Virus record (IMG/VR): IMGVR_UViG_3300025133_000049
Location: 30,788-94,787 of that record
Direction: 5' to 3' (one strand)
Length of the DNA stretch: 64,000 nucleotides
Origin: a virus
In this document: in pieces, positions 1 through 64,000 of the stretch
Layout: each line of letters starts with the position of its first letter
How positions within the stretch are numbered: the stretch's first letter is position 1
Notes under the pieces: generated by a model
The model's database searches: none
What the model was told of the DNA's origin: nothing
What the model saw: only the letters and a program-made list of their open reading frames with translations
Translations under genes and position numbers: made by a program

Positions 1-218
1 ATTTTTAGATGCATTGGTTTAATTATATATACTGCATATCTAGCTAATCCTAGAACTGCTGCAGGTATTAGTAAGAAACATACTATTGCATACAATACTA
101 TCTTTAACCCTAACATACTATCTAGGGTTATGGCTCCGATCAGTAATCCAATACATACTGAGTTCATTATAACTATGAATGCATAGTCTTTCGCGTATTC
201 TTTATAATCTTTTTTCAT
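1..218 (-). CDS. hypothetical membrane protein (runs off window), MKKDYKEYAKDYAFIVIMNSVCIGLLIG...
   Basis: Manually translated; open to the window edge; two hydrophobic segments; abuts the preceding ORF. Confidence 0.7.
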   Translation of the reverse strand, partial: MKKDYKEYAKDYAFIVIMNSVCIGLLIGAITLDSMLGLKIVLYAIVCFLLIPAAVLGLARYAVYIIKPMHLK

Positions 219-220
219 AA

Positions 221-352
221 TTATACATTTATAGCCATCATAGGCATGGTTAATTTTCTATATCTATTGTAATACTTTGACCATCCTGCTCCATATACTT
301 CTTTATACTTTGCAATATTACGGTCCTCTTTGTTAATCATTCGTGGTCTCAT
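221..352 (-). CDS. small basic hypothetical protein (43 aa, MRPRMINKEDRNIAKY...)
   Basis: Manual translation; AAAAAAACACAC leader before ATG; tightly packed operon. Confidence 0.65.
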   Translation of the reverse strand: MRPRMINKEDRNIAKYKEVYGAGWSKYYNRYRKLTMPMMAINV

Positions 353-370
353 GTGTGTTTTTTTAATTAT

Positions 371-460
371 TTAATATTTATTGTGTAATCTAATCCGGTT
401 CAGTAGCCATAGTGCGAAACATATGACTACTGTTATTAAAAATATATTTATTGCTCCCAT
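371..460 (-). CDS. 29-aa single-TM microprotein (MGAINIFLITVVICFALWLLNRIRLHNKY)
   Basis: Manual translation; AAATAACACAAGAAT leader; hydrophobic helix followed by a basic tail. Confidence 0.55.
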   Translation of the reverse strand: MGAINIFLITVVICFALWLLNRIRLHNKY

Positions 461-603
461 ATTCTTGTGTTATTTACTTTAGAATGTGTTTCTAATGCCT
501 CTATTCTATTTGTTATTTCATCATAGATTTCATCAGCATCGTAATGTAAATCCTTTTCAGCACTCTCTTCGAGCCATGCTGCTAGTTTCTTTAGTTCGTC
601 CAT
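448..603 (-). CDS. small acidic hypothetical protein (51 aa, MDELKKLAAWLEES...)
   Basis: Manual translation; TAATG stop/start overlap with 603..878. Confidence 0.65.
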   Translation of the reverse strand: MDELKKLAAWLEESAEKDLHYDADEIYDEITNRIEALETHSKVNNTRIWEQ

Positions 604-878
604 TATTTTTGAAGTGTTGTTACGATTAAATATTGTTCAGATAGTTTAGCAAGAGCTTTAAGTTCATTAATACTAAATCTAGCATCCTCAGATGCATATA
701 ATAATGTATTACCATCATCAATAACTTTGACGTATCCTTCAGTTCTTAATACTTTCATTGATCCAGAGTATGAATCAGTTGTTTCAGTGTTCCAAACTGC
801 AAATGCTAGTGATATAATTAGTATAATACCTAGTATTGTACTAAAGTGATCAAATATAAATTGTTTAAATGTTTTCAT
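603..878 (-). CDS. hypothetical protein with N-terminal TM helix
   Basis: ORF track; translational coupling with both neighbours. Confidence 0.75.
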   Translation of the reverse strand: MKTFKQFIFDHFSTILGIILIISLAFAVWNTETTDSYSGSMKVLRTEGYVKVIDDGNTLLYASEDARFSINELKALAKLSEQYLIVTTLQK

Positions 879-1087
879 TATCCTAATCTTATGTTGTTAA
901 TACTATTAATTGTTAAGTGTTCTGCTAATCTTGTTGTGTATATTTTACAGCTCACTGTATTGTTAGCCTTTTCAGGTGTCCAAGTTCTAATGTGTTCAGT
1001 TATATCTTCGAATGAACTAAATGTTTGTTCATCCGTAATAATAAGATTTGCAGGTGTTTGCCATTTATGTATGAGTAAATACTCCAT
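878..1087 (-). CDS. hypothetical early protein
   Basis: ORF track; coupled to neighbours. Confidence 0.7.
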   Translation of the reverse strand: MEYLLIHKWQTPANLIITDEQTFSSFEDITEHIRTWTPEKANNTVSCKIYTTRLAEHLTINSINNIRLG

Positions 1088-1090
1088 AGT

Positions 1091-1366
1091 TTAACGTGTT
1101 ATTTGTTCTATTGAAACTGTTTCCTCATTAAATAGTACTCCATCTTCATTATTATATGACCAAGTGACAGCATAACCTTTATGAATAAAGAAGCCAACAT
1201 ATCTAGTTAACCTACGTGTAGGATAATTATCATGATTACTATATTCCCAGGCTTTTGTTTTTTGTTCTGGTGTTTGATTTGGTACTAATAATGCTTTAAT
1301 TTCAACCACTGCATCCTCATCTTGAGGAGCAGTAGTTTTGTTTAGTTCTTCTGTAAGTTTTCTCAT
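1091..1366 (-). CDS. hypothetical early protein
   Basis: ORF track; AAATAACACACAA leader. Confidence 0.75.
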   Translation of the reverse strand: MRKLTEELNKTTAPQDEDAVVEIKALLVPNQTPEQKTKAWEYSNHDNYPTRRLTRYVGFFIHKGYAVTWSYNNEDGVLFNEETVSIEQITR

Positions 1367-1373
1367 TTGTGTG

Positions 1374-1460
1374 TTATTTATAGTTGTCTAGAACATCACT
1401 ACATGTGCCTACTATCCATCCAACTAAAATTATTACTAATATTACTCCAAGTATTATCAT
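1374..1460 (-). CDS. 28-aa single-TM microprotein (MIILGVILVIILVGWIVGTCSDVLDNYK)
   Basis: Manual translation; fills the gap between two ORFs exactly. Confidence 0.55.
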   Translation of the reverse strand: MIILGVILVIILVGWIVGTCSDVLDNYK

Positions 1461-1461
1461 A

Positions 1462-1608
1462 TTACTCTTCTTTGTGTACATCGAGAACACTAGGCATACA
1501 TACCTTGTCCCTTAATATACTGATTGCTTGTTTTGTTGAATTAGCTTTGATCATTGTTACGTGATGATGAGCTGTACTATCGATGATGTATCTTAATGTG
1601 TATACCAT
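1462..1608 (-). CDS. hypothetical protein (likely start MVYTLRY at 1608)
   Basis: ORF 1462..1650 from the track; the ATG at 1608 has an AAATAACACAATC leader like other early genes. Confidence 0.6.
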   Translation of the reverse strand: MVYTLRYIIDSTAHHHVTMIKANSTKQAISILRDKVCMPSVLDVHKEE

Positions 1609-1688
1609 GATTGTGTTATTTAGTGTGATTTGTAAAACCAAGGCCAACACATTACATGTTGACCTGGTTTACACACACAAATTATACT

Positions 1689-1859
1689 CTAATCTAATTT
1701 ATTTAAAATGTCATTAATAAACCCACCCTGTTGGGTACGTCTATTTTTACGCTTTACTTGTCGTTCAATCTTGTGGTCTTGTATATCACGGTTAAACTTA
1801 CTCTCTCTGTATAGATAGTGAAGTGTTGCTAATACAATTCCAATGGCTAAGGGTGTCAT
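1689..1859 (-). CDS. 56-aa protein with N-terminal hydrophobic segment and basic tail (MTPLAIGIVLATLHYLYRESK...)
   Basis: Manual translation; A-rich leader. Confidence 0.55.
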   Translation of the reverse strand: MTPLAIGIVLATLHYLYRESKFNRDIQDHKIERQVKRKNRRTQQGGFINDILNKLD

Positions 1860-1879
1860 TTGTTTGAAATTTAATTAAT

Positions 1880-2415
1880 AATTCAGTGTGTTATTCGATA
1901 ACCTAGGTTAATGTGTGAGCACAACAGTCGCAACTGCCTAGGGTTTACATATTTTAAAAACTCTTCAGCTTTCATGCAGGACTGCTCTGTGTTTGTTTAT
2001 CTTCAAGCTGAAGAGTTAAAAGGTAAAGCCCACAACACGCCAAACAGTTGTGGTAGTACTTGGATAATGGTATTGCCTGCTCGATTACCATTGTTTAATA
2101 CCTGCGTATACATAGCAGTCCGAGGTATCCTATTTGAGTACTATTGAGTGATTTAGGCCTACTCAAGCTTTATAGTATTTTACAGTAATACTATACTGTG
2201 TGAGTTAGCTAGGACTCTTAGAACCACATAATGGTCTTATTTGAATGCCTTTATATGCTTGGCCTAGCTATTAGTTCTCCAGGTGTTATTTAGTTGTCAA
2301 TCTGCAGTGAGCTATATATCATGAGGTGCTATGCTCTTGAGTCTATTACCTGAGAGTTGTGAGTGTTTGTATGATCTTAATTCATGGGCGATAACACTCT
2401 AACCCTTACGTGCAA
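1880..2415 (-). ncRNA. candidate large structured non-coding RNA / leader (unassigned family)
   Basis: No credible ORF; many nested inverted repeats, e.g. 1959-1971/2005-2017, 2030-2036/2047-2053, 2054-2060/2137-2143, 2171-2179/2187-2195, 2206-2213/2263-2270, 2361-2367/2393-2399. Strand inferred from flanking genes. Confidence 0.5.
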
Positions 2416-2416
2416 T

Positions 2417-2659
2417 TTACATTGTAATGAATAAGTAGATAGCTCCTAACCATATTGCCAGTGTTATCAATATAACCAGTAGGCAACCAATGTTAGCGCC
2501 TACTACTCTATCTTGATACTCTTGTATTTCGTCTCTTTTATTTTGTAGTTCTTGATACTTATTAGTATGTTCTTGATATTTACTTTCTTGTTCTTGGTAT
2601 TTATGTACTAGTTCTGGATCTTTACCAATAAGATCAATTAGTTTATCGTTATTTTTCAT
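2417..2659 (-). CDS. coiled-coil protein with C-terminal TM helix
   Basis: ORF track; heptad-like KYQE repeats followed by a hydrophobic C-terminus. Confidence 0.75.
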   Translation of the reverse strand: MKNNDKLIDLIGKDPELVHKYQEQESKYQEHTNKYQELQNKRDEIQEYQDRVVGANIGCLLVILITLAIWLGAIYLFITM

Positions 2660-2856
2660 GGGTGTGTGTTTAATAAATGATTCATTGCTTGCTCTTTACT
2701 ATTAAAATATCTTGACTCTCTTGTGTATGGTCCTTCATCACACATTCTACCAACATAATATCCAGCGTTGGATCTTAATACTTGTAGTTCCGTGATACCT
2801 GTTACACCTTCTTCATCAGTGTAAATGAACGTTGATCTTAATTTATCTAGTTTCAT
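2656..2856 (-). CDS. hypothetical phage protein (VLRSNAGYYVG...PYTRESRYF motif)
   Basis: ORF track; ATGA overlaps; motif resembles a small conserved phage protein family. Confidence 0.75.
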   Translation of the reverse strand: MKLDKLRSTFIYTDEEGVTGITELQVLRSNAGYYVGRMCDEGPYTRESRYFNSKEQAMNHLLNTHP

Positions 2857-2948
2857 AGTTGTTTAGTGTTATGGTGTTGGTAAACTAAAACTATTACTCC
2901 GGATATCATTAAAGTTATTCCTATGATTAGCATTATTGTAGTTTCCAT
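2853..2948 (-). CDS. 31-aa single-TM microprotein (METTIMLIIGITLMISGVIVLVYQHHNTKQL)
   Basis: Manual translation; AAATAACTACACA leader; ATGA overlap with the next gene. Confidence 0.6.
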   Translation of the reverse strand: METTIMLIIGITLMISGVIVLVYQHHNTKQL

Positions 2949-2955
2949 TGTGTAG

Positions 2956-3102
2956 TTATTTATTGTTCTTGTACATCAATACCAGGAATATTACTGCTAA
3001 TATTGCTACTGGTATTAATGCTATTGGTCCAAACATGTATGCTACGATACATGCTAATATGGCTGCTTCGCCTCCTCCTGTTGATCTTATTGGTCCTAAC
3101 AT
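2956..3102 (-). CDS. 48-aa membrane microprotein (MLGPIRSTGGGEAAILACIVAYMFGPIALIPVAILAVIFLVLMYKNNK)
   Basis: Manual translation; fills the gap between neighbours; long hydrophobic stretch. Confidence 0.6.
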   Translation of the reverse strand: MLGPIRSTGGGEAAILACIVAYMFGPIALIPVAILAVIFLVLMYKNNK

Positions 3103-3104
3103 GA

Positions 3105-3365
3105 TTAGTGTCTTAAAGCATTTTCACTTACTGTATCATTTACAAATGCAAGTGCATCCCATATTGATACTATGGCTTGATCGTGCATTAGTTCTTTAAC
3201 ACCATTAACTTGCCTAATGTAAGAATAATATACTAATACTGAAGGACTACCATTGCCCTTATGTCCTTTATACTTTATAGTTCTCCAATATTTAGGCTTT
3301 ACTTCATTAACTAAGTATTGATGTAATAGCTTATCCAAGTGGGTTTTAATATTATCTTGTTCCAT
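3105..3365 (-). CDS. hypothetical early protein
   Basis: ORF track; TAAATCATACACA leader. Confidence 0.75.
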   Translation of the reverse strand: MEQDNIKTHLDKLLHQYLVNEVKPKYWRTIKYKGHKGNGSPSVLVYYSYIRQVNGVKELMHDQAIVSIWDALAFVNDTVSENALRH

Positions 3366-3375
3366 TGTGTATGAT

Positions 3376-3528
3376 TTAAAATGTTGTTTCTACTGGATGA
3401 TTACGAGCATCAAGCTCATCTTCCATATCTAGGTCCATTTGTAGTCTATTCATCATTTGTACAGACTCTTCAGATACTTTTAGGTTATCATATAACCATT
3501 GTTTCAAGTGTGATTGTTTGTGTTGCAT
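3376..3528 (-). CDS. 50-aa acidic hypothetical protein (MQHKQSHLKQWLYDNLKVSEE...)
   Basis: Manual translation; TAAATCACACACA leader. Confidence 0.6.
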   Translation of the reverse strand: MQHKQSHLKQWLYDNLKVSEESVQMMNRLQMDLDMEDELDARNHPVETTF

Positions 3529-3544
3529 TGTGTGTGATTTAATG

Positions 3545-4030
3545 TTATATTAATAAGACAAGGTAGGCTAGCCTCTGTATACCTAAAACATCGGACGGAC
3601 TAGCTCTATTAAACCTTATCTTGTATTAATGTAATGCTAACTTACGTGCTAGTCAATTAGGCTTACGGTTCATTACCGGATTACAAGCATTACATTATGT
3701 ACTCTGTTACTGTTATTAAATATTAATTAACCATAACCTCCGTAAAGGTATCATTCACTCTAAGTAGTATATTCCAAGTCATCATGTGACAAGTTAGATA
3801 GTTGGTTGGTGTATTCCGCACCTACTCTTAGTGTTAATTAATGTACTTCTGTTATGTATGGTCAAAGTGTACCATGTATTGTTTATGTAATATAAATGAG
3901 GCTAAACTAGTGCTAGCGTACTATCACTAATATGCCTAATATGTGGGTGAGGTGACTGTCACCCTTCCTCCATCTCACTTATCGTACTAATGAGTTAGGC
4001 CTGTCGTACTAGGCTGTTTGGCCTAAACAA
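3545..4030 (-). ncRNA. second candidate structured non-coding RNA / leader
   Basis: ORF-free; inverted repeats 3627-3638/3686-3697 (12 bp), 3722-3731/3833-3842, 3995-4001/4020-4026 and others. Confidence 0.4.
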
Positions 4031-4049
4031 TAAAGGGTCCGAAGACCCT
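4025..4049 (-). terminator. intrinsic terminator-like hairpin after ORF 4055..4483
   Basis: Minus strand reads AGGGTC-TTCG-GACCCT followed by TTATTGTTT; UUCG tetraloop. Confidence 0.7.
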
Positions 4050-4054
4050 AATTG

Positions 4055-4483
4055 TTATACTTCATTAACGTTAGTTACCCTAAAGCGACCTTCGCTTTTC
4101 TTGACAGCTTGCTTCCAATTGCTAATGGCTTTGATACCATTATCATTGTCCTTGTAGGCATCCTTGACCTCGTCAAGATCTAATCCAACAGGTTCCTGTT
4201 TTGCTAAGTCGACAGTAATGTCGTCTTCAGGTGCGTAAGCTCCGCCTGTAATCTCTTCATACAATTCATTGCTTATGGTTCTACCTAAGCGCATACCGTT
4301 AGGTGTTTCTACCATGATATGAAATCCATTACCACTCTTATTCTCGCGGATGACCGCAGGGAATCCTTCGAGAGTTGCTACTGTTTCCCATAGCTTTAAT
4401 CCTCCTTGTTCACTATTAGTTCCTTCGAAGAACGCTTTGTGTTCTTTCGTGAACACCATTGTTGTTTCTTTTAAATCTGACAT
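4055..4483 (-). CDS. hypothetical protein, first gene of the leftward (early) block
   Basis: 142-aa ORF with an AT-rich leader and its own terminator hairpin. Confidence 0.85.
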   Translation of the reverse strand: MSDLKETTMVFTKEHKAFFEGTNSEQGGLKLWETVATLEGFPAVIRENKSGNGFHIMVETPNGMRLGRTISNELYEEITGGAYAPEDDITVDLAKQEPVGLDLDEVKDAYKDNDNGIKAISNWKQAVKKSEGRFRVTNVNEV

Positions 4484-4627
4484 GATTATTATTATTTAAA
4501 TTATTAATTTATTTATAGCCACCCTAGTGTGCCGATATGATACACGGGGGTGGTGTTACTATGTGGTCCCCGCTCAAAATAACCCGGATATATTATTGTG
4601 ATAAGGGTACAAAAAAATATAAAAAAT

Positions 4628-4659
4628 TTTGGTACACTAGAGATTTATAGTTATCTTTA
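4628..4659 (+). promoter_or_regulatory. Bacteroidota-type sigma70 promoter for the rightward block
   Basis: TTTG (4628-4631), 20 nt spacer, TATCTTTA (4652-4659); consensus is TTTG-N19-21-TAnnTTTG. Confidence 0.6.
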
Positions 4660-4757
4660 CCTCATGATAAACAAGTGTACCAATCTAATGCGTAAATGAT
4701 ACTATACTGTATATCTTTTACCGATTGAAATGGTACACCTTTAAACCCGCATAGAAT

Positions 4758-4952
4758 ATGGAAAGTTACACAATAAGCTACAAATACAAAGGAAAGTGGC
4801 ACAGAGCTATTCACTTCGAAGGAGACTTCACTTTAGATAAGGCTAGAGATGACGCAGATGCTATAGCAGAAGAACAACCCGGCAGACCAATACAGTTAAA
4901 GCTTAGGTATTATCCAGAGCCAAAATTATCACCTAGAAGTAAACTAGTATGA
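4758..4952 (+). CDS. hypothetical protein
   Basis: ORF track; ATGA overlap with the next gene. Confidence 0.7.
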   Translation: MESYTISYKYKGKWHRAIHFEGDFTLDKARDDADAIAEEQPGRPIQLKLRYYPEPKLSPRSKLV

Positions 4953-5782
4953 AAGTAGCAGCAGGACAAATAAGAGCTAATCAACCAGGTGAATTCCGCA
5001 CAGGATTTTTCTACGAGGATATTGTAGATGGTGCTACGTGGGGTGAAGCAGCAGAGGTTACTACACCTACAGGTACAATAGAAAAAGTATTAATACTAGA
5101 TCAGGTACCAATTAAGATCCCGTATATGCAGGTGTACTATGCGCGTAAAATCAAAGGGATTAAAGACCCATTCATAGCAGAGGTTCTTAGGGACTTTATG
5201 TTTTTCAATGAAGGGATAGACCAGGCTGGTATTAGTAAGTTGGTATCTTTTATAGTGAGATACTTGTGCTTACCAGCAGCAGGAATTACATATGAAACTT
5301 TATACCCGGTAGCTTATGAAATGATACCACACTTACCAGACCCAGAACTACTGTATGATCAGGTTATCTTATTTCAACGTGGTAGTTTGTTGCCGGCCAA
5401 AGAAAGAAAAAGCATGAGCCTGCAAGTACGAGGTATGAGGAACAGTTACCTCTTTGGGGAAATCATTCATAATGCAACCTTAGCTGCAATTGACAAAAGT
5501 CACCCTAAATTGAAGATCACCAAATTTAAGGTTCTGGAAGAAACAGCCTCTAGTGGTAGAGAAATCAAATCTGTCAAAACATTAAACGTCCATATTAAGG
5601 AGGAAACAGAGCATGTTTTAGACGTGGCTAATTCACACAGGCATTTTACTACAGGAAAGTCTTTGAATAAATATAAAAAATTCTTAGCTTTACCACCTAT
5701 GTCGGTGCGAGATATGAGCGCTACATTAGGGGTTAGTAAATCAACTGTAATGAAATACCGCGAAGTACATGACCAAGAATGA
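4949..5782 (+). CDS. protein with C-terminal helix-turn-helix
   Basis: MSVRDMSATLGVSKSTVMKY matches an HTH pattern. Confidence 0.75.
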   Translation: MKVAAGQIRANQPGEFRTGFFYEDIVDGATWGEAAEVTTPTGTIEKVLILDQVPIKIPYMQVYYARKIKGIKDPFIAEVLRDFMFFNEGIDQAGISKLVSFIVRYLCLPAAGITYETLYPVAYEMIPHLPDPELLYDQVILFQRGSLLPAKERKSMSLQVRGMRNSYLFGEIIHNATLAAIDKSHPKLKITKFKVLEETASSGREIKSVKTLNVHIKEETEHVLDVANSHRHFTTGKSLNKYKKFLALPPMSVRDMSATLGVSKSTVMKYREVHDQE

Positions 5783-5892
5783 TATAATAGTAACAACATT
5801 ATGCCACTACCCAATGTTCGATGGAGTAGTCGAAGTGGATCAAAACTACAATGGAACAGTAATTAAAATAAAAGTACATAAATACGAAGATT

Positions 5893-6201
5893 ATGAGTAA
5901 AAAAGGAGAAAAGAAGTTAGTTGATGATAAGCTAACTGAGAAGGACGTTAAAGATGCAACCGCTGAGGTGGGTGCTATTGAGGACAAAGAGGAAGAAGAA
6001 AAGCCTGAAAAGGTATATGTACCCAAAGTTCTTTTTACAAAGAAATGGGGTAAGCACTTTCCAGGCGACACAAAACAGGTTCACATAGAACTTATAAAGG
6101 AAGCCAAGCAGTCAGTTGATCAATACCATTCGGGCCAACTTGGAGTATTCACCAGTAAAGACCAGAAAGGAGGGTTTGTATCTAAGGTTCTAGCGTTGTA
6201 G
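5893..6201 (+). CDS. hypothetical charged protein
   Basis: ORF track; followed by a terminator. Confidence 0.75.
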   Translation: MSKKGEKKLVDDKLTEKDVKDATAEVGAIEDKEEEEKPEKVYVPKVLFTKKWGKHFPGDTKQVHIELIKEAKQSVDQYHSGQLGVFTSKDQKGGFVSKVLAL

Positions 6202-6247
6202 TTTCGGTCCCAGATGGGGCACGAAAAACAACATATCTTGAAATTGC

Positions 6248-6275
6248 GAGCGCCCTAGCGGGCGCTTTTGTATTT
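6248..6275 (+). terminator. intrinsic terminator
   Basis: GAGCGCCC-TAGC-GGGCGCTT followed by TTGTATTT. Confidence 0.75.
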
Positions 6276-6290
6276 AATAACAAAAATTGT

Positions 6291-6335
6291 TTCGTATTAT
6301 AATAATTTTTATTACCTTTGTCAGAACAACAAAAG
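6291..6335 (+). promoter_or_regulatory. Bacteroidota-type promoter with AACAACAAAAG leader
   Basis: TACCTTTG at 6313-6320; AACAACAAAAG at 6325-6335. Confidence 0.75.
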
Positions 6336-6342
6336 ATAAAAT

Positions 6343-6942
6343 ATGGACATCCTACAAAACAAGACAGTCGTGATCCCTATACAAGCTGGATCAGGAGAAC
6401 TGCTCAAGACTTACTTGAGGATATTTCTCGCGAAGATACGACTAACAGAAAATCAATTAGATGTCGCAAGTGCTTTAATCCCTAGATACGCTCAGTATGT
6501 AAATGATGGGGTAAGAGAACCTTACGCATCAACCTTATTATTCTCTACCAAAAACAGAAAAGATATAGCTAAGGAGCTTAAAATATCACAGGCCCATATG
6601 AACAATACGTTCTCAGCCCTGTTGGATAAAGGTATCCTAGCTAAAAATACAGATATTGGATACATGTTAGATCCGGGATTAGTCCCATGTAATGAACTTA
6701 TATTTAGGTTCTCAACAGAAGAGTATGAAAAACAAAGACAAGATACTCCGAGAAGTGTCGAAGAAGTTGAACCTACCCCTGAACCAAGTAGAGCAAGTAG
6801 TATTGAGCCAACTGAACCTGGCGCGTACAACAATGATGAACAAAACACAGAAGACAGTGTATCTGAGGAAAGTGGGTTATTGGATACCGACATCGATCAA
6901 GAAGAATCTTTACGCCCAAAGATCACAGACCATTATGAATAA
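6343..6942 (+). CDS. winged-HTH DNA-binding protein with acidic disordered C-terminal tail
   Basis: RKDIAKELKISQAHMNNTFSALLDKGIL fits a wHTH pattern; the tail overlaps the next gene. Confidence 0.75.
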   Translation: MDILQNKTVVIPIQAGSGELLKTYLRIFLAKIRLTENQLDVASALIPRYAQYVNDGVREPYASTLLFSTKNRKDIAKELKISQAHMNNTFSALLDKGILAKNTDIGYMLDPGLVPCNELIFRFSTEEYEKQRQDTPRSVEEVEPTPEPSRASSIEPTEPGAYNNDEQNTEDSVSEESGLLDTDIDQEESLRPKITDHYE

Positions 6943-6988
6943 CAAACAACAATCAATTATAAACGAGGATGATCCTCTAGAATTTTAA
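6725..6988 (+). CDS. HU/IHF-like DNA-binding protein (overlapping gene)
   Basis: MKNKDKILREVSKKLNLPLNQVEQVVLSQL...VYLRKVGYW resembles the HU helix-helix-beta core; ATG at 6725 is in frame with track ORF 6692..6988; ends 3 nt before the next gene. Confidence 0.7.
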   Translation: MKNKDKILREVSKKLNLPLNQVEQVVLSQLNLARTTMMNKTQKTVYLRKVGYWIPTSIKKNLYAQRSQTIMNNKQQSIINEDDPLEF

Positions 6989-6991
6989 ATT

Positions 6992-7744
6992 ATGAGTAAA
7001 GAAGCTAAATTAGTATTTGACATTACAAGTTTACCTACAGGATTATCACCAGCAGACTTTGTAAGAATGTATGACCAACATGGGCTGGTGTTTTGGGATA
7101 GTGAGAAAAACGGCATTAAACCCAAACTGTTCACAGGACCTGACCCATCAAAAGGAGAAGAAACAATTATTGTAGATACCAAAGGGAAAGAACTTGATCT
7201 AGAAACTTTCAATAAAGAGTTCGTTGACCACGAGAAGTGGGATAAGGAATTACACTACTGTTTAAATTCAGCGGTTTATTATTGGAATAATTATGGATCC
7301 CCTGCTTACCCGGTCACTAGAGATAGTGAAGCAGCCTTCCTAAAGTCTCTCAATCTTTCAGACCTGTCCGATGTGAAGGACTCTGATGATGCGGCGAAAC
7401 TTTGGGAAGCTCAGAAGGGTAAGGTAAAAGAAGCTCTAAAGCATGTAAACAAAGAACATCTTCAAGAAAGAGCTGTGGTTATGGAAGCTATGAAAGGAGC
7501 TTATTATGAAGAGGTGACTAAGATTGAAAAGGTTCTAGCTGATAAGGTAAAACTTCATGATAAGAATGGAGATAAGCTTATTGAAATTGAAGCTATCCAA
7601 AATATTGTAGGGAAAATTAAAACAGTTTCCCCTATCCCAGAGGAATACAGTAAGTATAGAAATAGAAAAATGAAGTGGGATCACCATATGTTAATAGCTA
7701 CTGATTATGCAGTTCTATTAAATATAGCTTATAAATTACTTTAA
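6992..7744 (+). CDS. hypothetical protein
   Basis: 250-aa ORF within the operon. Confidence 0.85.
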   Translation: MSKEAKLVFDITSLPTGLSPADFVRMYDQHGLVFWDSEKNGIKPKLFTGPDPSKGEETIIVDTKGKELDLETFNKEFVDHEKWDKELHYCLNSAVYYWNNYGSPAYPVTRDSEAAFLKSLNLSDLSDVKDSDDAAKLWEAQKGKVKEALKHVNKEHLQERAVVMEAMKGAYYEEVTKIEKVLADKVKLHDKNGDKLIEIEAIQNIVGKIKTVSPIPEEYSKYRNRKMKWDHHMLIATDYAVLLNIAYKLL

Positions 7745-7818
7745 TATGGTGGTAGTAAAAATTCAAACAGGTATGGATATCTTAGGTATCCAGCCTGTTT
7801 ATGTAACACATTATTTGT

Positions 7819-8457
7819 ATGAGCATTCAACGACATCCGGTAGATAGCTATGATAAAAAGCTAAATTTTTGGGAGGAATTTCCTGACTATAAAGTTCACC
7901 GACAATTCGGCGACTTCTGGAGGAACAATAAAAAGGCAGGCCAATTACAAAATAGTTCACTATTTATGTGGGCTTTGTCTTTGTGCTATGATAGGAAGAG
8001 TGTATTTTTTGCTCAACCGGAATTAGATAAATGGGAAGTTGTAGGAGAAGACCTCTTTCAGGATTCAAAATTTCTTCGTAAATTAGCCGAGGATCCAGAA
8101 AGTGCTGAACTGGTATTTGTACCAGGCGGGCACATAAGGGATCTAGTGTTAGCTTTCGAGGAAACAATTGATACTCCTCTTGGGATTTCGTTACGTAATA
8201 TGGAGAGGAAGTTTGCAGAAAGAACTAAGTTCATGATGGAAACAGATTATTCCATGGACTATTATGAAACTTCTGAGCAAGGTCGTAAGTTCTTGGTTAA
8301 AGGGACAGCGGATCAATTGGACAAGATGTTTGTTAACACAGATAAAATAGATAATTTATTAACTAAAGCTCTAGACGCATTACGCGCGGCTGAAGGATCT
8401 GGTACTGCTAAAGGTGGCGCTCAAGAAAGTTTAGCAGACGGAGACGCTGATTTCTAA
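7819..8457 (+). CDS. putative terminase small subunit
   Basis: Directly upstream of and coupled (TAATG) to TerL; helical composition; assignment by position only. Confidence 0.5.
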   Translation: MSIQRHPVDSYDKKLNFWEEFPDYKVHRQFGDFWRNNKKAGQLQNSSLFMWALSLCYDRKSVFFAQPELDKWEVVGEDLFQDSKFLRKLAEDPESAELVFVPGGHIRDLVLAFEETIDTPLGISLRNMERKFAERTKFMMETDYSMDYYETSEQGRKFLVKGTADQLDKMFVNTDKIDNLLTKALDALRAAEGSGTAKGGAQESLADGDADF

Positions 8458-10763
8458 TGGCTACACCTATCCACGATGACATGTGGATCTTGTATAAAAA
8501 CAAGATACCAACACACCTAGTAAAACTAGCTACGAAGATACCTGTGATGAACCCGCTAGGTATCAAGTATAAGCGTTGGTGGAAAAGAGAAAAACGGAAA
8601 TGTATTGAGGGTTTGTGGGTTAATCATGACGGAGTTCACAAACACGTCTCTGGCCCTCTTTACTATTTCGTTAATTTTCATCATATACTTCTAACAGAAA
8701 AAGGATCGCGTACCATGTCAAAGAGACAAGGGTTACCGATGCTCAGAGATTTAGAATGGATCAAATCCTTTGTATATGAGGAAGCCAGAGGGTTCTCGGG
8801 GTTTGAGAATGATGATAAATATTCTTGTCATAGAATACTGGGTGAGGTAGATCCAAATAAAAATCCTGAAGAGTTCGAAAGTTTACTCATGGAATATGGG
8901 GCACCTAAACTGGTTAAAACATCTATCACTAGGGCAGACGGGACCTTCAAAAAATATAAACCTGCTCGGGAGTATCTGTATGAATACCAATCGGAAGACT
9001 TAGGTAAACCTATGTATTTCAATATGATGTCAAATGTAGCTGATATGGAATCCAGGGGTGGAGGTAAATCCTATTGGGGTTCTGCTATGTTAGACCATAA
9101 CTTCTTATTTGATGGAGCCAACAACTACGAGGATTACCTCGAGTACAAAGCAGCAAAAGTTCCACTATCTTCGGAATCTTTAGTTGGTGCAATTGATACA
9201 AAATATTCTAATGATGTTATAGCCAAAATGAAGCTAGCCTTGGAGAACTTACCAGGTAAAGTGACTATTGGTAAAACAACATATCCTTCCCCTTTCCATA
9301 GAGAATATCATGGTGATTGGAAATCCGGTGGTACTATTATAGCTGGTTACGATAAAAAGATAGGAGGTACTTGGATTAAAGTAGGTACTAAATCTAAAAT
9401 ACAACATAGATCTTTCAATAGTAATCATACGGCGGCCAATGGTACCAGACCTTCTTTTTCACTTATTGATGAGGTTGGTTTTATGAATAATCTTATTGCA
9501 GTTCTAGGACAAATGAAAGAAGCTGCAGCCGACGGTACCGTAAAATCCGGGTGTATCTGGATGACAGGTACCGGTGGGGATATGATAGGTGGTGCTACAG
9601 AACAGGTAAAAGATGTTTTTTATTCTCCGGAATCTTATGATTGCTTAGCATTTGATGATGAATTTGAGGGATATAAAAACAAAATAGGATTCTTTGTACC
9701 AACCTGGATGACATTAAATCAGTTTAAAGATGATCTAGGAAATACTGATTGGAGAAAATCTACAGCTTATATTGAAAAGAAAAGAGCTATATTGAAGAAA
9801 AATGCTAAGAAGAAAGATGTATATGAAAATGAAATAGTACAGAGACCTACCACGCATAGTGAGGTATTCTTGTTAGCAAATAACAGTATCCTACCTACAG
9901 TGGATCTGAAAGAACACATGGATCACTTACTTACTATGCAAGATGAACCTGAGATAAAAGGTATGCATGGTTGGATGGTGCTGGATGCAGATGGATCCCC
10001 TAAATTTAAGTTTGATTCTACTACATATAAACCTACAGATTATCCGGTTAAAGCCTCCGATGAAAATACAGGAGCTGTAGTTATTTGGGAGCATCCGGAA
10101 GAAGGTAGTCAATATGGGTGGTATGTAGGAGGTAATGACCCGTATGATTTTGATATAGCTCCAAACTCGGTATCATTAGGATCTACATTTATAATAAAAA
10201 GAGGTACACCCCTTAACGGTGGGGCCGATAGAATAGTAGCCGAGTATACAGGAAGACCTCAACTAGCTTCAGATTTCTATGAACAAACCAGAAGACTAGC
10301 AGCTTACTTTGGTAATGCTCCTATATTATATGAAAATGAAAAACAACAAATAAAAGAACACTTCAAAAAGATGCATTCACTTGCATTACTTGCCTATACT
10401 CCAGGAGTTCTCAAAGCAAATGAGACATCTAAGACAGCTGCGACGAGGGTTTACGGTCAACATATGAGTACACAAATAAAAGATGAGTGTGAAATTTATT
10501 TGAGAGAATGGCTTTTATCTCCAATTGGTGACGGAAAATTGCAATTACATACAATAAAATCCATACCTTTGCTAAAAGAACTGATTTCTTACAACGTTGA
10601 GGGTAACTTTGATAGAGTTATCGCTCTGATGTTGGGTATCATTCAATTAATACAGATGAGGTCAGTAGTAGCAGAAAAGAAAGAAGAGGTTGTTAAACAG
10701 GATCCCTTTTTTACAAGAAAACTTTTTGCAGGTAATATGCGAAATAATAATTCAATATTTTAA
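8457..10763 (+). CDS. terL: terminase large subunit
   Basis: Walker A-like SRGGGKSY, Walker B LIDEVG, coupling motif TGTGG, nuclease motifs GGNDPY and NFDRVIA. Confidence 0.95.
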   Translation: MATPIHDDMWILYKNKIPTHLVKLATKIPVMNPLGIKYKRWWKREKRKCIEGLWVNHDGVHKHVSGPLYYFVNFHHILLTEKGSRTMSKRQGLPMLRDLEWIKSFVYEEARGFSGFENDDKYSCHRILGEVDPNKNPEEFESLLMEYGAPKLVKTSITRADGTFKKYKPAREYLYEYQSEDLGKPMYFNMMSNVADMESRGGGKSYWGSAMLDHNFLFDGANNYEDYLEYKAAKVPLSSESLVGAIDTKYSNDVIAKMKLALENLPGKVTIGKTTYPSPFHREYHGDWKSGGTIIAGYDKKIGGTWIKVGTKSKIQHRSFNSNHTAANGTRPSFSLIDEVGFMNNLIAVLGQMKEAAADGTVKSGCIWMTGTGGDMIGGATEQVKDVFYSPESYDCLAFDDEFEGYKNKIGFFVPTWMTLNQFKDDLGNTDWRKSTAYIEKKRAILKKNAKKKDVYENEIVQRPTTHSEVFLLANNSILPTVDLKEHMDHLLTMQDEPEIKGMHGWMVLDADGSPKFKFDSTTYKPTDYPVKASDENTGAVVIWEHPEEGSQYGWYVGGNDPYDFDIAPNSVSLGSTFIIKRGTPLNGGADRIVAEYTGRPQLASDFYEQTRRLAAYFGNAPILYENEKQQIKEHFKKMHSLALLAYTPGVLKANETSKTAATRVYGQHMSTQIKDECEIYLREWLLSPIGDGKLQLHTIKSIPLLKELISYNVEGNFDRVIALMLGIIQLIQMRSVVAEKKEEVVKQDPFFTRKLFAGNMRNNNSIF

Positions 10764-10766
10764 ACG

Positions 10767-13259
10767 ATGGCTTACGACGTATCAATCAATTCAGGAAGTT
10801 TAGGCTCTGGCGAACACAAGAGTAATTCAATGCCTCCCCAACGTATTCATTCTACGAAGAAAACTCCTAAATGGGGTATTAGGTGTTTAATGGCTATAAA
10901 AGGGATGTCTAATTCGGTAGATACCCAAGGAAGAAGTTCTAGGGAAAACAAAGAAGAAAATTATGATTTAGTTAATTCAATATTTCAGGAGTCCGATTTT
11001 GATTATGTGCTAAACCCTATGGGAATTGATATAGGGAAGTATGGAGGGACACCTACTAAAATGCAGAACTATAATATTATACGTTCAAGATTAGAAACCT
11101 TAAGAGGTGAAGAGATGAATTCTCCACTAAACTTCTTTGTATACGCAGCTACGGGAGATGCTGTATCAGCCAAAAAACAAAAGAGAAATGAGATGGTTAA
11201 GGAGCTTATGAAAGCTTCTATTAAAGTTACATTAAATTTAGATGAGCAAGCTACAGCTTTAGAACAACAAATGGCAGAACTTCAACAGGTTATGTCAACT
11301 TTAAAAGATCAGCAACAATACCAGGAGATGCAACAACAAATGCAACAACTCCAACAACAACGTAACTCTATGCCTGATATCCAGGCTGAGATGAAGAAAT
11401 TCAATTCAAGTTATGTTGATCCAACTGAACAAACAAACAATAAAATATTAAAGTATCTCAAACGTAATGATCAATTAGCATTGAAATTTAACCAAGGTTG
11501 GTTTCACGCTCTTGTGAGTTCTGAGGAAATTTATTATACTGGGATTTCCCAAGGGCACCCAACAGTAAGAGTAGTTAATCCTTTGCAGATAGATTATGAT
11601 AAAGGCGCTAATACAACTTTCATTCATGAAGGTAATTGGGTCAAAGAAGAATATTGGTTACCAATTGGTGAATGTATTCAGGAGTATGGAGATGTATTAA
11701 CAGATGCTCAAGTAAAGAAAATTGATGAAGGTCACGCGGGAAACACGTATATGATGGGAGGTATGGAGCAAGGTTTTGCCTATTCCAATGATGGAGGACA
11801 AAGAAGAAGTTCTAGACATAATGGAGTTTCTACTCACGCATACATTATGAAAGGATGTTGGAGATCATTTCAGAAAATAGGAACACTCACGTATCCTGAC
11901 CCAAGAACAGGGAAGATGGAAACTGTAGAGGTTGATGATACTTTCAAAATGACAGATGAACTTAAAGCTTCCGGGGCACAGATATCTTGGAGTTGGGTTA
12001 CTGAAATTTGGGAGGGTACTCAAATAGGTTCTGACATCTTTGTAAATATTAGAAGAAAATCTAACCAAACAGGGAATCTTCCTTATGTTGGTTATGTATA
12101 TAATAATGTTAACTCGATCTCTACCTCAATGGTAGATTTAGTTAAAGCGCACCAGTACACGTATATCATTACTTGGTGGAGATTAGAACAAGAACTTGCC
12201 AAAGCTAAAGGTAAGAAGTTCGTAATGGATATGGCTCAGTTACCTAAATCTCAAGGATGGGATGTAGATACTTGGATGTATTATTTCGAAAATGTAGGGG
12301 TTGCTTGGATCAACTCAAAGGAAGAAGGTCGCCAAGGAGATCCTAGTTCTGTATCTCAATTCAACCAATTTACAAATATTGATATGTCACTTAGTCAAGT
12401 GGTAGGTCAATATATGGAAGTTCTCAACAAGATCGAAGCATTAGTTGAGGATATCATGGGGGTATCCCCACAGAGGATGGGGGATATCAAAGCTAGTGAA
12501 ACAGCTACAGGAGCCCAAACATCAATCGCAAGATCTACTAACGTAACTAAACCATGGTACTATTTCCATGATTTAGTTAAGGAAGCAGTTCTTGGAGAGC
12601 TTCTAGAACTAGCCAAGTTGGCCTATATTGATGGTAGAGAACTTGAATTAGTTCTGGATGAAATGGAAGTGGAAACATTGAAGATCAATGGAGATAAGCT
12701 TAATGCTTCTCAAATGGCTTGCTTTGTAACTAACTCCTTTGAGGATCGAGTTAAAAAAGAAAAAGTTGATGCATTACTTACCATGGCTGTACAGCAAGGT
12801 AAAGCAAGTCTTGTAGATGTTGCAAATGTAATTAACAATGATTCTATGAGTTATACTATTTCTGCCCTTGATGCTGCTGAGAAATCTAATGCTGAAAGAG
12901 AGCAAGCTGCCTCTAAAGCTCAACAAGAAGACAATGCTGCTCAGAGAGAGGAGCTCAGAAAAGAAAAAGAACTTGATAGATCACTTACTAAAGAGATGAA
13001 TGATGATAATATAGAGAAAGATATTCTTCTTAAGAAAATGGATATTGGAGCTGCCCCTGGACCACAGGGGGATTCTCCTATCGATTCAATGAGAGCTGTA
13101 TCTGAAGTATCTGATAAAGAAGAAAGGTTAGCTTTAGATAAGGAAAAAGAAGAAAATAGAGCTGCTGAAAAGAACAGAGAGCTAGATATTAAGGAGAAAG
13201 AAACAAAAATTAAACAACAAGTTGCAAATAAACCTACACCTAAACCTGCGGGTAAATAG
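10767..13259 (+). CDS. portal protein (crAss-like)
   Basis: 830 aa directly after TerL; MPPQR..., NYNIIR...LRGEE and GVSPQRMG motifs typical of crAss portals. Confidence 0.9.
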   Translation: MAYDVSINSGSLGSGEHKSNSMPPQRIHSTKKTPKWGIRCLMAIKGMSNSVDTQGRSSRENKEENYDLVNSIFQESDFDYVLNPMGIDIGKYGGTPTKMQNYNIIRSRLETLRGEEMNSPLNFFVYAATGDAVSAKKQKRNEMVKELMKASIKVTLNLDEQATALEQQMAELQQVMSTLKDQQQYQEMQQQMQQLQQQRNSMPDIQAEMKKFNSSYVDPTEQTNNKILKYLKRNDQLALKFNQGWFHALVSSEEIYYTGISQGHPTVRVVNPLQIDYDKGANTTFIHEGNWVKEEYWLPIGECIQEYGDVLTDAQVKKIDEGHAGNTYMMGGMEQGFAYSNDGGQRRSSRHNGVSTHAYIMKGCWRSFQKIGTLTYPDPRTGKMETVEVDDTFKMTDELKASGAQISWSWVTEIWEGTQIGSDIFVNIRRKSNQTGNLPYVGYVYNNVNSISTSMVDLVKAHQYTYIITWWRLEQELAKAKGKKFVMDMAQLPKSQGWDVDTWMYYFENVGVAWINSKEEGRQGDPSSVSQFNQFTNIDMSLSQVVGQYMEVLNKIEALVEDIMGVSPQRMGDIKASETATGAQTSIARSTNVTKPWYYFHDLVKEAVLGELLELAKLAYIDGRELELVLDEMEVETLKINGDKLNASQMACFVTNSFEDRVKKEKVDALLTMAVQQGKASLVDVANVINNDSMSYTISALDAAEKSNAEREQAASKAQQEDNAAQREELRKEKELDRSLTKEMNDDNIEKDILLKKMDIGAAPGPQGDSPIDSMRAVSEVSDKEERLALDKEKEENRAAEKNRELDIKEKETKIKQQVANKPTPKPAGK

Positions 13260-13306
13260 TTATGAATCAAGACATTATATTTATTTAAATATTTTTCATA
13301 ATAATT

Positions 13307-13354
13307 TTTGTTATGAGTCATAATTTTGTAGTATATTTGTAGCAACAACAAAAG
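13307..13354 (+). promoter_or_regulatory. Bacteroidota-type promoter for the capsid operon with AACAACAAAAG leader
   Basis: TTTG 13307-13310, 21-nt spacer, TATATTTG 13332-13339, AACAACAAAAG 13344-13354. Confidence 0.85.
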
Positions 13355-13363
13355 TATATAGAC

Positions 13364-14515
13364 ATGAGTGAATTTGCCAGTAAAATGTGGGGAGACATTA
13401 GTTTTGGAAAGAAATCCGATCCTATAAATCCTCCAGAAGAAAAGAAAGAAGAACCTAAACAGGACGAAGATGATCCAAAGCCTATTGATAAAGTTGATGA
13501 TAAGGCTCCGGATTCAGAAGAAGACGATCCTAAAGGTAATTCTAAAGAAGAGGATGATCCAGTTGAAGATCCAAAAGTTGACACCACTGAGAAGAAGGGT
13601 GATGACGAGGAAGATTCTAAAGGAGATGAAGAAGACGAATACAAGTTTACACAAGACGATGTGGATAAGGCGTTTACCATGTTGGATGACGAAGGGGTGT
13701 TAGATATCCCTGAAGACGCAGAGTTTGATGAAGGAGCCAAAGGGTTAGCAGATGCTATAGCCACAACGGTTCAAAACAAACTAAGGAAGGAAATAGAAAA
13801 AATTCCTCCTGTTGTACAAGAGCTTTATGCTCATGTAATGAGTGGGGAGGATGCAAGTTCTTTTAAAATAACGACCAATGCAACCAGTTGGAAAGATGCT
13901 ACTCTTGAAACAGAAGCACAACAACAAGGAGCACTCATGGCCCATTTGAGACTGCAAGGATACAGTGCTGAAGAAGCTCAAGATGAAGTAGATGAAGTTA
14001 CTTCAGCTGGTAGGTTAGAAGCCAAAGCTAGAAGAAGTATTGGAGTTCTTGTAAAAACAGAGAAAGCTCAAGAAGAAGCTGCAGCCAGAGATAAAGCTAA
14101 GGCTGATAAAGAGGCTAATGATAGAGCTAAAGCGGAAAGAGCAGAAATGGAAAAACTAATCGATGATTCTAGTGAAATCGCCGGTTTTGTTTTAGATGAT
14201 AAAAGAAAGAAAGCTTTCAAGAACTATATCTATAAAGTAGATCCTAGAACCGGGAAGACTCAAATGCAGAAAAATCTATCTAATGCAGATAGAATCAATA
14301 GGATTGCCTTTATGGATTTCCTTGATTTCAACAAGGAGGATTTCACAAAAGCAGTTACTAGTGAAGTTTCTAAAAAGAATAAAAAGAAAATGTCCAGATA
14401 TACTAGCAAAAGTGTTAAAGGAGCTAATGCTTCTCAAAGTGTAAAAACTAAATCAGATGCTAGAAAAGGACCAATTAAGTTCCACTCTATTTTTGGAGCA
14501 GGAGACGATGAATAA
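13364..14515 (+). CDS. putative scaffolding/head assembly protein
   Basis: Very acidic N-terminus plus coiled coil; lies between portal and MCP as in crAss-like phages. Confidence 0.7.
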   Translation: MSEFASKMWGDISFGKKSDPINPPEEKKEEPKQDEDDPKPIDKVDDKAPDSEEDDPKGNSKEEDDPVEDPKVDTTEKKGDDEEDSKGDEEDEYKFTQDDVDKAFTMLDDEGVLDIPEDAEFDEGAKGLADAIATTVQNKLRKEIEKIPPVVQELYAHVMSGEDASSFKITTNATSWKDATLETEAQQQGALMAHLRLQGYSAEEAQDEVDEVTSAGRLEAKARRSIGVLVKTEKAQEEAAARDKAKADKEANDRAKAERAEMEKLIDDSSEIAGFVLDDKRKKAFKNYIYKVDPRTGKTQMQKNLSNADRINRIAFMDFLDFNKEDFTKAVTSEVSKKNKKKMSRYTSKSVKGANASQSVKTKSDARKGPIKFHSIFGAGDDE

Positions 14516-14542
14516 GATAATCATTAAATTAAATTAAATATT

Positions 14543-15994
14543 ATGTTTCAAACAGATGTATCACCATTACAGTTGCACAAATTACGTGCACTTCCTGCGG
14601 GTATGACTGAATCAGATCACCTTTCCCAGGCCTACCTAACCGAGCCTGAAAAGATGGATTCTGTTTTAGCGTATGCCTTTGGGACACAAAACGAAACTGT
14701 TCTGTCAATGTTGACAGGCGGTATCGGTAACACTAGATTCGTAAGCAACCGAGAATATACTTGGGATCTTCACGGACAAACTGAAAGAGCTATTGTTGTT
14801 TCAGGTGCTTTGGCTAACCCAGCAAGTGCTGGTTTGAATGGCCAACCTTTCCGTTTTAAAATGGAAGAAGGTATTTTCCAGATTTCAGATAACTTAGTTT
14901 CTGATGACGGTACTCAATGTAGAGTTTCTAATATGGTTTCTAACGGTATTGACTATATCTACACTGCAGTTCTTACAGATCCAGATCCTAAAAAATTCAT
15001 CGCAGCTAGTCAATTAGCAGCCGGTGCACGTTTCTCTAAAGATTTCTCTACTGTTGAGGAGTTCTCTGACAAAGGTGGTGGAACTGATTTCGTTGCTCCT
15101 ATGACTTTGAAAAATCAATTAACTACTTTACGTAAGCATTATGCAGTATCAAGATCTGCAGCTACTGACGTTATGGTTATTGAGCTTTTCTCTGAAGACG
15201 GGCAATCTACAAAACTTTGGACTAAATTGGCTGAGTGGACTGCACTTGCACAATGGTACAAAGAAATTGACAGATCATTTATCTATACAATCTATAATAA
15301 AGATTCTAAAGGTGAAGTGAGATTACAAGGTAAAAACAAGCGCCCTGTTTATCATGGTGCTGGTATCAGACAACAAATTTCTCCTGCTAATAAGTTATAC
15401 TTAGCTGAATACACTTATGATGTATTGGATGAATACTTGTTAGATTTATCATATAATGCAGACCGTTGGGGTGGAGATTACAATTTTGTAGCCCTTACAG
15501 GTAAGATGGGTATCAGAGAGTTTAATAAGGCTGTCCTTAAGAAACAAAGTGATATGGGAATTACTGTTACAAATTCAGGTACTTTTATTACCGGTTCAGG
15601 TAGTAACTTGACTTTAACAGGACATTTCAAAAAAGTAGAATTCCTTAATGGTATTTCTCTTACAGTAAAAGAATTTTCTCCTTATGATGATAAGGTGAGA
15701 AATAGAACTTTACATCCAGTATCTAAGAAACCTCTTGAGTCATACAGAATGACTATTTTGAATTTCGGTACTGTTAAAGGTAAAGCTAATATTAGAAAGG
15801 TAGCGAAGAAAAACTCTGAAAACGCCATGTGGTATGTTGCAGGTTCTACTACTCCTTTCGGTGAAGTTGCAAACTCATTGAACGTTTTACGTTCTAATGG
15901 TGTTGATGGATATGAAGTACATATGCTTGCAGAAGTTGGTATTCAAATCCAAGATCCTACTTCTTGTGGTGAAATCATCATGAGATTAAACTAA
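14543..15994 (+). CDS. major capsid protein (crAss-like HK97 fold)
   Basis: 483 aa; strong codon bias; EYTWDL, KNQLTTLRK, GAGIRQQI and DGYEVH motifs; position in the module. Confidence 0.92.
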   Translation: MFQTDVSPLQLHKLRALPAGMTESDHLSQAYLTEPEKMDSVLAYAFGTQNETVLSMLTGGIGNTRFVSNREYTWDLHGQTERAIVVSGALANPASAGLNGQPFRFKMEEGIFQISDNLVSDDGTQCRVSNMVSNGIDYIYTAVLTDPDPKKFIAASQLAAGARFSKDFSTVEEFSDKGGGTDFVAPMTLKNQLTTLRKHYAVSRSAATDVMVIELFSEDGQSTKLWTKLAEWTALAQWYKEIDRSFIYTIYNKDSKGEVRLQGKNKRPVYHGAGIRQQISPANKLYLAEYTYDVLDEYLLDLSYNADRWGGDYNFVALTGKMGIREFNKAVLKKQSDMGITVTNSGTFITGSGSNLTLTGHFKKVEFLNGISLTVKEFSPYDDKVRNRTLHPVSKKPLESYRMTILNFGTVKGKANIRKVAKKNSENAMWYVAGSTTPFGEVANSLNVLRSNGVDGYEVHMLAEVGIQIQDPTSCGEIIMRLN

Positions 15995-15998
15995 TGTC

Positions 15999-16071
15999 CA
16001 AGGGGACACGTTTCCCTTGTCTTTTGGTTGTTGTTGTGGAGGTCCTTAATTGGGCCTTCACTTAACCAAAG
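15999..16071 (+). promoter_or_regulatory. tandem stem-loops downstream of MCP (attenuator / processing site)
   Basis: CAAGGGG..TTCCCTTG-TCTTTT, then CTTTTGGTTG..GTGGAGGTCC-TTAATT-GGGCCTTCAC..TTAACCAAAGG. Confidence 0.55.
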
Positions 16072-16105
16072 GAAAAATTTAATTACAACCAAAAAACAAT
16101 TAAAA

Positions 16106-16993
16106 ATGGAACAAACATTTAACACACCTATTCAATCTCTAAAAGATGTTGATAGGACTAAACCAGTACAGTTCAAGCAGATTTTTTCTGATGCTTTGAT
16201 CAAGATGAAAAAGTATAATGAGGCTTACACTATGATAGGCCCCGGATTATCTAAATCTGGACTCCCAGCTACAGGATTAACTGAAGATAGACAGTATAGG
16301 GATGCTAAAGGTAAAATACAAAACATAATAGGTACTCGTAAGGAGATGGAAAGAGAACTAGATATGACCGAAGGTTCATTAAAACCTAAGTCTGTTTTCT
16401 GGTTAACTTTCAATGTTAGAGTAGACTCTGATACACGTACCTTAGATTTACAAGATCCACAGGACTTGTTAATATATTTATTCTTGTATGCTCAATCAAT
16501 AGTGGCAAACAGCCTTAAAGAGATAGAGACTAACTCCAAAGCTGAATATGTATTGTTCTCAGAAGAACAAGAAGCAGCAATTAAAGTTAAAGCAAGACGT
16601 TCATTGAAAGAAGCTTATAAAGTATCTATGGAATTAGATCTAGAAACTAAAATTAATATTCTATCTATTAAAGGATATAATGCAGATGCTACATCACCTG
16701 CTTCTATCGATAATAAGTTAGATGAGATTGCAGAAGAGGATCCAGCAGCATTCCTAGAATTAGTTGAGGATAGTAACTTAGTCTATAAATCTTTAATCAC
16801 AAAGGTTCTGGATAAAGGAATCCTAACCATTAAAGATGGAGCTATACATCACGGAGAGGTGATCATAGGTATTGATGTTGAAGAGGCAGCAAAGTCTGTA
16901 GCTAATAACAAAAAGCTTGAAAAAATATTGAAAGCTAAACTTTCAGGTGATTTGGATTTATTAAAAGAATCCTTAGAGTCTGATTATAAATAA
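16106..16993 (+). CDS. conserved crAss-like protein downstream of MCP (likely start MEQTF at 16106)
   Basis: ORF track; A-rich leader at 16106; LDLQDPQDLLIY pattern; synteny. Confidence 0.8.
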   Translation: MEQTFNTPIQSLKDVDRTKPVQFKQIFSDALIKMKKYNEAYTMIGPGLSKSGLPATGLTEDRQYRDAKGKIQNIIGTRKEMERELDMTEGSLKPKSVFWLTFNVRVDSDTRTLDLQDPQDLLIYLFLYAQSIVANSLKEIETNSKAEYVLFSEEQEAAIKVKARRSLKEAYKVSMELDLETKINILSIKGYNADATSPASIDNKLDEIAEEDPAAFLELVEDSNLVYKSLITKVLDKGILTIKDGAIHHGEVIIGIDVEEAAKSVANNKKLEKILKAKLSGDLDLLKESLESDYK

Positions 16994-16998
16994 AAAGT

Positions 16999-17613
16999 AT
17001 GACAGGAGCTGAGTTTATTACATATATAAAAGCCAAGCTGAACAGGTTAGATACCTCAGCTTATGAGGATATTAGACCAGAGGAGGTTTTATTATTCGCG
17101 AACGAGGCACTTAAAACTTTAGTCCTTGAATTCGATAAGGGTAGATATTCCGCCCTTATCGATGAAAAGGTTATAGGAGGTTATCTAAATACTTTAATTG
17201 TAACAGAACCAGAAGCTGATATAACGAACAATGAATTTACTTATCCTTCAACTGTTCTCAAGTATAGAGATATAGATGCCTATGTTGTTGCAGGTGATGA
17301 AGAAGCTTGGAGACCAGCTGACGACAAAAGCCGCACAAACAAAGCAGATAAGGAAGACAACCCAATGACAAAATCTTACCCTGATCGTCCTGATTATAGA
17401 ATTGAGGATGGTAAGGTAAAGTTCGATGTAGATGATACCTTTAATGTAACTAAGTATGCAAGTACTTATCTTAAATTTCCAGATATAATACTATCTGAAA
17501 GTACATTAAGCTATCCTTTTATGACGGAGTTAGAAAATAAAACAGTAACTTTGTTGCTAGAAAACTTAGACAGTAGGAGATTAGAAACCCAACCGACTGT
17601 ATCTAAAATGTGA
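16999..17613 (+). CDS. tail ring / head-tail connector protein
   Basis: N-terminal MT..EF...EEVLLFANEA helical pattern of crAss ring proteins; synteny. Confidence 0.65.
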   Translation: MTGAEFITYIKAKLNRLDTSAYEDIRPEEVLLFANEALKTLVLEFDKGRYSALIDEKVIGGYLNTLIVTEPEADITNNEFTYPSTVLKYRDIDAYVVAGDEEAWRPADDKSRTNKADKEDNPMTKSYPDRPDYRIEDGKVKFDVDDTFNVTKYASTYLKFPDIILSESTLSYPFMTELENKTVTLLLENLDSRRLETQPTVSKM

Positions 17614-17639
17614 TTTATTAATAATTAAAATTTAAAAAC

Positions 17640-18572
17640 ATGAGAAATTATGTATCAAAAGTATTAGTTGGTAGCGGATTAGCTAACGCTAATACAACAG
17701 ATGACGTCCAACCCGAAGATTTAACGGAAGGGCAAATTATCGTTCTAGATGCAGATACAGGCGATGGCCTTGTAGCTGGTTCAAAGAACATTCAGTTTGC
17801 ATTAGGTACAGCTGTATTAGGAGAACCTGTTCTCTCTGCTGTTATTGCAAAATCTGGAATCGAATCTTATAACACTAACGCTTATCAAGCGGCTCAAAAG
17901 AAAAAGCAAACTTTGACAGTAAGTGCTGTTCCTACTGCTGGTGAGACTGTAGTGTTTAAAGCTATTTACCATGATAACCATAGTATTATTCCTAATCAAA
18001 TTAAGCAAACTGCAGTATCTGTTACTTGTGCTTTATCTGGGGAAACTACTACTACATTTGCCGCAAAGATTGCTGCAGCCTTTAATCTTCAAGAATTTAA
18101 GTTTGTAGCCGTAACAAGCGCAGCAGCTGTTGTAACTTTCGAAGGAATTGTCCTTACATCTGAAAGTTCTTATAATAGCATCGACAGACCTGAATCAGTT
18201 AATTTTGAAGTTAATGCACCAACAGGTGAAAAGTCAGGTACATATGCTGTAGCAACTACAGTAGCGTTACGTCTTGGTCAAGGATCTCCTGCTAAGATTG
18301 CATGGATGGAAGAACAAGCTCAAGGGCGAAGAGGTTTTTCTGACCGAAGAATGTGGAATGATACTAAGAAATTCCAATCAAGTGCAGATGCCGGATCTAC
18401 TTATGATGTAGGTGTTATCAGTGCTCAGGACTTAGTTGCAGGTGAAATGCAAGGAGTAAGAAGTAATCCAATTGGAGTTATTATTGCTGCTAAAGTTGGA
18501 ACTATTGCTGCTATCAATACTAATTTAGCTACTGCTGGAATTAGCCCTGTGGTTATTCCTCCTTCTAGTTAA
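17640..18572 (+). CDS. abundant virion structural protein (auxiliary capsid protein-like)
   Basis: Ala/Thr/Val-rich beta-type protein with strong codon bias and its own terminator; synteny. Confidence 0.6.
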   Translation: MRNYVSKVLVGSGLANANTTDDVQPEDLTEGQIIVLDADTGDGLVAGSKNIQFALGTAVLGEPVLSAVIAKSGIESYNTNAYQAAQKKKQTLTVSAVPTAGETVVFKAIYHDNHSIIPNQIKQTAVSVTCALSGETTTTFAAKIAAAFNLQEFKFVAVTSAAAVVTFEGIVLTSESSYNSIDRPESVNFEVNAPTGEKSGTYAVATTVALRLGQGSPAKIAWMEEQAQGRRGFSDRRMWNDTKKFQSSADAGSTYDVGVISAQDLVAGEMQGVRSNPIGVIIAAKVGTIAAINTNLATAGISPVVIPPSS

Positions 18573-18594
18573 GAAGGACAATAATATAATAATT

Positions 18595-18626
18595 AAAGAA
18601 GCCTGGCTATATGTCAGGCTTTTTTT
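18595..18626 (+). terminator. intrinsic terminator
   Basis: AAGAAGCCTGGC-TATAT-GTCAGGCTTTTTTT; immediately followed by a TACCTTTA promoter-like box (18628-18635). Confidence 0.8.
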
Positions 18627-18640
18627 ATACCTTTACAGTT

Positions 18641-19318
18641 ATGAAAGCAAAAGAATTTATTTATAACCTACGTACTAACTTTACGTCTGTAAAAAGCCAA
18701 ATTACAGAGGCTACAGACCAGCATGTGTTATTTATGTTAGATGAAGCTAGAGCAATTCTTGCTGCACAAAAAATGGATAATCGCATTAATGTAGAGTTGA
18801 TGTCCCAACATATTGATGTTAAACCGGTAATAGCCGACTCACGCATATACGGGGATGTGGGGGAAACTGAGGTGATGGTAGTGTCCATACCTCCTGTAAT
18901 TAATTATAATAATGGGGCCGGTATCTTTACCGTAGGAACTCAAGATGGAGTAGAGAGTTTCACCAGGATATCTTTCTCACAGATAAGAACAGCACTTAGT
19001 AGAAAATATACATCACTATCACCAAAATGGTTTTACTTAGAGGGTAAAATATATATCATCAATATACCTATTGAGAGTTCTTCTAAGGTTAGGGTGAGGG
19101 GTATATTTGATAATCCAGTTGAAATTATTAAATTAAAAGGGGAATATAAAGTATTGGATCCTTTTAATTGGGATTACCCTTTATCTGTAAAAGATGCTAA
19201 GACAGTATATCAAATAGCAATGTCTGGTGATCTTGGATGGGGTGATAACGCTGTTGGTGCAGTTAATAAAGCAAAAGAAGAAGCTGATGAAAAAGCAGCT
19301 AGGAAACGTAAAAAATAA
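18641..19318 (+). CDS. tail ring protein (likely start MKAKEF at 18641)
   Basis: The upstream ATG of the track ORF lies inside the terminator; VRVRGIFDNP and DYPL motifs typical of crAss ring proteins. Confidence 0.7.
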   Translation: MKAKEFIYNLRTNFTSVKSQITEATDQHVLFMLDEARAILAAQKMDNRINVELMSQHIDVKPVIADSRIYGDVGETEVMVVSIPPVINYNNGAGIFTVGTQDGVESFTRISFSQIRTALSRKYTSLSPKWFYLEGKIYIINIPIESSSKVRVRGIFDNPVEIIKLKGEYKVLDPFNWDYPLSVKDAKTVYQIAMSGDLGWGDNAVGAVNKAKEEADEKAARKRKK

Positions 19319-19797
19319 TGCCAAAGTATGACAGAAATCAGTATCTACTGAAGGATGTTTACAAGCACTATAAAAGCAGAGTAGATGATCCAGTAGATTA
19401 TAAAACGCATAAACTAATACTAGATACCTGGGGAGATGTAGTTGTAAGGTATTTAATGGAAGGCCGAGACGTACAACTCCAAGAAAGATTGGCCAAAATA
19501 GGCATTCGAAAGAATGAGTGTAAAGCAGTAGTAGATTACCCGGAGTCTAAAAGACAGCAGAAGAGAGTTCTAAGGTCTAATAGTCATTCGGGCTTTTATG
19601 CAGCTAGACTATACTGGAACTCACATGGGACTAGATTCAACTCAAAAGGTTGGGTATTCCAGGCTTCCAGGAACTTAAAAGCTGAACTGTTCAAAGTGAT
19701 GTCAAAAATAGGTGGGCATAGAACCTTTTTAAAAGTGTCCGGAAAACATAACACTGGTGCTAAAAACGCTATTAGAACTAAACTATTAAAAATATGA
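19318..19797 (+). CDS. IHF/HU-like basic protein
   Basis: LMEGRDVQLQERLAKIGIRK pattern; position between ring genes matches crAss IHF homologs. Confidence 0.65.
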   Translation: MPKYDRNQYLLKDVYKHYKSRVDDPVDYKTHKLILDTWGDVVVRYLMEGRDVQLQERLAKIGIRKNECKAVVDYPESKRQQKRVLRSNSHSGFYAARLYWNSHGTRFNSKGWVFQASRNLKAELFKVMSKIGGHRTFLKVSGKHNTGAKNAIRTKLLKI

Positions 19798-20420
19798 ACT
19801 ACGATAATATAGAAGTTGTACTTGACATGGTAATACGTACATTCAAATTACGAGAATGGCAATATGACATAGAGGATTGGGTAGAAGATGTAGCAGAGGC
19901 TTTACGATTTATTGGAGCATCATCTGTTTATGAGGAAGCTATTTTAGATGTTGAAGTAAATAACTTCGCAGCTAAGATTCCTATTGACTGTATTGCTATA
20001 AAATATGTAGATGAACCTAGTAAACCTTGGAAGAAATCAGGAAGTTTTATTCAAGTAGATGATGTAGACGGTACAATGGTTCAGATAGTTTACACTAAAA
20101 TGCCGGTAGATGTTAGAGGATATCCACTAGTTCCGGATAATGAAGTTGTTAGAAAAGCTATAATGTGGTATATAGTGTGTAACTTAGTTCTACAGGGGGA
20201 AATAAAAACTATCAATTATCAATTAGCAGATAAAAAGTGGAACTGGTATTGTGGGTCCGCTAGAGCTGATTTAAATTCACCTTCCCTTAATAGTTGGGCC
20301 GGCACTGCTAGAGATTTCAGAAGACTTAATCCAAGCAAGGATCAACATAGTTTGAATTATACAGGCGTAGGTAAACGCAACTCCATCAACAGAGATGGTA
20401 AAAGACAAGATATAAGATGA
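19794..20420 (+). CDS. tail tubular/ring protein (P22 gp4-like)
   Basis: EDWVEDVAEALRFIG, GYPLVPDN and WNWYCGSA motifs; immediately upstream of the muzzle gene. Confidence 0.75.
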   Translation: MNYDNIEVVLDMVIRTFKLREWQYDIEDWVEDVAEALRFIGASSVYEEAILDVEVNNFAAKIPIDCIAIKYVDEPSKPWKKSGSFIQVDDVDGTMVQIVYTKMPVDVRGYPLVPDNEVVRKAIMWYIVCNLVLQGEIKTINYQLADKKWNWYCGSARADLNSPSLNSWAGTARDFRRLNPSKDQHSLNYTGVGKRNSINRDGKRQDIR

Positions 20421-23400
20421 AATTAGATTTTTCAAAAGGTATATATACGCATGCTAGACCTATAAATACCCCACCTGGGTATTACTCTGATGCAGAAAAT
20501 ATTAGAACTAGTGGAGCAAGTAGACGATCTGAAGAGGGTACAAGCCTTACATCAGTTCCTTCGAACATAAAAATTTGGGGAACATGTGTTATTGGGGACG
20601 AAACCATTATACTTGGAGAAGCTTCTGGTAAAAGTGTGATAGGATCCCTAACCAGGGAAGGTACTTGGTCTGCGTTAGTTCACAGATTAGGCACTAATGT
20701 TTTACAAATTAATGGACCTACCCAGGTAGAGGGGAGAAAGAACTGGGCAGGAGAAAGGGTAATCTATTTTGCTAACTCTACAGGTGCCCGTAGAATCAAT
20801 CTTGATGTAGAGATGCCTGCAGGAGATACGGACTTTGATAAGATAACCTCTCTATTTTTAGAGTATGATTTACCTAAAGTAACCTATGTAGGTGAAAGAA
20901 CTACAGGACAACTAACCACAGGAGTTTATCAATTAGCCGCTAGATTGCTTACCGACTCAGGTGCAGCTACTTCTTTTGGTATAAATACTAATCCAATACC
21001 TGTAGTACAAAGTAGTTTACAATCAGCTAGACAAGACGTAGTAGGTAATCCTCCTCAAACACAAACCTCAAAATCAGTTGAAGTACAAATATCTAATATC
21101 GATACATCCTTTAAGTATGTTCAGTTAGGTATACTTACATATGTTGGGGATTCTAATACCCCTGTTTTTACAGTTACTAATAGAATAACAACCAATGGAG
21201 CATCCTCTCTTAACTATACTTATAGAGGTGCCCCAGATGATTCAGAAAATATAACTACCGGAGATTTTGTAGCTTCAGGTATCCAATACTCTACAGGTGA
21301 GTTTGTAGCTCAAAAAGACGGAACCTTACTTTTAGGATCCCCGGCTGAACAAGAACTACCTGATATAGATTGGAATAGGGTAGCCCAAGGTATTACAGCT
21401 AAATATACTATAAAAGAAATACCATATGCTGAAAATATATCTTGTACTGCTGAGAATTTTGATGATATAGAAAATTATAGTTTAATAGAAACCTCATCCA
21501 GTTCTATGGATCAAGGTTATAAAAACCCCGTTACTTGTGAATTATACAAAGGTTATCGAAGGGATGAAGTATATAGTTTTACTTTTACTCCTGTATTTAC
21601 TTCTGGCGTTCATGGGCCTACCGTCCATATTCCTGCCCCTCACTCATCCAACACATCAGCTACCGGAGGAAACTTAGGAACATACATCTCAGAAGAGAAG
21701 TATCCGGATGATAGATACGCTGGATTACAAGGATTAGGTTTGAGACTACATAAGTTTCCAACAGCTGTAGAGGAACCTATAATATCCGGAAATGTTACTA
21801 CTAGTAATTGTAAACTAAGAGTTCTTGGGGTTAAATTTGAAGATATAGCACTACATGCATCCGAGACTCAATATGCTACTCAGATAGCTGGATTCATTAT
21901 AGGTAGAGTAAATAGAAAAGGAAATGAAACACAGTTAGCTCAAGGTATAGTTAGACCTCATACAAACGTTAAGTTTCTGAAGGATAACACGCATGCAAGA
22001 TGTTCAATGCTTGGAGATGGTTATGTTACATGGCATACATCAATAAGGGACAGTACAGCTTATTATACCAATGAACCTTCAGGTACCCCTGATATGTCCG
22101 ACTTTAATTTTATTGGTCCAGACCTTATCCATAACTTATATGAACCTGGAGATGCAAGTCATATACATCAACACTCTATATACTCTGCAGATCCATATAT
22201 AGCTAATGTTCACAATACTATTTTAGTAGATGCTAAGTATGATCAGAACAACTTTGGTATGCCGAGAGTATTCTTCAAGAATGTTGAGGGTGCTAATACA
22301 CAATACATTAACCAAACTAAAACAGAACTTGATGGATTGAAAGTTGAAGTAACTCCTTTTGGTGTTCCTTTAGCTGATTTTGAACAAGGAGGTCAGAGAG
22401 AAACAACTATCCTTAAAGGATCTAAATCTCTTAAGATGGCCAGCTCAGATGGATTCGTTTGGATGGGTACTGTTAATGATGTCAATATACAATACCACAG
22501 AGATCATCAGCATTATTATAATTCATATTGCTATGCTGCTAGGGATGATAGTGGGGATACAAAAATATATATGAAACCTAGTTTACCTTTATCTTCTAAG
22601 GTTGATTTTGTGTTACATACTTTATCTAGACAAGACACCAAACAATATGGAGCGTTAGATCAAATGGTATCTATGTTTACACATTACCAGGAATGGCAAG
22701 GGTTCACTGGAGATGTAGAATTTTATAATGGGGATACCTTTATTTCTAAATATGGATTAACTATTAATGATGAATCTAATCATTCTTGGCCACCTGATGG
22801 AGGTAATGTTTCTTTTGTAGAAAACGTATATCCTTCTTCTGCTAGTGGTGTTGTTAATATGTTTATAGAATCTAGTAATAACTATGATTATAGACATTAT
22901 ATTCAACCTACATCTTTCAATGAAGATAACATTGATTCAGTTAGTGGATCAGTTCCATTTTTCCCAGCTTATAAACAATTAGCTAGTACGTCTAGTCCTC
23001 TAGGTATACTAAGTATGAAGGCTCCGGGGTGGACTAGACCAGGTTATGCAAGGCAATATAACAATCAATATTCAGCACAACCTACAATTAAACCCTATGC
23101 TATAACTCCACCGGAGGATGTTGAACGTAAACAATCATTAGTTAACAGAATAGCTTATTCAGTTGGATCTGTACAGGGAGAAAAGAATGATGGGTATCAG
23201 ATCTTCTTACCTAATAACTATTATGATTTACCATTACAATACGGAGAACTGACTGATCTATATGTTAATCAAGAGTTGTTTGCCTCTACTGCACAGGTAC
23301 AATGGAGGTTATTCTATAATACATTAGCTACCCAAACAACCTCAGCAGGAGAGATAGTTCTTGGTACAGGTGGTGCATTTAATAGACCGGCGGAGCCTTT

Positions 23401-24277
23401 AGCTACAGTTGATGGAGGATATGGTGGAACGTCTCACTGGACTCACGCTATTAATACAGTATTCGGTAGGGTTATTTTAGATAAAAGGCAAGGTAAGTTG
23501 TTTATGCTGCGGGAAGGTTTGGAACATATCTCTTCTGATTTAGATGATATGGCTCGAGTAGATATACAAAGTTTAGATGATTCTGTGATTAAAATAGGAT
23601 CAGAACCTTTGAGAGAGCGAGCTTACATTAGATTAGGGGATGATATGTATACTTATAAGTTACCAGATAAAACCTTTATAAGTAGACATACATATAAACC
23701 TAGATGGTTTTTCACCCACGGACCTCTAATGTATTCAAATGTTCAGTCTGCTTTAGAAGGTATAGTAGGAACTCACTTACATAGTAATGGACCTACAGGT
23801 ATGTTCTATGGAAACTTACACCCTTCTAGCATAACATTAGTGGCTAATCAGAAAAATGATATTTCTAAAATATTCAGTAATATAGAACTAATTACAAGAA
23901 AGACTACTGAGGCTGGAACCAACTTACCTTTTGATACATTTGATCAGTTGGAAGTTTGGAATGATGAAAGATATTCAGGTAAAATAAAGCTTACAACTAA
24001 AACATCAGCTTTCCAACAGGCTGGTATTCTGGAAGAACTATCAAATAAGGTATCTGATTCTTTTAGAATTGATATGCCTAGAGATATTGTTATTGATCCA
24101 AATATTAGTATCTTTGACGTTAGTAACCATAAACAAAGATACAGTGATGTAACACCAGCTCTATGGTTGCCTAAGATGAGAGGTAACTTTATAGAATTAA
24201 AATTAACAACAAATAACACAGATGGCCCATTATACTTACATAGTGCTAAGTTAGGGGTCAAAGAAAATATAAGATAA
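20417..24277 (+). CDS. tail stabilization / muzzle protein (P22 gp10-like)
   Basis: 1286 aa; KGIYT..P, KGYRRDEVYSF, GDTFISKY and KMRGNF motifs typical of crAss stabilization proteins. Confidence 0.85.
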   Translation: MKLDFSKGIYTHARPINTPPGYYSDAENIRTSGASRRSEEGTSLTSVPSNIKIWGTCVIGDETIILGEASGKSVIGSLTREGTWSALVHRLGTNVLQINGPTQVEGRKNWAGERVIYFANSTGARRINLDVEMPAGDTDFDKITSLFLEYDLPKVTYVGERTTGQLTTGVYQLAARLLTDSGAATSFGINTNPIPVVQSSLQSARQDVVGNPPQTQTSKSVEVQISNIDTSFKYVQLGILTYVGDSNTPVFTVTNRITTNGASSLNYTYRGAPDDSENITTGDFVASGIQYSTGEFVAQKDGTLLLGSPAEQELPDIDWNRVAQGITAKYTIKEIPYAENISCTAENFDDIENYSLIETSSSSMDQGYKNPVTCELYKGYRRDEVYSFTFTPVFTSGVHGPTVHIPAPHSSNTSATGGNLGTYISEEKYPDDRYAGLQGLGLRLHKFPTAVEEPIISGNVTTSNCKLRVLGVKFEDIALHASETQYATQIAGFIIGRVNRKGNETQLAQGIVRPHTNVKFLKDNTHARCSMLGDGYVTWHTSIRDSTAYYTNEPSGTPDMSDFNFIGPDLIHNLYEPGDASHIHQHSIYSADPYIANVHNTILVDAKYDQNNFGMPRVFFKNVEGANTQYINQTKTELDGLKVEVTPFGVPLADFEQGGQRETTILKGSKSLKMASSDGFVWMGTVNDVNIQYHRDHQHYYNSYCYAARDDSGDTKIYMKPSLPLSSKVDFVLHTLSRQDTKQYGALDQMVSMFTHYQEWQGFTGDVEFYNGDTFISKYGLTINDESNHSWPPDGGNVSFVENVYPSSASGVVNMFIESSNNYDYRHYIQPTSFNEDNIDSVSGSVPFFPAYKQLASTSSPLGILSMKAPGWTRPGYARQYNNQYSAQPTIKPYAITPPEDVERKQSLVNRIAYSVGSVQGEKNDGYQIFLPNNYYDLPLQYGELTDLYVNQELFASTAQVQWRLFYNTLATQTTSAGEIVLGTGGAFNRPAEPLATVDGGYGGTSHWTHAINTVFGRVILDKRQGKLFMLREGLEHISSDLDDMARVDIQSLDDSVIKIGSEPLRERAYIRLGDDMYTYKLPDKTFISRHTYKPRWFFTHGPLMYSNVQSALEGIVGTHLHSNGPTGMFYGNLHPSSITLVANQKNDISKIFSNIELITRKTTEAGTNLPFDTFDQLEVWNDERYSGKIKLTTKTSAFQQAGILEELSNKVSDSFRIDMPRDIVIDPNISIFDVSNHKQRYSDVTPALWLPKMRGNFIELKLTTNNTDGPLYLHSAKLGVKENIR

Positions 24278-27200
24278 TGGGTAAATTTGCAGATTTCACA
24301 GACAAGACTAAAGGATTCATAGAAGGTCAAGAAGGAGGTATTGGTGGTATAGCTGATAATGTTATGGGTGTGGTTGGTCAAGCTACTAAAATGATTGATG
24401 ATGTTAAAACACCTCTAGGAGAAAGAATGGATCGTAGAGGTAATATTACGCATGAAGTAGACGCAGCTGGTAATGTTATGGGTGGAGCTGCAGCTGGAGC
24501 GAAGGCTGGAGGAATGTTTGGACCTTGGGGTCAACTTATAGGAGGTGTTGCAGGAGGTATTGGCGGAGGTATTGCAAGTATACTAGATCAAAATGCGCAA
24601 CCAGATATGTTAGATCAGGACTCAAGATATCAGCAGTTCATGTTAGAGAACCAGGTATCTACTATTCGCCCTGAAGCTGCATTTGCTCAACAACAACAAA
24701 TGGCTGAAAATGGATTAGATGTGAAAGGAAACACTAAACAAATAGAAGTAGAAAGAGATGAAATCGTATTACGTAAAGTTGGTAAAACATTTAGAAAAGT
24801 TGCAGACTTTAAAGGAGGTAAACCTCACGAAATGGGAGGCGAGCAATTTGTTGCAGAAGAAGGGGACATTATATTTCCTGGGAAGGATAGGAGACGGATC
24901 ACTAATCTCGTTAACAATAAAAGATGGTCAGCTATTGAATCAGCTAGACAGCAGCTCCCTACAGATGTTCCTACTGGACGGGCTGAATTAGGTTTCGATA
25001 ATACCGATCCTATCAAAAAGAAATACGGTCAAAAGGATGTAGATGATATTAATGCACAAGGAGGGTTAAGTGGTAACATGCTGGCACAAGATGGTGGTTC
25101 AGATGTTATGAATAGACTACTTAAAAAGAAATATGAGTATGATCCAAATAATGCATACTTAGGTAAGTACGGGGATTCCTATGCGGATGCAGAAGGGTTT
25201 GCTACTAAAGGCGGAGGTATGTATAAAACACAGGATGGATATATTACACCATCAGGTAATCGTACATATAATGCAGCAGACACAAAGAACTATCTCAAAA
25301 AGATAGCAGAACTGCCTGAAAATAAAGATAGAACAATTATGTATAAAGATTCAAAAGGATCCGAACCTTTTAGACAATACTCTAAACAGTATGCAGAAGG
25401 AACCAAAGGGATTAAAACAGGGTCAGCAGGCCCAGCTAAAGATGGGATTGAAGATAAAATTTATAGTAGATTAAGAAAGGAAGGATTCAGCGAGCAATCT
25501 GCTCTTGGAGTTATAGCTAATTTAGCTTGGGAGACAGATAACTTTACAGCTTGGGAGGAGTATAAAGAGAATATATATGGTACAAAAGGAGGCGGTATTG
25601 CTATGTGGACTAATAACCCATGGACTAATCGAAGAGACATGTATGATTCTTGGATGAAAGAGAATAATAAAGATGTTTTAAACGTCGACCATCAGCTAGA
25701 TTACCTCTTGCATGAAATATATAATGTAAAGGAAAACATGGCTACTGGAAAGAGGTTCAAAATAGATAAGTTAAAAAAGATGGACTCTATTGCAGGAGCT
25801 GCTGATTATTTTATGAAAGGTTTTGAAGGACCTACGGACCAAAGTAAAGAGCATTTACAGAAAAGGTTAAATCTTATAGCAAACTTTACACCGGAAAAGT
25901 TAACAGAGGCTAAATCAGAGTTAGCCCAAATTAAAAAAGATAAACCTCTGGTAACTAAACAGGATGTAAAAGGATTTGTCAAGCAAGCCAAAGATGTAGT
26001 AAAAGGTATTTTTGAAGCTGGAGGTAATTCCAATAAAGAAAGAATCAAAGCAATGCAAAAAGCTGGGTACTCTGAAGAGGAGATTCAACAAGCTGAAGGT
26101 CCAGAATCTAAAAGCATACTAGCAGAGATTAATGAAGCTGGAGGTAATTCAAATAAAGCTAGAATCAAAGGAATGCAAAAGGTAGCCTCAACACCTTATG
26201 ACGAAGATGGACTCAACCAAGATTTATTAGGTAGAATGAGAAGAAGTCAGAAGGACGGACTAGCTGCAGATAAAGCTAGAACGTCTGAGAATAGACGTAT
26301 ATTAAGTGACACTATTAAAAAGTATATAGTTAATGACGGTACTAAATTAAAGATTCTGAAGGATATACTGGCAGGGGGCCCTATGGGTATAAATGCTGCA
26401 AGTGTTCCTACAAATATTATTGCGGATATTTATGAAGGAGAGATGAGGAAGGGTAATATAGATAAATCCTTTGATGAAGCTTTTCCAGATGCGGAAGAAA
26501 CACCAGCTCCAACTAATCCACAAAATAGTTGGGAAATCCCTTCAGGTATGAGTACCGGAGATGCTGCGGATGCATTAGGAATAAACTCTATTCCAGAGCG
26601 TACGGCTCATGAAGAACAGTCAGTTATTCCTCACATTAAAAAAGCAGGAACTATTGCAGGATATGAACCAACTACAGGTTCGGGTGCTGAATTGCCAGCA
26701 GGCGCTACAACCTCTACTGGAGAACAGGCAGTAGTTAATGCACAAATAGGAAAGACAACTGAGTCAATTAAATCTGGAGCTAGTATGTTAGGGGGAGCAT
26801 TCGAAAGCCTTGCAGCATATGCACCAGCTATTTACAATTTAGCTAAAGGATCAGAAAAAGCAGAGAAGGTTAATAGAAATTATGTTAATCCTATGATGAG
26901 ATCCTTTCAAGATAGAGGTCAAGCAGATAGAAACGAAATAGATAAAGCATTTAGACAATCAATGGCCAGTGCTAGAAACCTATCTGGAGGTTCTCAGGGA
27001 AATTATAGAAGTAACTTAGAACAAGCATGGGCTAATAAGATAGATAGAAACGCACAGGTTAATACAAGAGAAGCTTCTAGAGCTGATCAAGTTGCTGCAG
27101 GTAACGTAGCTGCTATCAATCAAGCAGATCAGATCAATACACAGATGGAGAACAAAGCAGATATTATGGATATGCAATCTCAATCTGCTACTGATTCTTT

Positions 27201-27336
27201 CATGGCTCAAGGAATGCAAGATATAGCTAACATCGGAGCGGTTAGACGTAAAGATTCTCAGATGGAAGCTAACCAAAACATGATATTAAAGTACATTAAA
27301 TCTAACCGTCCGTTTGATACTGACGATTTAGGATAA
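24277..27336 (+). CDS. ejected cargo protein with glycine-zipper TM region and phage tail lysozyme domain
   Basis: GAAAGAKAGGMFGPWGQLIGGVAGG; EVERDE..GKPHEMGG; lysozyme-like GFSEQSALGVIANLAWET..GIAMWT..QLDYLLHE..FEGP (~25460-25890). Confidence 0.8.
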   Translation: MGKFADFTDKTKGFIEGQEGGIGGIADNVMGVVGQATKMIDDVKTPLGERMDRRGNITHEVDAAGNVMGGAAAGAKAGGMFGPWGQLIGGVAGGIGGGIASILDQNAQPDMLDQDSRYQQFMLENQVSTIRPEAAFAQQQQMAENGLDVKGNTKQIEVERDEIVLRKVGKTFRKVADFKGGKPHEMGGEQFVAEEGDIIFPGKDRRRITNLVNNKRWSAIESARQQLPTDVPTGRAELGFDNTDPIKKKYGQKDVDDINAQGGLSGNMLAQDGGSDVMNRLLKKKYEYDPNNAYLGKYGDSYADAEGFATKGGGMYKTQDGYITPSGNRTYNAADTKNYLKKIAELPENKDRTIMYKDSKGSEPFRQYSKQYAEGTKGIKTGSAGPAKDGIEDKIYSRLRKEGFSEQSALGVIANLAWETDNFTAWEEYKENIYGTKGGGIAMWTNNPWTNRRDMYDSWMKENNKDVLNVDHQLDYLLHEIYNVKENMATGKRFKIDKLKKMDSIAGAADYFMKGFEGPTDQSKEHLQKRLNLIANFTPEKLTEAKSELAQIKKDKPLVTKQDVKGFVKQAKDVVKGIFEAGGNSNKERIKAMQKAGYSEEEIQQAEGPESKSILAEINEAGGNSNKARIKGMQKVASTPYDEDGLNQDLLGRMRRSQKDGLAADKARTSENRRILSDTIKKYIVNDGTKLKILKDILAGGPMGINAASVPTNIIADIYEGEMRKGNIDKSFDEAFPDAEETPAPTNPQNSWEIPSGMSTGDAADALGINSIPERTAHEEQSVIPHIKKAGTIAGYEPTTGSGAELPAGATTSTGEQAVVNAQIGKTTESIKSGASMLGGAFESLAAYAPAIYNLAKGSEKAEKVNRNYVNPMMRSFQDRGQADRNEIDKAFRQSMASARNLSGGSQGNYRSNLEQAWANKIDRNAQVNTREASRADQVAAGNVAAINQADQINTQMENKADIMDMQSQSATDSFMAQGMQDIANIGAVRRKDSQMEANQNMILKYIKSNRPFDTDDLG

Positions 27337-27349
27337 AACAATATAAGAT

Positions 27350-28927
27350 ATGGCATCATTATTTGACAAACCAGTAGCAGCTAACCCGCAAAGTACCTTT
27401 GCTGCATTACCATTACAGTATATATCTCAATCTTTAGATAGGAGACAAGCTCAGTATGAACAAAACAAAGCTCAAGTGGAAGCTCAGAGAGACGAGTTCC
27501 TTAGTACTAGAGCTGTGGCTGGTGATGTAGAAAGACAACAGGCCCTTATATCCGAGTGGGATACTAAGCTAGATGATATGATAGAAGCTGCTGATGGAGA
27601 TTACTCTAGAATCAGAGGAGGTATAGATAGAATGACTAGGGATATTAAGCAAGAAAAAGCTTATGGTGAACTAGGAGCTATCGATAGGAACTTCAAAGGT
27701 GCTGTTAAAGACAGAGAAAACTTAGATAAGTTGTATCAAGCAGGTAAGATTAGTGAGGCTGGATACAATAAAGGGCTCAGTGCAATGCAAAACTTTAAAA
27801 CTACATTGGGGGATAACCAACAATGGAGTACGTATAGAGGGTATATGCCAAGTAATATTACAGATGTTCAAAAGAAATTAAGCGATGTAGTAGATGAAAT
27901 CAATGCTAAGTATGATGAATCAGGACAAAAGTATTTAAGTTCTGAGGATGCACAGACAGCACTCACAGGAGCAGTCAAATCTGACCCAGGTATTCTTAAA
28001 GCAATGCAAGAGAACTGGGAAGCTTTAGGATCTCAAGGAACATTCGGTGAATATTATAATAGTACATTAGGTAATGTTATAGCTAATAAGAAGTATCATC
28101 AAGTTCTTACTAAAAAAGAAGGTGGTGGAGAAGGATCAGGTGTAGGTCAGATACTTACAAATGTAACTATGCCTAGTAGAGGAGGTAGTTCTTATACCGG
28201 AGGTAGTGCAAGTAGCCTTAAAGCAATAGTCCAAAGTGTTTCAGGAAGAGATACTTTCAAAGAATTCAATGATTGGAGAGGATCTGAGCAAGGTAAATTA
28301 GATATTAAATGGATAGAAGCTAAAACAAAAACTGATATGCCTAAGAATCCTTCTGATGCTATTGATTGGATAGAGGATCATTTAGAAAAAACATACACAG
28401 CTAGCGTAGAAACAGAGGTAGTACCTAAACATTTACGAGGTAAAGTCATTAGTGACAAAGGTGAGATACTTACTCACGGTGCCTGGTACAATTCAGCAGG
28501 TGAACTTATTGATGCAGTCGACATTGAGGACCTACAAGGAGAAACTGAGGACGGTAAAGTAACTCAAGTTCTAGGTGTAGTTAAATCAGGTGGGGCATAT
28601 CCTAAAGGAACCTATCATATATTAGGTAAAGATGGTGAGGAGTACTTCCAAGAACCTACAGATGTTAGAACACTTAGTAGTCCTGAATATGTTAAGAGTG
28701 TAATCAACACTGCTAAGCATGCACCAACCGGATCATCCACTGCAAATTTAAGTAGGGGTTTGATAGGTAATGATGGAAGTATGATTATTCAACCTGGAAA
28801 TTATGAAACAAGAGCGTCAAGTCAAGGAAAAGGCGTAGCTTTGTATCAAAATGGAGAATTGATGTATGTACTTCATGCAACTCCTGATGCGACTGGTAAT
28901 GATATTACCGATTATACTCAACAATAA
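27350..28927 (+). CDS. ejected cargo protein (coiled-coil)
   Basis: 525 aa; STFAALPL N-terminal motif; no Cys; synteny. Confidence 0.7.
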   Translation: MASLFDKPVAANPQSTFAALPLQYISQSLDRRQAQYEQNKAQVEAQRDEFLSTRAVAGDVERQQALISEWDTKLDDMIEAADGDYSRIRGGIDRMTRDIKQEKAYGELGAIDRNFKGAVKDRENLDKLYQAGKISEAGYNKGLSAMQNFKTTLGDNQQWSTYRGYMPSNITDVQKKLSDVVDEINAKYDESGQKYLSSEDAQTALTGAVKSDPGILKAMQENWEALGSQGTFGEYYNSTLGNVIANKKYHQVLTKKEGGGEGSGVGQILTNVTMPSRGGSSYTGGSASSLKAIVQSVSGRDTFKEFNDWRGSEQGKLDIKWIEAKTKTDMPKNPSDAIDWIEDHLEKTYTASVETEVVPKHLRGKVISDKGEILTHGAWYNSAGELIDAVDIEDLQGETEDGKVTQVLGVVKSGGAYPKGTYHILGKDGEEYFQEPTDVRTLSSPEYVKSVINTAKHAPTGSSTANLSRGLIGNDGSMIIQPGNYETRASSQGKGVALYQNGELMYVLHATPDATGNDITDYTQQ

Positions 28928-28938
28928 AAGATATTACT

Positions 28939-31900
28939 ATGGCCATAGATCAAGATGCTACTAAAGATTTAAAGATGATTAACCCGGAACCGTCTCCAAG
29001 TGATTCGGCTTTTGAGGCCATGTTTGATTCAGCAAAGAGAACAGGAAGTTCTAGACCTGTTCCTACAAGTGCAGCCGCACAACAGAAAGCTATTAAAGGA
29101 ATGCAAGCAGATATCTTCTTTGATCAATCAGTTCAAGAGGGTAGTAGAGATCAGAAGCTAGATAAGTATGCTTCTTCTTTCGAAGATAAGAATGCAACCC
29201 GAGCTAGAAACCAAAATGAAGCTATCAAAGGTATCAAAGCTATTGGTGGAGGTTTAATTCAGGGTGGGCTTATCGTAGGTGAGCAGTTAGGTTATGTAGC
29301 AGATCTAAAGAATACTGCCAAGATGTTCAGTGATGCTGAAGATATGTCAGGTAACTGGTGGTCTAACATGTTTAGAGATGCTCAAGATAGTTTGAGAGAA
29401 TCTGATACGTTTAAAATTTACGAGAGTGGTACTGACGAGAACAGTATCCTATCTCAGATATTCAAGTGGAGTTCATTAGAGGGAGCTATCTCGTCCGCCG
29501 TAGGATTCGGTGTATCAGGATTAGGGGCAGCTTCCGTTGTTTCTAAGCTAGGTGCTTTAAAACAATTTGGTAAATTAGCGGCTATGACTGATAAGGTCAT
29601 GGGTAATGTTGCAGCTCGAGGTTTAACTGGGGTCAAAGCAGCTAAGGCTATGCAAGGTGCTGTAGGATCAACAAGAGCGTTTACAGGTCCTCTAGCATCT
29701 TCAGCTATGTCTAACTTCTATATGGGTCAGTTAATGGCTACAGATACATACACTCAATCAATGGATGCCATTAGAGGTAAGATTGATTCAGGTGAGATAT
29801 CTGAATTAGATGCTCAGAAGATAGCAAATGAAAATGCAAAGAATGTAGTTGGATTGAACATGGCTTTGGCCACTACTTCTTTCCTACGATTTGGTAGTAT
29901 ATTTAAAAGAGGTGGTAGACTAAAAGGATTGGTAAAGGATCCTACTGCAATGGCGCAGTTAAAAGATATGGTTATCAAAGGTTCTCCTACAGCATTCGGA
30001 GAAAACGTTTACCAGGAGATGATTCAAATGGAACAGATCTACAAGACTTCATTAGAAGCCGGCGTAGCATCTAAGTATGGTTCTGGTTATTGGGATAGAA
30101 TGACTCAACTAGCTTTATCTAATCGAGCAATGCATGCAGGTGCTCTAGGTGTAGTAGGTGGGCCTATCCAATTTGCTATTATCCAAAAGCCTTTGATGAG
30201 AGAACAGCACAAACAACAAAAAGAAACGTTTGACAATCAACAAGCCTCCCGGAAGTATCACGCTACTATGGTAGAGAATTTAGTTAAAGGTGATATGACT
30301 GCTTTCATGGAGTTCGACAAAGCTAGAAACGAAGCCATCATTGCTGGTGACTTTGAAGCAGCTGCTCTTGCAGAAGATATGGGATTGATTCGTGAAGTAG
30401 TTAAGTCAAATGAATGGGGAACAATAGATTACCTAAGACGAGATATAGAAAATGAATTAAAGCACAAAGAAACTCCAGAGGGATACGATGCTAACTATAA
30501 AGAAAATGGACAGAGAGCATTAGAGATGTTGGACAAGGTTGAAAGTTATAACTATGCATATAGTCAGTTTGAAACTAAGTCAGATTTAATCTATACAAAT
30601 TTAGCGATAGATGCATTGAACTCGAAGAGAGTAGAGAACAATCAGAAACTTGTAGCCTCTGCGCAACAGGTTCAAGCCATGGCTGTACTAGAAGGTGTTG
30701 AAGTTAACTTCGATACTGACACAGGTAGGTTTACAAAAGTAAAGAGAGATAAGAATAGATTCGAAGGGTTATCAACTAAAGAAGCAGTAGCTCAAAGAAA
30801 CCTCGAGAAGACTCAGGACAAAGCTTATGACAAGTTCATGGAGAAGGCTGAGGATATAACCGGATACAAAGATGCAATCAAATCTGATGTTAAGTATACA
30901 AACTTAGGTCAGAAGTTATTAGATAAGTATTCTTATTTAAAAAGTGATAAGGCTCAAGAGAAGGCCCTCAAGATGAAGAAGGATCAGTATGATAATGCTA
31001 AAGAGAATATCAAAAAAGCTGACGCTGAAGATAAAGCTGCAGCTACTGAAAAGAAAAACTCAGGCTTAACTCCTTTCTCAGTTGTTAAAGCAAGAGCTAA
31101 TAAAGAAACTGCTGAAGAGAAGGCGGTTAGAACTAAAGCTTGGGATGCTGAGGTGCAAGGTGTTAACACTCCTAGAGAGGGAAACACATTTACATCTAGA
31201 GATCAACAAGGTGTATCTAGACTTTATAGTAAGGGGGATATGTTGAGATCTAATGATGGTAGATATTTTAAAGTAGATACTCAAGCCGGCGCTGCTAAGA
31301 ATGCTAACCTAGCATCTTATGCTATGCCATTGGTATATGAAGTTACAGCTGAAGGTAAGAAACCTGGAGGTAAAGAGGATAGATGGATTAGATTTATTCC
31401 AGAAGATAATACATTCTTCAGACCAGAGGTTAAACAAGCTCATTATAATAGCAAAACTAAATCTTGGTATCATAAAGGTAACACACCTTTTGCCCCTTAC
31501 GTAGATGTTGACTCAGCTTTTAAACCAAACAATGAGTTAGCTCAGGAAGCTAGAAGACAAAAAGCTGCAGATGGTATTGCTTTAAGTGTAAATAATTTTG
31601 AGTTAGAAGCTAACCAACCAGGTGAGGGTCAACAAATTGTTGAAACAGAAATGGCTGCGGAGTATGACTTGAAGTCTTTGAACAATCCGTTGTTCCCAGG
31701 TGAATCCTATGAAGTTACTTTTAAATTAAATAAGCAACCTAATGGACAAACATTTGTTGATGTTTATAGAGGAGATAGTAAACTTACAAGATTAGATAGA
31801 CACTCTAACTTAAATCATCAAGTGATAGCACAAGCTTTACTTAAAGGTGAAGTTGCGGGATCTGTTATAGGTCACTACAGTAGTTCTAACAATCTGGTTA

Positions 31901-34900
31901 AACTTAGAAATGAAGATGGTACTTTTGTACAAAGTAGTATAGCTGAACTATCTAAAATGGATTCTAAGTATCTAGTTAACGGTAAGGTTCACTTTGCTAT
32001 CAACCCAGGAGAGTATGCTCAGAAAGAACCTGTAACGATGGCAGAAGATGGTACTATCATTACAGATAACAGAATAGAGCATACAGATGCAGATGGCGTT
32101 AAACATTCATTGAGCATTCCATATAGTTCTATGAAAAGTCCTGGAGATACTTACATGTTAATCATAGGGCCAGGTGGTCATATTATTCCTATAGCAACTA
32201 GAGGTAAGAAGCTAGCTGAGCTTGATAGTATGTCAGGAGAAGGAACTAGAGCTGATGATATAGTTAAAGAGGTTGCCCAGGTAACAGAAGAATTCATCAC
32301 AGAGGATATGTTAGAAGGTATGTCTGAATCTGAGTTCGATACAAACCTCAGAGCTACAATAGCTGTATCAAATAAATCTAGTCATGAACAAGCTCAAGAA
32401 TTTAGAAATCAAAAGATAGCTAAGCTTGATGAGCATTGGAGAGATTTCTCTAAGAAGATGGAGGAAACCATTTATCAAACAATTAAAAAGGACGGACGTA
32501 AGTGGAACTCTATAGGAACTACTCAGTCTGGTGAAAACATTTATCAAGCTACAGAATCCGGAACTAGAATTGTTAATCCTAACATGTTTAAGATTGGATT
32601 GTATGTAGATGAAAATGGAAAGTTCACTCCACAAATTCAAGAAGGAACTGGAACTACTAAAGTAAACTATACAAACCTATCTGAATCTGCTACTGAATTT
32701 ACATTAGCATTAGGAGATCGATTTGATAAAATAAGTTATGACAGATTCCTAGATTCGGGAGATGCTGCTACAAACAAAACTAATGCGGAGTATATATTAA
32801 ATGAATCCGGATTATCTACTGATTTAAATATCAGAAGACCTTTTGCTGGATCCTCAGCCACTATTAAAGTAGATGGTATGGATATAGCTGTTGAAGGAGC
32901 TGCAGTAGCAGACAAACATTTCACTAAGCATGACAGAGGTTCTATCGAAGCTATAACTAAACCTGCAGACGAAGCATTTAAGAAATCAACTATCGAAGAA
33001 CTAGATACATTTACTTCTTTCGAATCTACAGATGCTGACAGTATTGGTCAGTTGATGGGTGAAGAAGCTGGAGATGCTATATCTCATGTACTAGCATTCC
33101 TTGGAGATCTTGGGTTAGCTAACATGCCTAAAGTCAATAAAGAATTTAAAGACTTTATCAATAAAGAAGTTGAGGTAACTGAATATCAAGACAGTTTAAA
33201 ATATGCTGAGGCCGCTGGTTTCAAAGGGGAGAATGCAGTAATGGCCGCTAAGGTTCATTCATTTCTTACAAACTTAACTGTAGATATTAAAAATAACAAA
33301 CAAGCTTTATTCACAAAGGCTAATCAAAGCATGAGTGAAAAAGAAATTCAATTAGAGAACCATACTTTCAAAAGAGGAGCTCAAGTTTATTCTAAGAAAC
33401 ACGGGAAAGGTACTATTACCAAAACTGTGAAGAATGGTTATTACTTCATGAAGAACTACAAAGGTGATACTAAGAAAGTTTGGGCCGCTGATGTTGTTAC
33501 TTTAGATAGTAAGTACACTGAATTATTTAAAGCTCAAAGAAAACTTGCTAAGATGGATCCAGCAGATACTGGATATAAAACCACTAAAGCAACTGTAACT
33601 AGATTGGAAGCTAAGTATCTTAAACACTCAGCTGTTCCTTCTAATGAAACTGTTAATGATGGACCTAAAGTTACAGCTACTCCTGCAGTTAGTACTAAAA
33701 AGTGGACTACTGGAAGCACCAGTTTAACTATTACAGATGCTCATGATAGAGTTGCTACAGTTATGGCTACCTATGGTGGAATATCTGCAAAAGGTAATGA
33801 ACTAGCTGCTCAAAAGAAAGCCAATGGAGAGAAGCTTGGGTTGACTAGGGATGAAGCTACAAACTTCCATAAGTTATTGGAAGATAATATAATATTCACT
33901 GAAGCTGAATTATTAGATCTAAAAAGAAAAGCTGCTGACTTAGGAGCTAAACACGGCAATGAGGTTCTAGCTAATCAATCTGAGAACTTCATAGCTCTAA
34001 ATGAGATCTATAAAAATATCAAAGCTAACACTGATATGACAAAAGCTTATCCTACTTTACAAGTAGCTAAGGTAAACAAAAGAGGTGTTACAACTAAACT
34101 GAATTATGCTCCTATCTCAATGCTTAACACAGGGTTACCTGAGATGGGATCTACAAAATCTATTACATCTCCGTTTAGTGCTGGAGAACTTGGTGGATCA
34201 TTCAAAGCGGTTACTACAGCTATGCAGAATGTTTTAAAAACTATGGAAGCAATGGAAGCTCTAGAAGCTACCGACGGAGTTGTAACTCCAGCTGAAGTAG
34301 CTCCTTCTGTAGAAACTAAGACAGCACCTGCTGAAGCGCCTGGTAAAAAGATAACTATAGAAACTACACCTAAAGCAGATTCAGTTGCTGATGTATTTAA
34401 ATCAAAAGGATTAAGTCCTGCCTTAGCAGAACAAGTTACTCAGTTAACAGATAATCAACAGTTTGAGTTAAAACAAGCTATGGATTTATTTGAAGGTATG
34501 GAACAACCACTGCCATCTACATTAGAAGAAATTATGGAAGGACCTAAGTTCAAATCTGGGGATGCTGTTACATTAAGTAAAGCAGACTTCCACGCGGAGG
34601 TAGTAGCGGCTAAAGCTATGCTACCACAAGTTCCGTTTAAAGTTGTAGAGAATGTTGTAGCAATGGTAAATAAATATGGTACCAAAGCAATTGGGGCTTA
34701 TCACCAAGGTGTTGTAACTTTAGTTGAAGGTGCTAGAAAAGGTACAGCTTATCATGAAGTATTTCATGGTGTAGCAGATCTTCAATTACGTCCATTCGAA
34801 AAGCAAGCAATTGCTGAGGAGATGGGTTATCAAAAATGGAACTTAGAGTTAGAAGAGAGGTTAGCTGATATGTTTGCCGAGTATGTGGTAAATCATCAGG

Positions 34901-35172
34901 ATACTTCAATAGTAGGTAAGGTTAAACGGTTCTTCCAAGGTTTACTGGATTGGTTTAATGGAACTAGAACTCCTGAACTAACTAGACAGATATTTGAAAA
35001 GACCGCCACAGGTGGGTACGCTTCTTCTACTAGTCTCAATTATTTATCTAATATTGAGAATCATGTAAGAAAGTTTAGTACGATGGATGCCTTTCAAAAT
35101 TCGCTATCTCAAAAAGAATCAGTAACTTTACGGAATCTTATGAACAACAAAAGAATTAAAATAGTTTGCTAA
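28939..35172 (+). CDS. giant virion cargo protein with N-terminal hydrophobic helices and C-terminal zincin metallopeptidase
   Basis: HEVFH (34753-34767) plus downstream EERLAD zincin motif; 2077 aa; directly upstream of the RNAP. Confidence 0.85.
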   Translation: MAIDQDATKDLKMINPEPSPSDSAFEAMFDSAKRTGSSRPVPTSAAAQQKAIKGMQADIFFDQSVQEGSRDQKLDKYASSFEDKNATRARNQNEAIKGIKAIGGGLIQGGLIVGEQLGYVADLKNTAKMFSDAEDMSGNWWSNMFRDAQDSLRESDTFKIYESGTDENSILSQIFKWSSLEGAISSAVGFGVSGLGAASVVSKLGALKQFGKLAAMTDKVMGNVAARGLTGVKAAKAMQGAVGSTRAFTGPLASSAMSNFYMGQLMATDTYTQSMDAIRGKIDSGEISELDAQKIANENAKNVVGLNMALATTSFLRFGSIFKRGGRLKGLVKDPTAMAQLKDMVIKGSPTAFGENVYQEMIQMEQIYKTSLEAGVASKYGSGYWDRMTQLALSNRAMHAGALGVVGGPIQFAIIQKPLMREQHKQQKETFDNQQASRKYHATMVENLVKGDMTAFMEFDKARNEAIIAGDFEAAALAEDMGLIREVVKSNEWGTIDYLRRDIENELKHKETPEGYDANYKENGQRALEMLDKVESYNYAYSQFETKSDLIYTNLAIDALNSKRVENNQKLVASAQQVQAMAVLEGVEVNFDTDTGRFTKVKRDKNRFEGLSTKEAVAQRNLEKTQDKAYDKFMEKAEDITGYKDAIKSDVKYTNLGQKLLDKYSYLKSDKAQEKALKMKKDQYDNAKENIKKADAEDKAAATEKKNSGLTPFSVVKARANKETAEEKAVRTKAWDAEVQGVNTPREGNTFTSRDQQGVSRLYSKGDMLRSNDGRYFKVDTQAGAAKNANLASYAMPLVYEVTAEGKKPGGKEDRWIRFIPEDNTFFRPEVKQAHYNSKTKSWYHKGNTPFAPYVDVDSAFKPNNELAQEARRQKAADGIALSVNNFELEANQPGEGQQIVETEMAAEYDLKSLNNPLFPGESYEVTFKLNKQPNGQTFVDVYRGDSKLTRLDRHSNLNHQVIAQALLKGEVAGSVIGHYSSSNNLVKLRNEDGTFVQSSIAELSKMDSKYLVNGKVHFAINPGEYAQKEPVTMAEDGTIITDNRIEHTDADGVKHSLSIPYSSMKSPGDTYMLIIGPGGHIIPIATRGKKLAELDSMSGEGTRADDIVKEVAQVTEEFITEDMLEGMSESEFDTNLRATIAVSNKSSHEQAQEFRNQKIAKLDEHWRDFSKKMEETIYQTIKKDGRKWNSIGTTQSGENIYQATESGTRIVNPNMFKIGLYVDENGKFTPQIQEGTGTTKVNYTNLSESATEFTLALGDRFDKISYDRFLDSGDAATNKTNAEYILNESGLSTDLNIRRPFAGSSATIKVDGMDIAVEGAAVADKHFTKHDRGSIEAITKPADEAFKKSTIEELDTFTSFESTDADSIGQLMGEEAGDAISHVLAFLGDLGLANMPKVNKEFKDFINKEVEVTEYQDSLKYAEAAGFKGENAVMAAKVHSFLTNLTVDIKNNKQALFTKANQSMSEKEIQLENHTFKRGAQVYSKKHGKGTITKTVKNGYYFMKNYKGDTKKVWAADVVTLDSKYTELFKAQRKLAKMDPADTGYKTTKATVTRLEAKYLKHSAVPSNETVNDGPKVTATPAVSTKKWTTGSTSLTITDAHDRVATVMATYGGISAKGNELAAQKKANGEKLGLTRDEATNFHKLLEDNIIFTEAELLDLKRKAADLGAKHGNEVLANQSENFIALNEIYKNIKANTDMTKAYPTLQVAKVNKRGVTTKLNYAPISMLNTGLPEMGSTKSITSPFSAGELGGSFKAVTTAMQNVLKTMEAMEALEATDGVVTPAEVAPSVETKTAPAEAPGKKITIETTPKADSVADVFKSKGLSPALAEQVTQLTDNQQFELKQAMDLFEGMEQPLPSTLEEIMEGPKFKSGDAVTLSKADFHAEVVAAKAMLPQVPFKVVENVVAMVNKYGTKAIGAYHQGVVTLVEGARKGTAYHEVFHGVADLQLRPFEKQAIAEEMGYQKWNLELEERLADMFAEYVVNHQDTSIVGKVKRFFQGLLDWFNGTRTPELTRQIFEKTATGGYASSTSLNYLSNIENHVRKFSTMDAFQNSLSQKESVTLRNLMNNKRIKIVC

Positions 35173-35173
35173 C

Positions 35174-38100
35174 ATGGCTTGTAAAATAGAAAAAGTATCT
35201 GCAGAGAATGGTAAGGATTCATTATTATATAAAAGTCTAACTGCCAAATACCCGGAATCAATAGCGTTAACCAAGTATATAGATATCATGTCTGAAGCTG
35301 AAGGTAATGCTAAGATATATGGTAAAGATAAAAACGGGGAACCTGTAGCACAAGTTGATGGACCTAAGTTTAAGTTAGCTGAATTTAATTCTTACCAAGA
35401 ACAAATTGACTCAATGGAGTTGATGAGTTCTATGTTAGTTAGTGAATTTGCAAATACATTAAGTATTAAGGACCCATCTAAATTAGCGGGATTTGACTTA
35501 GCTAAACTAGACGGTGATCTAGTGGCTTTATCTGCAGCTGTTGCAAACGTTAGAAATAATTTAAAGCGGATGATGTTCAAAGCTCCTAGAGATGTGCAGG
35601 AGATTTACAAAACTATTATTCTTAATATGCCTCAGTATCTCGAACCTAGAGGCCCTCTTACTAGAAAACTAGCTGAGAGAGGTGTACTAATCAGAGTTAG
35701 AGATGAGTCAGTAACTGATCTTTTAGAACAAGGGTTAGAAGCTGAAAATGGTACAGTTGACTCTGATGTTGTTCGTGTTTCTTATGAGAGAATCTATGAT
35801 ATGGAAACTCTTGAAAGTTCTGCAATGAGATCTATTTCTGAAGAAGTTAAAACTTATATCAGAGGAAAAGAAAAAGTAAATGATAAAGGAGAATCAGAAT
35901 TAAGTTTATTAGGAACTCCAAGGCCAATTGAAGCAGGAGAAGCTATCTCAGATATGTTTACAGTTCTTGCAGGTGTTCAAAATCCTAGTGAAATGTTGGA
36001 AAGATTAGAACAAGCTGTAGGTCTCAAACCTCATCTTATGCCTATCTATTCTGACTTAATGAATGAACAACCTAAGCAGATTAAAGTTAATAATAAAACG
36101 ATAGAATATAAACCTATTACTGCTCAATTGTTTAGTACATTCGCTAAGCAAGATTATAACATGCACTCTGTTGTAGAAAAGATTGGTGGTGGTGTAATGA
36201 TCACTGCAGCTAATGCATACAATACAAGAAACAATCTTAAAAATAGATGGAAACAACAAACTTCTGATATAGCTCAAACTGATCAGACTAGAAATATAAA
36301 TAAATTAAATTCTTATACCAATCGAGCTGATTTAAATAGAAAGCTTAGACAAGGTAACAGTTTAGCATTAAAATCTACAGCTGCTTATATGAGAGCTGCA
36401 GGTTTTCATAATGTTACTCCAGCTATCTTAAAGGATATCGTAGATACATTCAATACAAAATCACAACCACCAGCATTTAAAAATCAAAGTGCGGGAGCTG
36501 TTCTTGTGAACATGCTTAACCTTGTAGCCAAGCCGGCCTTACAAGGAAAGGATATATTTAAAAATGTAGGTGAAACAATGGCTGAGACTAAATACTTAAA
36601 TCTCTTAGCTGAACATTCTACAAAATATGAAACAGATGTAACTGCAGGAGCCTTTAAAAACTCAGCAGGTAAAACTACACACCCTTTAAATAAAGGGTCA
36701 GAAGCTCAAGATATATGGTTAAGATTGAACAGGGATACAAAGTATGCTAATCAGTTCTTAAATGATCCTATGTATGAGAACACTAAAATATTAAATACTT
36801 TATTTAGTAATCCAGAAGGATTAAATGTAACTTCATTCTCTACATTGAGTAATGAAAGTGTAACTAACTCTGGTGTAGCTTTTGGTCAGTTATCTAATTA
36901 TGATGCGATCAATCTTAAACTGAATAGTTACTTCCAAGGTAAAGATTCATTCCATGCATATGGGCCAACACAAGCGGATAGAGGAAATATTAGTGCTTTA
37001 GTTTTACCTAAGATTTCTCAAGATGAAAAGATATTTGATCAGAGTGGTACAGTAATATCACCTGATATTAAAGAGTGGGTTTTCAATCAAGTCAAAGGTG
37101 AACTACAAAGAGTATTAAACACTAAAGATTCCGGCTATAAAAATCATAATAAAAACTCTCAGATGTTTAATTTATTTGAAGGTTTAAATGAGATATTTAA
37201 AGCGGAGGATGTGAACATGTCTAACATCGATCAGTTGGCCACCAGGCTAGCTGTGACAGCAGAACAACATCTTTATGCTGCAATACAAAGCGACATTGCA
37301 TACATGGCTAAGAAGGGAGTTATAGAGCTCGACGTATCTGGTGGAGTTAGATCATATAAATTAACTAATGATGCAATTGTAAGTGATAACGCGCACTCAA
37401 AGGGGAAGATCACCAATAAAGCGCTTAACGAGTTCTTGGTGAATAATTTTATTTACACATACGAACAAACATTATTCTACGCAGGTGACCCTGCTTTCTT
37501 TAAAGGAAAAGTAGATATGAACAAGAGGATGGGATTAGCCTTTACTCCAGGTGAAAAAGTAACAGTAGGTGATGCTACAGGTATAGGACCAACAGCTAAA
37601 ATTAAAATACTTCAGGAAGCTGAGATGAAGTCTGAGATGGCCGAAGTATATAAAGAACTGTTAGGAGAAAAAGCTGGTAAGGCTTTCTTACAAACAGAAG
37701 TAGCCGATGGTGCTGGTTTTGTTAGCTTAGATCGATATGGTGACCTTGCTTTAAGTAGAGGTAAACACTCTATAGCTATGTTAGAGTATATTGATGAGAT
37801 GAGCAGATGGGATCCTAAAAAACCTATGCCATCAACAGAAGCTGTTCTAGAAGTATACAAAGGATTCTATTTTAGATTACATGCAGATGAAACAGGTGTG
37901 AGACCTTTTAACTTAAAGTATTCTACACTCCCAGTATTCCCTGCATTCTTTGAACAAACTAAAGCAGATGGATCACTCAAGTACCCAGGTATGGCTAAGA
38001 TATCACAAGAACTTAGAAGTGGTAGAGCTGATGAAGTTGTAATGGGTTCTGCTGTAAAAGTTGGTGGATCTAATTTTGCAACATTAGAAACTCTAGCTGG

Positions 38101-41100
38101 AACAGAAGCTACAGTAATATACAATGAATCATACAGGTTCCCACAGGATTCTCCAACTAAAGATAAAACTGAAGATAACTTCGGTTCTCAGATGAGAAAA
38201 CTTATAACATCTAATCAAACTCCTGCAGGTAAACTGTCCGTGTTTGGTGAGACTGTTAGTGAAGGAGCTAGTATAGGATCATACAATGATGCTATTACTA
38301 AAATAGTAGGTAATGCTGCGACCAGGTTAAATAAAAGATTCCTCAATGGGGATTCTGCACCGAAAGTTGCTGAGCCTATGACCATGGAGAAAGCTAAGGC
38401 TACTCTTGAGAAAGTTCAAAAGAACACAAAGTTTATTAAACTTGAAGATGATGGTAGTGGGTATGTGAATACTAAAACAGGAAAACGTTACCAAAGAGTT
38501 ACAGAGTTTATATCTACCAAGGAGACTAAGATGAATGATGTCTTAAAATCTGCAGTTAACATCGGTAATAAATTGGATGTATTAACTAGGGATTTCTTTG
38601 ATGGGAACTTAAAAAGTGCAAAGGAATATGATGTTGCAGACTCACATATAGTTAAAGGTTATGTTAACCAACTCAAGGAAGTGAAAGCATTCATGGATAA
38701 GAGAGGTGAGGTGGTGATGGCTAATGATATAGTTTTATATAATGACGAGATAGGTGTTGCTGGTACCGTGGATTTAATCACATATGATAAAGATGGTGAG
38801 GTGAGAATCTACGATATGAAGACTATGAGAGGTAATCAACTTACAGAATCTTATGCCGCAGACCCAACTGTTTCTAAATATGATACTACTGTTTATGGAG
38901 ACTCGAACAGAGAGAAGCATAGAAAACAGTTAAGCATGTATAGAATATTGCTTAATAATACTCATGGGATTAAAGCTAAGGAAACGGCTATTATTCCAAT
39001 TGAGGTTATGTATAAACAAGGGGAAACTAGAACTAGTAGAATGAATCTACTTGATGGTATTCCAGTAAAACCTTTATCTAAAGTAGGGGAAGCTGAATTG
39101 ATTAATCTTGATCCAAATAAAGGGTATCATAAAGGAGAACTTAATACAGCTGAACTTGTTTCTAGTATCCTAGATAGTGCTGAAGCTAGTGGTTTTGTAA
39201 ACTTAGATTACTTCTTAGAAGCATTAACAGTTAAAGATGGTGAACTTACTTTACCTTTAAATTATCCTACGATTAAATTTAAAACAGATAGTTTAATTAA
39301 CTCTGCTTATAAAAAAGGAGCAGGTAGAATTAAATTAGCAGGACACTCTGCAGTACAGGTATCTAGTTTAGGTATGGTGGCCAATAAGGGGGAGTTCTCT
39401 ACAGATAGTGATTTAAAATTTGTTAGATTTTCTAAAAAAGGAAGTAACAAAGAATTGAGTCAACTTGATTCTATGGAGGTTTCCAGGAGAATTAGAGCGG
39501 GAGAAGATGTATCAGGTGAGTTTAAAACATTACCGGCACAAGTTAGAGTTAGCCCTAAGTTCTTCAAGAACAAACTTAAAGAGATTGCTAAAGGTAGAGT
39601 TAATAAAGCGGCCATTGGTGAAGCTTTGACTGGGTATAGAAATCATCTTAAAGAATCTGGATTATCTGAAGCACAGAAACAAAATAAGGTTAAAGCATAT
39701 GAAAGTTTCTTAAACAAAAAAGAAGCAAAGAAAGCTTATGATAAGTTAGCTAAAACTTTAAAAGATGATAAAGGTAATTGGGATGCATCTAAATTAGGAG
39801 AAGTAGCAGACATAGTTCTATACAGAATTCCTACACAAGCAAAGAACTCAATGTTATCGGGTACGATAATTGGTTTCCTTCCAGAAGAGTCTGGGGCGAC
39901 TATCCAAGTGCCATCTGAAATAGTTGACCAAGCCGGATCGGATTTTGATATTGATAAGGTTTATATTGAAACAACTGATTTCAATGTTAGTGAAGGACAA
40001 ATCAAAAGAGTTATGCCAGACTTTAACGAGTATGGTGAATTAGGAGAGAACAGTGACAGACAATTGAAAGCTTATATTCAAGAGTATCATAAAGCTGTTT
40101 TAAGTTCTACAAATCATGTAAGTGAATTAATGACGCCAAACGATACTATTGTCCTCAGTAAACTTGTAGAAGAGTTTAATATGGGTGATGATGTATTCAA
40201 CGGTAACTGGGCATCATTAGCATTACAAGAAACATTTAGATCTAATAACAAAGCAGGTAAGGAAATGATTTCTATTTCATCTGTAGCATCTGTTGCACAT
40301 GCGATAGCAGAACAATTAGGTGTTGAATCTGTAGGCGATATTAAGATAGCAGGTAAAACCTTAGAGTTAGGTTCTATCTTAAATTCTGATGGAACTAGAA
40401 TATCTGATGAGATAGGTGAGATACAAAATGCTGCATTGGATAATGCAAGAGATCCTCTATTAGGTAAATTAAATATTGACGCATTTACAGCATCAGTTGT
40501 TATGTTGTTAGTATCTGCAGGACATGGTTTAAAATATGCAGCCACTGTAGTTAATGATCCTATCATCAGAGATTTAGCTAGTGAATATCAAAAACACACT
40601 AGACATTCATCTCCTAGGATAGCTTATGAAACTGCTGTTGCAAATGTTAAAAAGAGATATGCAATTAGAGGTAAGCTTCCTAAAGTTAAGCTTGCTGATT
40701 ACTCTTTAGAGAATGCTGAGAACAATAGAGTAGATCAATCAGTAGAAGCTAGAAAAGAAGCTTTAGTTGTATTTGACGAGTTAAAGAAAATTGGGGATAA
40801 ATTATCTAAGTTCCAAACATCTTTGAACTTTGATTCTAAAGGAACTCCTTCTACGTCTCACGGTTTAGTATCTAAAGCTGTAGATATTGCAAGTGTACCT
40901 GGAACTTATTTAAATACAATGACATTGAATGGTGTGGGTCCACTAGCTGAGATAGGATTAACTCAAGAAATTAAAGATGCTGATTCTTTATTTAAAGTAG
41001 ATCCGGATTTATATGAAACCTCTCAGATAGGTGCCTTTGAAAAAGGTGTTATCATCGATCCATTAATAGTGAATAGAAAGATTTCAGTAGCTGCTTCTGT

Positions 41101-42322
41101 AGTTGGAGCCGATATAGTTAAACTTGCTAGATCATTAAACATATTTGATGAAAACGGTTTGACACATGTATTCAATGAGTTCGATACTTTCTTATTACAG
41201 AACCCTGTTGCATTCAAAGATAGTTCTACTGACATAGCTAATATGACTAGTTCTGAATTAGCTTCGTTAACAGATCCATCAAGTGCATTATCTCCTTCTA
41301 ACCTTCTAAGGTCATATAGAGGTAATCTTAAAGAGGGTGAATTGGAGAATAAGTTCACTAAAGGTTTAGACATAGTTGCAGAAGGTGGTCATGAATATAT
41401 CACGATCAACAATAATTTATCTGTAGGTATGACTCCTGAAGGACAACAAGAAGTTATGGTATTCTTCGAAGATTTAATGGCTTCTGATAATACTGCTGAA
41501 GCAACTCTTGCTAAGCAATTAACTAAGTATGCATTAGCTGTTAGTGGTTATTCTAAATCATTCTCAAGCTTTATGCACTTACTTCCTCCATCAGCTCATG
41601 TTGCTTACACAAATAGTGTAGAGACATTTAGAAATATGGGAGATCAATATGATAATGCTTCTGCATTTCATACTGGGAAGTTCTTAGATATGTATGTTCA
41701 AAATAATGCAGATAGATTAAAAATTCCAGTGAAGAAAGATTTAACTTCATTTGGTGAATTTGAAAAAGCTCCTACATATGTTTTCAAATATATATCTAAA
41801 GATAATAAGCAATTGCATAAATGGTCAAAAGAGAACTTAAGTTATGACAGAATAGGTCAAAGAGGTCTCAAAGGTTTAGTTAAAGAGTATCATGATGGTG
41901 AATCAATGTATCACTCTGATGGTAGTATGGCCCAATTCAACGCTGAAGGAGCTAAGCTTAAAGCTACATCTCAACAGAAAGGTAATATACAATTACTACA
42001 AGCAGAGCTGATGGTGATCAGTGAAGTTATCTCCTCTCTTATGGCAGAGGATATAACTAATGCAGACCAAGCAGCTAAAGCTGTAACTAAAGTACAAAGA
42101 AAACTTATAGAACTATCCGGTAAAGAAGATACCCAGACGTTTAGAGATTTCATTGGTAAACAAGTACCAACCATTAAAAAGTTTGTAGATAAACGAATTA
42201 ATAGAGGTCAAGACATTACTTTCCAAGAAACTTGGAAAAGAAAAATGGACGGTCAAATGGTAGAAACTCTACCTTACGAACCGTTCTTTAGAAAATTAAT
42301 CCAGAAAATAAAAGAATGTTAA
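35174..42322 (+). CDS. virion-packaged DNA-dependent RNA polymerase (phi14:2 gp66-like) with inserted PD-(D/E)XK nuclease domain
   Basis: GSDFDIDK catalytic motif (DFDID 39941-39955); YRIPTQ, DGAGF, KYS, SAVKVG, GSQMRKL and DNARDP motifs; nuclease insert at ~38350-39135. Confidence 0.93.
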   Translation: MACKIEKVSAENGKDSLLYKSLTAKYPESIALTKYIDIMSEAEGNAKIYGKDKNGEPVAQVDGPKFKLAEFNSYQEQIDSMELMSSMLVSEFANTLSIKDPSKLAGFDLAKLDGDLVALSAAVANVRNNLKRMMFKAPRDVQEIYKTIILNMPQYLEPRGPLTRKLAERGVLIRVRDESVTDLLEQGLEAENGTVDSDVVRVSYERIYDMETLESSAMRSISEEVKTYIRGKEKVNDKGESELSLLGTPRPIEAGEAISDMFTVLAGVQNPSEMLERLEQAVGLKPHLMPIYSDLMNEQPKQIKVNNKTIEYKPITAQLFSTFAKQDYNMHSVVEKIGGGVMITAANAYNTRNNLKNRWKQQTSDIAQTDQTRNINKLNSYTNRADLNRKLRQGNSLALKSTAAYMRAAGFHNVTPAILKDIVDTFNTKSQPPAFKNQSAGAVLVNMLNLVAKPALQGKDIFKNVGETMAETKYLNLLAEHSTKYETDVTAGAFKNSAGKTTHPLNKGSEAQDIWLRLNRDTKYANQFLNDPMYENTKILNTLFSNPEGLNVTSFSTLSNESVTNSGVAFGQLSNYDAINLKLNSYFQGKDSFHAYGPTQADRGNISALVLPKISQDEKIFDQSGTVISPDIKEWVFNQVKGELQRVLNTKDSGYKNHNKNSQMFNLFEGLNEIFKAEDVNMSNIDQLATRLAVTAEQHLYAAIQSDIAYMAKKGVIELDVSGGVRSYKLTNDAIVSDNAHSKGKITNKALNEFLVNNFIYTYEQTLFYAGDPAFFKGKVDMNKRMGLAFTPGEKVTVGDATGIGPTAKIKILQEAEMKSEMAEVYKELLGEKAGKAFLQTEVADGAGFVSLDRYGDLALSRGKHSIAMLEYIDEMSRWDPKKPMPSTEAVLEVYKGFYFRLHADETGVRPFNLKYSTLPVFPAFFEQTKADGSLKYPGMAKISQELRSGRADEVVMGSAVKVGGSNFATLETLAGTEATVIYNESYRFPQDSPTKDKTEDNFGSQMRKLITSNQTPAGKLSVFGETVSEGASIGSYNDAITKIVGNAATRLNKRFLNGDSAPKVAEPMTMEKAKATLEKVQKNTKFIKLEDDGSGYVNTKTGKRYQRVTEFISTKETKMNDVLKSAVNIGNKLDVLTRDFFDGNLKSAKEYDVADSHIVKGYVNQLKEVKAFMDKRGEVVMANDIVLYNDEIGVAGTVDLITYDKDGEVRIYDMKTMRGNQLTESYAADPTVSKYDTTVYGDSNREKHRKQLSMYRILLNNTHGIKAKETAIIPIEVMYKQGETRTSRMNLLDGIPVKPLSKVGEAELINLDPNKGYHKGELNTAELVSSILDSAEASGFVNLDYFLEALTVKDGELTLPLNYPTIKFKTDSLINSAYKKGAGRIKLAGHSAVQVSSLGMVANKGEFSTDSDLKFVRFSKKGSNKELSQLDSMEVSRRIRAGEDVSGEFKTLPAQVRVSPKFFKNKLKEIAKGRVNKAAIGEALTGYRNHLKESGLSEAQKQNKVKAYESFLNKKEAKKAYDKLAKTLKDDKGNWDASKLGEVADIVLYRIPTQAKNSMLSGTIIGFLPEESGATIQVPSEIVDQAGSDFDIDKVYIETTDFNVSEGQIKRVMPDFNEYGELGENSDRQLKAYIQEYHKAVLSSTNHVSELMTPNDTIVLSKLVEEFNMGDDVFNGNWASLALQETFRSNNKAGKEMISISSVASVAHAIAEQLGVESVGDIKIAGKTLELGSILNSDGTRISDEIGEIQNAALDNARDPLLGKLNIDAFTASVVMLLVSAGHGLKYAATVVNDPIIRDLASEYQKHTRHSSPRIAYETAVANVKKRYAIRGKLPKVKLADYSLENAENNRVDQSVEARKEALVVFDELKKIGDKLSKFQTSLNFDSKGTPSTSHGLVSKAVDIASVPGTYLNTMTLNGVGPLAEIGLTQEIKDADSLFKVDPDLYETSQIGAFEKGVIIDPLIVNRKISVAASVVGADIVKLARSLNIFDENGLTHVFNEFDTFLLQNPVAFKDSSTDIANMTSSELASLTDPSSALSPSNLLRSYRGNLKEGELENKFTKGLDIVAEGGHEYITINNNLSVGMTPEGQQEVMVFFEDLMASDNTAEATLAKQLTKYALAVSGYSKSFSSFMHLLPPSAHVAYTNSVETFRNMGDQYDNASAFHTGKFLDMYVQNNADRLKIPVKKDLTSFGEFEKAPTYVFKYISKDNKQLHKWSKENLSYDRIGQRGLKGLVKEYHDGESMYHSDGSMAQFNAEGAKLKATSQQKGNIQLLQAELMVISEVISSLMAEDITNADQAAKAVTKVQRKLIELSGKEDTQTFRDFIGKQVPTIKKFVDKRINRGQDITFQETWKRKMDGQMVETLPYEPFFRKLIQKIKEC

Positions 42323-42325
42323 TCC

Positions 42326-45300
42326 ATGGCTACATGTAACATAACAATAAAAGCTAAAGATGGTGAGTCATCTTTCCTTTTCAAAGAATTATTAAACGTA
42401 AGCAACAACCCTGCTAACGCAATAGATCAATATTTCTATACAAGAACTGAAGAGTTTAAAAGAGAATTTGGTGATTGGGAAGCACCTGGGTTTGATAAGT
42501 CTAAATTAGATGCCAGAGGAGAACCTTTGTTCTCAGCTATATCTGATGAAGCTTGGCATTTTGATACAGACTTTGCAAATATAAATCTAGAAGAAGGAGC
42601 AGCTATTTATAAAAAAGTTCTTGATGTAGCTCCTGTATTGATAGATACTCTTGAGACTAAGTTAAAACAACTTAAAGGTTTGAGAAAAGGAACAGCCATA
42701 CTTGCAATTAAACAAGTAGAAAGCTTATTAGAAACTTTGAAGACTGAGGACTTAGCTACAGGTATTCCTAAAGTATTAGCAAGTTCTTCTAAGTACTTAG
42801 CCAGACTTAAAGAGAGAGCTTTAAATAGTGCAAAAAGCGGAACCGACATACGTAAGTTAGCGGGTATTCATAAAGATGCTCAATCTTATAGAATTGTAGG
42901 AGATTTACAAAATCAATTGTTAGGTACATTAGAAGCTTCGGAGATATTCTCTGAGGATCTCTTTGGTTCTATTTCCAGTGTAATGGGAGATATGTTAGCT
43001 ATTGAAAATGTATATATGGAAGTAGCTAAGAAACATTTAGTTGAAGCATTTCATTCACAAGATTCATCTTGGAGTAAGAAGAGTATCAGAGATTGGTTAG
43101 ATCATGCACCAAGGGATACTAAGAAAACTGAAATGGCCCTAGAGTACCTGGGAGATTCTCATGATAGGGTATTATCAGCTACAGCCAAAGCAGTTAAAAA
43201 TGTACAGAATGATGTACGTGTTGCTAGTATAGAATTTAATAAAAGATTAGAGGTAGCTCAGATAGCTTTAGAAAAAGAATCTGGGACTAATAATGCAGAG
43301 AAGATGTATGGTGACATTATCTATAAAGGGAAGGACGGTAGTTTAAAATACCTCAACCCTAACATGGAAGCCACGGACTCTAGATTTGCTCAATTAGAGA
43401 AAGTAAGAACTAGTAAACCAGCCTTATATGATTTCTTAGTATTGTACTCAGATACAATGCAAGAGTTAACAGCAATGACCGGCGCTAAACTAGAAGGATC
43501 ACTCCCTATAGTTCTTAAGGCAGGTAGAGAAAGAATACAAGGACAGAATTTAAAAGATAGATATAAACAATTAGCGGATGATAGTAAAAAATCTTTCCTT
43601 AAGTCTAACCAGGATTTAGAAAAAGGTGAGGTAACTAATGGGGTATACCAGGCTAAGGTTCCGGTATATTATACTAACAAGTATGACTCAGTTGATTACG
43701 AATCTTTTTATAAGGACAAATACAAAGAGTTGATTGAAGGTGGGTTAACTGATATAGCAGCTGATGAACAAGCTGATACATATGCAACATTTAAAGCTAC
43801 TGAAAAGAATGCTGAGTTTGTTAGTAAAGATTTAGCATATAGCTTACAATCATTCCACGCAATGGGAACTAATTATGCTCAAATGGATGCTGTTATAGAT
43901 ACCTTAGATGCGGCCAAAGCTGTGGTAGGTTCTAATCAACGTACATACACCTTGGTTGATTCAGGAGGTAAAAGAATAATGAGAAAGATTAGAGGAGCTG
44001 ATGGTAAAGCATTACCAGAAACAATTGGTGGTCCAGAATCGAATTCATACAAAGCTCTAGAGTCATTCTTAGAAGCTCAAGTATACGGTCAAACAGAAGC
44101 ATATAAAGGTACATTTAAAATAGGTAAACATACGATCGATACAGCTAAAGTGCTACGTAAATTAAATAGCGGAACTAGTTGGGTTCAGATGAGTATGAAC
44201 GTACTAGCATCAGCGGCCAATGTAGGTAACGGCGAGTATAATAACGTTATGGAATCTATGGGTGGTGAGTATTTTAATACTAAAGATTACCGTGCGGGAT
44301 CGAAGTTCTATGCTCAACATTTGTCTGGAGTTCTTAGTGATTTCGCAGAGAGAACACCTAAGAGTTTACTAGGTAATATCATAGAGCACTATGATACTAT
44401 GCAAGACTTCCAGGCTAAAGGTACTATCAAAGGAACTGAAGGTACAGCTGCTAGAAGATTGATTAAATGGGATTTAGCTTTCTTCTTACAAAATGCCGGC
44501 GAACACTTTATGCAAACTAGAGCTGCATTAGCTGTATTCAATAACACTAAGACGTTCAATAAAGATGGAACAGAAGCCGGTACTTTACTTAGTGCACACT
44601 CTGTAAAGAATGGATCATTAGTTATTCAGGATGTATACGTTAAAGGTAAAGATGGTGAGTTAGCTAAGTTCGATAGAGCTGAACAGAATAGAGTAACCAA
44701 CAGAGCACAGGCTATTATTAGAAAGTTACACGGTAACTATAATAAACAAACAGCTAACTTAATGAAGAGAGATGCTAGAACAGCATTACTACTTAAGTAT
44801 CGTGATTGGGCTTATGAAGGTATTGTTAGAAGATATGGTAAGAAACAATACTATGATTCATTAGAACAAGATGTGGAAGGATTCTACAGAACAGGAGCTA
44901 GAGTTCTAGGAGCTCAAGCTAAAGCAATATCTAAATTACAATTGTCTCTAGTTAAAGAAAACTGGGCCAACCTAACTGAACATGAGAGAGCTAATGTACG
45001 TAGAGCTGTAATGGAAATAGCTGCATTAACAGCTTTATCTATAGCAGGAGCTTTAATGGCTCACGCAGGTAAGATGGTAGAAGAAGAATACGACGGAGAT
45101 AGTTTTGGAGATATGGCAGCCAGGGGAACCTTTGCTTTCATGAACTATGAAGTGAACAGATTATTCACGGAACTTGCAGCATATTCTAGTATAGGTGAAG
45201 CACTTAGATTAATGCAAACACCTGCTGCGTCTACCTCAATACTCGAAGGTTCTTATAAACTTCTGGTACAGGCATTCAATCCTACAGAGGTTTATGAGAG

Positions 45301-45427
45301 TGGTTGGAGAAAAGGACAATCTAAACTAGGAAGAAGAGTTGAAGCTTTGACTCCTATTTATAAAAATTTAAATACAATATTTAACAAGGAGGGTATTGAA
45401 GAAAAAGGAATCTTTTACGAGATATAA
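42326..45427 (+). CDS. large ejected cargo protein (downstream RNAP partner)
   Basis: 1033 aa; N-terminal TEEFKREFGDW..DARGEP cassette; hydrophobic C-terminal helices; synteny. Confidence 0.8.
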   Translation: MATCNITIKAKDGESSFLFKELLNVSNNPANAIDQYFYTRTEEFKREFGDWEAPGFDKSKLDARGEPLFSAISDEAWHFDTDFANINLEEGAAIYKKVLDVAPVLIDTLETKLKQLKGLRKGTAILAIKQVESLLETLKTEDLATGIPKVLASSSKYLARLKERALNSAKSGTDIRKLAGIHKDAQSYRIVGDLQNQLLGTLEASEIFSEDLFGSISSVMGDMLAIENVYMEVAKKHLVEAFHSQDSSWSKKSIRDWLDHAPRDTKKTEMALEYLGDSHDRVLSATAKAVKNVQNDVRVASIEFNKRLEVAQIALEKESGTNNAEKMYGDIIYKGKDGSLKYLNPNMEATDSRFAQLEKVRTSKPALYDFLVLYSDTMQELTAMTGAKLEGSLPIVLKAGRERIQGQNLKDRYKQLADDSKKSFLKSNQDLEKGEVTNGVYQAKVPVYYTNKYDSVDYESFYKDKYKELIEGGLTDIAADEQADTYATFKATEKNAEFVSKDLAYSLQSFHAMGTNYAQMDAVIDTLDAAKAVVGSNQRTYTLVDSGGKRIMRKIRGADGKALPETIGGPESNSYKALESFLEAQVYGQTEAYKGTFKIGKHTIDTAKVLRKLNSGTSWVQMSMNVLASAANVGNGEYNNVMESMGGEYFNTKDYRAGSKFYAQHLSGVLSDFAERTPKSLLGNIIEHYDTMQDFQAKGTIKGTEGTAARRLIKWDLAFFLQNAGEHFMQTRAALAVFNNTKTFNKDGTEAGTLLSAHSVKNGSLVIQDVYVKGKDGELAKFDRAEQNRVTNRAQAIIRKLHGNYNKQTANLMKRDARTALLLKYRDWAYEGIVRRYGKKQYYDSLEQDVEGFYRTGARVLGAQAKAISKLQLSLVKENWANLTEHERANVRRAVMEIAALTALSIAGALMAHAGKMVEEEYDGDSFGDMAARGTFAFMNYEVNRLFTELAAYSSIGEALRLMQTPAASTSILEGSYKLLVQAFNPTEVYESGWRKGQSKLGRRVEALTPIYKNLNTIFNKEGIEEKGIFYEI

Positions 45428-45431
45428 TTTG

Positions 45432-45439
45432 TACCTTTG
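45432..45439 (+). promoter_or_regulatory. Bacteroidota -7 promoter element for the tail-fibre operon
   Basis: Intergenic TACCTTTG, 17 nt before the ATG. Confidence 0.6.
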
Positions 45440-45456
45440 AATAAAATTATATAACT

Positions 45457-46110
45457 ATGGCACTTACAATTCAAGCTAAATCCATTTCAGCAGATGGTGA
45501 ATCATTAATTATAGAGGATACTACAGTATGGGCAAGTGAAGCTGACCCACGTAATGAACATGCAGTATTGATAAACGGGATATACAGGTTGTCTACAGAA
45601 ACTTCTGAGGCTGTTGGTATATCTTCTTATGATCCAGTAACTGTAGAAGAATGGACAGCAGCCACACCTACGGATGGGAGATTGACTTTCAATGCATATG
45701 CCTATTATATAAAAGGAGGTAGTCATTCGCCAGCTGATCAAGATGTTCAATATGATACTTCATTAGCTGAACTTCAACAATATACAGCTGCAGGTACATC
45801 CTGGGCTAAAGTAGAGTTAGTTGATGTTTTAGATAAGGCAGTTCTTACTTCTGCAACACTGGAGGTACCAAGTCTTACACATGCTTATATCTTACGTAGT
45901 CTTAGAAATTTAGAGTATGTTGTAGAGGTTAAGCAAGAGCTAGCCAAAGGTGCAAAGCAAAATAGATTATTTTACAAAAGAACTGACATGGATTATATAG
46001 TATCCTTAATCATGGCTGCGGAATATAATTGGGCTCTAGAAGCTTATACGCAGTTCTACGATATAGTATATAACCTAAACAATATTATTTTAACTGATCA
46101 AATATCTTAA
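45457..46110 (+). CDS. putative tail hub / fibre-attachment structural protein
   Basis: First gene of the fibre block; assignment by position. Confidence 0.5.
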   Translation: MALTIQAKSISADGESLIIEDTTVWASEADPRNEHAVLINGIYRLSTETSEAVGISSYDPVTVEEWTAATPTDGRLTFNAYAYYIKGGSHSPADQDVQYDTSLAELQQYTAAGTSWAKVELVDVLDKAVLTSATLEVPSLTHAYILRSLRNLEYVVEVKQELAKGAKQNRLFYKRTDMDYIVSLIMAAEYNWALEAYTQFYDIVYNLNNIILTDQIS

Positions 46111-46111
46111 T

Positions 46112-47299
46112 ATGTATTACGAAGGAACTTTATCTACAGTAGAAGCTTTATTTGTTAGTAGAGCTCAACAGAAGATAGCAGAGCTAGGCGCTTCTCTTTC
46201 GGAACAAGCAAGTCGTGGTGATGTTGATCAGGAAGATTATCAGATATCTGTAGAATTACAGTATGCTATACAGGGTTTACAAAGCACGGTGAGTCCATGG
46301 ACTGAAGAGGAGAGATTACTAGTAGTCGATTTCTATACACTTAGAGCTCGATTAACTGTTTATGCTTATAGAGAATTATCATTTCTACCTACATATGTAG
46401 GAGGAAGTGAAGGAGATTGGGCTACCAGAGGAGAGCTTGCTATAGTTGATAATGCAGCTATAACAAGGGATCAGCAACAAGATGTAGCTAATCAGGATGA
46501 AAGGGATAGAATAGAAGAAGAAAGTATAGCCAGAGATGAGGCTTTAGCTGATCTTATAGAGAGAGCTGCAGTTGAAAATGAAATCGTATCGGCAGAGCAG
46601 CACGGCGGTGTTAATGAAGGTGAGACTTTTGTGGTAGGTACTCCGTTAGAAATTATCATAGATAAAATTTTATCCGGTACACCTACAGTATCTAATTTCA
46701 CATTTGATGAACATGTAGATTATGTTGTAGTAGGAGATAGTGTTTCAATCACAAGGTTCTCTTGGGACCATACCGGAGATCCGCAAGGTTTATTATTATT
46801 TGACTCAGAGGGTATTATGGGTAATGTTACGCCGGTTGATATTGGTGAATATATTCCTCCAGCCCCTATTGTATATACTTTAAATACTTTTAAAACTATC
46901 ACCTGGACATTAGCAGGTAATAATATAGACAGCGCAACTAAAGAAATAAAAGGTCTATACAATTCTTATTATGGTAAGAAAGCGCAAGGTGATGATACAC
47001 CTATAGTTGTTACAGAGTCAGATGTATTAGCAGGTACTTCTCAATTAACTGAGACTGATGTATCCGTTACATTTACAGCAGATACCACTAATGGAGAATT
47101 AGGTTGGATAGCCGTACCAACAACACAATCAGGATCTGATTACCTCAAATGGGGTACAGATACATCGAATACAGACTGGATAAGTTCTATCAGTTTTATT
47201 GAAAAACAAGGGACTATAACAGTCAACGGAGTTACGTATACAATATACAGATGGAGATATCGATCTCCTCTTAATCGCGACATACAACTTAGTAAATAA
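46112..47299 (+). CDS. putative virion structural protein (coiled coil plus beta-rich C-terminus)
   Basis: ORF track; coupled to the tail fibre gene. Confidence 0.6.
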   Translation: MYYEGTLSTVEALFVSRAQQKIAELGASLSEQASRGDVDQEDYQISVELQYAIQGLQSTVSPWTEEERLLVVDFYTLRARLTVYAYRELSFLPTYVGGSEGDWATRGELAIVDNAAITRDQQQDVANQDERDRIEEESIARDEALADLIERAAVENEIVSAEQHGGVNEGETFVVGTPLEIIIDKILSGTPTVSNFTFDEHVDYVVVGDSVSITRFSWDHTGDPQGLLLFDSEGIMGNVTPVDIGEYIPPAPIVYTLNTFKTITWTLAGNNIDSATKEIKGLYNSYYGKKAQGDDTPIVVTESDVLAGTSQLTETDVSVTFTADTTNGELGWIAVPTTQSGSDYLKWGTDTSNTDWISSISFIEKQGTITVNGVTYTIYRWRYRSPLNRDIQLSK

Positions 47300-50200
47300 T
47301 GGCAAAAGAACTTAATCATGGGTTGCACATATTAGCGCCCGAACCGGTAGATATTAGATTAGTTAAAGACGTGTATGGTGATCTTTCAACAATTCCTGTA
47401 ATATTTATAGGGTTGAAAGTATTTGTTATAGCTGATAATAAAGAATACAGATATTACTCAGATGGGTGGAAAGAATGGATCCCAGGTGGTGCAGAAACTC
47501 CAGAGTTAACCGCACAGTGGGGCAGTATCACAGGAGATATAAATCTTCAGACTGATTTAGTTAATGCCTTAAATCTTAAGTTCGATAAAACCGGAGGACA
47601 AATTACAGGTCCCGTATACAATACACATACATTTGATGGAGCAAACTTTATATTACTGGGATCAGTTCCAAGTAATCAACAACCTGAAGGCGGGGGTATC
47701 CCAGATGCGCCGGCCGATGGTGTAACATATGGTAGAGAAGATAATGCTTGGGTAGATATTCTACTCAGAGCTGAGGGAGTTCTCGGTAATCCCGGTGTAG
47801 ATGGGTATGTATTATCTTCTACAGCTGCGGGTGTTAGATCTTGGGTAGTACCTCAGTCAGGTCCCCAAGGGGAACAAGGTATACCAGGTGAAGATGGAGC
47901 AACTGGTGCGGATGGTCCACAAGGGGCTGATGGAGCAACAGGGGCTACAGGTGCAACGGGCTCACAAGGTATTCAAGGTATTCAAGGGGATATAGGTCCT
48001 CAAGGTGCTCAAGGAGAACAAGGTATTCAGGGTGAACAAGGTATCCAAGGAGAGCAAGGTGTTCCCGGTGATGATGGTATATCAGGGGATCCTTCAGATG
48101 GAACAACATATGGTAGAAAAGATAATAATTGGAGTAAAGCAGTAGGTTCACATATCACAGGAGAACCTGCAGGTGCTGGGGTGTATGACAATGAGATATA
48201 CTTAACCCAAGCGCAGTACGATGCAGGTCCAATAAATGCAACAACAATATATCACATCACTGACGCAGTTGATAACGGTGGAGGTGGTGGAACAGAAAGT
48301 CCATTAACAACTAAAGGAGATGTATGGGTATACAGCTCAGCTAACACAAGATTACCTGTGGGATCAGCCGGTCAGATATTATCTGCAGATGCTAATGAAG
48401 GTACAGGACTTAAATGGATTGATGCACCACTTACAGGTATCGGAGGTTCTATCGCAAATGATCAAGTAGCTATAGGAGATACTACAGCAGATACAATAGT
48501 AGGATCATCCGGATTAACTTTTAATGGTACATTACTTAATGTAGTAGGTACAATAGCTGCAGATAATGCAGCATATTCTACACCAGTAGGAGAACCTACA
48601 GGATCTGCAAGAATAGGTAACATAGTATATTTGACCCAAGCACAATATGATGCAGGGCCAACTAATGCTACTACAATTTATAAAATAACAGATGCTCCTG
48701 GGGATGGTGGTGAAGGTATTACGAGTCCACTTACAACTAAAGGAGATCTTTGGGGGTTTTCTACAACTGATGCTAGAATTGGAGTAGGAACTAATGATCA
48801 AGTTCTTACAGCTGATAGTACACAAGCATCCGGTGTAGCTTGGAAAGATGCTACTGGAGGTAGTGGCGGCGGTGATGTTTACCTAGCTAATGATAATATA
48901 TTTACAGGATCGAATGAGTTTAAAAACACTGCAACATTTTTTGGTAACACAGGTGTTAATGAAGGTATTACAGTTAATATCCTTGATGGACTAGGTGTGC
49001 CAAGAGCTCTGATGGGAGCAGGCAATCAAGGTTTTTCTATTACTGGAAATCCAGGAGTTACAATAACTACACTATCTACACAATTATCTTATCAAGGTCT
49101 GGACCCTACTGACGATACAGGTATTGGGGATAGAGGATATAATGATGGTAGGTACTTAATGGATTCTCCTAGTGATGGAGGCACTTATGGTAGAAAGGAT
49201 GGTGCTTGGGCTATTGTACCGGAAGCAGCGGATTTAAGTAACTACGTAACATTAAATGGGACACAAACAATAACTGGAGCCAAAACATTTTCTTTAGTAG
49301 TGTCTGGGGTAACTCCCACACTACCAGCTCATTTAGCTACAAAAGCATATACAGATTCTATAGCTGGTGGAACTATTCCAGAAGCACCTGAAGATGGTTC
49401 TACTTACGGACGTAGAGATGCTGCATGGATTCAAGTGGCCGGAGGAGGTGGTGGTGATGCTTATCTCGCTAACTCACAAACGTTTACAGGAGCTAATACA
49501 TTTACACAAGTAATAACAGGTGCGGCTCCTTCACTTCCTTTACATTTATCAACTAAACAATATGTAGATGATAGTGTTATTGCGGTTCAGTACACCCATC
49601 CAGCATACACAGCAAGAAGTATTAATACTTCCGGTGCAGAGGTAATAGATGTATTCACATCAAACTCTCTCGGACATGTGACAAATGCAACTAAGAGAAC
49701 AATGACATTAGCTAACCTTGGGTATACAGGAGCAACTAATGCAAACTATATAACTAATAACAATCAGTTAACTAATGGAAGGGGGTATATAACTGGGATA
49801 TCAAATTATGTAACTACTGATACCACACAATCTATAACAGGGACTAAGACTTTCACTAAGGTTGTTACAGGTGTTACACCTACAGCAGCATTACACTTAG
49901 CTACGAAAGCCTATGTAGATGCTAACGTAGGAGGTGGTGGAACTATTGAAGGAACTATAGCACTTAATCAAGTTGCGTATGGTTCTGGTACAGATACAAT
50001 TCAAGGGTCCTCTAATTTTACGTATGATGGAACATATCTTAAGAATAGATATTTTAAATCATCAGGAGTTGATTACAGATTTTATGATGGAACTTCAAGT
50101 TCATTAGTTCTTTCTTTTAAAAAGTATGCAGGTTGGTCTACTGATGTAGCTTCTACCTTATTACAAATGGAAGCTGGATCTGCTTTAATAACAGGACCTA

Positions 50201-51072
50201 GTGGAACAAACTTCACTCATATAGGTATATGTACAGGAGGATTAAAGTTAGGTACAGGAACAGCAGATACTATTTCAGTTCCTACTGAGATGTTAGATGT
50301 AACTGGTAATGGTAAATTCAGCGGAGGTTTAGAAATAGTTACTGATCCTACTTCTGGGGATGATGTTGGTAATAGAGATTATAATGATGCAAGATACTTA
50401 AGAGGAGATGTAGCAGATACTCAAACAGGTGGTATTATTATGAATGGTGATATTACTATGAATGATGATAAGCTACTTAGATTTGGTACCAGTGGTGCAG
50501 AATCAACTATATCTTCAGACGGAACAGATACTATTTGGAAACTAAAAAGAAATAGTCTTGAAATACAAAACTTAGGTACTGCTGCTGTATTTAGTATAGA
50601 TCAGAGTGGTAATGTAGCACAAACAGGACATCTTACATTAAACAATGATAAACTTATTAGTTTAGGTCCATCAACAATAGGGTATAATTCAAGTAAAACA
50701 AGAGTAGATTTTAATTTTGAATCAGCTGCTTCTTTAAATTTTTATGACGGAGCACAAGCTAAGTTTGAATTCGAGAAGTCTACAGGATACTTTACATGTG
50801 TTCAGAGTTTTGCTACGTCCTCTAGAGAAAAGAAAGAGAATATCACAACTTACATGGGGTCAGGTCTAGATGTTGTTAGAAATATCAATGTAGTTACATA
50901 TGACTTTAAAGATGGTGGAGCAATGAATAACATTGGTGCAATATCTGAAGATGTTCCTACAGAGATATCCTCTGAGGATAGAAAATCAATATCAATTAAC
51001 CAACTTGTGTTCTTACAAGCTAAGGCTATACAAGAACTAGAGGCTAGAATAATTGAATTAGAAAACAAATAA
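47299..51072 (+). CDS. long tail fibre with collagen-like repeat and C-terminal intramolecular chaperone (peptidase S74-like)
   Basis: Gly-X-Y run at 47860-48093; repeated P.DG.TYGR.D..W modules; TSSREKKENI..IGAISEDV..KAIQELEARI C-terminus. Confidence 0.88.
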   Translation: MAKELNHGLHILAPEPVDIRLVKDVYGDLSTIPVIFIGLKVFVIADNKEYRYYSDGWKEWIPGGAETPELTAQWGSITGDINLQTDLVNALNLKFDKTGGQITGPVYNTHTFDGANFILLGSVPSNQQPEGGGIPDAPADGVTYGREDNAWVDILLRAEGVLGNPGVDGYVLSSTAAGVRSWVVPQSGPQGEQGIPGEDGATGADGPQGADGATGATGATGSQGIQGIQGDIGPQGAQGEQGIQGEQGIQGEQGVPGDDGISGDPSDGTTYGRKDNNWSKAVGSHITGEPAGAGVYDNEIYLTQAQYDAGPINATTIYHITDAVDNGGGGGTESPLTTKGDVWVYSSANTRLPVGSAGQILSADANEGTGLKWIDAPLTGIGGSIANDQVAIGDTTADTIVGSSGLTFNGTLLNVVGTIAADNAAYSTPVGEPTGSARIGNIVYLTQAQYDAGPTNATTIYKITDAPGDGGEGITSPLTTKGDLWGFSTTDARIGVGTNDQVLTADSTQASGVAWKDATGGSGGGDVYLANDNIFTGSNEFKNTATFFGNTGVNEGITVNILDGLGVPRALMGAGNQGFSITGNPGVTITTLSTQLSYQGLDPTDDTGIGDRGYNDGRYLMDSPSDGGTYGRKDGAWAIVPEAADLSNYVTLNGTQTITGAKTFSLVVSGVTPTLPAHLATKAYTDSIAGGTIPEAPEDGSTYGRRDAAWIQVAGGGGGDAYLANSQTFTGANTFTQVITGAAPSLPLHLSTKQYVDDSVIAVQYTHPAYTARSINTSGAEVIDVFTSNSLGHVTNATKRTMTLANLGYTGATNANYITNNNQLTNGRGYITGISNYVTTDTTQSITGTKTFTKVVTGVTPTAALHLATKAYVDANVGGGGTIEGTIALNQVAYGSGTDTIQGSSNFTYDGTYLKNRYFKSSGVDYRFYDGTSSSLVLSFKKYAGWSTDVASTLLQMEAGSALITGPSGTNFTHIGICTGGLKLGTGTADTISVPTEMLDVTGNGKFSGGLEIVTDPTSGDDVGNRDYNDARYLRGDVADTQTGGIIMNGDITMNDDKLLRFGTSGAESTISSDGTDTIWKLKRNSLEIQNLGTAAVFSIDQSGNVAQTGHLTLNNDKLISLGPSTIGYNSSKTRVDFNFESAASLNFYDGAQAKFEFEKSTGYFTCVQSFATSSREKKENITTYMGSGLDVVRNINVVTYDFKDGGAMNNIGAISEDVPTEISSEDRKSISINQLVFLQAKAIQELEARIIELENK
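47860..48093 (+). repeat. collagen-like Gly-X-Y repeat
   Basis: GPQGEQGIPGEDGATGADGPQG...GEQGIQGEQGVPGDDG. Confidence 0.9.
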
Positions 51073-51073
51073 T

Positions 51074-52903
51074 ATGCCTTACGCTAGTGATCATTTAGTA
51101 ACTTATCAGGAGCTGCAAGATATGGTGGATAACCAAGGCTTTACAGCTAAGAAACCTATACCAGATACTAACCAGCACATCACAGCTGCGGAAGCAATTG
51201 AGTATGTATGGTTATCAGGTACACCTCCATTATCTGGATTTTTTCCTAAGCAACACCCTCCTTATTGGGCTTTTATCGCATTAGGAACTGCTTGGGTTGC
51301 AGAAACCTGGGAGTGTATTTTAGATGGTGGGGGAGGTCCTACAGGAAGTAATCTAATGGGCACCTTATCTTTCGTCAGTTCTTCAGATGATTCTATATCT
51401 GTGCTGTGGACCGGTCCAGTAGATGTTATATCAGATCAAGCATTGGTATCATATAGCATAGAAATTAAATTATCATCATCTAGTTCTTGGTCAGTACATG
51501 GAACAGAGCCTAATACTATTTATGAATACACTGCAGGATCATTATCCTCTGGAGAGAATTATGATATTAGAGTTAGATTCCAAACAAATACAGGCGCTTG
51601 GAGTACCTATAGTAATACGGTATCAGCAACTACAGTAGGGTATATTCCTATAACTTGTTCTGATACAAATATAGAAGGTAACCAAGGAATTCTTCAAATG
51701 TTTGATATAGATATGGGATCGGTTAATCAAGGTACATTTGATTTCGAATTTAATCCCAAAAATATTCCAGATAGGGTTCAAATAAAAAGTGGAGCCAGTC
51801 TTCTATATGACTCACAATACTTAGGGGATGTTGATTGGTATCCTAATATGATAGACCAAGGGGTGGATCCAGCATTATTAACTAGATTAAGTACTACTAC
51901 TATAGTAGCTCCTGAAACAGGAGTTCACCCTCTCAATGATCATGGTAGGGTAGGTACAATAGATGCATCTTTAATTCAAAATGAACATGTACAATTAATA
52001 GTGGATGGGCCGTTAAATAACACCGTATGGGATATGACAGTAAAATGTCCTATAGGAGATGTGACACCAGAGAACTATACAGTATATACAACTGATTATG
52101 GAGATTATGCAGGTACTGTTGATCTAATGGTATCGAATGTAGTTGCGGGAGATACATTAACTTTCCAGGTAGAGGTTCTATCCGGAGGGTCTACTGCAAG
52201 AGAAAACCAATGGAGGTATAATAAATTTGATAGTAACTTAAATATTACTGAGCTAGTAGATGGAGAAGATAATCCGAGCTTACCACAGGTGTATCAATTT
52301 TCAACCCAAGCACACACATCAGGAACTTTCAAGTTTGCTAATGTACATAGTTACCAAAACTCAGGACAAGAGGATTATTATGGAGAGTCTATTGGTAGAG
52401 TGAGATTAATAAGTTCAAGTGCAGGTAATACATTTAATACTGAATGGCTCGACTTGAATTGTGAAAGTTATGTTTATATTCCACCTAACCCCTATGATCT
52501 ATCTTGGACATGGACTGAAGCTTTGACATATAAAGGATATGGAGGTGAGGTTAGAATAGAAGGATCTCAAGGTGCGGAAATATTTTTAAAAATTGAATAC
52601 CTATCTGAATCAGGAGATTGGGGATCACAGGTTACAGGTAGTACAGGTATCTTAGAAATAACTGATAGTACAGTTAGCGGAAATATGCCTTATACTGTAA
52701 CACCAACTAATCTAGGTCAAACATTAGAAGCCAGCATTGGTGGAGGGTACTATTATAGATATGCATTTTTTACCTGGTTTGAGAATCCAAGTAATGTAGG
52801 ATCTATACAGATTAGAATTACGATACTCTCAGCAACAGATTATCCAGCTCATCAGATACCAGCACCATTACAATTTACAATAAATAACAACGACAATTGG
52901 TAA
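51074..52903 (+). CDS. virion protein with fibronectin type III domain
   Basis: ISVLWTGP..YSIEIK..LSSGENYDIRVRF..WSTYS FN3 signature. Confidence 0.75.
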   Translation: MPYASDHLVTYQELQDMVDNQGFTAKKPIPDTNQHITAAEAIEYVWLSGTPPLSGFFPKQHPPYWAFIALGTAWVAETWECILDGGGGPTGSNLMGTLSFVSSSDDSISVLWTGPVDVISDQALVSYSIEIKLSSSSSWSVHGTEPNTIYEYTAGSLSSGENYDIRVRFQTNTGAWSTYSNTVSATTVGYIPITCSDTNIEGNQGILQMFDIDMGSVNQGTFDFEFNPKNIPDRVQIKSGASLLYDSQYLGDVDWYPNMIDQGVDPALLTRLSTTTIVAPETGVHPLNDHGRVGTIDASLIQNEHVQLIVDGPLNNTVWDMTVKCPIGDVTPENYTVYTTDYGDYAGTVDLMVSNVVAGDTLTFQVEVLSGGSTARENQWRYNKFDSNLNITELVDGEDNPSLPQVYQFSTQAHTSGTFKFANVHSYQNSGQEDYYGESIGRVRLISSSAGNTFNTEWLDLNCESYVYIPPNPYDLSWTWTEALTYKGYGGEVRIEGSQGAEIFLKIEYLSESGDWGSQVTGSTGILEITDSTVSGNMPYTVTPTNLGQTLEASIGGGYYYRYAFFTWFENPSNVGSIQIRITILSATDYPAHQIPAPLQFTINNNDNW

Positions 52904-52906
52904 ATT

Positions 52907-53380
52907 ATGGCAAACACAGGATATAAACAATGTTTAACTAGGATGCAGGTTATGGTAGATCCTACTACAGGATTACCAGACCCCAATAATCCAACAGGGT
53001 TAGTTGAAGCTAATGATCCAGGAGAGAACTATATAGAAAACGTATGGGATATAGTAACATGTCCTCTACCTCCTGATCCTCCAGCAGCTCCGGTTAACTT
53101 TACAACTAGTTGGTTACAAGTTAATGTGGCAGTATCTTTAACATGGACTGCGCCAGCTAGTACTTATCCAATAGTAGAGTATGATATATGGAGAAGAGAA
53201 TCATATACGACAAGTGTTTCGTATAGAAAAATAACAGGAGCACCTCCTGGAACAAGTACAGTAGATACACCTAATAATCCGGGAGGAGCAATACCTAGGT
53301 ACTACTATAAAATTAGAGCAAAGAATTCTTATGGTGACTACGGACCATTTAGTCCTGAAGTTTGGATTGAGTTCACTTAA
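52907..53380 (+). CDS. small FN3-domain virion protein
   Basis: PAAPVNF..VSLTWTAP..YDIWR..YYYKIRAKNSYG..FSPEV. Confidence 0.8.
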   Translation: MANTGYKQCLTRMQVMVDPTTGLPDPNNPTGLVEANDPGENYIENVWDIVTCPLPPDPPAAPVNFTTSWLQVNVAVSLTWTAPASTYPIVEYDIWRRESYTTSVSYRKITGAPPGTSTVDTPNNPGGAIPRYYYKIRAKNSYGDYGPFSPEVWIEFT

Positions 53381-53407
53381 ATAGATAACAATTAAAATAG
53401 ATATATT

Positions 53408-53518
53408 ATGTACAAAGGAATGAAATTTTATCACGACAAGAACTTCTGGAGATTGATTGGATTGATCGCTGGATTAGTAGCATTGGCCGCATTAAGTTAT
53501 TGGATAATCTACGTATGA
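53408..53518 (+). CDS. 36-aa single-TM microprotein (MYKGMKFYHDKNFWRLIGLIAGLVALAALSYWIIYV)
   Basis: Manual translation; ATGA overlap with the next gene. Confidence 0.6.
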   Translation: MYKGMKFYHDKNFWRLIGLIAGLVALAALSYWIIYV

Positions 53519-53892
53519 TTTTCTTTATAGTAGTCATAAGTTTATTACTAGGTTTTAAACTATGGTGGGACTTTAGAGCAAAGAATGTAGAAGGACGTGT
53601 AATCAATCATGCTAGAAGCGCATTGGTTGATGTAGTCATATACATAGCAGCATCTGGGGTATTTTATCCAGACTTTTATGCTATGGTAGGAGCAGTTATA
53701 TTTGCATGTGGATTTAGATGGATATTATTTGATGCTATATTTGCAAAGATTAATTGGGGAACTTGGATCTTCTATGGAGAGAGTTCTTGGATAGATAAAC
53801 AGATGGCTAAACTCCATAAGAAGTTTGGACTCAAGCATTTATTAATTAAATTGATACCATTGTTAATAGGGATATTGTTGGTATATTTGTAA
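53515..53892 (+). CDS. multi-TM membrane protein (likely start MIFF at 53515)
   Basis: 3-4 hydrophobic segments. Confidence 0.75.
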   Translation: MIFFIVVISLLLGFKLWWDFRAKNVEGRVINHARSALVDVVIYIAASGVFYPDFYAMVGAVIFACGFRWILFDAIFAKINWGTWIFYGESSWIDKQMAKLHKKFGLKHLLIKLIPLLIGILLVYL

Positions 53893-53904
53893 AAACAAAG
53901 AGAG

Positions 53905-56034
53905 ATGGCTAAAGAAATAAACATGAACTTCGAAGTCTTGGCACCGGGGCCAATTGACACTAGAATGCAAGTTGCTACACAAGCAAGTTTAGCAGGTATA
54001 CCTGTGAAGTTTGATCAGATGGTAACTAGAGTATTAGATGAAGAAAAAGATTATGTTTATAAATTAAGCAATGATACCTGGGCTGTAAAAACCTCGGATG
54101 CAGCCTCTATATCTTGGGGTAGTATTATAGGTACATTAACTAGCCAAACCGATTTAGTTAATGAGTTTGCAAAATATGCACTAACCACTCATACACACCC
54201 AGCCGGACCTATACCCGCGCATGAGCATGCACCTGCAGATATTACAGATGTAGATAATCAAGTAGTATGGGCTAGGGAATTAGTAGCACCAAATGTAATT
54301 CTAGAAGGGTCAAGTTCTTCTGGAAGTTTTTCAGATGTAGTAACAACTAAAGGTGATTTATATACTTTCAGTACAGTTAAAGATAGATTACCCGTAGGTG
54401 CTGATGGCCAGGTTCTTTCTGTCGATTTAACAGAACCTACAGGATTAAAGTGGGTAGAAGCAGGTGGAGTAGATTTATCAGGTTTAGTACCTTATACCGG
54501 TGCAACTACAAATGTAGATTTAGGTAATAGGGACTTGACTACAACAGGGGTTATTGCAGGCTCTAATCTATCAGGCTCTAATACAGGTGATAATGCTGTC
54601 AACTCCTTGTATTCAGGTCTTGTAAGTAACGTATCTACACAACTATCGTTAGGAACGATCAGTTCTACTCAAGTATCTATCACAAGTGATGGAGCAGTTA
54701 ATGACGTAACACTTCCAGAAGCTACTGGATCTGATGCAGGTTTGTTAAGTAGTGGGAAGTATACTGAGATAGAATCAAACACATCCGCTAAACATACTCA
54801 CAGTAACGCAGCTGCATTAGATTTAGTTTCTGGAACAAACACAGGAGATCAAACTTCTATCGTAGGACTTACTGGAACTAAATCTCAATTTGATACGGCC
54901 GTAACTGATGGTGACTTCTTATATGTTGGAGATGTATCTTCAAACGTACCAACAAATTTATCATACACAGGCAGCGCTACTCAAGGAGTGGTGGTATCAA
55001 GTGATGGGACAGATGCCACTTTACCAGCTGCTAATGGAACTAATGCCGGTCTTTTATTACCTGGTGACTTTACTAGACTTGCTAATACTAGTGGCACTAA
55101 TACAGGTGATCAAGATTTACCTCAATCAGGCGTAGACTTCGACCCTGTAGGTACAGATAACTCTGATAACAATGCAGCTAATTCAACATATGCAAACGAT
55201 TATAGGGCTGCTAATTTTGTAGCTGGTACTAATTACCAAGTTCCACTTGTTGCAGATACAGATTACTTAACTCCAGGTACAGCTGCAACAACATACGCAC
55301 CAGTATTAGGAGCTAATGATAACTATGTTACAGATGCTGAGAAGACTGTAATAGGTAATACTTCAGGCACTAACACAGGTGATCAAAGTCTTGCTAATTA
55401 TGTAACTCTCGACGGAACGCAAACCATTACGGGGTTTAAAAGCCTTGACGGAGAGGTTAATATAGGAGATGGAACGAACGAGTTACATTTTAGAGGTCGA
55501 AAAATTTCCGCTTATATTGGAGGTACTCTTGGAAACTTGGACTTTGAGGCTGTACAAACTTATTTTAACTCGGATTTTTTAATTGGGGATGGGAAGTGGA
55601 TAAGTACAAAAAACGGAAGTACGTTGGATTTAGAGTTAGGAACAAGTGACGCTAGTAAGGGAATTTATACTTCTCGATATATTCACGCGGACGGAGAAGT
55701 TACTGGTTCGAATTTAAGTGGCACTAACACAGGGGATCAAGACATAAGTGGTAAAGTTAATACACCTACAGAAAGTACAGGTGTAGCACTTGTCTTATCA
55801 GATACAATAGGAAGGCCTTATAATATGGGTTCTGCAAACTCAGGGCTAACATATACAACAAGTGGTTTGACTGCTATGGGATGGGCAGTGTGTAGAATAA
55901 ATACAACATCCGAACCTACAGTAACAGGAGCAACTAAAACAGCAGGAGCTGATTGGGTTACAGGAACAGATATGCACATGGTAGTACAGACATTAGATGG
56001 AACTAATGTACAGTATTTCTTTATAGCTTTATAA
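53905..56034 (+). CDS. second tail/head fibre protein
   Basis: N-terminus paralogous to the 47299 fibre (MAKE..LAP.P.D.R); SGTNTGDQ repeats; LVPYTGATTNVDLG fibre motif. Confidence 0.8.
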   Translation: MAKEINMNFEVLAPGPIDTRMQVATQASLAGIPVKFDQMVTRVLDEEKDYVYKLSNDTWAVKTSDAASISWGSIIGTLTSQTDLVNEFAKYALTTHTHPAGPIPAHEHAPADITDVDNQVVWARELVAPNVILEGSSSSGSFSDVVTTKGDLYTFSTVKDRLPVGADGQVLSVDLTEPTGLKWVEAGGVDLSGLVPYTGATTNVDLGNRDLTTTGVIAGSNLSGSNTGDNAVNSLYSGLVSNVSTQLSLGTISSTQVSITSDGAVNDVTLPEATGSDAGLLSSGKYTEIESNTSAKHTHSNAAALDLVSGTNTGDQTSIVGLTGTKSQFDTAVTDGDFLYVGDVSSNVPTNLSYTGSATQGVVVSSDGTDATLPAANGTNAGLLLPGDFTRLANTSGTNTGDQDLPQSGVDFDPVGTDNSDNNAANSTYANDYRAANFVAGTNYQVPLVADTDYLTPGTAATTYAPVLGANDNYVTDAEKTVIGNTSGTNTGDQSLANYVTLDGTQTITGFKSLDGEVNIGDGTNELHFRGRKISAYIGGTLGNLDFEAVQTYFNSDFLIGDGKWISTKNGSTLDLELGTSDASKGIYTSRYIHADGEVTGSNLSGTNTGDQDISGKVNTPTESTGVALVLSDTIGRPYNMGSANSGLTYTTSGLTAMGWAVCRINTTSEPTVTGATKTAGADWVTGTDMHMVVQTLDGTNVQYFFIAL

Positions 56035-56035
56035 T

Positions 56036-56722
56036 ATGAGTTTACTTAGTTTTTATCATAGATTAGCAACTCTACAAGGAGAGACCGGACCTTCAATTAC
56101 ATCTTATGTATTTGACGGGAACACTACATCTTATTTTGCTGATGAAGCTTCTACGCCAACAATGCTTGATGGAGTTGTTAATCAAACATTTGTGATTAGA
56201 ATTAAGATTACAGGATCAGATGTGCAACAAGGAATACTTGGTTGTAACAATAGAGCTAATTCACTTAAGATGGAAATTGATGCTAATGATAATAGGTCAG
56301 ATGGAGCTGTTGTTGATACAGGATCAAGTACTTTTACAAATGGTAATATATCTATGGATGGACAATGGCGCAATGTATTCTTTTATTATGACGGAACTAA
56401 TATTGGTTTCTATGAAGATAACACTTTAATAAAGAATCACAATGATCCTGACTTTACAGCAAGAACTGCTGGTAGAGCACTGGCAATTGGAGCTTCTGCT
56501 ATTGGAGGAGGATTACCTGGAAGATTAGTAGGAGAAATATCTGATGTTCAATTTTATAACAAAAGATTAAGTGTTGGAGAAATTGCAGCCTTGAATATTG
56601 ACCTAACAGATACAGCATCTGGATTAATAGCTAACTTTGCTGGACAGAAAACATCAACAACATGGACAAGTGAATTAGGAGGTTATGTATTAACAAATCA
56701 AGGTGGTGTAACTACAGCATAA
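56036..56722 (+). CDS. LamG/concanavalin A-like lectin domain protein
   Basis: YVFDG..DGQWRNV..YDGTNI..GEISDVQFYNKRLS. Confidence 0.8.
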   Translation: MSLLSFYHRLATLQGETGPSITSYVFDGNTTSYFADEASTPTMLDGVVNQTFVIRIKITGSDVQQGILGCNNRANSLKMEIDANDNRSDGAVVDTGSSTFTNGNISMDGQWRNVFFYYDGTNIGFYEDNTLIKNHNDPDFTARTAGRALAIGASAIGGGLPGRLVGEISDVQFYNKRLSVGEIAALNIDLTDTASGLIANFAGQKTSTTWTSELGGYVLTNQGGVTTA

Positions 56723-56773
56723 CCGACGCATAAAATTTTCGGAAGTAACCCGGGTTAGTATCTTAAATTATCC

Positions 56774-56797
56774 TATCTTTGTATAGAACAACAAAAG
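56774..56797 (+). promoter_or_regulatory. Bacteroidota-type promoter for the lysis cassette with AACAACAAAAG leader
   Basis: TATCTTTG 56774-56781; AACAACAAAAG 56787-56797. Confidence 0.75.
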
Positions 56798-56889
56798 AAA
56801 CTTTTTCAGGTTTGTCCGTAGTATAGTTTAAAAAGTAATCAAGCATACGCAGAGACTTACACTTCCGATGGGCCTGATTAAATATAACA

Positions 56890-57132
56890 ATGGAAAAGAC
56901 AGATTACAAGAAGGACATTGATAATAAAGATAGCTCAAAACGTTTAATGGGGATGAGATATCTTAATCATGGTTTAGCCATGGCTTGGGCTTCGATCGTA
57001 TTAGAAGCCTTTGGGGTCCAGATTGGATTACCTTTTAACATAGGAATAAAGGAAGTGATATTCGGCACATTCATAGTAGGAGCCTCTCTACTTGGTGTGA
57101 CACTTCTGGAGAGATTGAGGCCAGTTAAGTAA
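56890..57132 (+). CDS. putative holin
   Basis: 80 aa, two TM helices, SSKRLMG motif, start of the lysis cassette. Confidence 0.6.
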   Translation: MEKTDYKKDIDNKDSSKRLMGMRYLNHGLAMAWASIVLEAFGVQIGLPFNIGIKEVIFGTFIVGASLLGVTLLERLRPVK

Positions 57133-57151
57133 CTCATAAAATAAACTTAAA

Positions 57152-57508
57152 ATGAGTAGTGTGTTAGAGTACGTATCAATGGGCTTTATAGTCAGTATAG
57201 CAGGATTTATAGCCTGGGCTGTAAAGCAAGTCAAATCTTTTGGAGCAGCTCAAAAAAAATTAGGAGAGGGTCAGAAGGATATTGAAACCAGAATATTTAC
57301 ATCCCCGAGAGAGAAAACTTTAGTGGAAGAACATTTAGGATATAGGCATGTCACACATGAGGAGATTAAATCTAATCATGATACAGTGATGCATGCAATT
57401 CATGCTTTTAGTTCTCGTCAAGATGATAAAGATGAGGCTTTGAAAGATGACATACATGAAATCAAAACAGATATTAAAGAACTTAGGACAAGTAAAGTAG
57501 ATAAATAA
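57152..57508 (+). CDS. membrane-anchored coiled-coil protein (holin/antiholin-like)
   Basis: N-terminal TM helix and C-terminal coiled coil; coupled to the endolysin-like gene. Confidence 0.55.
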   Translation: MSSVLEYVSMGFIVSIAGFIAWAVKQVKSFGAAQKKLGEGQKDIETRIFTSPREKTLVEEHLGYRHVTHEEIKSNHDTVMHAIHAFSSRQDDKDEALKDDIHEIKTDIKELRTSKVDK

Positions 57509-57921
57509 TGGTTGCGGTATTAAATCGGATCAAAGAATCGCCTGAGCAAACGCTCGGGCATCTTACGTTATACGACGGATTAGAAACCGTATGTGATGTA
57601 GTAATGTTAGAATTACCGGATAAAAATAACCAAAGAAGAATAAGCAGAATTCCTGCGGGTAGGTATAAGGTAGTCCCTAGAACTAGTCAAAAGTTCGGTA
57701 AGCATTTTCATGTTCTCGGAGTAGATGGTAGATCCTTAATACTTATTCATATAGGAAATTACAATACACAAACAGTCGGGTGTTTATTACCAGGTATGTA
57801 TTTTAAAGATATAAATAAAGACGGCCTTACAGATGTAGCTGAATCAAGAAAAGCCTTAGAGGGTTTAATGATCTCTGCACCACAAGGGTTTAAATTAATA
57901 ATAAATGACGATATCACATAA
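57508..57921 (+). CDS. DUF5675-family putative endolysin
   Basis: TLGHL..LELP..SRIPAGRY..GRSLILIHIGN..TVGCLLPG pattern. Confidence 0.75.
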   Translation: MVAVLNRIKESPEQTLGHLTLYDGLETVCDVVMLELPDKNNQRRISRIPAGRYKVVPRTSQKFGKHFHVLGVDGRSLILIHIGNYNTQTVGCLLPGMYFKDINKDGLTDVAESRKALEGLMISAPQGFKLIINDDIT

Positions 57922-58432
57922 CTTATATAAGTGGGCCACCTTACTTGCAGTAGCTTGTATAATTGCTTTTTTATTTATAGATAATAAGCAGGATTCTACA
58001 GTGGGGAAAATTCAGACAAATATTGACAGCATAAGTACCTTAGAATCAGAGATTAAAGTGAAGCAAAAACAAGAGGTGATTTTTACGAAGAAAAAAGACT
58101 CCATTAGGCCTTTAAAAATTAAGGCTGAAAAGGAAGTAAAAATAGCCAAAGTAGCTTTCGAAAATTCCGGGGAAAAAGTTGGACCTAAAACTAAGGAGTA
58201 TATTGATCGGTTAGTAGAAGTTAATACTTTATACAAAGTAGAGGTGAACTTTATAGAGGGACAGTACAAGAGTGCTAAAGATCAGCAGTTCTTACAACAA
58301 GATATTTCTAAATTACACATAGATATTAATAGGGAATTAAAAGTTAAACACAGGATGACTATACTTAAAATAGGAGCAGTAACCGTAGGGGTTGCAGCAC
58401 TTATTATAACAGGCATCGCAATAGCAAATTAA
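57905..58432 (+). CDS. putative spanin-like membrane coiled-coil protein
   Basis: N-terminal TM, coiled coil, C-terminal TM; follows the endolysin-like gene. Confidence 0.55.
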   Translation: MTISHNLYKWATLLAVACIIAFLFIDNKQDSTVGKIQTNIDSISTLESEIKVKQKQEVIFTKKKDSIRPLKIKAEKEVKIAKVAFENSGEKVGPKTKEYIDRLVEVNTLYKVEVNFIEGQYKSAKDQQFLQQDISKLHIDINRELKVKHRMTILKIGAVTVGVAALIITGIAIAN

Positions 58433-59860
58433 ATGGTAGATAATAGTGAAAATACAGCATGGAATGATCTACATAATAATAATAGATGTCCTATTAATGA
58501 TACAGGTGTAGACGGTGCACCAGTAGCATTAGGTGGGTTTAACCCTAATTGGGCCAATGGTTCTATCAATCAAGCATTAAATTCTACATGGACTATTAAT
58601 AATGGTGTTGTAGAAGCTGAAGATCAAGAGAACTTCGATGGCTTAATTATGGATTTAAAGCAGTGTGGAAGCTACGTATTTCAAGATATGTTATATGGAT
58701 ACCTTGGGGACTCAGTCGGTCAATCTCCTGGAGATATGATGTCGTACAGAGCATACCCAACCCCTGTAATATCTACAGAAACCTGGAGTAGAGCAGACGT
58801 TGCTTCTCTAGTTGGATATTTACCGGACGGAACTAAATTAGTTACTGCAGGTCAGTTCATCATAATGAACTATGAAGCTAGTATATCCAGGTACTTACCC
58901 TTCGATATTGTATGGGAAGTTAAAGTAAACACTACACAAGGGGATCCTAGTCCAATTGCATATGAAGTAAAGATTGCTTCCGGGGCCTCTGTTATAACTC
59001 ATACTAGATTTGTAGGGGATACAGAATGGTTACCAGCTACTGCTGGGAAGGTCTGGACCTCCTCAGATTCATCTTCTTTTACTGGAGATGTTACCATGAG
59101 CTCGGTACCAAGTAACTTCGCCCAGGCTCCTTATTATGGCACATTGGAAACTAACGATGAGGTAATAACTCAAGTAGAGTATGAAGATGTACCAGCTGCT
59201 ACTAATGGTGAATTTTATGAATCGAACTTCTATGAATCAGGCTTCTACACTGGTGGTACTGCACCATCAGCAACTAAATATGTATTCGATGGCACTGCAA
59301 ACTCGTGGTTTGAATTAGACCAAAATGATATGCTTAATGACGTTGTCGCTCAATCATGGGTTATAAAAGGAAAGATAACTGCATCAGGAGTGAACGCTTC
59401 ATTCATTGGGCAAAGTACCAGTGGTGTTAATCTACGTTTTGGCGTAACAAGTACTGATACGTTTAGATGGAGATTGAATAATTCTAATGTATCTGGTAGT
59501 TCATTCGATGATAATGAGCATATATACATAGCTACTTATGATGGAACATTTATGAAAGTCTACCAAGATGGAGTTGAAATGCTTTCAAGCAATGACCCCG
59601 ACTGGACTGGCTCTGCTGATGGTAGAACTGCTGCAATAGGTCGCTCTTCATCATCGATGGTCTTTGTAGGTGAACAAGAAGAAGTTCAGTTTTATAACAA
59701 AGCGTTAAGTCAATCAGAAATAGATGATTTGCAAATTGATTTGAGCGATACTGCAACAGGGTTAGTTGCTCGTTTTGCTGGTCAGAAAACTGCATCAACT
59801 TGGACAAGTGAAGTTAATGGATATACTGCAACAAATCAAGGTGGTGTTACGCTTGTGTAA
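58433..59860 (+). CDS. virion protein with C-terminal LamG-like domain (paralog of 56036..56722)
   Basis: C-terminal ~200 aa align by eye with 56036..56722 (YVFDG..VQFYNK.LS..GL.A.FAGQKT..TWTSE..TNQGGVT). Confidence 0.8.
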   Translation: MVDNSENTAWNDLHNNNRCPINDTGVDGAPVALGGFNPNWANGSINQALNSTWTINNGVVEAEDQENFDGLIMDLKQCGSYVFQDMLYGYLGDSVGQSPGDMMSYRAYPTPVISTETWSRADVASLVGYLPDGTKLVTAGQFIIMNYEASISRYLPFDIVWEVKVNTTQGDPSPIAYEVKIASGASVITHTRFVGDTEWLPATAGKVWTSSDSSSFTGDVTMSSVPSNFAQAPYYGTLETNDEVITQVEYEDVPAATNGEFYESNFYESGFYTGGTAPSATKYVFDGTANSWFELDQNDMLNDVVAQSWVIKGKITASGVNASFIGQSTSGVNLRFGVTSTDTFRWRLNNSNVSGSSFDDNEHIYIATYDGTFMKVYQDGVEMLSSNDPDWTGSADGRTAAIGRSSSSMVFVGEQEEVQFYNKALSQSEIDDLQIDLSDTATGLVARFAGQKTASTWTSEVNGYTATNQGGVTLV

Positions 59861-59904
59861 ATAATTAACAAAGGTGATATTTAAAAAAAATAAAAAAATA
59901 AATC

Positions 59905-62355
59905 ATGATACAGAAAAACATAAGAGAATGGTTAGGAGTACCTTACACTAACGCAGAGGCAGATGAACTAACACAAGAGTTAAATGACAGAACACTTTAC
60001 GGTGTTGATGGGTATAACTCAATATCAGAAATAGGTGCTAAATTAAAAGCCAGTGAGGATGCTATCGCAGCAAACACATCAGTCCTAATGTCAGGATTAG
60101 CGACTTTGTTTGGTTATCAAGAAGATTTGGAGAGTATTTCAACACCTTACATAATATCAAGTGAGGATGCAACTGTTCATGCAAATTCAGGAAAAGGAAC
60201 TGCTGACCCTAACGGAATAGATGGCTTGCATTTCACAAACAGTGCAGACCCAACAAATAAAATAAATTGGTATTACCTAAGTAATGCAACAAGAACCTCA
60301 TCAGAAACAACAACAACTCTTAAAGGTGGTTACGCTATTATAACAGTTTATGCTACTGGTGTTTGTTATTTTAACATATACACTAAGCGTAAAAATGATG
60401 GTCAAGATTTTTCTTGGTACAGGTCAAGGATAACTTATTTGACTTACAATGCTTTTGATAATTATGTAAATCAAAAGGTTGTTATTTATTGGGGAGAAAA
60501 CCCTAGTGTATATCCTGACTTGCCACGTATAGAAATGGATTATGATTCGTTTAGCTCTGATGGACCTCAAGGAGATGATGAGGAAATCTTTTTAAGTGCA
60601 TTAAATACTTCAACAAATTATTCTGCTGGAACTTATAGTTTTACTGCTGAATCATTAGGTTACATCAATGATGGGAAAAATCACAACTTTATATGTACAC
60701 ACCATACAGATACAACTGCATTAACACAAAGCTACAATTCTGTAAGTCAGAGTTTGTTAAATGTTTCTCAAGATGTAAATGCTTTAACAACTTTTTTAAA
60801 TGCTGTTGAATTAGGTAGGTTTTTTAGAGGCTACGTAATGGATGAAGCTGAGATGTTAGCACTTACAAGTCCTTTAATTTATCAATACGCTATAAGGGTT
60901 GATACTTTAACAATATGGGAATATAACGGTACGGATTGGTACGACACTACGATTGAAGCAAGTGTTTCGGGAATAACACAAGAAGAAGAACTTGTATTGT
61001 CTTATTCAAACACACATTACATTGATTTAGATGGAGTAAATGACTATATCAATTTAACTAATGTAGATGCTAAGGTTTTAGATTTTACTGAAAGTTGGTC
61101 TTTAGGTTATGAAGTTGAAGATGTTAGTACTGTTAATGACAGTAGTTACACGACTTTATTCAAAAGAGGTGATAACGAAATAACTTTAAGAAAGGGTGGT
61201 ACAAATTGGGGTATTTATGTTTTTTGTAATGGTCAGTCTATTGCACAGGCTAATACATGGCACGCACCACAATCGGGTAGTAAAATATTTATAACTTGTA
61301 ATGGAAGTAGAATAGTTTATTATTTAGATGGTTGGCAACGTGCAAGCATGAGCATTAATGCAACAACCGTATTAAACAACAATCCAACAGGTGATTTGCA
61401 AGTTGGAAACGGCGGGGTCATGGGTTCTAATTGGTATGGAGGTGTAAATAATCTTATGATTATGGAAGGTTCTCAAGCTGTTTTAGGTCATGATGAAACT
61501 GTTGAGTATTTTAGCAAACAAGACGTAACAACATTAAGTTTTTACCCTTCTATACATGACTTTATACCATTAGGGGAAAGACCTTATCCAAACGTCTTAG
61601 GATTAAAGCAAGTTGTTGAGGGTACTTTAGAAAACGGATTAGAGAGTAATTACTACCAAAGAGCAGTAGCTGGTGCAATAGGAACACCATTTACAGATTT
61701 GCCAGGTCAGTACATTAAGTTAGATGGAACAAACAACTACTTAAACTTTCCAAGCGTAGATTCTGATATTTTGGACTTTACTAAAAAATGGGCAGTTTCC
61801 ATGAAAATTAAAAATGTTTCAGGTGTAAACAACGCATCTAAAACAGTACTATTTAAAAGAGGTAAAAATGAGATTACACTTGTAAAAGGTGGTACAAATT
61901 GGGGACTTTACGTTTATTGTGATGGTCTTTCAATAGGTCAAGCTAATACATGGTATGCACCTACATTTGATAGTGATATTGTTTTCATTTGTTCAGGCAC
62001 TAAACTTGAATACTATTTAAACGGTGCAAGAAGGGCTTATTTAACTTTTAATGGGAATATTTCTAATAATGACCCAGTAGGAGATTTAATCATAGGTGAA
62101 GCTGGTATTGTTGGTGGTGATTGGTACGGAGGAATTAAAGATTCTTTTATAATGAAAGGCAACAATTCACAATTAACAAGTGCACAAGTTAATGAGTATA
62201 GAAACAACACGACACCATCGAGTTTAAGTTATTACTCTGATTTGTTAGACTATTTGCCATTTGGTGCTGATACTTTCCCTAACATAGTAGGTTTAAAGGG
62301 TGTTGTTAGTGGTGCTTTAGTAGGTGGTAATGAAAATGATTTTGTAAATATTTAA
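59905..62355 (+). CDS. protein with two tandem LamG-like domains (adhesin)
   Basis: Internal duplication Y(I)xLDGxNxY..LFKRGxNEITLxKGGTNWGxYVxCxGxSIxQANTWxAP at ~61018 and ~61711. Confidence 0.8.
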   Translation: MIQKNIREWLGVPYTNAEADELTQELNDRTLYGVDGYNSISEIGAKLKASEDAIAANTSVLMSGLATLFGYQEDLESISTPYIISSEDATVHANSGKGTADPNGIDGLHFTNSADPTNKINWYYLSNATRTSSETTTTLKGGYAIITVYATGVCYFNIYTKRKNDGQDFSWYRSRITYLTYNAFDNYVNQKVVIYWGENPSVYPDLPRIEMDYDSFSSDGPQGDDEEIFLSALNTSTNYSAGTYSFTAESLGYINDGKNHNFICTHHTDTTALTQSYNSVSQSLLNVSQDVNALTTFLNAVELGRFFRGYVMDEAEMLALTSPLIYQYAIRVDTLTIWEYNGTDWYDTTIEASVSGITQEEELVLSYSNTHYIDLDGVNDYINLTNVDAKVLDFTESWSLGYEVEDVSTVNDSSYTTLFKRGDNEITLRKGGTNWGIYVFCNGQSIAQANTWHAPQSGSKIFITCNGSRIVYYLDGWQRASMSINATTVLNNNPTGDLQVGNGGVMGSNWYGGVNNLMIMEGSQAVLGHDETVEYFSKQDVTTLSFYPSIHDFIPLGERPYPNVLGLKQVVEGTLENGLESNYYQRAVAGAIGTPFTDLPGQYIKLDGTNNYLNFPSVDSDILDFTKKWAVSMKIKNVSGVNNASKTVLFKRGKNEITLVKGGTNWGLYVYCDGLSIGQANTWYAPTFDSDIVFICSGTKLEYYLNGARRAYLTFNGNISNNDPVGDLIIGEAGIVGGDWYGGIKDSFIMKGNNSQLTSAQVNEYRNNTTPSSLSYYSDLLDYLPFGADTFPNIVGLKGVVSGALVGGNENDFVNI

Positions 62356-62364
62356 AATAATAAA

Positions 62365-62841
62365 ATGAAAAATTTATTCATAGTCAAAAATATAAGTTCG
62401 GGGGATATAAACAATCCCTCGACTTATAGAAAAGACGCAACCTTAAACGGACATACTTATTCTTTAATTAAGAAAAATGGTACAGTAATTCCAACAGGAG
62501 ATTATGTGTTTCAGCTAAGTGAAAACGAATTTAAAGCTGCTTACAGTCTACCTATTTTTACAGACGTTTTTAATGGCATAAGAGAATATAAAAGATTAGA
62601 TAAGGAGTTTTGTCGTGAAGTAGAATTACAATTTGAATCAGATGCAGGTAGTCTGTCTAAAAGTGATACAGACACTTTGATTAACTTATTGGATCAGGTT
62701 ACTATTTACTTAGACAGAAATAGTCCTCAGCACGTTTACTCAGAGTTACAAAATGTTATACCAAATGTTTTATTTCCCCAAGTTGTAAAAGATAAATATC
62801 TACTAATTTTAGAAACACATTTAAATAAATTTCCAAGATAA
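62365..62841 (+). CDS. hypothetical protein (possible fibre assembly chaperone)
   Basis: ORF track; co-transcribed with the LamG gene. Confidence 0.7.
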   Translation: MKNLFIVKNISSGDINNPSTYRKDATLNGHTYSLIKKNGTVIPTGDYVFQLSENEFKAAYSLPIFTDVFNGIREYKRLDKEFCREVELQFESDAGSLSKSDTDTLINLLDQVTIYLDRNSPQHVYSELQNVIPNVLFPQVVKDKYLLILETHLNKFPR

Positions 62842-62962
62842 TTACTAAATGAATTTATTATTATTATTATTATGCGATTGCAATAAAAACAATTTGTAAT
62901 CATATTTTGATTACATTTGAGCAATCCTACGGGAAACCGTATTTTCCTTTAATAACCTAAAC

Positions 62963-63412
62963 ATGAAATACCTAATTATTTTTTTATTGCTTTTTTTTCT
63001 GGGATGCAAATCCAAAAAAGAGTACATATACAAGGATAAGTATATTGATAATACAGAGATAAAGCATACTAAAGAGACAGTATTCACGGGTGGGAAAACA
63101 ACCACTATCATTCCGTGTAAAGAGATAAATCAAGTTGTAAAATTGGGGAATACAACAGTTAAGGTCTCAGCAATCAAGGACACGATAGGAATTGTTAAAG
63201 TAGATATCGTTCAGAAAGAATCGGTCTCGATTGATGCCATTAAGATAAATGACAATAAAGAGATTGTAAAGGAGCGTGAAAAGGAAATTATTTATAAGAG
63301 ATACATCCCGAAATATATTTGGTATATTTTGGGAGTCTCTCTGCTTTTGAATATTTGGGCATATAGAACACAAATATTAGTGTTTATAAGAAAACTAATA
63401 ATCAAAGTATGA
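62963..63412 (+). CDS. lipoprotein with C-terminal TM helix (unimolecular spanin architecture)
   Basis: Signal and lipobox MKYLIIFLLLFFLG-C; C-terminal YIWYILGVSLLLNIW followed by a basic tail. Confidence 0.7.
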   Translation: MKYLIIFLLLFFLGCKSKKEYIYKDKYIDNTEIKHTKETVFTGGKTTTIIPCKEINQVVKLGNTTVKVSAIKDTIGIVKVDIVQKESVSIDAIKINDNKEIVKEREKEIIYKRYIPKYIWYILGVSLLLNIWAYRTQILVFIRKLIIKV

Positions 63413-63432
63413 AGACTCCCCGTTAATGAGTT

Positions 63433-64000
63433 ATGACAAAGATTAGAATTAGGTTAAAAAAAGAAGAAACAGAAACGTTAGGATTAGATTGGAAAGGAAA
63501 AGAAAAAGGAAACCGAAATCCTAAGTACACAATTACCACAGAACAACTCTCCCAGATCAGGGATTTTAAACCAAAAGAAGTAAAAGACTACAATTTTGGA
63601 ACTACCACAGATACTTCTACCTCGGACTACCCGAGTGGAAACGAAGGTGTTACACTTAACGCTTGGAATCATAAAACGGGTAAAGTAATGACCTTGGAGG
63701 AATACTGCGAGGAGTATTCAATTAACATCAATCATGTTACTTCATATAAGAGGGTAGATTACCAAGGAACTCCGACATACAATGTAGCTTGTCATGTTGA
63801 CAGAGACATTAAGGAGATTTTAGATGTAGATTTTATAGAGAAAATAGTTAAGGAAAATGTTGAGAAAATCAAGATGCCTAATCTTTATAGAATGGATCCG
63901 GTTCCTACAACCTATGTGGATAGATTAATGTTCTCGGACGTTCATATCGGAATGGATGTGGACCCGGAAGGAATCGCTCCTTATGGTTTTAAATGGAATG
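63433..64000 (+). CDS. calcineurin-like metallophosphoesterase (truncated by window edge)
   Basis: Manual translation MTKIRIRLKKEE... open to the end of the window; LMFSDVHIG (DxH motif I). Confidence 0.7.
   Translation, partial: MTKIRIRLKKEETETLGLDWKGKEKGNRNPKYTITTEQLSQIRDFKPKEVKDYNFGTTTDTSTSDYPSGNEGVTLNAWNHKTGKVMTLEEYCEEYSININHVTSYKRVDYQGTPTYNVACHVDRDIKEILDVDFIEKIVKENVEKIKMPNLYRMDPVPTTYVDRLMFSDVHIGMDVDPEGIAPYGFKWN

What the first reader, a model, noticed from the sequence alone, without database searches (positions are those of the whole stretch)
1880..2415. ~530-nt densely base-paired non-coding element inside the early gene array
In a region where genes otherwise overlap, this block has no credible ORF and is almost entirely hairpins. 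It has a ~90-nt stem (1941-2031, with a perfect 13-bp AACTCTTCAGCTT/AAGCTGAAGAGTT core). It also has a multibranch domain closed by 2054-2060/2137-2143 and further stems at 2171-2195, 2206-2270, 2277-2356 and 2361-2399. I could not match it to tRNA, tmRNA, group I intron or hammerhead cores. It is a candidate novel large phage ncRNA (e.g. an anti-defence decoy or protein sponge) or a set of ssDNA hairpin signals for the virion RNAP.
Basis: partly seen in the sequence, partly recalled or inferred. Interest (0 to 1): 0.7.

Follow-up and report, generated by a model that had tools for sequence, protein, structure and literature searches.

The report
Gene-free island in crAss-like phage
A 557-base stretch without any gene sits among the early genes of a marine crAss-like phage and probably gives a non-coding RNA like those seen in a cultured relative, but its claimed dense folding is no better than chance and no relative shares it, so it stays an untested candidate.

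Summary
The window is an uncultured crAss-like phage (terminase, portal and capsid hits; a 2382-aa virion RNA polymerase with DFDID that matches PDB 6VR4). Positions 1860-2416 are truly non-coding. Stops fill all six frames under any single stop reassignment. The internal ORFs score like spurious ORFs. Read-through translations hit no protein family.

The "almost entirely hairpins" claim does not hold. Whole-region fold z is -2.2 (+) and -1.4 (-). Local z-scores equal those of flanking coding DNA. The lower energies come from higher GC (0.375 against 0.31-0.33 in the flanking early genes). One feature does stand out: the 13-bp perfect hairpin (1959-1971/2005-2017) is the longest local inverted repeat in the 94.8-kb genome. 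The second longest lies in a sister island (3529-4054).

There is no Rfam, tRNA, tmRNA, ribozyme or intron match. No homologue was found in any collection, so covariation cannot be tested.

The best reading rests on analogy. Phage phi14:2 has two long early intergenic regions transcribed abundantly as lncRNAs. One of them holds a tmRNA. Closer relatives carry a permuted tmRNA, a tRNA or a RAGATH-1 hammerhead in their early arrays.

An earlier report of this scan described a comparable non-coding RNA island in another crAss-like phage.

The parts
1860..2416 (-). ORF-free island A (557 nt), the finding itself. The minus strand is assumed by analogy and is not shown.
   Evidence: No frame is open under any code. 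Internal ORFs score as spurious. No protein-family remnant. GC 0.375 against genome GC3 0.25 and early-gene GC 0.33.
1941..2031 (.). Extended imperfect hairpin with a 13-bp perfect core (1959-1971/2005-2017, 33-nt loop)
   Evidence: It is the longest perfect local inverted repeat in the genome, with 0.10 expected.
2054..2143 (.). Domain closed by the 7-bp palindromic pair TAGTACT/AGTACTA, enclosing hairpin 2066-2072/2086-2092 (13 bp on + with G-U pairs)
   Evidence: pair probability 0.89 on the minus strand. The local z-score is not significant.
2161..2205 (.). Hairpin with a 9-bp core 2171-2179/2187-2195
   Evidence: (I7). Local z is -1.9/-2.6.
2361..2399 (.). Hairpin with 7-bp stem GAGTGTT/AACACTC
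   Evidence: pair probability 0.94-0.98. The local z-score is not significant.
2283..2292 (-). Orphan copy of the CA-rich gene-leader motif (TAAATAACAC) with no start codon after it
   Evidence: (D1, D4).
2417..2659 (-). Upstream flanking early gene (80 aa, coiled coil plus membrane helix)
   Evidence: coding score +0.15.
1689..1859 (-). Downstream flanking early gene (56 aa)
1641..1665 (-). Terminator-like hairpin plus U run. It is the first such site downstream of the island on the minus strand.
3529..4054 (-). Sister ORF-free island B (526 nt). It holds the genome's second-longest inverted repeat (3627-3638/3686-3697) and three UAGUACG copies.

Best explanation
Island A is one of two untranslated segments of the leftward early transcription unit of a crAss-like phage.

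Shown: it is non-coding, it is GC-enriched relative to its flanks and to synonymous sites, and it carries the longest hairpin in the genome.

Inferred: it is transcribed on the minus strand together with the early genes. The most likely polymerase is the injected crAss-type virion RNA polymerase. The transcript then persists as a stable non-coding RNA, and the long hairpin serves as a processing or 3'-end-protecting element. This would make it the counterpart of the two abundant, persistent early lncRNAs seen by RNA-seq in Cellulophaga phage phi14:2.

Its trans function is unknown. My guess is an RNA that acts on the host translation or RNA-turnover machinery, because relatives carry tmRNA, tRNA or a self-cleaving ribozyme in their early arrays. 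This last step is speculation.
For: (1) Non-coding status.
(2) The genome is otherwise tightly packed. Islands A and B are its only ORF-free stretches over 500 nt, apart from the 794-nt stretch at the contig's left end.
(3) The two longest perfect local inverted repeats of the genome fall in these two islands, which make up 1.1% of the genome.
(4) GC is 0.375 against GC3 0.25. This does not fit DNA drifting at the mutational equilibrium.
(5) In phi14:2, two long early intergenic regions are transcribed co-directionally, above most genes, from the earliest time point and without later decline. They are 685 and 691 nt, GC-enriched (0.32-0.33 against about 0.27), and lie a few genes in from the strand switch. 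The geometry matches this window.
(6) Early arrays of relatives hold real RNA genes, all co-oriented with the early genes. These are the phi14:2 tmRNA (ARAGORN; Rfam 46.0 bits, E 1.6e-15), L013 permuted tmRNA (68.3 bits), L006 permuted tmRNA (66.3 bits) plus a tRNA, and L004 RAGATH-1 hammerhead (56.2 bits against a cut-off of 56.3).
(7) A weak fold z does not argue against an RNA here. The phi14:2 islands with RNA-seq support score only -0.3 and -1.2.
Against: There is no expression data for this phage. No homologue of the island was found, even in relatives with 65-71% terminase identity, so there is no evidence of conservation or covariation. Flanking early genes are equally unconserved, so this is uninformative rather than negative. 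Folding is not better than the coding background. The minus strand folds less well than the plus strand (z -1.38 against -2.16). There is no sequence similarity to the phi14:2 islands or to island B. No promoter or terminator delimits a discrete transcript. Other short intergenic spacers of the early array have similar GC (0.27-0.40).
Confidence: 0.45

Rival explanations
1. The island is non-functional or weakly constrained spacer DNA: the leftover of lost or exchanged accessory early genes in a fast-turnover region. It is kept only because it does no harm.
For: The early array is the least conserved part of the genome, and almost no minus-strand gene is shared with relatives at 65-71% terminase identity. 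An orphan gene-leader motif without a start codon sits at 2283-2292. Folding is at background level. No homologue was found.
Against: No residual protein similarity in any frame. GC is well above GC3, although decaying DNA in a genome with 25% GC3 should drift AT-rich. The longest hairpins of the genome lie exactly in the two islands. Phage genomes rarely keep more than 1 kb of junk. Relatives carry RNA genes in their early arrays.
Confidence: 0.25
2. The island is a cis-acting intercistronic RNA element of the early operon. It would be a long structured spacer whose hairpins are RNase III-type processing or stability sites, or that controls translation of the downstream 56-aa gene. It would have no function in trans.
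For: No promoter or terminator separates the island from its flanking genes. The first terminator-like site lies after the downstream gene at 1641-1665. The 1941-2031 hairpin offers about 25 bp of duplex. In relative L004 a hammerhead lies at the 3' edge of an ORF-free stretch, just before the next gene. This implies processing of the early transcript there.
Against: 557 nt is far more than such sites need. Other gene junctions in the same array overlap or are a few nt apart. No ribozyme or known leader was found here.
Confidence: 0.15
3. A structured RNA is encoded on the plus strand, antisense to the early operon.
For: The plus strand is G- and U-rich and folds better (z -2.16 against -1.38). 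Several helices lengthen through G-U pairs only on the plus strand, for example 2060-2072/2086-2098 with 13 bp.
Against: Every identified RNA gene in relatives' early arrays is co-directional with the early genes, and so are the phi14:2 lncRNAs. There is no Bacteroidota-type -7 box on either strand, and sigma-70-like matches are at shuffle level. The z difference is small.
Confidence: 0.07
4. The island holds unrecognised microprotein genes. One candidate chain on the minus strand is 2166-2095, 2091-1972 and 1975-1883, where the last two ORFs overlap by 4 nt at 1972-1975.
For: The last two ORFs overlap by 4 nt as coupled phage genes do. The 39-aa ORF has an A-rich TTAAACA leader like some true genes. 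The neighbouring array is rich in very small genes.
Against: All of these ORFs score within the spurious-ORF distribution and below every flanking gene. They would cover only about half of the island. No family hit.
Confidence: 0.05
5. The island carries DNA-level signals: single-strand hairpin promoters for the virion RNA polymerase (as in N4), or a replication origin.
For: Inverted repeats form hairpins on either DNA strand. The phi14:2 polymerase was assayed on denatured and single-stranded DNA in vitro.
Against: The polymerase is the crAss two-barrel type, unrelated to N4 vRNAP. No common motif precedes phi14:2 early transcripts. The stems here (13 bp with a 33-nt loop) are unlike N4 promoters, which have 5-7 bp stems and 3-nt loops (my own knowledge). 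There are no iterons or AT-rich unwinding element, and the region is GC-richer than its flanks. The only element conserved at the nucleotide level among relatives is at the strand switch (4495-4605), not here.
Confidence: 0.03

Closest known systems
The two early long non-coding RNAs of Cellulophaga phage phi14:2 (g004-g005 and g005-g006 intergenic regions; Drobysheva et al., bioRxiv 10.1101/2020.03.07.982082)
   Same: Both are crAss-like phages with a virion two-barrel RNA polymerase. Each has two ORF-free islands of 500-700 nt. The islands are GC-enriched against AT-rich early genes, lie a few genes in from the strand switch, and sit among genes of the same orientation.
   Different: No sequence similarity. 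Expression here is unknown. One phi14:2 island turns out to hold a tmRNA, which island A does not.
tmRNA, standard and permuted (Rfam RF00023, RF04321)
   Same: Relatives carry one in the early array, roughly where island A lies: L006 at about 2.8 kb and island A at 2.1-2.7 kb from the conserved strand-switch element.
   Different: Island A has no T-arm, no G3-U70 acceptor, no tag frame ending in Ala-Ala-stop, and no ARAGORN or Rfam hit.
Ribozyme-associated intergenic RNA arrays of phages (hammerhead, twister, RAGATH motifs; Weinberg et al. 2015, recalled from my own knowledge)
   Same: Both are gene-free stretches in phage genomes that hold one or more small structured RNAs. Relative L004 has a RAGATH-1 hammerhead in its early ORF-free stretch. 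An earlier report of this scan describes such an island in another crAss-like phage.
   Different: No ribozyme or RAGATH model matches island A, even at E up to 10.
RNase III processing hairpins between early genes of phage T7 (my own knowledge)
   Same: Both involve a long irregular hairpin of about two helical turns between cistrons of an early polycistronic transcript.
   Different: T7 sites are about 60 nt, not 557 nt. Cleavage is untested here. The host is a Bacteroidota-type organism by inference only.

Membership tests
tmRNA (standard or permuted) | tRNA-like domain: T-arm with a GGUUCGAnUCC-type loop, and an acceptor stem with G3-U70 ending in (A)CCA | tested here: not met
   ARAGORN finds nothing at default or 90% thresholds. 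A T-arm regex finds only one weak G-U-rich candidate. No CCACC-like 3' end or 5' GGGG..GA motif is present.
tmRNA (standard or permuted) | Tag reading frame ending in Ala-Ala-stop | tested here: not met
   No GCN-GCN-stop on either strand of island A or B.
tmRNA (standard or permuted) | Match to the Rfam covariance models | tested here: not met
   No hit at E up to 10. The same search finds the tmRNAs of phi14:2, L013 and L006.
Self-cleaving ribozymes (hammerhead incl. RAGATH-1, twister, pistol, hatchet, HDV-like) | Catalytic core and helices as scored by the Rfam models | tested here: not met
   No hit at E up to 10. CUGAAGAG is present on both strands inside the 13-bp repeat, but no GAAA core element follows it (read directly).
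Group I or group II intron | Conserved intron core, and insertion within a gene whose exons join into one frame | tested here: not met
   No Rfam hit. The upstream gene ends in its own stop codon and the downstream gene has its own leader and start. Neither flank has a known family.
crAss-like early lncRNA islands (operational class defined by phi14:2 RNA-seq) | ORF-free stretch of 500 nt or more inside the early gene array near the strand switch | tested here: met
crAss-like early lncRNA islands (operational class defined by phi14:2 RNA-seq) | GC enrichment over flanking early genes | tested here: met
   0.375 against 0.31-0.33 here; 0.32-0.33 against about 0.27 in phi14:2. The enrichment here is modest.
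crAss-like early lncRNA islands (operational class defined by phi14:2 RNA-seq) | Abundant, early and persistent co-directional transcription | not testable with these tools
   No transcriptome exists for this uncultured phage.
crAss-like early lncRNA islands (operational class defined by phi14:2 RNA-seq) | Sequence or structure homology to the phi14:2 RNAs | tested here: not met
   blastn and nhmmer find nothing. At 32% terminase identity this is expected.
N4-type hairpin promoters for a virion RNA polymerase | T7-like single-subunit virion polymerase, and short conserved hairpins (5-7 bp stem, 3-nt loop) upstream of early genes | tested here: not met
   The polymerase is the crAss two-barrel type. 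The stems here are long with large loops, are not repeated, and do not lie at the head of the operon.

The most novel reading that the evidence does not exclude
Islands A and B each encode a new class of abundant, stable early phage RNA with no relative in Rfam. Together with the still unclassified phi14:2 g004-g005 RNA, they would form a family-wide strategy. In it, crAss-like phages devote early-array space to interchangeable RNA cargo (tmRNA, tRNA, ribozyme-processed RNAs, and unknown RNAs) that reprogrammes host translation or blunts RNA-targeting defence.
Probability: 0.3. Interest if true: 0.65.

Novelty: new member of a known kind. Interest (0 to 1): 0.38.

Why it matters
crAss-like phages are among the most abundant viruses of Bacteroidota, and their early programme is largely unknown. 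The only transcriptome of a marine member showed two very abundant early non-coding RNAs of unknown function. This window shows the same two-island layout in a distant relative. The comparison made here suggests what such islands hold: a tmRNA in phi14:2, and permuted tmRNAs, a tRNA and a hammerhead in other relatives. If island A is expressed, it adds an unclassified RNA to that set and offers a concrete target for deletion or pull-down experiments. If it is not expressed, it is simply a fast-evolving spacer.

Tried and rejected
- **Known RNA families.** Rfam at gathering thresholds on the whole window and the rest of the contig, and at E up to 10 on 1600-2700 and 2600-4900, gave only miRNA/snoRNA-level noise.
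- **tRNA and tmRNA.** ARAGORN at default and relaxed thresholds found nothing credible.
- **Stop-codon recoding.** TAA, TAG or TGA read as sense: no frame opens.
- **Decayed gene.** tblastx against relatives, and six-frame read-through with X at stops against Pfam and PHROGs, found nothing.
- **Homologue hunt.** All of the following gave no match to the island:
  - megablast and blastn against 50,697 phage records;
  - terminase-baited loci from viral, metagenome and genome collections, where all relatives are either at most 71% or identical to each other;
  - flanking-gene baits;
  - blastn and nhmmer of the island against all fetched loci and three whole relative records;
  - two exact-pattern scans.
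- **Near-identical contig.** A 1912-bp JGI contig encodes 99%-identical copies of the upstream genes.
- **Other similarity checks.** Island A shows no similarity to island B or to islands of other phages. The virus carries no TROVE/Ro60 protein, so a Y-RNA link is unsupported. A Bacteroidota -33/-7 promoter scan found no site in or next to the island.
- **Covariation.** R-scape-style analysis was not possible for lack of homologues.

Full report
**What the window is**

The large plus-strand genes match the crAss-type terminase, portal and major head protein families. The terminase is 32% identical to that of Cellulophaga phage phi14:2 and about 30% identical to those of gut crAss-like phages. 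The 2382-aa protein carries a DFDID motif at residue 1590 and matches the phi14:2 virion RNA polymerase structure 6VR4 (E 4.5e-22). The window is bases 30788-94787 of a 94.8-kb IMG/VR contig. Genes run leftward up to window position 4483 and rightward from 4758. The finding therefore lies in the leftward array of small genes next to the strand switch. This is the position of the early genes in phi14:2.

**Is the block really non-coding? Yes.**

- Between the minus-strand genes 2417-2659 and 1689-1859 lie 557 nt (1860-2416).
- Every frame holds all three stop codons, and no single stop reassignment opens a frame.
- I trained a 3-periodic Markov model on the phage's 51 long genes. Every ORF inside the block, including the 78-aa plus-strand ORF, scores -0.08 to -0.35 per codon.
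- That range lies within the distribution of 348 spurious ORFs (mean -0.28, 95th percentile about 0). All but one of the flanking ORFs of over 40 aa score +0.05 to +0.21. The exception is the GTG-start ORF 1462-1650, at about 0.
- Six-frame read-through translations hit nothing in Pfam or PHROGs, and tblastx against relatives is empty.

**Is it 'almost entirely hairpins'? Not beyond chance.**

- Whole-region z-scores are -2.16 (+) and -1.38 (-).
- In 120-nt windows, the mean z inside the block (-0.57/-0.69) equals that of flanking coding DNA (-0.60/-0.74; p 0.44/0.53). The right-hand 200 nt scores at or above zero.
- Raw energies are lower only because GC is higher (0.375 against 0.31-0.33).
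Others are not robust, and the plus-strand ensemble prefers a different long-range pairing.
- One feature is exceptional. The 13-bp perfect repeat 1959-1971/2005-2017 is the longest local inverted repeat in the whole genome (0.10 expected). The runner-up, 12 bp at 3627-3638/3686-3697, sits in a second ORF-free island, 3529-4054.
- The two islands cover 1.1% of the genome, so this coincidence is unlikely to be chance.

**Known families**

Nothing matches. Rfam at gathering thresholds and at E up to 10, ARAGORN at default and relaxed thresholds, and motif checks for T-arms, acceptor ends and tag frames are all negative. A hammerhead-like CUGAAGAG lies inside the 13-bp repeat, but the rest of the core is missing.

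**Relatives**

- Terminase-baited searches of the viral, metagenome and genome collections returned about ten distinct phages at 65-71% terminase identity, plus more distant ones. None was closer.
- None shows any nucleotide or translated similarity to the island, and two exact-pattern scans were empty.
- The small early genes are just as unconserved, so the absence is uninformative.
- A near-identical 1912-bp contig exists.
- Covariation is therefore untestable here.

**The decisive context**

The phi14:2 transcriptome paper reports two long early intergenic regions (g004-g005 and g005-g006). They are transcribed in the gene direction, above most genes, from the first time point and without later decline. 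Their function was left open. In the RefSeq record these regions are 685 and 691 nt, and they are GC-enriched over their flanks. This is the same two-island layout as here.

Folding one of them showed a T-arm and a G3-U70 acceptor. ARAGORN calls a tmRNA at 4031-4500 with tag GSSVQKLAMVA. Rfam scores it 46.0 bits (E 1.6e-15), one bit below the cut-off.

Other relatives also carry RNA genes in their early arrays, always in the gene direction:

- L013 has a permuted tmRNA (68.3 bits).
- L006, at 68% terminase identity to this phage, has a permuted tmRNA (66.3 bits) and a tRNA.
- L004 has a RAGATH-1 hammerhead (56.2 bits, cut-off 56.3) at the 3' edge of an ORF-free stretch.

In marine crAss-like phages the early array is thus a place for RNA cargo. 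The phi14:2 g004-g005 RNA remains unclassified, as do islands A and B here. Fold z-scores do not discriminate: the expressed phi14:2 islands score only -0.3 and -1.2.

**Reading**

I put 0.45 on island A being an untranslated part of the early transcript that accumulates as a non-coding RNA, with the long hairpin acting in processing or stability. The remaining weight is spread as follows:

| Reading | Weight | Calls cited |
|---|---|---|
| Fast-evolving spacer | 0.25 | — |
| Purely cis-acting intercistronic element | 0.15 | — |
| Plus-strand antisense RNA | 0.07 | — |
| Microprotein genes | 0.05 | — |
| DNA-level hairpin promoters or an origin | 0.03 | 25, 39, 98, 99 |

The polymerase type, the phi14:2 data and the lack of repeats or AT-rich elements all argue against the last reading.

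GC well above the synonymous-site level (0.375 against 0.25) argues against neutral decay. However, other short spacers in the array show similar GC. No promoter or terminator delimits the island.

**Verdict**

The island is real and non-coding, and its longest hairpin is genuine. The case that it is a large, densely structured RNA is weak. It is best filed as a further, sequence-unrelated example of the early non-coding islands of crAss-like phages, pending expression data.

Noticed in passing
L019 (NC_021806.1) 4031-4500, + strand: One of the two highly expressed 'long non-coding RNAs of unknown function' of phage phi14:2 (the g005-g006 island) contains a tmRNA. ARAGORN gives tag GSSVQKLAMVA. 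Rfam RF00023 scores 46.0 bits (E 1.6e-15, cut-off 47). It has a G3-U70 acceptor and a GGGGGUUCGAAUCCCCC T-arm. The RefSeq record has no such feature in the stretch fetched (1-9000). The preprint ran ARAGORN only on other genomes. I found no paper in the library that states this.
   Followed up: partly
L006 1681-1890 (-) and 2872-2979 (-); L013 3646-3877 (-): Permuted (two-piece type) tmRNA genes lie in the early arrays of two uncultured marine crAss-like phages (Rfam RF04321, 66.3 and 68.3 bits). L006 also has a 108-nt tRNA hit that may contain an intron. L013's island additionally starts with a tRNA-like T-arm and holds a 34-aa membrane microprotein ORF.
   Followed up: partly
L004 1616-1677 (-): A RAGATH-1 hammerhead ribozyme (56.2 bits, cut-off 56.3) lies at the 3' edge of an ORF-free stretch of about 850 nt. 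The stretch follows the homologue of the window's 142-aa first early gene and ends just before the next gene. This suggests ribozyme processing of the early transcript.
   Followed up: no
window 3529-4054: A second ORF-free island (526 nt, GC 0.365, fold z -2.0/-2.4) has the genome's second-longest inverted repeat (3627-3638/3686-3697). It holds three of the five minus-strand UAGUACG copies of the whole genome, within 90 nt. No Rfam or ARAGORN hit.
   Followed up: partly
window 4495-4605: This is the only piece of the early region or strand switch conserved at the nucleotide level among relatives with 65-71% terminase identity (about 75% over 107 nt). It has invariant CCGA and GGGGG.G..TTAC blocks. 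RNAalifold finds no supported structure, so it is more likely a DNA site (promoter, operator or packaging signal) than an RNA.
   Followed up: partly
window 4034-4049 (-): A strong terminator-like hairpin with a UUCG loop (AGGGUCUUCGGACCCU followed by U-rich sequence) lies directly after the first leftward gene (142 aa). Relative L004 has a 10-bp hairpin at the same place.
   Followed up: no
window 221-3528, minus-strand gene starts: Most early genes are preceded by a shared CA-rich leader of the form TAAAT(A/C)ACACA directly before the ATG. An orphan copy without a start codon lies inside island A at 2283-2292.
   Followed up: partly
whole contig (G000): No tRNA or tmRNA gene is found in the 94.8 kb sequenced, unlike in several relatives. 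CheckV rates the contig 65% complete, yet a related circular genome (G003) is only 92.5 kb. The completeness estimate may therefore be too low.
   Followed up: no

Follow-up and report, generated by a model that had tools for sequence, protein, structure and literature searches.

Facing terminal cysteines in giant crassvirus cargo proteins suggest an end-to-end link between the pieces of a split ejected module

How do crassviruses, which outnumber all other phages in the human gut, pack and inject about 700 kDa of RNA-polymerase proteins? This question takes a specific form in the window, by which we mean the whole 64,000-nucleotide stretch of viral DNA that was analysed (positions 30,788 to 94,787 of IMG/VR record IMGVR_UViG_3300025133_000049). 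Three giant proteins encoded one after another, here called A, B and C, hold four cysteines between them, each at an end that faces the neighbouring protein. What could cysteines so placed do? Cargo proteins were not visible in the maps of Bayfield et al. (2023), who proposed partial unfolding during ejection (PMC10172136). The features of the window on which the argument draws are the following.

20417..24277, + strand: muzzle protein, crAss001 gp44-like (Pfam crAss_MUZ, E = 4.5e-38, and crAss_MUZ_C)
24277..27336, + strand: cargo protein of 1019 aa with a phage tail lysozyme domain (Pfam Phage_lysozyme2, E = 3e-18), 0 Cys
27350..28927, + strand: cargo protein of 525 aa, 0 Cys, in the crAss001 gp46 position by gene order
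28939..35172, + strand: protein A, 2077 aa; sole Cys is the last residue, Cys2077
34753..34767, + strand: HEVFH (HExxH) zincin-type motif, A residues 1939-1943, in the C-terminal domain
35167..35169, + strand: tail Cys of junction 1, Cys2077 of A, codon TGC
35174..42322, + strand: protein B, 2382 aa, virion RNA polymerase; only Cys are residues 3 and 2382 (last)
35174..35353, + strand: N-terminal head domain of B, residues 1-60
35180..35182, + strand: head Cys of junction 1, Cys3 of B, codon TGT
38609..39016, + strand: PD-(D/E)XK nuclease-like domain inside B, residues 1146-1281 (Pfam PDDEXK_1, PHROG 298)
39941..39955, + strand: DFDID catalytic motif (DFDxD) of a two-barrel RNA polymerase, B residues 1590-1594
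42317..42319, + strand: tail Cys of junction 2, Cys2382 of B, the last residue, codon TGT
42326..45427, + strand: protein C, 1033 aa; sole Cys is Cys4
42329..42535, + strand: N-terminal head domain of C, residues 2-70, homologous to the B head
42335..42337, + strand: head Cys of junction 2, Cys4 of C, codon TGT
45457..46110, + strand: ORF of 217 aa, 0 Cys, candidate member of the cargo block
46112..47299, + strand: ORF of 395 aa, 0 Cys, candidate member of the cargo block

The order of this late block, in which the muzzle gene is followed by two smaller cargo genes and then by A, B and C, is that of crAss001, with the 1019-aa protein in the position of gp45. The seven cysteine-poor genes from 24277 to 47299 encode 7,648 aa, and translation of the open reading frames followed by a cysteine count gave four cysteines in total and none in any interior, against a background of 0.45% (51 in 11,394 aa of the other + strand genes of the window), which is cysteine suppression of the N4 vRNAP type. 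About 34 cysteines would be expected in such a block (Poisson P about 9e-11 for the four observed), and four cysteines placed at random would put one no more than 4 residues from each of the four facing ends with a probability of about 7e-12. The muzzle protein, immediately upstream, has six scattered cysteines and hence is not depleted. The original prediction had placed the four cysteines at facing termini only, and translation bore it out down to every coordinate and terminal peptide that it quoted. B and C share a reading frame and are separated by TAA TCC. Family searches with the 525-aa protein, and family searches including Pfam with the 217-aa and 395-aa ORFs, gave no match; neither did a megablast of the junction region against phages, and a search of viral contigs with protein C as the query found no related locus.

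Protein A is an orthologue of crAss001 gp47 and phi14:2 g067 (blastp E = 1.5e-7 against gp47 and 3.5e-19 against the 2474-aa A protein of Dulem), and matches an HMM of the A N-terminal domain with E = 8e-82. B is an orthologue of crAss001 gp50, to which it has a blastp match, and of phi14:2 g066 (gp66, PDB 6VR4; E = 4.5e-22 against 6vr4_A). Among 20 aligned B homologues, D1590, F1591, D1592 and D1594 of the catalytic motif are invariant, and so are the columns of Cys3 and of the last residue, Cys2382. C is an orthologue of crAss001 gp49 and phi14:2 g065 (blastp E = 3e-54 against gp49; C49 HMM E = 4e-190), and its Cys4 column is invariant in 6 aligned homologues. The window phage shares only 21-38% identity with known Crassvirales members. 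The PD-(D/E)XK-like domain of B scored E = 3e-4 with PDDEXK_1, which is below the family cut-off, and E = 6e-16 with PHROG 298; its region has a blastp match to residues 1709-1946 of gp47, the domain being part of gp47 in crAss001 and of B in the window. Sequence searches of the PDB with A and with a C profile found no match. The AF2 model of C is of low confidence (pLDDT 52.9, pTM 0.29), and a Foldseek search with it against the PDB gave no match at E <= 0.001. By mass spectrometry, A/B/C-type proteins have been found in virions of crAss001 (gp47, gp49 and gp50) and phi14:2 only (PMC10172136; bioRxiv 10.1101/2020.03.07.982082), and the orthology suggests that A, B and C of the window would likewise be carried inside the virion and enter the host by ejection.

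The same cysteine pattern was found in cultured and annotated crassviruses. In phi14:2, the sole cysteine of g067 is the last residue, Cys1797, g066 has exactly two (residues 3 and 2179 of 2180) and g065 has a single one at residue 3. In crAss001, gp47 has its only cysteine at 2339 of 2341, gp50 has cysteines at 5 and at 2404 of 2412, and the sole cysteine of gp49 is residue 5; DAC15 and Dulem virus 41 obey the terminal-cysteine rule too. Because gp47 lies on the strand opposite to gp50 and gp49 in both crAss001 and DAC15 and the pattern is nevertheless kept, the feature belongs to the proteins and not to the gene junction. Gene context came from 15 annotated phage genomes, and metagenomic homologues were counted as proteins without gene context. 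At all 19 unfused junctions of the 15 genomes both cysteines are present, never one alone; at 18 they lie at most 9 residues from the ends, and at the remaining one, in cr273_1, the last cysteine of A+B lies 49 residues before the end. All 17 standalone A proteins carry a cysteine 0-3 residues before the C terminus, and all 12 standalone C proteins carry one at residue 3-5. Taken together, about 170 proteins of at least three families, 20-40% identical in sequence, keep the pattern. A further cargo protein of a p-crAssphage-like genome has a single cysteine, residue 856 of 857, for which no facing partner is obvious, and the ends of some A proteins look like a C-a-a-X box (for example CIAL).

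Crassviruses differ in how the A, B and C regions are divided among polypeptides, and we therefore classed 144 full-length B-core proteins by architecture. When B stands alone, 69/72 proteins have the N-terminal cysteine and 69/72 the C-terminal one. A+B fusions never have the N-terminal cysteine (0/41) and always the C-terminal one (41/41), B+C fusions show the reverse (10/10 and 0/10, respectively), and the single-chain A+B+C form, of 4,400-5,700 aa, has neither (0/21 for each), 13 of these proteins being without any cysteine. Fisher tests of cysteine presence against architecture gave 1e-37 and 2e-28. Among phylogenetically independent pairs, about 8/9 on the C side went in the opposite direction and 0 in the same (p about 0.008), and about 6/7 on the N side went in the opposite direction, again with 0 in the same (p about 0.03). 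The annotated genomes have A separate from a B+C fusion in Intestiviridae, and an A+B fusion separate from C in Suoliviridae. The outer ends of the chain, that is, the N terminus of A or A+B and the C terminus of C or B+C, are free of cysteine throughout the 144 B-core, 17 A (0/17) and 12 C (0/12) proteins. Exceptions among the 72 standalone B proteins number five (P0046, P0059, P0105, P0131 and P0165); some of the rule-breakers, these five and cr273_1, may reflect wrong gene starts or ends. Co-occurrence of the two cysteines at unfused junctions and loss of both upon gene fusion were comparative tests proposed by the original prediction, and both turned out as it had foreseen.

Every polypeptide break thus carries one cysteine pair, with the upstream piece contributing a cysteine 0-9 residues before its C terminus and the downstream piece one at residue 3-8, and the pair tracks the break when domains or strands move. 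The zincin-like domain, which accompanies the module in every case, illustrates this: it is found in the A tail in the window and in crAss001 gp47, near the N terminus of B in P0007, P0134 and P0145, and in g065 of phi14:2. It is the position of the break with respect to the domains that shifts, and the cysteines remain terminal throughout. Systems with only two cysteines (A+B with separate C, and A with separate B+C) keep one intact junction, and each junction must therefore be self-sufficient. A, B and C of the window are probably a single giant ejected module in split form, which other crassviruses encode as A+B with C, as A with B+C, or as one A+B+C chain.

Some candidate explanations were considered and rejected. 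A four-cysteine Zn or Fe-S cluster does not fit the two-cysteine systems just mentioned, and an intramolecular bond between the N and C termini of B fails for the same systems, which retain one intact junction. Stop-codon read-through or another gene-junction artefact was rejected on crAss001 and DAC15, where the pattern persists with gp47 on the other strand. A split intein or Ntn-type processing was rejected because intein blocks are absent and fused junctions lack the cysteines.

The ends themselves are alike on one side of the junction only. Profile comparison showed the head domains of B and C to be homologous (96.8% hhalign probability, E = 3e-10), and it aligned their cysteine columns; blastp between the two window heads found only a 9-residue match (E = 0.09), which is not the head alignment. 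Residues 10-70 of C form a small helical domain in the AF2 model (pLDDT 67-81). For the A and B tails of the window, blastp gave no alignment, profile comparison was not significant and no common motif was found. Of the shared form that the original prediction saw at the ends, only the heads proved to be homologous; the K/I-rich tails of A and B have no detectable homology. Between 0 and 9 residues separate the cysteine from the end, and its neighbouring residues differ from family to family. When fused proteins were searched with an HMM of the head, no head domain was detected at their junctions, the sole internal copy being in P0069.

We consider it fairly probable that a heterotypic tail-to-head tether, probably a disulfide, joins A, B and C into one thread, the chemistry and the role in packaging and ejection being the parts that we infer. 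The C-terminal tail of one protein would dock onto the small head domain at the N terminus of its successor, and in the completed particle the two thiols would be joined by an intermolecular disulfide. A, B and C, in that order, would then act as a single thread without branches, about 5,500 residues long, during storage and passage through the narrow tail, and the disulfides would be reduced in the host cytoplasm. We infer that the pairing is heterotypic because the outer ends are free of cysteine, the junctions are always paired and there is a precedent in cyanophage A4, discussed below. Loss of cysteines on fusion would also be expected from a ban on internal cysteines, and the fusions alone are therefore no proof of heterotypic pairing. 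Against a disulfide counts that particles are put together in the cytoplasm, which is reducing, and that the gut habitat of crassviruses is anoxic and of low redox potential, so that oxidation would have to come after assembly. The A and B tails without a common motif, the rule-breaking proteins and the head domain undetected at fused junctions weigh against the proposed tether as well. The phage's own record contains no thioredoxin gene. Recombinant phi14:2 gp66 transcribes in DTT (bioRxiv 10.1101/2020.03.07.982082), and the cysteines are thus not needed for catalysis.

The reducing, anoxic surroundings in which gut crassviruses assemble and persist also lend some weight to a different chemistry at the same heterotypic junction, in which the thiols would be joined by a bridging metal (Zn, Fe or Cu, with neighbouring ligands) or by other thiol chemistry. 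The pairing evidence is silent on chemistry, and acidic or basic residues are often found beside the terminal cysteines. We nevertheless think this alternative unlikely: alignments of B, C and the termini revealed no conserved His, Asp or second Cys accompanying the terminal cysteine and no complete metal site, and A of the window simply ends in its cysteine. Moreover, disulfides do form elsewhere in crAss001 particles (PMC10172136), and the only solved junction of such a type, that of A4, is a disulfide.

It is also conceivable, and in our judgement distinctly unlikely, that the cysteines pair homotypically (A-A, B-B and C-C) or with the portal or inner capsid, and that they are terminal because proteins threaded through the tail do not tolerate internal cysteines. 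Selection against internal cysteines would, as noted, account for their loss on fusion, and the unpartnered cysteine of the p-crAssphage-like cargo protein is in keeping with a partner of another kind. However, this leaves the cysteine-free outer ends of all 144 B-core, 17 A and 12 C proteins and the joint presence at 19/19 unfused junctions without explanation; links at both ends of B would yield open-ended polymers, and the pairing in A4 is heterotypic. It seems very improbable that the terminal cysteines do something other than linking, for instance that they act as a redox signal, mark the proteins for packaging, are recognised by the zincin protease or are acylated. The constant company of the zincin-like domain and the C-a-a-X-like A tails would suit such a role, but fused forms lack cysteines at the former junction, which means that these cysteines are not determinants of polyprotein cleavage, the distance from the end varies and the flanks are unconserved, and a signal would not be expected in facing pairs only. 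Finally, a chance or compositional artefact of very cysteine-poor proteins, for which only the low overall cysteine content of the window speaks, is already refuted by the conservation described above, and the positional probability within the window alone also speaks against it.

If the covalent tether of A, B and C is true, it would explain how the three proteins come to be packaged 1:1:1, the order of their exit from the particle, the equivalence of split and fused gene forms and the purge of cysteines from protein interiors. It would also correct the reading of the fused forms as polyproteins that need cleavage; the crAss cargo papers describe them as polyproteins that are 'likely cleaved' and make no mention of cysteines or disulfides in these proteins (bioRxiv 10.1101/2020.03.07.982082; PMC10172136). 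The terminal-cysteine rule further offers a simple annotation check for the true starts and ends of genes in the cargo block.

Among known systems, the closest are the orthologous sets g067/g066/g065 of phi14:2 and gp47/gp50/gp49 of crAss001, with the same terminal-cysteine pattern as A, B and C of the window. The original prediction was not aware of any description of such an arrangement. This stands for Crassvirales, for which we found no paper describing facing terminal cysteine pairs, but not for phages at large: cryo-EM of cyanophage A4, an unrelated phage, showed that gp27 inserts its C-terminal helix into gp26, where a Cys1715-Cys5 disulfide holds it in place (PNAS 2025, PMC12002296). 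In the genome of this phage (Anabaena phage A-4L), gp27 and gp26 are consecutive genes for ejection proteins located inside the capsid, each with a sole cysteine, 2 residues from the C terminus in gp27 and at residue 5 in gp26. The upstream C-terminal cysteine, the downstream N-terminal cysteine and the cysteine-free interior are thus shared with the window. Unlike the crass module, which is a chain of three, gp27 and gp26 have one junction and no RNA polymerase, and form an ordered pentameric ring, and their disulfide was described as a local stabilising bond, not as part of a rule that follows the splitting and fusing of genes. Homology of gp27 or gp26 to the crAss A, B and C proteins was not found by blastp (E above 0.3), the gp26 N terminus aligned with the crAss heads at an hhalign probability below 1%, and gp26 was absent from the best 50 chains listed in the Foldseek search with the C model. 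By this comparison, the likeness between A4 and the crassviruses appears to be one of mechanism, not of family.

More tentatively, and with slightly less than even confidence, we propose that in crassviruses a peptide bond and a terminal Cys-Cys bond can replace each other in evolution. The module would have been cut in various ways, with a disulfide mending each cut after translation, and would be stored and threaded as one unbranched chain whose pieces separate only in the reducing cytoplasm. Together with A4, this would amount to a general, unrecognised principle of podophage ejectosomes, in which redox-gated coupling sets stoichiometry, order and release. The N4-like phages (Schitoviridae vRNAP gp50 or gp71 and homologues of gp51/gp52; PMC11445570) also eject giant proteins that are almost free of cysteine, and the single-chain A+B+C crass forms with zero cysteines match this N4-type state. 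Whereas the N4-type vRNAP is made as a single chain and lacks terminal cysteines, the split crass module keeps exactly those cysteines that face a break.

By sequence, the window phage is a distant crass-like phage, its RNA polymerase being 21-38% identical to homologues, because the window, part of a 94.8-kb IMG/VR record, encodes a muzzle protein of the crassvirus type upstream of the cargo block (Pfam crAss_MUZ) together with matches to the crass polymerase, gp47 and gp49. The 2382-aa polymerase (B) matches phi14:2 gp66 (PDB 6VR4, E 4.5e-22) and crAss001 gp50, and contains the DFDID motif of two-barrel RNA polymerases. It also carries a PD-(D/E)XK or exonuclease-like domain (38609-39016; PHROG 298, E 6e-16), whereas the homologous domain of crAss001 and Dulem virus 41 sits in the gp47-like protein. 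The 2077-aa protein (A), a match to crAss001 gp47, carries an HExxH zincin motif close to its C terminus, and the 1033-aa protein (C) matches gp49 (E 3e-54); the fold modelled for C had low confidence and gave no structural match. A phage tail lysozyme domain was found in the 1019-aa protein. Virions of crAss001 were found to contain gp45, gp46, gp47, gp49 and gp50, which are considered to be ejected cargo (PMC10172136).

The cargo block lies in a tightly packed gene run on the plus strand, in which translation and counting placed the cysteines as follows:

Plus strand, 1019-aa protein: no cysteine
Plus strand, 525-aa protein: no cysteine
Plus strand, A (2077 aa): a single cysteine, the last residue
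Plus strand, B (2382 aa): two cysteines, residue 3 and the last residue
Plus strand, C (1033 aa): a single cysteine, residue 4
45457-47299, two ORFs after C (217 and 395 aa): no cysteine in either; no Pfam or PHROG match

The original prediction had read these terminal cysteines as a head-to-tail disulfide chain of ejected proteins, and every statement it made about their number and position was upheld, with codon coordinates that were exact. Against the background of the other plus-strand genes of the window (51 cysteines in 11,394 aa), about 34 would be expected in the cargo block and 4 were observed (P about 9e-11); a chance placement of the four, one within 4 residues of each facing end, has a probability of about 7e-12. 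The two cysteine-free ORFs downstream of C may be additional internal or ejected proteins.

The same placement was found in homologues. At 21-38% identity, B homologues in our first list have a cysteine at position 3 and another at or beside the last residue, often the only two in the protein. Every A homologue has a cysteine 0-3 residues before its C terminus and every C homologue has one at residue 3-5, in both cases mostly the sole cysteine. In phi14:2, the sole cysteine of g067 (A) is the last residue, g066 (B) has exactly two, at 3 and 2179 of 2180, and g065 (C) has one, at 3. The corresponding positions in crAss001 are 2339 of 2341 in gp47 (sole), 5 and 2404 of 2412 in gp50, and 5 in gp49 (sole). 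DAC15 and Dulem virus 41 follow the same rule.

Natural gene fusions bear on a further part of the original prediction, that a cysteine pair should be lost where its genes are fused. Among annotated records, Intestiviridae encode A and a fused B+C; A keeps its terminal cysteine and B+C begins M-S-C and has no C-terminal cysteine. Suoliviridae encode a fused A+B and a separate C; A+B lacks an N-terminal cysteine and has one 1-3 residues from its end, and C begins with a cysteine at 3-5. The only partial exception is cr273_1, in which the last cysteine of A+B is 49 residues from the end. We then searched the C-terminal 999 aa of B against 1.84 billion representative proteins, which returned 150 proteins, and pooled these with the earlier homologue search and the annotated phage records to give 144 full-length proteins. 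Architecture was assigned by cysteine-independent criteria, namely how far the polymerase core lies from the N terminus and whether a C-type domain is present.

Terminal cysteines by architecture in 144 full-length proteins
Architecture; n; N-terminal Cys; C-terminal Cys
B alone; 72; 69; 69
A+B; 41; 0; 41
B+C; 10; 10; 0
A+B+C; 21; 0; 0

The predicted loss was borne out across these fusions (Fisher tests, 1e-37 for the N side and 2e-28 for the C side), and 13 of the 21 triple fusions have no cysteine at all in 4,400-5,700 aa. To allow for traits shared by relatives, we turned to phylogenetically independent contrasts, taken from a FastTree of the polymerase core: about 8 of 9 C-side contrasts were as predicted and none opposite (p about 0.008), as were about 6 of 7 N-side contrasts after N-truncated rows had been removed by a cysteine-independent rule (p about 0.03). 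All five exceptions are 'B alone' proteins without gene context, and wrong gene starts or ends may lie behind some of them. Two such cases are seen in GenBank, and the rule is useful for verifying where genes start: in the fused B+C genes an in-frame M-S-C, the usual N terminus of the family, lies 21 codons inside the annotated start in MW067001 (L003:15801) and 14 inside that of NC_055879 (cr110_1; L008:15645), and both annotated starts are probably too far upstream by these lengths. Separately, the A+B and C genes of cr113_1, cr115_1 and cr273_1 (L007, L009 and L016) contain 36-80 in-frame stops under table 11, consistent with the known late-gene stop-codon recoding in these phages; cr118_1 and cr1_1, also Suoliviridae, contain none.

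How the cysteines pair was considered next. A general ban on internal cysteines would by itself also give loss upon fusion, so our inference of heterotypic pairing rests on the junctions, the outer ends and a cyanophage A4 precedent. Wherever gene context was available, unfused junctions had both cysteines (19 of 19), another expectation of the original prediction, and none was found at the outer ends of the module; pairing across the break is thus very probable. The close spacing in the window, where TAA and one further base lie between A and B (35170-35176) and TAA TCC between B and C, which share a frame (42320-42328), fits translational coupling and equimolar synthesis. In crAss001 and DAC15, gene A is on the opposite strand from B and C and the pattern is kept, so it is not a by-product of the gene junction, coupling or read-through. 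Systems with one break have two cysteines only; each junction is therefore self-sufficient, which rules out a metal cluster of four cysteines as well as a bond within B between its own two ends.

The break point shifts relative to the domains, yet the cysteines keep to the ends of the polypeptides. In the window (34753-34767) and crAss001 the zincin domain belongs to the C-terminal part of A; it lies near the N terminus of B in the metagenomic proteins P0007, P0134 and P0145, and within g065 (C) of phi14:2, at residue 245. The module looks like one virtual polyprotein with variable cut sites. The first 60-70 residues (heads) of B and C are homologous with their cysteines aligned (hhalign 96.8%, E 3e-10), which suggests that a single type of receiving head serves both junctions. 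Apart from the cysteine, no likeness was detected between the A and B tails. The head domain was found at N termini only (36 cases), apart from one internal copy, without cysteine, at residues 946-996 of the fused A+B protein P0069.

One further cargo protein has a terminal cysteine. In MW067001, which is p-crAssphage-like, an 857-aa protein upstream of A (L003:4721-7294) has its sole cysteine at 856, whereas its window counterparts (1019 and 525 aa) have none. The next protein, also 857 aa, lacks cysteine, as does the N terminus of A, leaving no facing partner; the Cys856 protein may be a homodimer or bound to something else.

In our proposed mechanism, each tail would dock on the head that follows, A's on B's and B's on C's, and the facing thiols would oxidise after assembly. 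Linked in this way, the three proteins could form a single unbranched chain of about 5,500 residues for storage and threading, a covalent counterpart to the single-chain forms and N4 vRNAP, until the cytoplasm reduced the bonds. Terminal placement would keep the thread linear, and the lack of other cysteines would avoid loops, branches and periplasmic mis-oxidation. Docking, chemistry and function are all inferences, and the original reading as a disulfide chain for ordered injection is partly supported: we moderately favour a tail-to-head disulfide tether as a whole, and are evenly divided on whether it would set ejection order rather than co-packaging or stoichiometry. Intestiviridae have one or two thioredoxin-like genes just past the RNA polymerase block on the opposite strand (L003:29484-29762 and 30482-30751; L010:14396-14665), and the window phage's own record has none; any connection with reducing these putative bonds is speculative.

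The cysteines of these cargo proteins are not mentioned in the crAss001 atlas or the phi14:2 paper, and a full-text literature search found no description of a terminal-cysteine rule for Crassvirales. Cysteine suppression is known in ejected N4-type proteins (PMC11445570). The terminal cysteines lie on flexible ends, and recombinant phi14:2 gp66 transcribes in DTT, so they are unnecessary for catalysis. In crAss001 particles, disulfides are present in the tail and at the portal vertex (PMC10172136), and therefore oxidation of particle proteins does occur. In cyanophage A4, cryo-EM showed the C-terminal helix of the ejection protein gp27 inserted in gp26 and fixed by a Cys1715-Cys5 disulfide (PMC12002296). 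The two proteins (gp27, 1717 aa; gp26, 1114 aa) are encoded by adjacent genes in the A-4L genome and contain no other cysteine. They share no detectable sequence similarity with the crass proteins; the likeness lies in the facing terminal cysteines.

Follow-up and report, generated by a model that had tools for sequence, protein, structure and literature searches.

In PKS and NRPS, docking domains are short terminal elements by which the C-terminus of one polypeptide is matched to the N-terminus of its successor, and they order separately translated modules that other systems fuse. This pairing is non-covalent and cytoplasmic and has no Cys staple, unlike the clasp proposed below for crass phages; the likeness to the N-terminal cassette described here is one of analogy only, with no sequence relationship. 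In the solved structure from cyanophage A4 (A-4L), the C-terminal helix of gp27 is inserted in gp26 and stapled there by a Cys1715–Cys5 disulfide (PMC12002296). Each of these two proteins has one Cys, at position 1715 of 1717 in gp27 and at position 5, after M-S-K-H, in gp26.

The virion RNA polymerase (RNAP) gp66 of Cellulophaga phage phi14:2 is known from a crystal structure (6VR4). In the published account, about 1600 residues of gp66, the N-terminal domain included, are given neither homologues nor function, and the account is silent on the cassette copy of a neighbouring protein family and on the terminal Cys. Mass spectrometry has placed the crAss001 cargo proteins gp47, gp50, and gp49 in the virion (Bayfield et al. 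2023, PMC10172136). The virion of crAss001 contains many structural disulfides; the same paper reports those of the tail and nothing on links between cargo proteins.

The window analyzed here is a stretch of 64,000 nucleotides from virus record IMGVR_UViG_3300025133_000049 (positions 30,788 to 94,787), and it comes from a crAss-like phage of the phi14:2-like clade. Three of its genes form a trio with the following features.

28939..35172, + strand: cargo protein of 2077 aa, first member of the trio, which resembles crAss001 gp47 and phi14:2 gp67
34753..34767, + strand: HEVFH zincin-type motif (residues 1939–1943), near the C-terminus of the 2077-aa protein
35167..35169, + strand: codon TGC of Cys2077, terminal residue of the 2077-aa protein
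35174..42322, + strand: virion RNAP of 2382 aa, gp66/gp50 type
35174..35359, + strand: type-A cassette on the RNAP, residues 1–62 (HMM matches)
35180..35182, + strand: codon TGT of RNAP Cys3
35360..35374, + strand: GPKFK motif directly after the RNAP cassette (second copy at 34540–34554, before the zincin domain)
42317..42319, + strand: codon TGT of RNAP Cys2382, terminal residue
42326..45427, + strand: RNAP-associated cargo protein of 1033 aa, crAss001 gp49 orthologue
42326..42541, + strand: type-A cassette on the 1033-aa protein, residues 1–72 with Cys4 (HMM, AF2, and fold match)
42335..42337, + strand: codon TGT of Cys4, sole Cys of the 1033-aa protein

The 2077-aa protein ends in ..KIVC and matches crAss001 gp47 over the zincin region (BLASTP, E 1.2e-7). 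The RNAP starts with MACKIE, ends in ..KIKEC, and matches 6VR4 in three blocks (phmmer, E 4.5e-22). Its DFDID catalytic motif, at residue 1590 (39941–39955), fits DFDxD with I/V in fourth place. The polymerase also contains a PD-(D/E)XK-like insert at ~38420–39016. The catalytic motif and the homology to phi14:2 gp66 together identify it as a crAss-like virion RNAP. The 1033-aa protein starts with MATCNI and matches crAss001 gp49 over 845 columns (BLASTP, E 3e-55); with this homologous body, and with its gene directly downstream, 3 nt from the RNAP stop, it can be assigned to the gp49/gp65-type cargo proteins.

The sequence-only reading held that the RNAP and the 1033-aa protein, otherwise unrelated, carry the same N-terminal module of about 60 aa, and that the 2077-aa and shorter cargo proteins lack it. 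All of this stands: the family HMM and the fold give one module of 60–72 aa on both proteins, no similarity is found outside the cassette (best BLASTP E 0.85), and the 2077-aa and shorter proteins have no HMM match. The pairwise signal between the two N-termini alone is weak. BLASTP gives no match between them, and the Smith–Waterman score of 37 is reached by 27 of 2000 shuffles; the relationship appears at the level of the family profile and of the fold. An HMM trained only on gp49-type N-termini and searched against 1569 ORFs recovers, outside its training set, only two RNAP N-termini, that of L002 (E 8.8e-5) and that of the window (E 0.0066, HMM positions 1–61). Both matches run end to end from residue 1, and the next one has an E of about 1. 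With the iterated profile, the values become 4e-11 for the window RNAP (iE, residues 1–58), 2.7e-12 for phi14:2 gp66, 3.5e-19 for the window 1033-aa protein (residues 1–72), and 6e-21 for crAss001 gp49. We define type A as a family by a profile match from residue 1, a Cys at position 3–6, and a G-E-P strand; with Cys3 and Cys4, respectively, a closing G-E-P strand, and the profile match from residue 1, both window cassettes can be classed as type A. Neither has a match in Pfam or NCBIfam, and no described docking-domain family was found there.

The cassette is a genuine and ancient protein domain of about 60–72 residues. It is built of a short arm with an invariant Cys at 3–6, a small hairpin, three helices (with the pattern S-x-L-[FY]-x-x-L ... 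A-x3-[YW] ... F-x3-F), and a closing D-x-N-G-E-P strand; the RNAP copy has the same parts, with its arm at Cys3. Modelled with AF2 (pLDDT 80.5), the 1033-aa copy has a sole meaningful match in the PDB, the N-terminus of 6VR4 (Foldseek: probability 1.00, TMq 0.57, rmsd 2.2 Å, 66 columns; VIA-align: Z 7.7, from chain residue 2), and the cassette profile matches the 6VR4 sequence at native residues 1–75 (E 1.1e-5). The N-terminal domain of phi14:2 gp66 is thus the same domain by sequence and fold; gp66 also starts with MACKIE, and the preceding gp67 likewise ends in Cys. In 6VR4 this domain is ordered in the recombinant RNAP without a partner.

A profile search of 1.84 billion proteins yields 1472 cluster representatives at E<=1e-3. 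Among the best 150 of these, the match begins at residue 1 in all but three; with the window RNAP added to those 147 listed matches, the cassette stands at residue 1 in 148 proteins, and a Cys is present at position 3–6 in 148/148 (two polyvalent proteins left out). Across Crassvirales, RNAP-associated cargo proteins of the gp49/gp65 type have the cassette as their standard N-terminus, and in the phi14:2-like clade the virion RNAP begins with a paralogous copy as well. The trio has its orthologues in crAss001 gp47, gp50, and gp49, with the same Cys pattern and with the cassette on gp49. There, however, the gp50 RNAP has a different N-terminus (type C), and the gp47 gene lies on the opposite strand.

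Outside this setting, the helical core of the cassette also occurs internally, repeated and without Cys, before the ART-PolyVal domains of polyvalent proteins, with seven leader copies in P0009 and four in P0141. The leaders of ART-PolyVal (Iyer et al. 2017, PMC5512222; PF18760) contain a stretch A-P-N-G-x-x-S-x-L ... F-K-x-W-F-G-D-W ... D-x-N-G-E-P that matches the cassette profile, and polyvalent proteins are co-delivered with DNA, as is crass cargo. The leader itself is not a described family. It differs from the window cassettes in being internal, repeated, without Cys, and followed by a catalytic ART, a body that the window proteins lack. The hallmarks of ART-PolyVal are a His in strand 1, a Tyr in strand 2, and an Asp in strand 5 (PMC5512222). 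A Pfam search of the three window proteins gave no match to PF18760 at E<=0.1, a local ART profile gave nothing better than E 1.6, and the ART His (Y-H-G-T after G-E-P) is absent, the window proteins reading L-F-S-A-I-S and V-A-Q-V-D-G. We therefore rejected the window proteins as members of ART-PolyVal, for which both a match above the gathering score and the strand-1 His are missing; just the helical leader is present.

The cassette could be a leftover of an ART-PolyVal effector unit, namely its leader, whose function has nothing to do with the junction (it might, for example, bind some factor of the host or the phage once injected), the link being left to the short Cys arm only. This explanation is favored by the series of internal copies that immediately precede ART-PolyVal domains in P0009 and P0141, by crass proteins that retain an intact ART right after the cassette (P0133, ART-PolyVal from residue 72), and by the Cys pairing with other N-terminal types described below. 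On the other hand, crassvirus cassettes are always at residue 1, bar one second, internal copy before the ART in P0143; the cassette is missing at the internal junctions of fused forms; and it persists in lineages without the ART body, which argues that something selects for it at the terminus. We consider this explanation unlikely, though less so than the other alternatives below. The Cys-free internal cores of polyvalent proteins do speak against our preferred explanation, and the primary role of the cassette may lie elsewhere.

The Cys residues of the trio are few and are placed at its junctions. There are four in 5492 residues, all at facing termini: one in the 2077-aa protein (2077), two in the RNAP (3 and 2382), and one in the 1033-aa protein (4). 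In the genes neighbouring the trio, Cys makes up about 0.45% on average. The cultured phages show the same pattern: in phi14:2, the Cys are residue 1797 of 1797 in g067 and residues 3 and 2179 of 2180 in g066; in crAss001, gp47 has Cys2339 of 2341, gp50 has Cys5 and Cys2404, and gp49 has Cys5. Some gut lineages retain many internal Cys, which counts against the explanation proposed below. The proposal that a Cys-ended gene precedes every cassette protein was borne out in the window, and it also holds in 30/30 de-duplicated cassette proteins with a large upstream ORF (the preceding protein having a Cys within its last 10 residues). Both Cys are present in 49/60 de-duplicated large junctions, versus 4/73 control junctions. 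A C-terminal Cys occurs in just 1 of 54 last members, which gives the chain a polarity. Since Cys codons, spacing, and gene gaps vary among related junctions, the pattern is not a signal at the DNA level.

These observations lead us to propose that the cassette is probably the acceptor side where injected proteins are joined end to end. It caps a separately translated piece of what other crassviruses make as a single polyprotein, its Cys facing the sole Cys that the preceding segment has at its C-terminus or close to it, and from the facing pair we infer a disulfide in the virion, probably joining the 2077-aa protein, the RNAP, and the 1033-aa protein into a linear chain. Such a chain would be co-packaged and ejected in order, and would then come apart through reduction or through the zincin protease packaged with it. 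On this explanation, the helical core comes from the leader found before the ADP-ribosyltransferase (ART-PolyVal) units of injected polyvalent proteins. To the whole explanation, a cassette that caps a separately translated segment and whose Cys pairs with the preceding C-terminal Cys, we give a probability of about one half.

The upstream Cys follows the N-terminal Cys and not the type-A cassette. Junctions with N-termini of type B, C, D, or E have the same Cys pair, equally commonly, so that the type-A cassette is not needed for the pairing. The gp49-type body bears at least five different N-terminal cassettes across phages, at least four of them other sequences that each start with a Cys, and in L030 the RNAP has type A while the downstream protein has type C, an arrangement opposite to that in gut crAss phages. 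In the comparison of upstream C-terminal tails, nothing is conserved except the Cys, and hence no docking strand or specific docking surface is visible in the sequence. Of the suggested portable 'receiver' that binds the preceding C-terminal strand, what holds is a real domain, portable, strictly N-terminal, and linked to an upstream Cys; the docking strand does not, and the Cys is not specific to the cassette. At both junctions of the window, type-A receivers face similar K-I-x-x-C tails, and the specificity of order is not accounted for.

A docking domain of the PKS/NRPS kind, wholly non-covalent, would bind the preceding C-terminal peptide, with the Cys incidental or acting as metal ligands. 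The cassette is indeed terminal, portable, and always opposite a C-terminal tail. An AF2 model of the read-through fusion raises the confidence of the last 10 tail residues (pLDDT 79, with 89–95 for the cassette), a result biased by the short covalent linker; the terminal helix spans residues 46–61 of the fusion model, which was judged by its confidence values only. We find such a domain improbable: the tails conserve no residue except these Cys, which are also the sole Cys in thousands of residues and vanish once the genes fuse, and no second set of ligands is conserved.

Fusion and fission of crass cargo genes are already published (bioRxiv 10.1101/2020.03.07.982082). Other crassviruses encode the segments as one polyprotein of 4000–4700 aa, and we observed neither Cys nor cassette at the internal junction of these fused forms, several of which have a single Cys in >4000 residues. 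The RNAP stop and the next start were said to be in frame (TAA-TCC-ATG, 42320–42328), consistent with past fusion/fission or readthrough. The frame is as described and fusion/fission is real, but in-frame junctions occur in only 15/57 related cases, about the number due to chance, and readthrough at the RNAP/1033-aa junction was set aside as unsupported.

That the cassette is a packaging signal, recruiting proteins into the procapsid independently of the neighbouring protein, appears highly improbable. All carriers are virion cargo in cultured relatives (PMC10172136; phi14:2 annotation) and the position is strictly N-terminal; yet no cassette is present on the first member of the chain or on cargo proteins C1 and C2, and different cassettes replace each other on the same body.

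Another possibility, to which we give little credence, is a cleavable leader, with the co-packaged zincin protease cutting at G-[PA]-K-F-K after the cassette and at a twin site before the zincin domain, so that the whole clasp is excised and the RNAP body freed. GPKFK is present at RNAP residues 63–67 and at residues 1868–1872 of the 2077-aa protein; in the latter, the HExxH domain comes after the site and before the terminal Cys. The relative L026 reads GAKFKK at both homologous sites, which thus co-vary. But phi14:2 lacks the motif and L027 has only a weak form of it, no such site is present in the 1033-aa protein, two 2000-aa proteins should share a 5-mer about once by chance alone, and 6VR4 retains the N-terminal domain. 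In fused polyproteins, the same zincin block as in the 2077-aa protein, G-T-x-Y-H-E-x-F-H, occurs just before the RNAP part.

To return to the disulfide-linked chain, the window arrangement, with a sole or near-sole Cys near the upstream C-terminus and a Cys at about position 5 facing it, resembles the A4-type clasp and would be of the same kind. The cassette may be a folded acceptor end that presents its Cys and possibly cradles an incoming C-terminal helix, as gp26 does for gp27. A4 differs in having a single junction and no RNAP in the chain, in belonging to a different phage family, and in a receiving cleft that lies between gp26 domains rather than in a 60-aa cassette. The cassette HMM shows no homology to A4 gp26 (E 0.34, at an internal position), and no A4 chain is among the PDB sequence and fold matches.

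A wider scheme is conceivable, although we regard it as doubtful: crassviruses would split an injected polyprotein of >5000 aa into separately translated genes and rejoin the pieces in the virion by a covalent clasp of two parts, in which a C-terminal helix ending in Cys docks into an N-terminal cassette that is capped by Cys and can be exchanged for another. Which ends join would depend on the cassette type (A to E), and hence also in what order the RNAP and its partners go into the host. Afterwards, the clasp would be opened by reduction, or the co-packaged zincin protease would cut it out at the co-varying G-[PA]-K-F-K sites.

No phages are more abundant in the human gut than Crassvirales. 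The cassette names and bounds an unannotated domain of the solved phi14:2 polymerase, and it connects this domain with the cargo protein encoded next to it as well as with the leaders of ADP-ribosyltransferase units that are injected. In any crass genome, it is a marker of the boundaries of injected segments. If it is true that the ejected proteins travel as one disulfide-linked thread, the single junction of A4 would extend to a whole viral order.

The window, the final 64 kb of a virus record in IMG/VR (94.8 kb in total), holds a crAss-like structural block in which three large genes (the trio) are consecutive, all on the plus strand, with the following features:

28939-35172, plus strand: 2077-aa protein, first of the trio, with a zincin region that matches crAss001 gp47
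35174-42322, plus strand: virion RNA polymerase (RNAP) of the crAss type, 2382 aa, matching the phi14:2 gp66 structure 6VR4 (E 4.5e-22)
about 38420-39016, plus strand: PD-(D/E)XK-like insert in the RNAP, matching a PHROG exonuclease (E 5.6e-16)
39941-39955, plus strand: DFDID motif of the RNAP
42326-45427, plus strand: 1033-aa protein, orthologue of crAss001 gp49 (E 3e-55, 845 columns)

Virions of crAss001 contain orthologues of all three proteins (PMC10172136), and the phi14:2 counterparts are, by annotation, virion proteins. The PD-(D/E)XK-like insert of the RNAP has its homologue in part of crAss001 gp47 (E 6.9e-13) rather than in gp50, and this domain has therefore moved between trio members. 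The two proteins preceding the trio, of 1019 aa (24277-27336) and 525 aa (27350-28927), occupy the place of cargo proteins C1 and C2 and contain no cysteine; the second has a weak match to phi14:2 g068.

The RNAP and the 1033-aa protein share an N-terminal module, here the cassette, as the sequence-only reading had proposed with coordinates and sequence strings that are correct in the window. BLASTP of the two N-termini against each other gives no match, and a Smith–Waterman alignment of residues 2-22 scores 37, a marginal value equalled by 27 of 2000 shuffles. Since this pairwise signal is weak, family profiles are needed. The N-terminal pattern is kept in relatives of the 1033-aa protein. 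With an HMM trained on six gp49-type N-termini only and run against 1569 ORFs (the window genome and eight related loci), the only matches outside the training set are two RNAP N-termini, that of the related crass locus L002 (E 8.8e-5) and that of the window (E 0.0066). Both align from residue 1 over the full model, and the next match has E about 1. In an iterated profile (95 loci), the window RNAP reaches an iE of 4e-11 and phi14:2 gp66 2.7e-12. The AlphaFold2 model of residues 1-90 of the 1033-aa protein (28-row alignment, pLDDT 80.5) displays a hairpin, three helices, and a closing strand-helix. Its sole meaningful match in the PDB is the N-terminus of 6VR4 (Foldseek probability 1.00, TMq 0.57, rmsd 2.2 Å over 66 columns; VIA-align Z 7.7, from chain residue 2), and the sequence profile also matches native residues 1-75 of that chain (E 1.1e-5).

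Beyond the cassette, we found nothing in common between the window RNAP and the 1033-aa protein. The two cassettes are old paralogues: each clusters with its own orthologues in the loci L026 and L027 (support 90/56 and 98/96). A recent intragenomic copy is ruled out by identities of 24% between the two vs. 41%-52% to the orthologues. No family in Pfam, PHROGs, or NCBIfam covers the cassette, and ESM Atlas gives only sub-threshold leads (LPD39 at 0.78 among them). According to the phi14:2 paper, some 1600 residues of gp66 beyond the catalytic core have neither detectable homologues nor a known function.

A cassette profile built from 28 sequences and searched against 1.84 billion cluster representatives matches 1472 proteins at E ≤ 1e-3, of which 208 reach E ≤ 1e-10. 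Among the best 150 of the 1472 matches, the alignment begins at residue 1 in all but three. Full-length carriers are mostly of 1000-1700 aa (gp49/gp65 type), with a few of 2000-4800 aa. A Cys is present at position 3-6 in 148/148 cassette proteins counted (147 listed matches and the window RNAP, which ranks below the best 150; two polyvalent proteins are excluded). Those two, P0009 and P0141, are among the three exceptions and are polyvalent proteins (as defined by Iyer et al., PMC5512222) with ART-PolyVal repeats and MuF_C, LPD, and PBECR domains. The profile finds in them 4-7 internal copies, all Cys-free and each immediately ahead of an ART-PolyVal domain. The closing D-x-N-G-E-P of the cassette falls on the opening positions of the ART-PolyVal model, and in some crass proteins an intact ART directly follows the cassette or a remnant of it (from residue 72 in P0133, for example). 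In the window proteins, the strand-1 His is missing after G-E-P; a hidden ART domain is ruled out there by searches with Pfam and with a local ART profile, both negative. The cassette core is thus the leader of an injected ADP-ribosyltransferase unit from which the enzyme has been lost; in crassviruses it has acquired a Cys arm and is strictly confined to the terminus. That the cassette is a relic of this leader with some other job is possible, if rather doubtful.

ART-PolyVal-like domains occur sporadically, in different cargo-trio members of related crass phages: in the RNAP N-terminal regions of L052, L059, L089, and L090, and also in L096 (142-4764), L068 (13029-19178), L039, and L088. These predicted ADP-ribosyltransferases would be injected aboard the RNAP or its partners.

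The expectation that the gene upstream of a cassette ends in Cys is borne out. A large upstream ORF ends ≤120 nt away from 30 of the 33 de-duplicated cassette proteins that the loci encode, and in all 30 the upstream protein has a Cys in its last 10 residues (the final residue in 15). The Cys pattern is broader than the cassette. The window trio contains four Cys in 5492 residues, at 2077 of the 2077-aa protein, 3 and 2382 of the 2382-aa RNAP, and 4 of the 1033-aa protein, with about 0.45% Cys on average in nearby genes. The same terminal pattern is found in phi14:2 and in crAss001, despite gp47 of the latter being on the opposite strand. In a junction survey of 80 diverse loci retrieved via the DFDID block, both Cys are present at 49 of 60 de-duplicated large junctions vs. 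4 of 73 control junctions; the exceptions are mostly not cargo junctions. The chain has polarity: a C-terminal Cys occurs in just one of 54 last members, and an N-terminal Cys is missing from first members, whether of the gp67 type or fused. A DNA-level signal is ruled out, because TGT and TGC are both used, neither the distances to the termini nor the intergenic gaps are constant, and crAss001 gp47 is encoded on the opposite strand; selection is therefore on the proteins.

Eleven RNAP loci (L029, L032-L034, L040, L047, L097-L099, L104, and L105) are excluded from the junction counts. They display only short table-11 ORFs around the DFDID match and probably use a reassigned stop codon. Stop-codon reassignment is known for some crass lineages. 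Over the surveyed loci, internal Cys amount to 0.085% in giant ORFs vs. 0.70% in the remaining ORFs of these loci. The giant cargo of L037, L046, L025, L096, and other gut lineages keeps 5-22 internal Cys beside the terminal ones.

Fusion and fission of the three genes, also suggested at the outset, are real and already published (bioRxiv 10.1101/2020.03.07.982082). Where genes are fused (upstream protein with RNAP, 3500-4700 aa; RNAP with gp49, about 4500 aa), the junction inside the fusion lacks both Cys and cassette, and in several upstream-RNAP polyproteins of >4000 residues the only Cys is the one at the C-terminal end. Where genes are additionally split (L058, L082, and L087), Cys occurs on every new end. 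In L058, the two new ends of a split gp49-type gene read ..IKCS and MAC.., and between the halves lies a 261-aa ORF (16043-16828) with a GIY-YIG-like start (G-I-Y-Q-I-K-N ... Y-I-G-S-S). The idea of readthrough or a frame relic at the RNAP stop did not hold up: TAA-TCC-ATG is in frame here, yet the gap is a multiple of three in only 15 of 57 related junctions. The commonest layouts, a 1-nt gap and a TAATG overlap, are ordinary tight coupling. That the cassette acts as a packaging signal, the other role first envisaged for it, is very improbable.

The docking-receiver reading survives in part. In its favor, the cassette is terminal, missing from fused junctions, and exchangeable: clearly orthologous downstream bodies carry at least five N-terminal types (A, the cassette, to E), each opening with M-x(1-4)-C, and a type-B and a type-A carrier are 31% identical from residue 103 to the end. 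In L030 the RNAP has type A and the downstream protein type C, and gut crAss phages have the reverse. Types B and C are probably related, to judge from profile comparison (hhalign probability 88% over 26 columns); A vs. B is weak (20%), and we found no relation between A and C. There is also a structurally solved precedent in cyanophage A4, where gp27 places its C-terminal helix inside gp26 and a Cys1715–Cys5 disulfide holds it there (PMC12002296). By our count, A-4L gp27 has a single Cys (1715 of 1717), as has gp26 (position 5), but gp26 is not matched by the cassette HMM. The crAss001 virion contains many structural disulfides (PMC10172136). Against specific docking, the Cys pairing is independent of type A, and the upstream tails display no conservation beyond the Cys and are too divergent to align for tail-receiver co-variation. 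The core occurs away from termini in polyvalent proteins, and both window junctions combine a type-A receiver with a similar K-I-x-x-C tail. An AlphaFold2 read-through model (the RNAP tail joined to the cassette through Q, for TAA, and Ser), read from its pLDDT values only, gives a terminal helix (last 10 residues at 79) and the cassette at 89-95, across a linker of just two residues. Docking by non-covalent contacts only seems improbable.

It is also unlikely that the cassette is a leader cleaved at G-[PA]-K-F-K. This motif occurs right after the RNAP cassette (35360-35374) and before the zincin domain of the 2077-aa protein (34540-34554), where the first GPKFK is 71 residues ahead of HExxH. 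In L026 both homologous sites are GAKFKK, and the two sites therefore co-vary; L027 has a weaker version of the motif and phi14:2 has none. The zincin protease packaged alongside may cut at the GPKFK sites, and such cuts would excise the whole junction.

Earlier work already describes the RNAP, its partners, the polyprotein forms, and the A4 disulfide. In our literature search, no paper treated the cassette as a family or noted its presence in both proteins, nor did any link it to ART-PolyVal leaders or to the junction Cys. The homology and position of the cassette, the Cys rule, and the chain polarity are established by the sequence data, from which the bond, the contact, and a role in ordered ejection are inferred. 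We favor, with a probability of roughly 0.5 for the statement as a whole, a reading in which the cassette, an ancient portable N-terminal domain, caps a piece of the crass injected polyprotein that is translated on its own. The Cys of this cap would pair with the one at the C-terminus of the piece before it, most likely through a disulfide in the virion; the cassette probably presents this Cys and may cradle the incoming helix. The result would be a linear chain of the 2077-aa protein, the RNAP, and the 1033-aa protein, which may serve in ordered ejection.

Follow-up and report, generated by a model that had tools for sequence, protein, structure and literature searches.

In the human gut, crAss-like phages outnumber all other viruses, and they are also common in the sea, yet little is understood of how they begin an infection. 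The capsids of these phages hold megadaltons of giant 'cargo' proteins, for which polymerase activity is the one activity assayed. In phage phi14:2 the virion RNA polymerase gp66 has been shown to be present in virions and to be ejected, and its Connector was assigned to residues 1095-1238 (bioRxiv 10.1101/2020.03.07.982082). Mass spectrometry identified gp47, gp49, and gp50 of crAss001 as virion proteins (PMC10172136), and Yutin et al. (2021; PMC7886860) noted a PDDEXK domain in large proteins encoded by the transcription block of crAss-like phages.

The DNA analyzed here (the window) is a stretch of 64,000 nucleotides, positions 30,788 to 94,787 of the IMG/VR virus record IMGVR_UViG_3300025133_000049, which spans 94.8 kb and is 65% complete. 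The window encodes a muzzle protein (PF25731, crAss_MUZ; 20417-24277), with a lysozyme-bearing cargo protein and then giant proteins after it, in the same gene order as phi14:2 g071 to g065. The open reading frame at 35174-42322 encodes a homologue of gp66, the virion RNA polymerase of phi14:2. Searched against the PDB with phmmer, its 2382-aa product (P0001) matched 6vr4_A, the gp66 structure, in three stretches (E 4.5e-22), and a 711-aa model around the active site matched the same structure (Z 13.3, rmsd 4.1 over 298 aa) as well as the DPBB domains of RNAP beta-prime subunits (about Z 6). As in the gp66 family, two DPBB domains and a DFDxD motif lie on one chain, encoded within a block of muzzle, cargo, and RNAP genes. 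We infer, from homology and synteny only, that P0001 is packaged in the virion and ejected into the host. The genes and polymerase blocks referred to below are:

28939..35172, + strand: cargo protein of 2077 aa directly upstream of the polymerase gene, corresponding to crAss001 gp47 but without the nuclease
35174..42322, + strand: gene for the gp66-type crAss-like virion RNA polymerase P0001, 2382 aa
37997..38305, + strand: DPBB1 block, aa 942-1044, where a profile of relatives matches both P0001 and gp66 1046-1154
39812..39973, + strand: DPBB2 block, aa 1547-1600, aligning with the DFDID stretch of gp66 and containing DFDID
39941-39955, + strand: catalytic DFDID, aa 1590-1594, in DPBB2

A preliminary description of this DNA had placed about 260 aa of RecB/Cas4-like nuclease between conserved polymerase blocks, at 38350-39135. 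An alignment of P0001 with 21 orthologous RNAPs (A2) yielded nearly the same interval, since aa 1060-1319 (260 aa; nucleotides 38351-39130) form the one continuous segment that P0001 shares with none of them. The extent given earlier therefore held, but its first base did not, because position 38350 lies one base out of frame and runs into stops, whereas 38351 is in frame. All of the peptide strings quoted in that description fall in the frame of the 35174-42322 reading frame (GSQMRKL from aa 1004, YQRVTEFI from 1106, IGNKLD from 1130, KQLSMYRILL from 1251, and KLAGHSAVQVS from about 1388), as do GVAGTVDL (aa 1194) and RIYDMKT (aa 1211). The inserted segment and the helices on either side of it are:

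38261..38341, + strand: Connector helix directly before the insert, aa 1030-1056 (DSSP, 711-aa model)
38351..39130, + strand: inserted module, aa 1060-1319, comprising the predicted nuclease domain and two probable flexible linkers (alignment with relatives)
39146..39190, + strand: Connector helix directly after the insert, aa 1325-1339 (DSSP, 711-aa model)

All 21 of the closest RNAP relatives are gapped at the insert, and gp66 lacks it as well. Where P0001 has 260 residues gp66 has 2: N1058 aligns with gp66 K1168 and K1320 with E1171, and K1320 to S1330 continue along gp66 1171-1181, so that the insert has no collinear counterpart in gp66, which confirms the earlier reading of an insertion. 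The spacing between DPBB1 and DPBB2 is likewise extended, to 503 aa, whereas in 172 other RNAPs its median is 191 aa and it does not exceed 298 aa. The insertion is in frame, and its site is a helix–helix loop of the Connector, the domain linking one DPBB barrel to the other. The helix before the insert (model residues 101-127, in a block of pLDDT 75-84) aligns with gp66 residues of about 1140-1166, within the Connector, and the helix after it corresponds to model residues 396-410 (pLDDT 71-78). The 711-aa model, built from alignment A4, was used for these flanks only; its nuclease part is of low confidence because A4 contained no nuclease rows. On either side of the insert the polymerase core is intact, DFDID included. 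GSQMRK (aa 1004-1009) lies within the DPBB1 block, and G1004, Q1006, and R1008 are invariant in a clade of 22 RNAP sequences, as are D1590, F1591, D1592, I1593, and D1594.

We considered whether the segment could be an intein or homing endonuclease insert. It begins at D1060 and ends at H1319, followed by K1320-G1321-E1322, without the Cys, Ser, or Thr junctions of such elements, and its model contains a nuclease fold and linkers only, with no Hint features. The ends of the insert are modeled with low confidence (in a 262-aa model, pLDDT 62 over the first ten residues, and 56 and 33 after residue 250), which suggests that they are two flexible linkers. GC content is uniform across the insert, and neither GC content nor skew along the polymerase gene reveals a foreign island. 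An alignment that mixed RNAP relatives with nuclease-only proteins (A3) was visibly misaligned and was left unused.

By its sequence and model, the segment at aa 1060-1319 is a complete RecB-family PD-(D/E)XK nuclease domain, resembling MGME1, AddA, and RecE and lacking an Fe-S cluster. Its parts are:

38387..39097, + strand: predicted PD-(D/E)XK (RecB-family) nuclease core, aa 1072-1308 (family profile E 2e-100)
38561..38599, + strand: motif I-like helix IGNKLDVLTRDFF, aa 1130-1142 (family conservation)
38753..38776, + strand: motif II, GVAGTVDL, with the putative catalytic D1200 (present in 200 of 201 family members)
38804..38824, + strand: motif III, RIYDMKT, with D1214-x-K1216 (D1214 in 200/200, K1216 in 198/201)
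38915..38953, + strand: motif IV, KHRKQLSMYRILL, with Q1252 (200/200) and Y1256 (199/200)

Submitted alone, the segment scored 26.0 bits against Pfam PDDEXK_1 (PF12705; cut-off 22); the score was 25.5 bits at the nuclease locus in a scan of the genome and 21.2 bits, slightly below the cut-off, with the whole 2382-aa protein. The segment also matched PHROG 298 'exonuclease' (E 2.2e-17) and 525 library clusters at E<=1e-3, and together with the PDDEXK_1 score these matches place the assignment far beyond chance. Searches of the PDB by sequence, with the segment alone or as a 20-sequence profile, returned chance matches only, so that the link to solved nucleases comes from fold comparison only. 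An AF2 model of the insert (pLDDT 92.5, pTM 0.88) adopts the PD-(D/E)XK fold that had been anticipated from the motifs. In VIA comparisons its best match was human MGME1 (Z 10.8, rmsd 3.5 over 156 aa), followed by AddA (10.7), AdnA (9.7), Cas4 (9.4; 7mi4_A), RecE (9.2), Dna2 (8.9), RecB (8.5), and lambda exonuclease (6.6), and all 50 of the 50 matches listed were PD-(D/E)XK nucleases. Among the Foldseek matches listed, all but one, a repair endonuclease, were end-dependent PD-(D/E)XK nucleases or nuclease domains.

The acidic and lysine residues that had been called intact are indeed in place, within a D...DxK...QxxxY signature. About 200 family members were compared, which share only 30-55% identity, and each of D1200, D1214, K1216, Q1252, and Y1256 is retained in at least 98% of them; the nuclease is apparently active. 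The motif I-like helix follows a family consensus of IGTKxDxxxRDFF, with G1131 and R1139 each in 192 of 195 members and D1140 in 181 of 195, and R1108 is nearly invariant (190/192). The earlier comparison to RecB thus stands, refined to an MGME1/AddA-like domain, and the comparison to Cas4 does not: the insert contains no cysteine and so cannot form the four-cysteine 4Fe-4S cluster, it scores 16 bits against TIGR00372 (cut-off 65), and NCBIfam and PADLOC gave sub-threshold Cas4 matches only.

The domain family itself is already known. With few exceptions the 525 matching clusters consist of giant cargo or transcription proteins of crAss-like phages, nearly all 1300-6600 aa long, and the domain is accordingly not peculiar to this phage. 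Searched with tblastn, the domain detected DAC15 (E 3e-22) and crAss001 gp47 (E 9e-10), and the family profile matched DAC15 gp61 (E 7e-50) and crAss001 gp47 (E 5e-36). By homology, and by its location in a giant transcription-block protein, the insert belongs to the cargo-protein PDDEXK family of Yutin et al. (2021). What is new is the Connector site and the repeated change of position within one RNAP clade. Among 208 carriers of the domain, 138 have no DFDID block, 49 carry the domain N-terminally and 17 C-terminally, 3 have it just after DFDID, and one, P0001, has it in the Connector. The Connector site looks unique, P0001 being the only case among 173 RNAPs in which both barrels were detected. 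On the RNAP tree the domain states are scattered, with well-supported branches forcing at least 6 changes, and at least four different domain sites occur within one clade of RNAPs of 2.2-2.5 kaa. A tree of 189 nuclease domains implies 44 architecture changes, in a poorly resolved topology in which 78 of 186 branches are open and long branches are joined; it is compatible both with a move of the P0001 domain from a different site and with its separate acquisition. The 13 nearest RNAPs have no domain within the polymerase, and the family is absent from the phi14:2 genome. Even its nearest relative matches the P0001 domain at only 55% identity, and the insertion is therefore not recent.

Elsewhere in the record no second copy was detected with the family profile. 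The 2077-aa cargo protein upstream resembles gp47 in a C-terminal HExxH block (E 2e-8) and gave no nuclease-profile match, and comparison of ten smaller window ORFs with PHROGs yielded no additional nuclease. Whether a polymerase without the domain has it in an adjacent cargo gene was approached with 80 IMG/VR loci. Of these, 60 had no nuclease within 10 kb on either side, but many of the loci are incomplete or fragmented by other genetic codes, so that the 60 do not attest to its absence.

We hypothesize that the domain is a co-injected effector nuclease that is not coupled to RNA synthesis, a reading to which we assign a probability of roughly 0.55. Carried in the capsid and ejected with the polymerase, the nuclease would cleave DNA ends or ssDNA in a Mg-dependent reaction in the earliest moments of infection. 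Its action would be independent of RNA synthesis, such that co-delivery would matter and geometry would not. The repeated movement of the domain within the RNAP clade points to such an effector rather than to geometric coupling, and the same domain resides in the virion protein gp47 in crAss001, while the gp47 counterpart in the window lacks it. Its absence from phi14:2 and from the 13 nearest RNAPs argues for an accessory nature. A more specific role in host takeover or competition, through degradation or resection of non-phage DNA or exposed DNA ends, is the one that we tentatively favor, at somewhat less than even odds. Weighing against an effector, a circular host chromosome offers no obvious substrate for end-dependent exonucleases, and a nuclease that enters beside the linear phage genome would somehow have to be held in check.

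The phage genome, which would be the only linear DNA in the cell and would enter together with the enzyme, could instead be the substrate. Resection of terminal repeats in the 5'-3' direction, in the manner of lambda Exo and RecE, would permit annealing, circularization, or concatemer formation and would protect the phage ends against host exonucleases. RecE and lambda exonuclease are among the structural neighbors, and the near-invariant R1108 could bind a 5'-phosphate. However, phages normally express such exonucleases early rather than package them, and phi14:2 dispenses with the domain, and we regard end processing at entry as rather unlikely. The preliminary description had also raised the generation of ssDNA templates for the polymerase. 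A nuclease coupled to transcription would resect, nick, or unwind the entering genome to give a single-stranded template, or would process nascent RNA. This is consistent with the strong transcription of ssDNA by recombinant gp66 in vitro (bioRxiv 10.1101/2020.03.07.982082), with the covalent position of the nuclease between the barrels, which together make up the active site, and with the confinement of the family to 'transcription block' proteins (PMC7886860). The idea is nonetheless weakened because the position of the domain is highly variable, with the RNAP motif absent from the same protein in 138 of the 208 carriers, and because phi14:2, the source of the ssDNA-preferring polymerase, has no family member; the 13 closest RNAPs also lack the domain, and resecting the early genes would cost the phage one strand of its genome. 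Coupling to transcription therefore appears unlikely, and template preparation less likely than the host-takeover or competition role. The bolder proposal that the nuclease is wired to the polymerase, opening or resecting the incoming genome as its template, or that the cargo zincin protease cuts the linkers after ejection, is more doubtful; such cleavage would set the nuclease free and leave the RNAP, otherwise a single chain, as an enzyme of two subunits (beta-like plus beta-prime-like).

The mobility of the domain could also reflect selfish spread, through homing-like gene conversion between co-infecting phages, which would explain its many in-frame sites in tolerant giant proteins. The gains, losses, and moves scattered over the RNAP tree, the several sites within one RNAP clade, and a nuclease-domain tree that does not follow architecture all fit this explanation. 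It is nevertheless very improbable, as RecB-family QxxxY nucleases are end-dependent and not site-specific, the insert has neither Hint features nor intein-type junctions, its GC content is uniform, and with a closest relative only 55% identical it is no recent arrival. The segment could also be a former nuclease that now serves as an inactive spacer, structural or DNA-binding. This reading draws only on the frequent decay of inserted domains in general, and near-invariance of the five signature residues across so divergent a family makes it scarcely credible.

The nuclease is kept in the crAss-like cargo with a near-invariant active site, yet moves freely between proteins and even into the polymerase core, which suggests that a second enzymatic activity arrives as the DNA enters. 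The family was described in 2021, so no new category is opened. The Connector loop between the barrels tolerates a folded domain of 260 aa, and this natural fusion is suited to probing the interplay of nuclease and polymerase.

P0001 shares with crAss001 gp47 and DAC15 gp61 the same domain family, a giant virion cargo protein as host, and a conserved active site. Those two phages carry it toward the C-terminal end of a cargo protein distinct from the polymerase, with the HExxH block after it, whereas in P0001 it interrupts the catalytic core of the polymerase in the Connector. With phi14:2 gp66, P0001 shares the two-DPBB single-chain architecture, DFDID, the Connector and bridge-helix blocks, and the gene order, and differs in that the phi14:2 genome lacks the nuclease family. 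The predicted fold is that of MGME1, of the AddA, AdnA, and RecB nuclease domains, of RecE, and of lambda exonuclease, RecB-family enzymes without an Fe-S cluster. RecB-family structures match at Z 10.8-8.5 (rmsd 3.5-4.7 over 156-173 aa), with motifs II, III, and QxxxY in common at only 9-13% identity; these nucleases occur in a helicase or as free proteins, whereas the insert is embedded in a polymerase. Cas4 shares the PD-(D/E)XK core and weak profile matches, but the insert has neither its cysteines nor a CRISPR context. Influenza PA and bunyavirus L also have a PD-(D/E)XK-type endonuclease built into a virus-carried RNA polymerase; these endonucleases are N-terminal, cut RNA in cap-snatching, and belong to RNA-dependent polymerases of eukaryotic viruses.

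The preliminary description placed a RecB/Cas4-like PD-(D/E)XK nuclease domain inside a virion RNA polymerase (RNAP), and this finding is real and its structural interpretation right. The IMG/VR record concerned is 94,787 bp long and approximately 65% complete according to CheckV, with the window forming its final 64 kb; the window encodes the following genes:

20417–24277, crassvirus muzzle protein (PF25731)
28939–35172, cargo protein of 2077 aa upstream of the RNAP, with a C-terminal HExxH block common to crAss001 gp47
35174–42322, + strand, P0001, gp66-type crAss-like virion RNA polymerase of 2382 aa

P0001 is a gp66-type crAss-like virion RNAP. A phmmer search of PDB sequences matched it only to 6vr4_A, phi14:2 gp66 (E 4.5e-22), in three stretches (query residues 748–1064, 1547–1607 with GSDFDIDK, and 1616–1812); chain numbering in 6vr4 runs 14 ahead of the gp66 residue number, because the catalytic DFDID motif lies at gp66 1361. 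The assignment is supported by a neighbourhood that fits phi14:2, in which the muzzle protein is followed downstream by a cargo protein bearing a tail-lysozyme domain and then by giant proteins, matching the gene order from g071 to g065. When P0001 was aligned with its 21 closest RNAP relatives (32–39% identity over the whole length), the polymerase motifs were intact, with G1004, Q1006, and R1008 in the first catalytic barrel (DPBB1) and D1590 to D1594 in the second (DPBB2). The same 22-sequence alignment contains an invariant C-terminal cysteine (Cys2382, nt 42317–42319) and a cysteine at position 3 (nt 35180–35182) that 90% or more of the clade share.

The nuclease domain is a clean insertion in this polymerase. 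Residues 1060–1319 (nt 38351–39130) are the sole run of nine or more residues private to P0001 in the alignment, a stretch of 260 aa whose flanks (RFLNG before, GELNTAEL after) align in all 21 relatives. The strings quoted in the preliminary description all lie in frame of ORF 35174–42322, although the start given there, 38350, misses the frame by one base and the in-frame position is 38351. With gp66 aligned to the clade profile, N1058 falls opposite gp66 K1168 and K1320 opposite E1171; since the gp66 Connector, which links the two barrels, comprises residues 1095–1238 (bioRxiv 10.1101/2020.03.07.982082), the insert sits mid-Connector. An AlphaFold2 (AF2) model of aa 930–1640 (711 aa) has a helix before the insert (aa 1030–1056) and another after it (aa 1325–1339), and in structural comparison it comes closest to 6vr4_A (Z 13.3, rmsd 4.1, 298 aa), with beta-prime DPBB domains next at approximately Z 6. 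Between the Connector and DPBB2 lies a Lys/Glu-rich stretch (window 39500–39800, approximately aa 1440–1540) with predicted long helices (549–564 and 570–600 of the model), which varies in length among relatives and matches Pfam NNH2 at chance level.

The insert is a RecB-family PD-(D/E)XK nuclease. Against Pfam PDDEXK_1 (cut-off 22) the segment scores 26.0 bits and the whole protein 21.2 bits, and PHROG 298, annotated as exonuclease, matches the segment at E 2.2e-17. An AF2 model of the segment from a 20-row alignment reached pLDDT 92.5 and pTM 0.88; its two ends are less certain, at 62 over the first ten residues and at 56 and 33 beyond residue 250, and we read them as probable linkers. The Foldseek matches listed are AdnA, MGME1, Cas4, EXO5, AddA, lambda exonuclease, RecE, Dna2, and nucleases of this sort, with one repair endonuclease as the sole exception, and all 50 VIA-align matches listed are PD-(D/E)XK nucleases (MGME1, Z 10.8, rmsd 3.5 over 156 aa; AddA, 10.7; AdnA, 9.7; Cas4, 9.4; RecE, 9.2; Dna2, 8.9; RecB, 8.5). 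The Cas4-like part of the preliminary designation did not hold: aa 1060–1319 contain no cysteine and the TIGR00372 Cas4 model gives 16 bits where 65 are required, and thus the domain is neither Cas4 nor another Fe-S nuclease. Across a 205-member family alignment the catalytic residues hardly vary (D1200 in 200/201, D1214 in 200/200, K1216 in 198/201, Q1252 in 200/200, and Y1256 in 199/200), and R1108, G1131, R1139, D1140, and Y1280 are kept in 93–99% of members. Such conservation at an overall identity of 30–55% argues for a working enzyme.

Nuclease position was scored against three RNAP blocks in 318 collected proteins. The nuclease occurs without a DFDID block in the same protein in 138, N-terminal of DPBB1 in 46 (with three more N-terminal of DPBB2 where DPBB1 was undetected), C-terminal of the bridge-helix block in 17, directly after DFDID in three, and in the Connector in P0001 only. 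The spacing between DPBB1 and DPBB2 is 503 aa in P0001 against a median of 191 and a maximum of 298 among the others of the 173 proteins with both barrels detected, and in 80 IMG/VR loci no nuclease was placed in the Connector. In many gut-derived loci (L033–L037, L049–L053, L060–L067; IMG/VR 3300045988 and others) the RNAP region is split into short ORFs under table 11, which is consistent with published stop-codon reassignment and fragmentation in some crAss-like groups and limits standard-code surveys.

Position also changes within the RNAP clade of P0001, where the nuclease is absent in 13 proteins (2170–2250 aa), lies approximately 110–140 aa after the bridge-helix block in five, and follows DFDID in three. 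When the RNAP tree was built without the nuclease columns, these states lay scattered across it: the nuclease-free P0215 is the sister of P0017, which has the nuclease after DFDID (97% support), P0159 has two nuclease-free proteins as its sister group (98% support), and well-supported branches force at least six state changes. The post-DFDID site holds unrelated inserts in two further relatives, P0218 (aa 1431–1904; precomputed Pfam PF25176 and PF13671) and P0221 (aa 1446–2000; PF25176), each of 470–550 aa between DFDID and the bridge-helix block, so that this loop is generally prone to domain insertion.

P0001 combines an intact RNAP core and an intact nuclease active site with probable flexible linkers, at a position that varies by lineage. 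If P0001 is packaged and ejected as gp66 and gp47 are, the nuclease would reach the cytoplasm with the DNA, ahead of any phage gene expression. Because the domain occurs in a separate cargo protein, at either polymerase end, or in three or more internal loops, it probably does its work without any set geometry with respect to the RNAP cleft; preparation of template for the RNAP by the nuclease is a weakened and less likely reading. The loss of the domain in phi14:2 and its frequent gain and loss within the clade look like an accessory function, and the nucleases closest to it in structure act on DNA ends or single-stranded DNA. Together with the freedom of position, these observations make a co-injected effector nuclease that acts on DNA as infection begins the preferred reading; its target may be foreign or host DNA or the phage's own ends.

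When 1.84 billion cluster representatives were searched exhaustively with phmmer, the family numbered 525 clusters at E ≤ 1e-3, of which 232 reached E ≤ 1e-10; almost all are proteins of 1300–6600 aa. Among cultured or named phages the domain occurs, for example, in crAss001 gp47, DAC15 gp61, IAS virus, and Kolpuevirus, in giant genes annotated as RNA-polymerase subunit or hypothetical. Mass spectrometry identified gp47 as a virion protein, considered capsid cargo (PMC10172136), and a PDDEXK domain in large crAss-like transcription-block proteins was noted by Yutin et al. (PMC7886860) and restated in a 2023 review (PMC10136315); a literature search found no published functional test of this domain. 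The record that contains the window has one copy of the family, inside the RNAP (E 2e-100), and PF12705 is likewise found there at the RNAP site only. Elsewhere in the window, positions 47299–51072 encode a probable tail fibre with an auto-cleaving chaperone; the protein is 1257 aa long, contains collagen repeats and a fibritin C-terminal region, and terminates in an endosialidase-chaperone (Peptidase_S74). The HExxH (zincin-like) block of the 2077-aa cargo protein, which lies at approximately aa 1894–1996 (nt 34618–34926) and contains GTAYHEVFHG, aligns to crAss001 gp47 aa 2109–2219 (E 2e-8). In gp47 the nuclease lies just ahead of this block, whereas the 2077-aa protein has the block without the nuclease; the whole genome of phi14:2 has no member of the family. 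Since the family is already known at the annotation level, P0001 represents a new architecture rather than a new kind of system.
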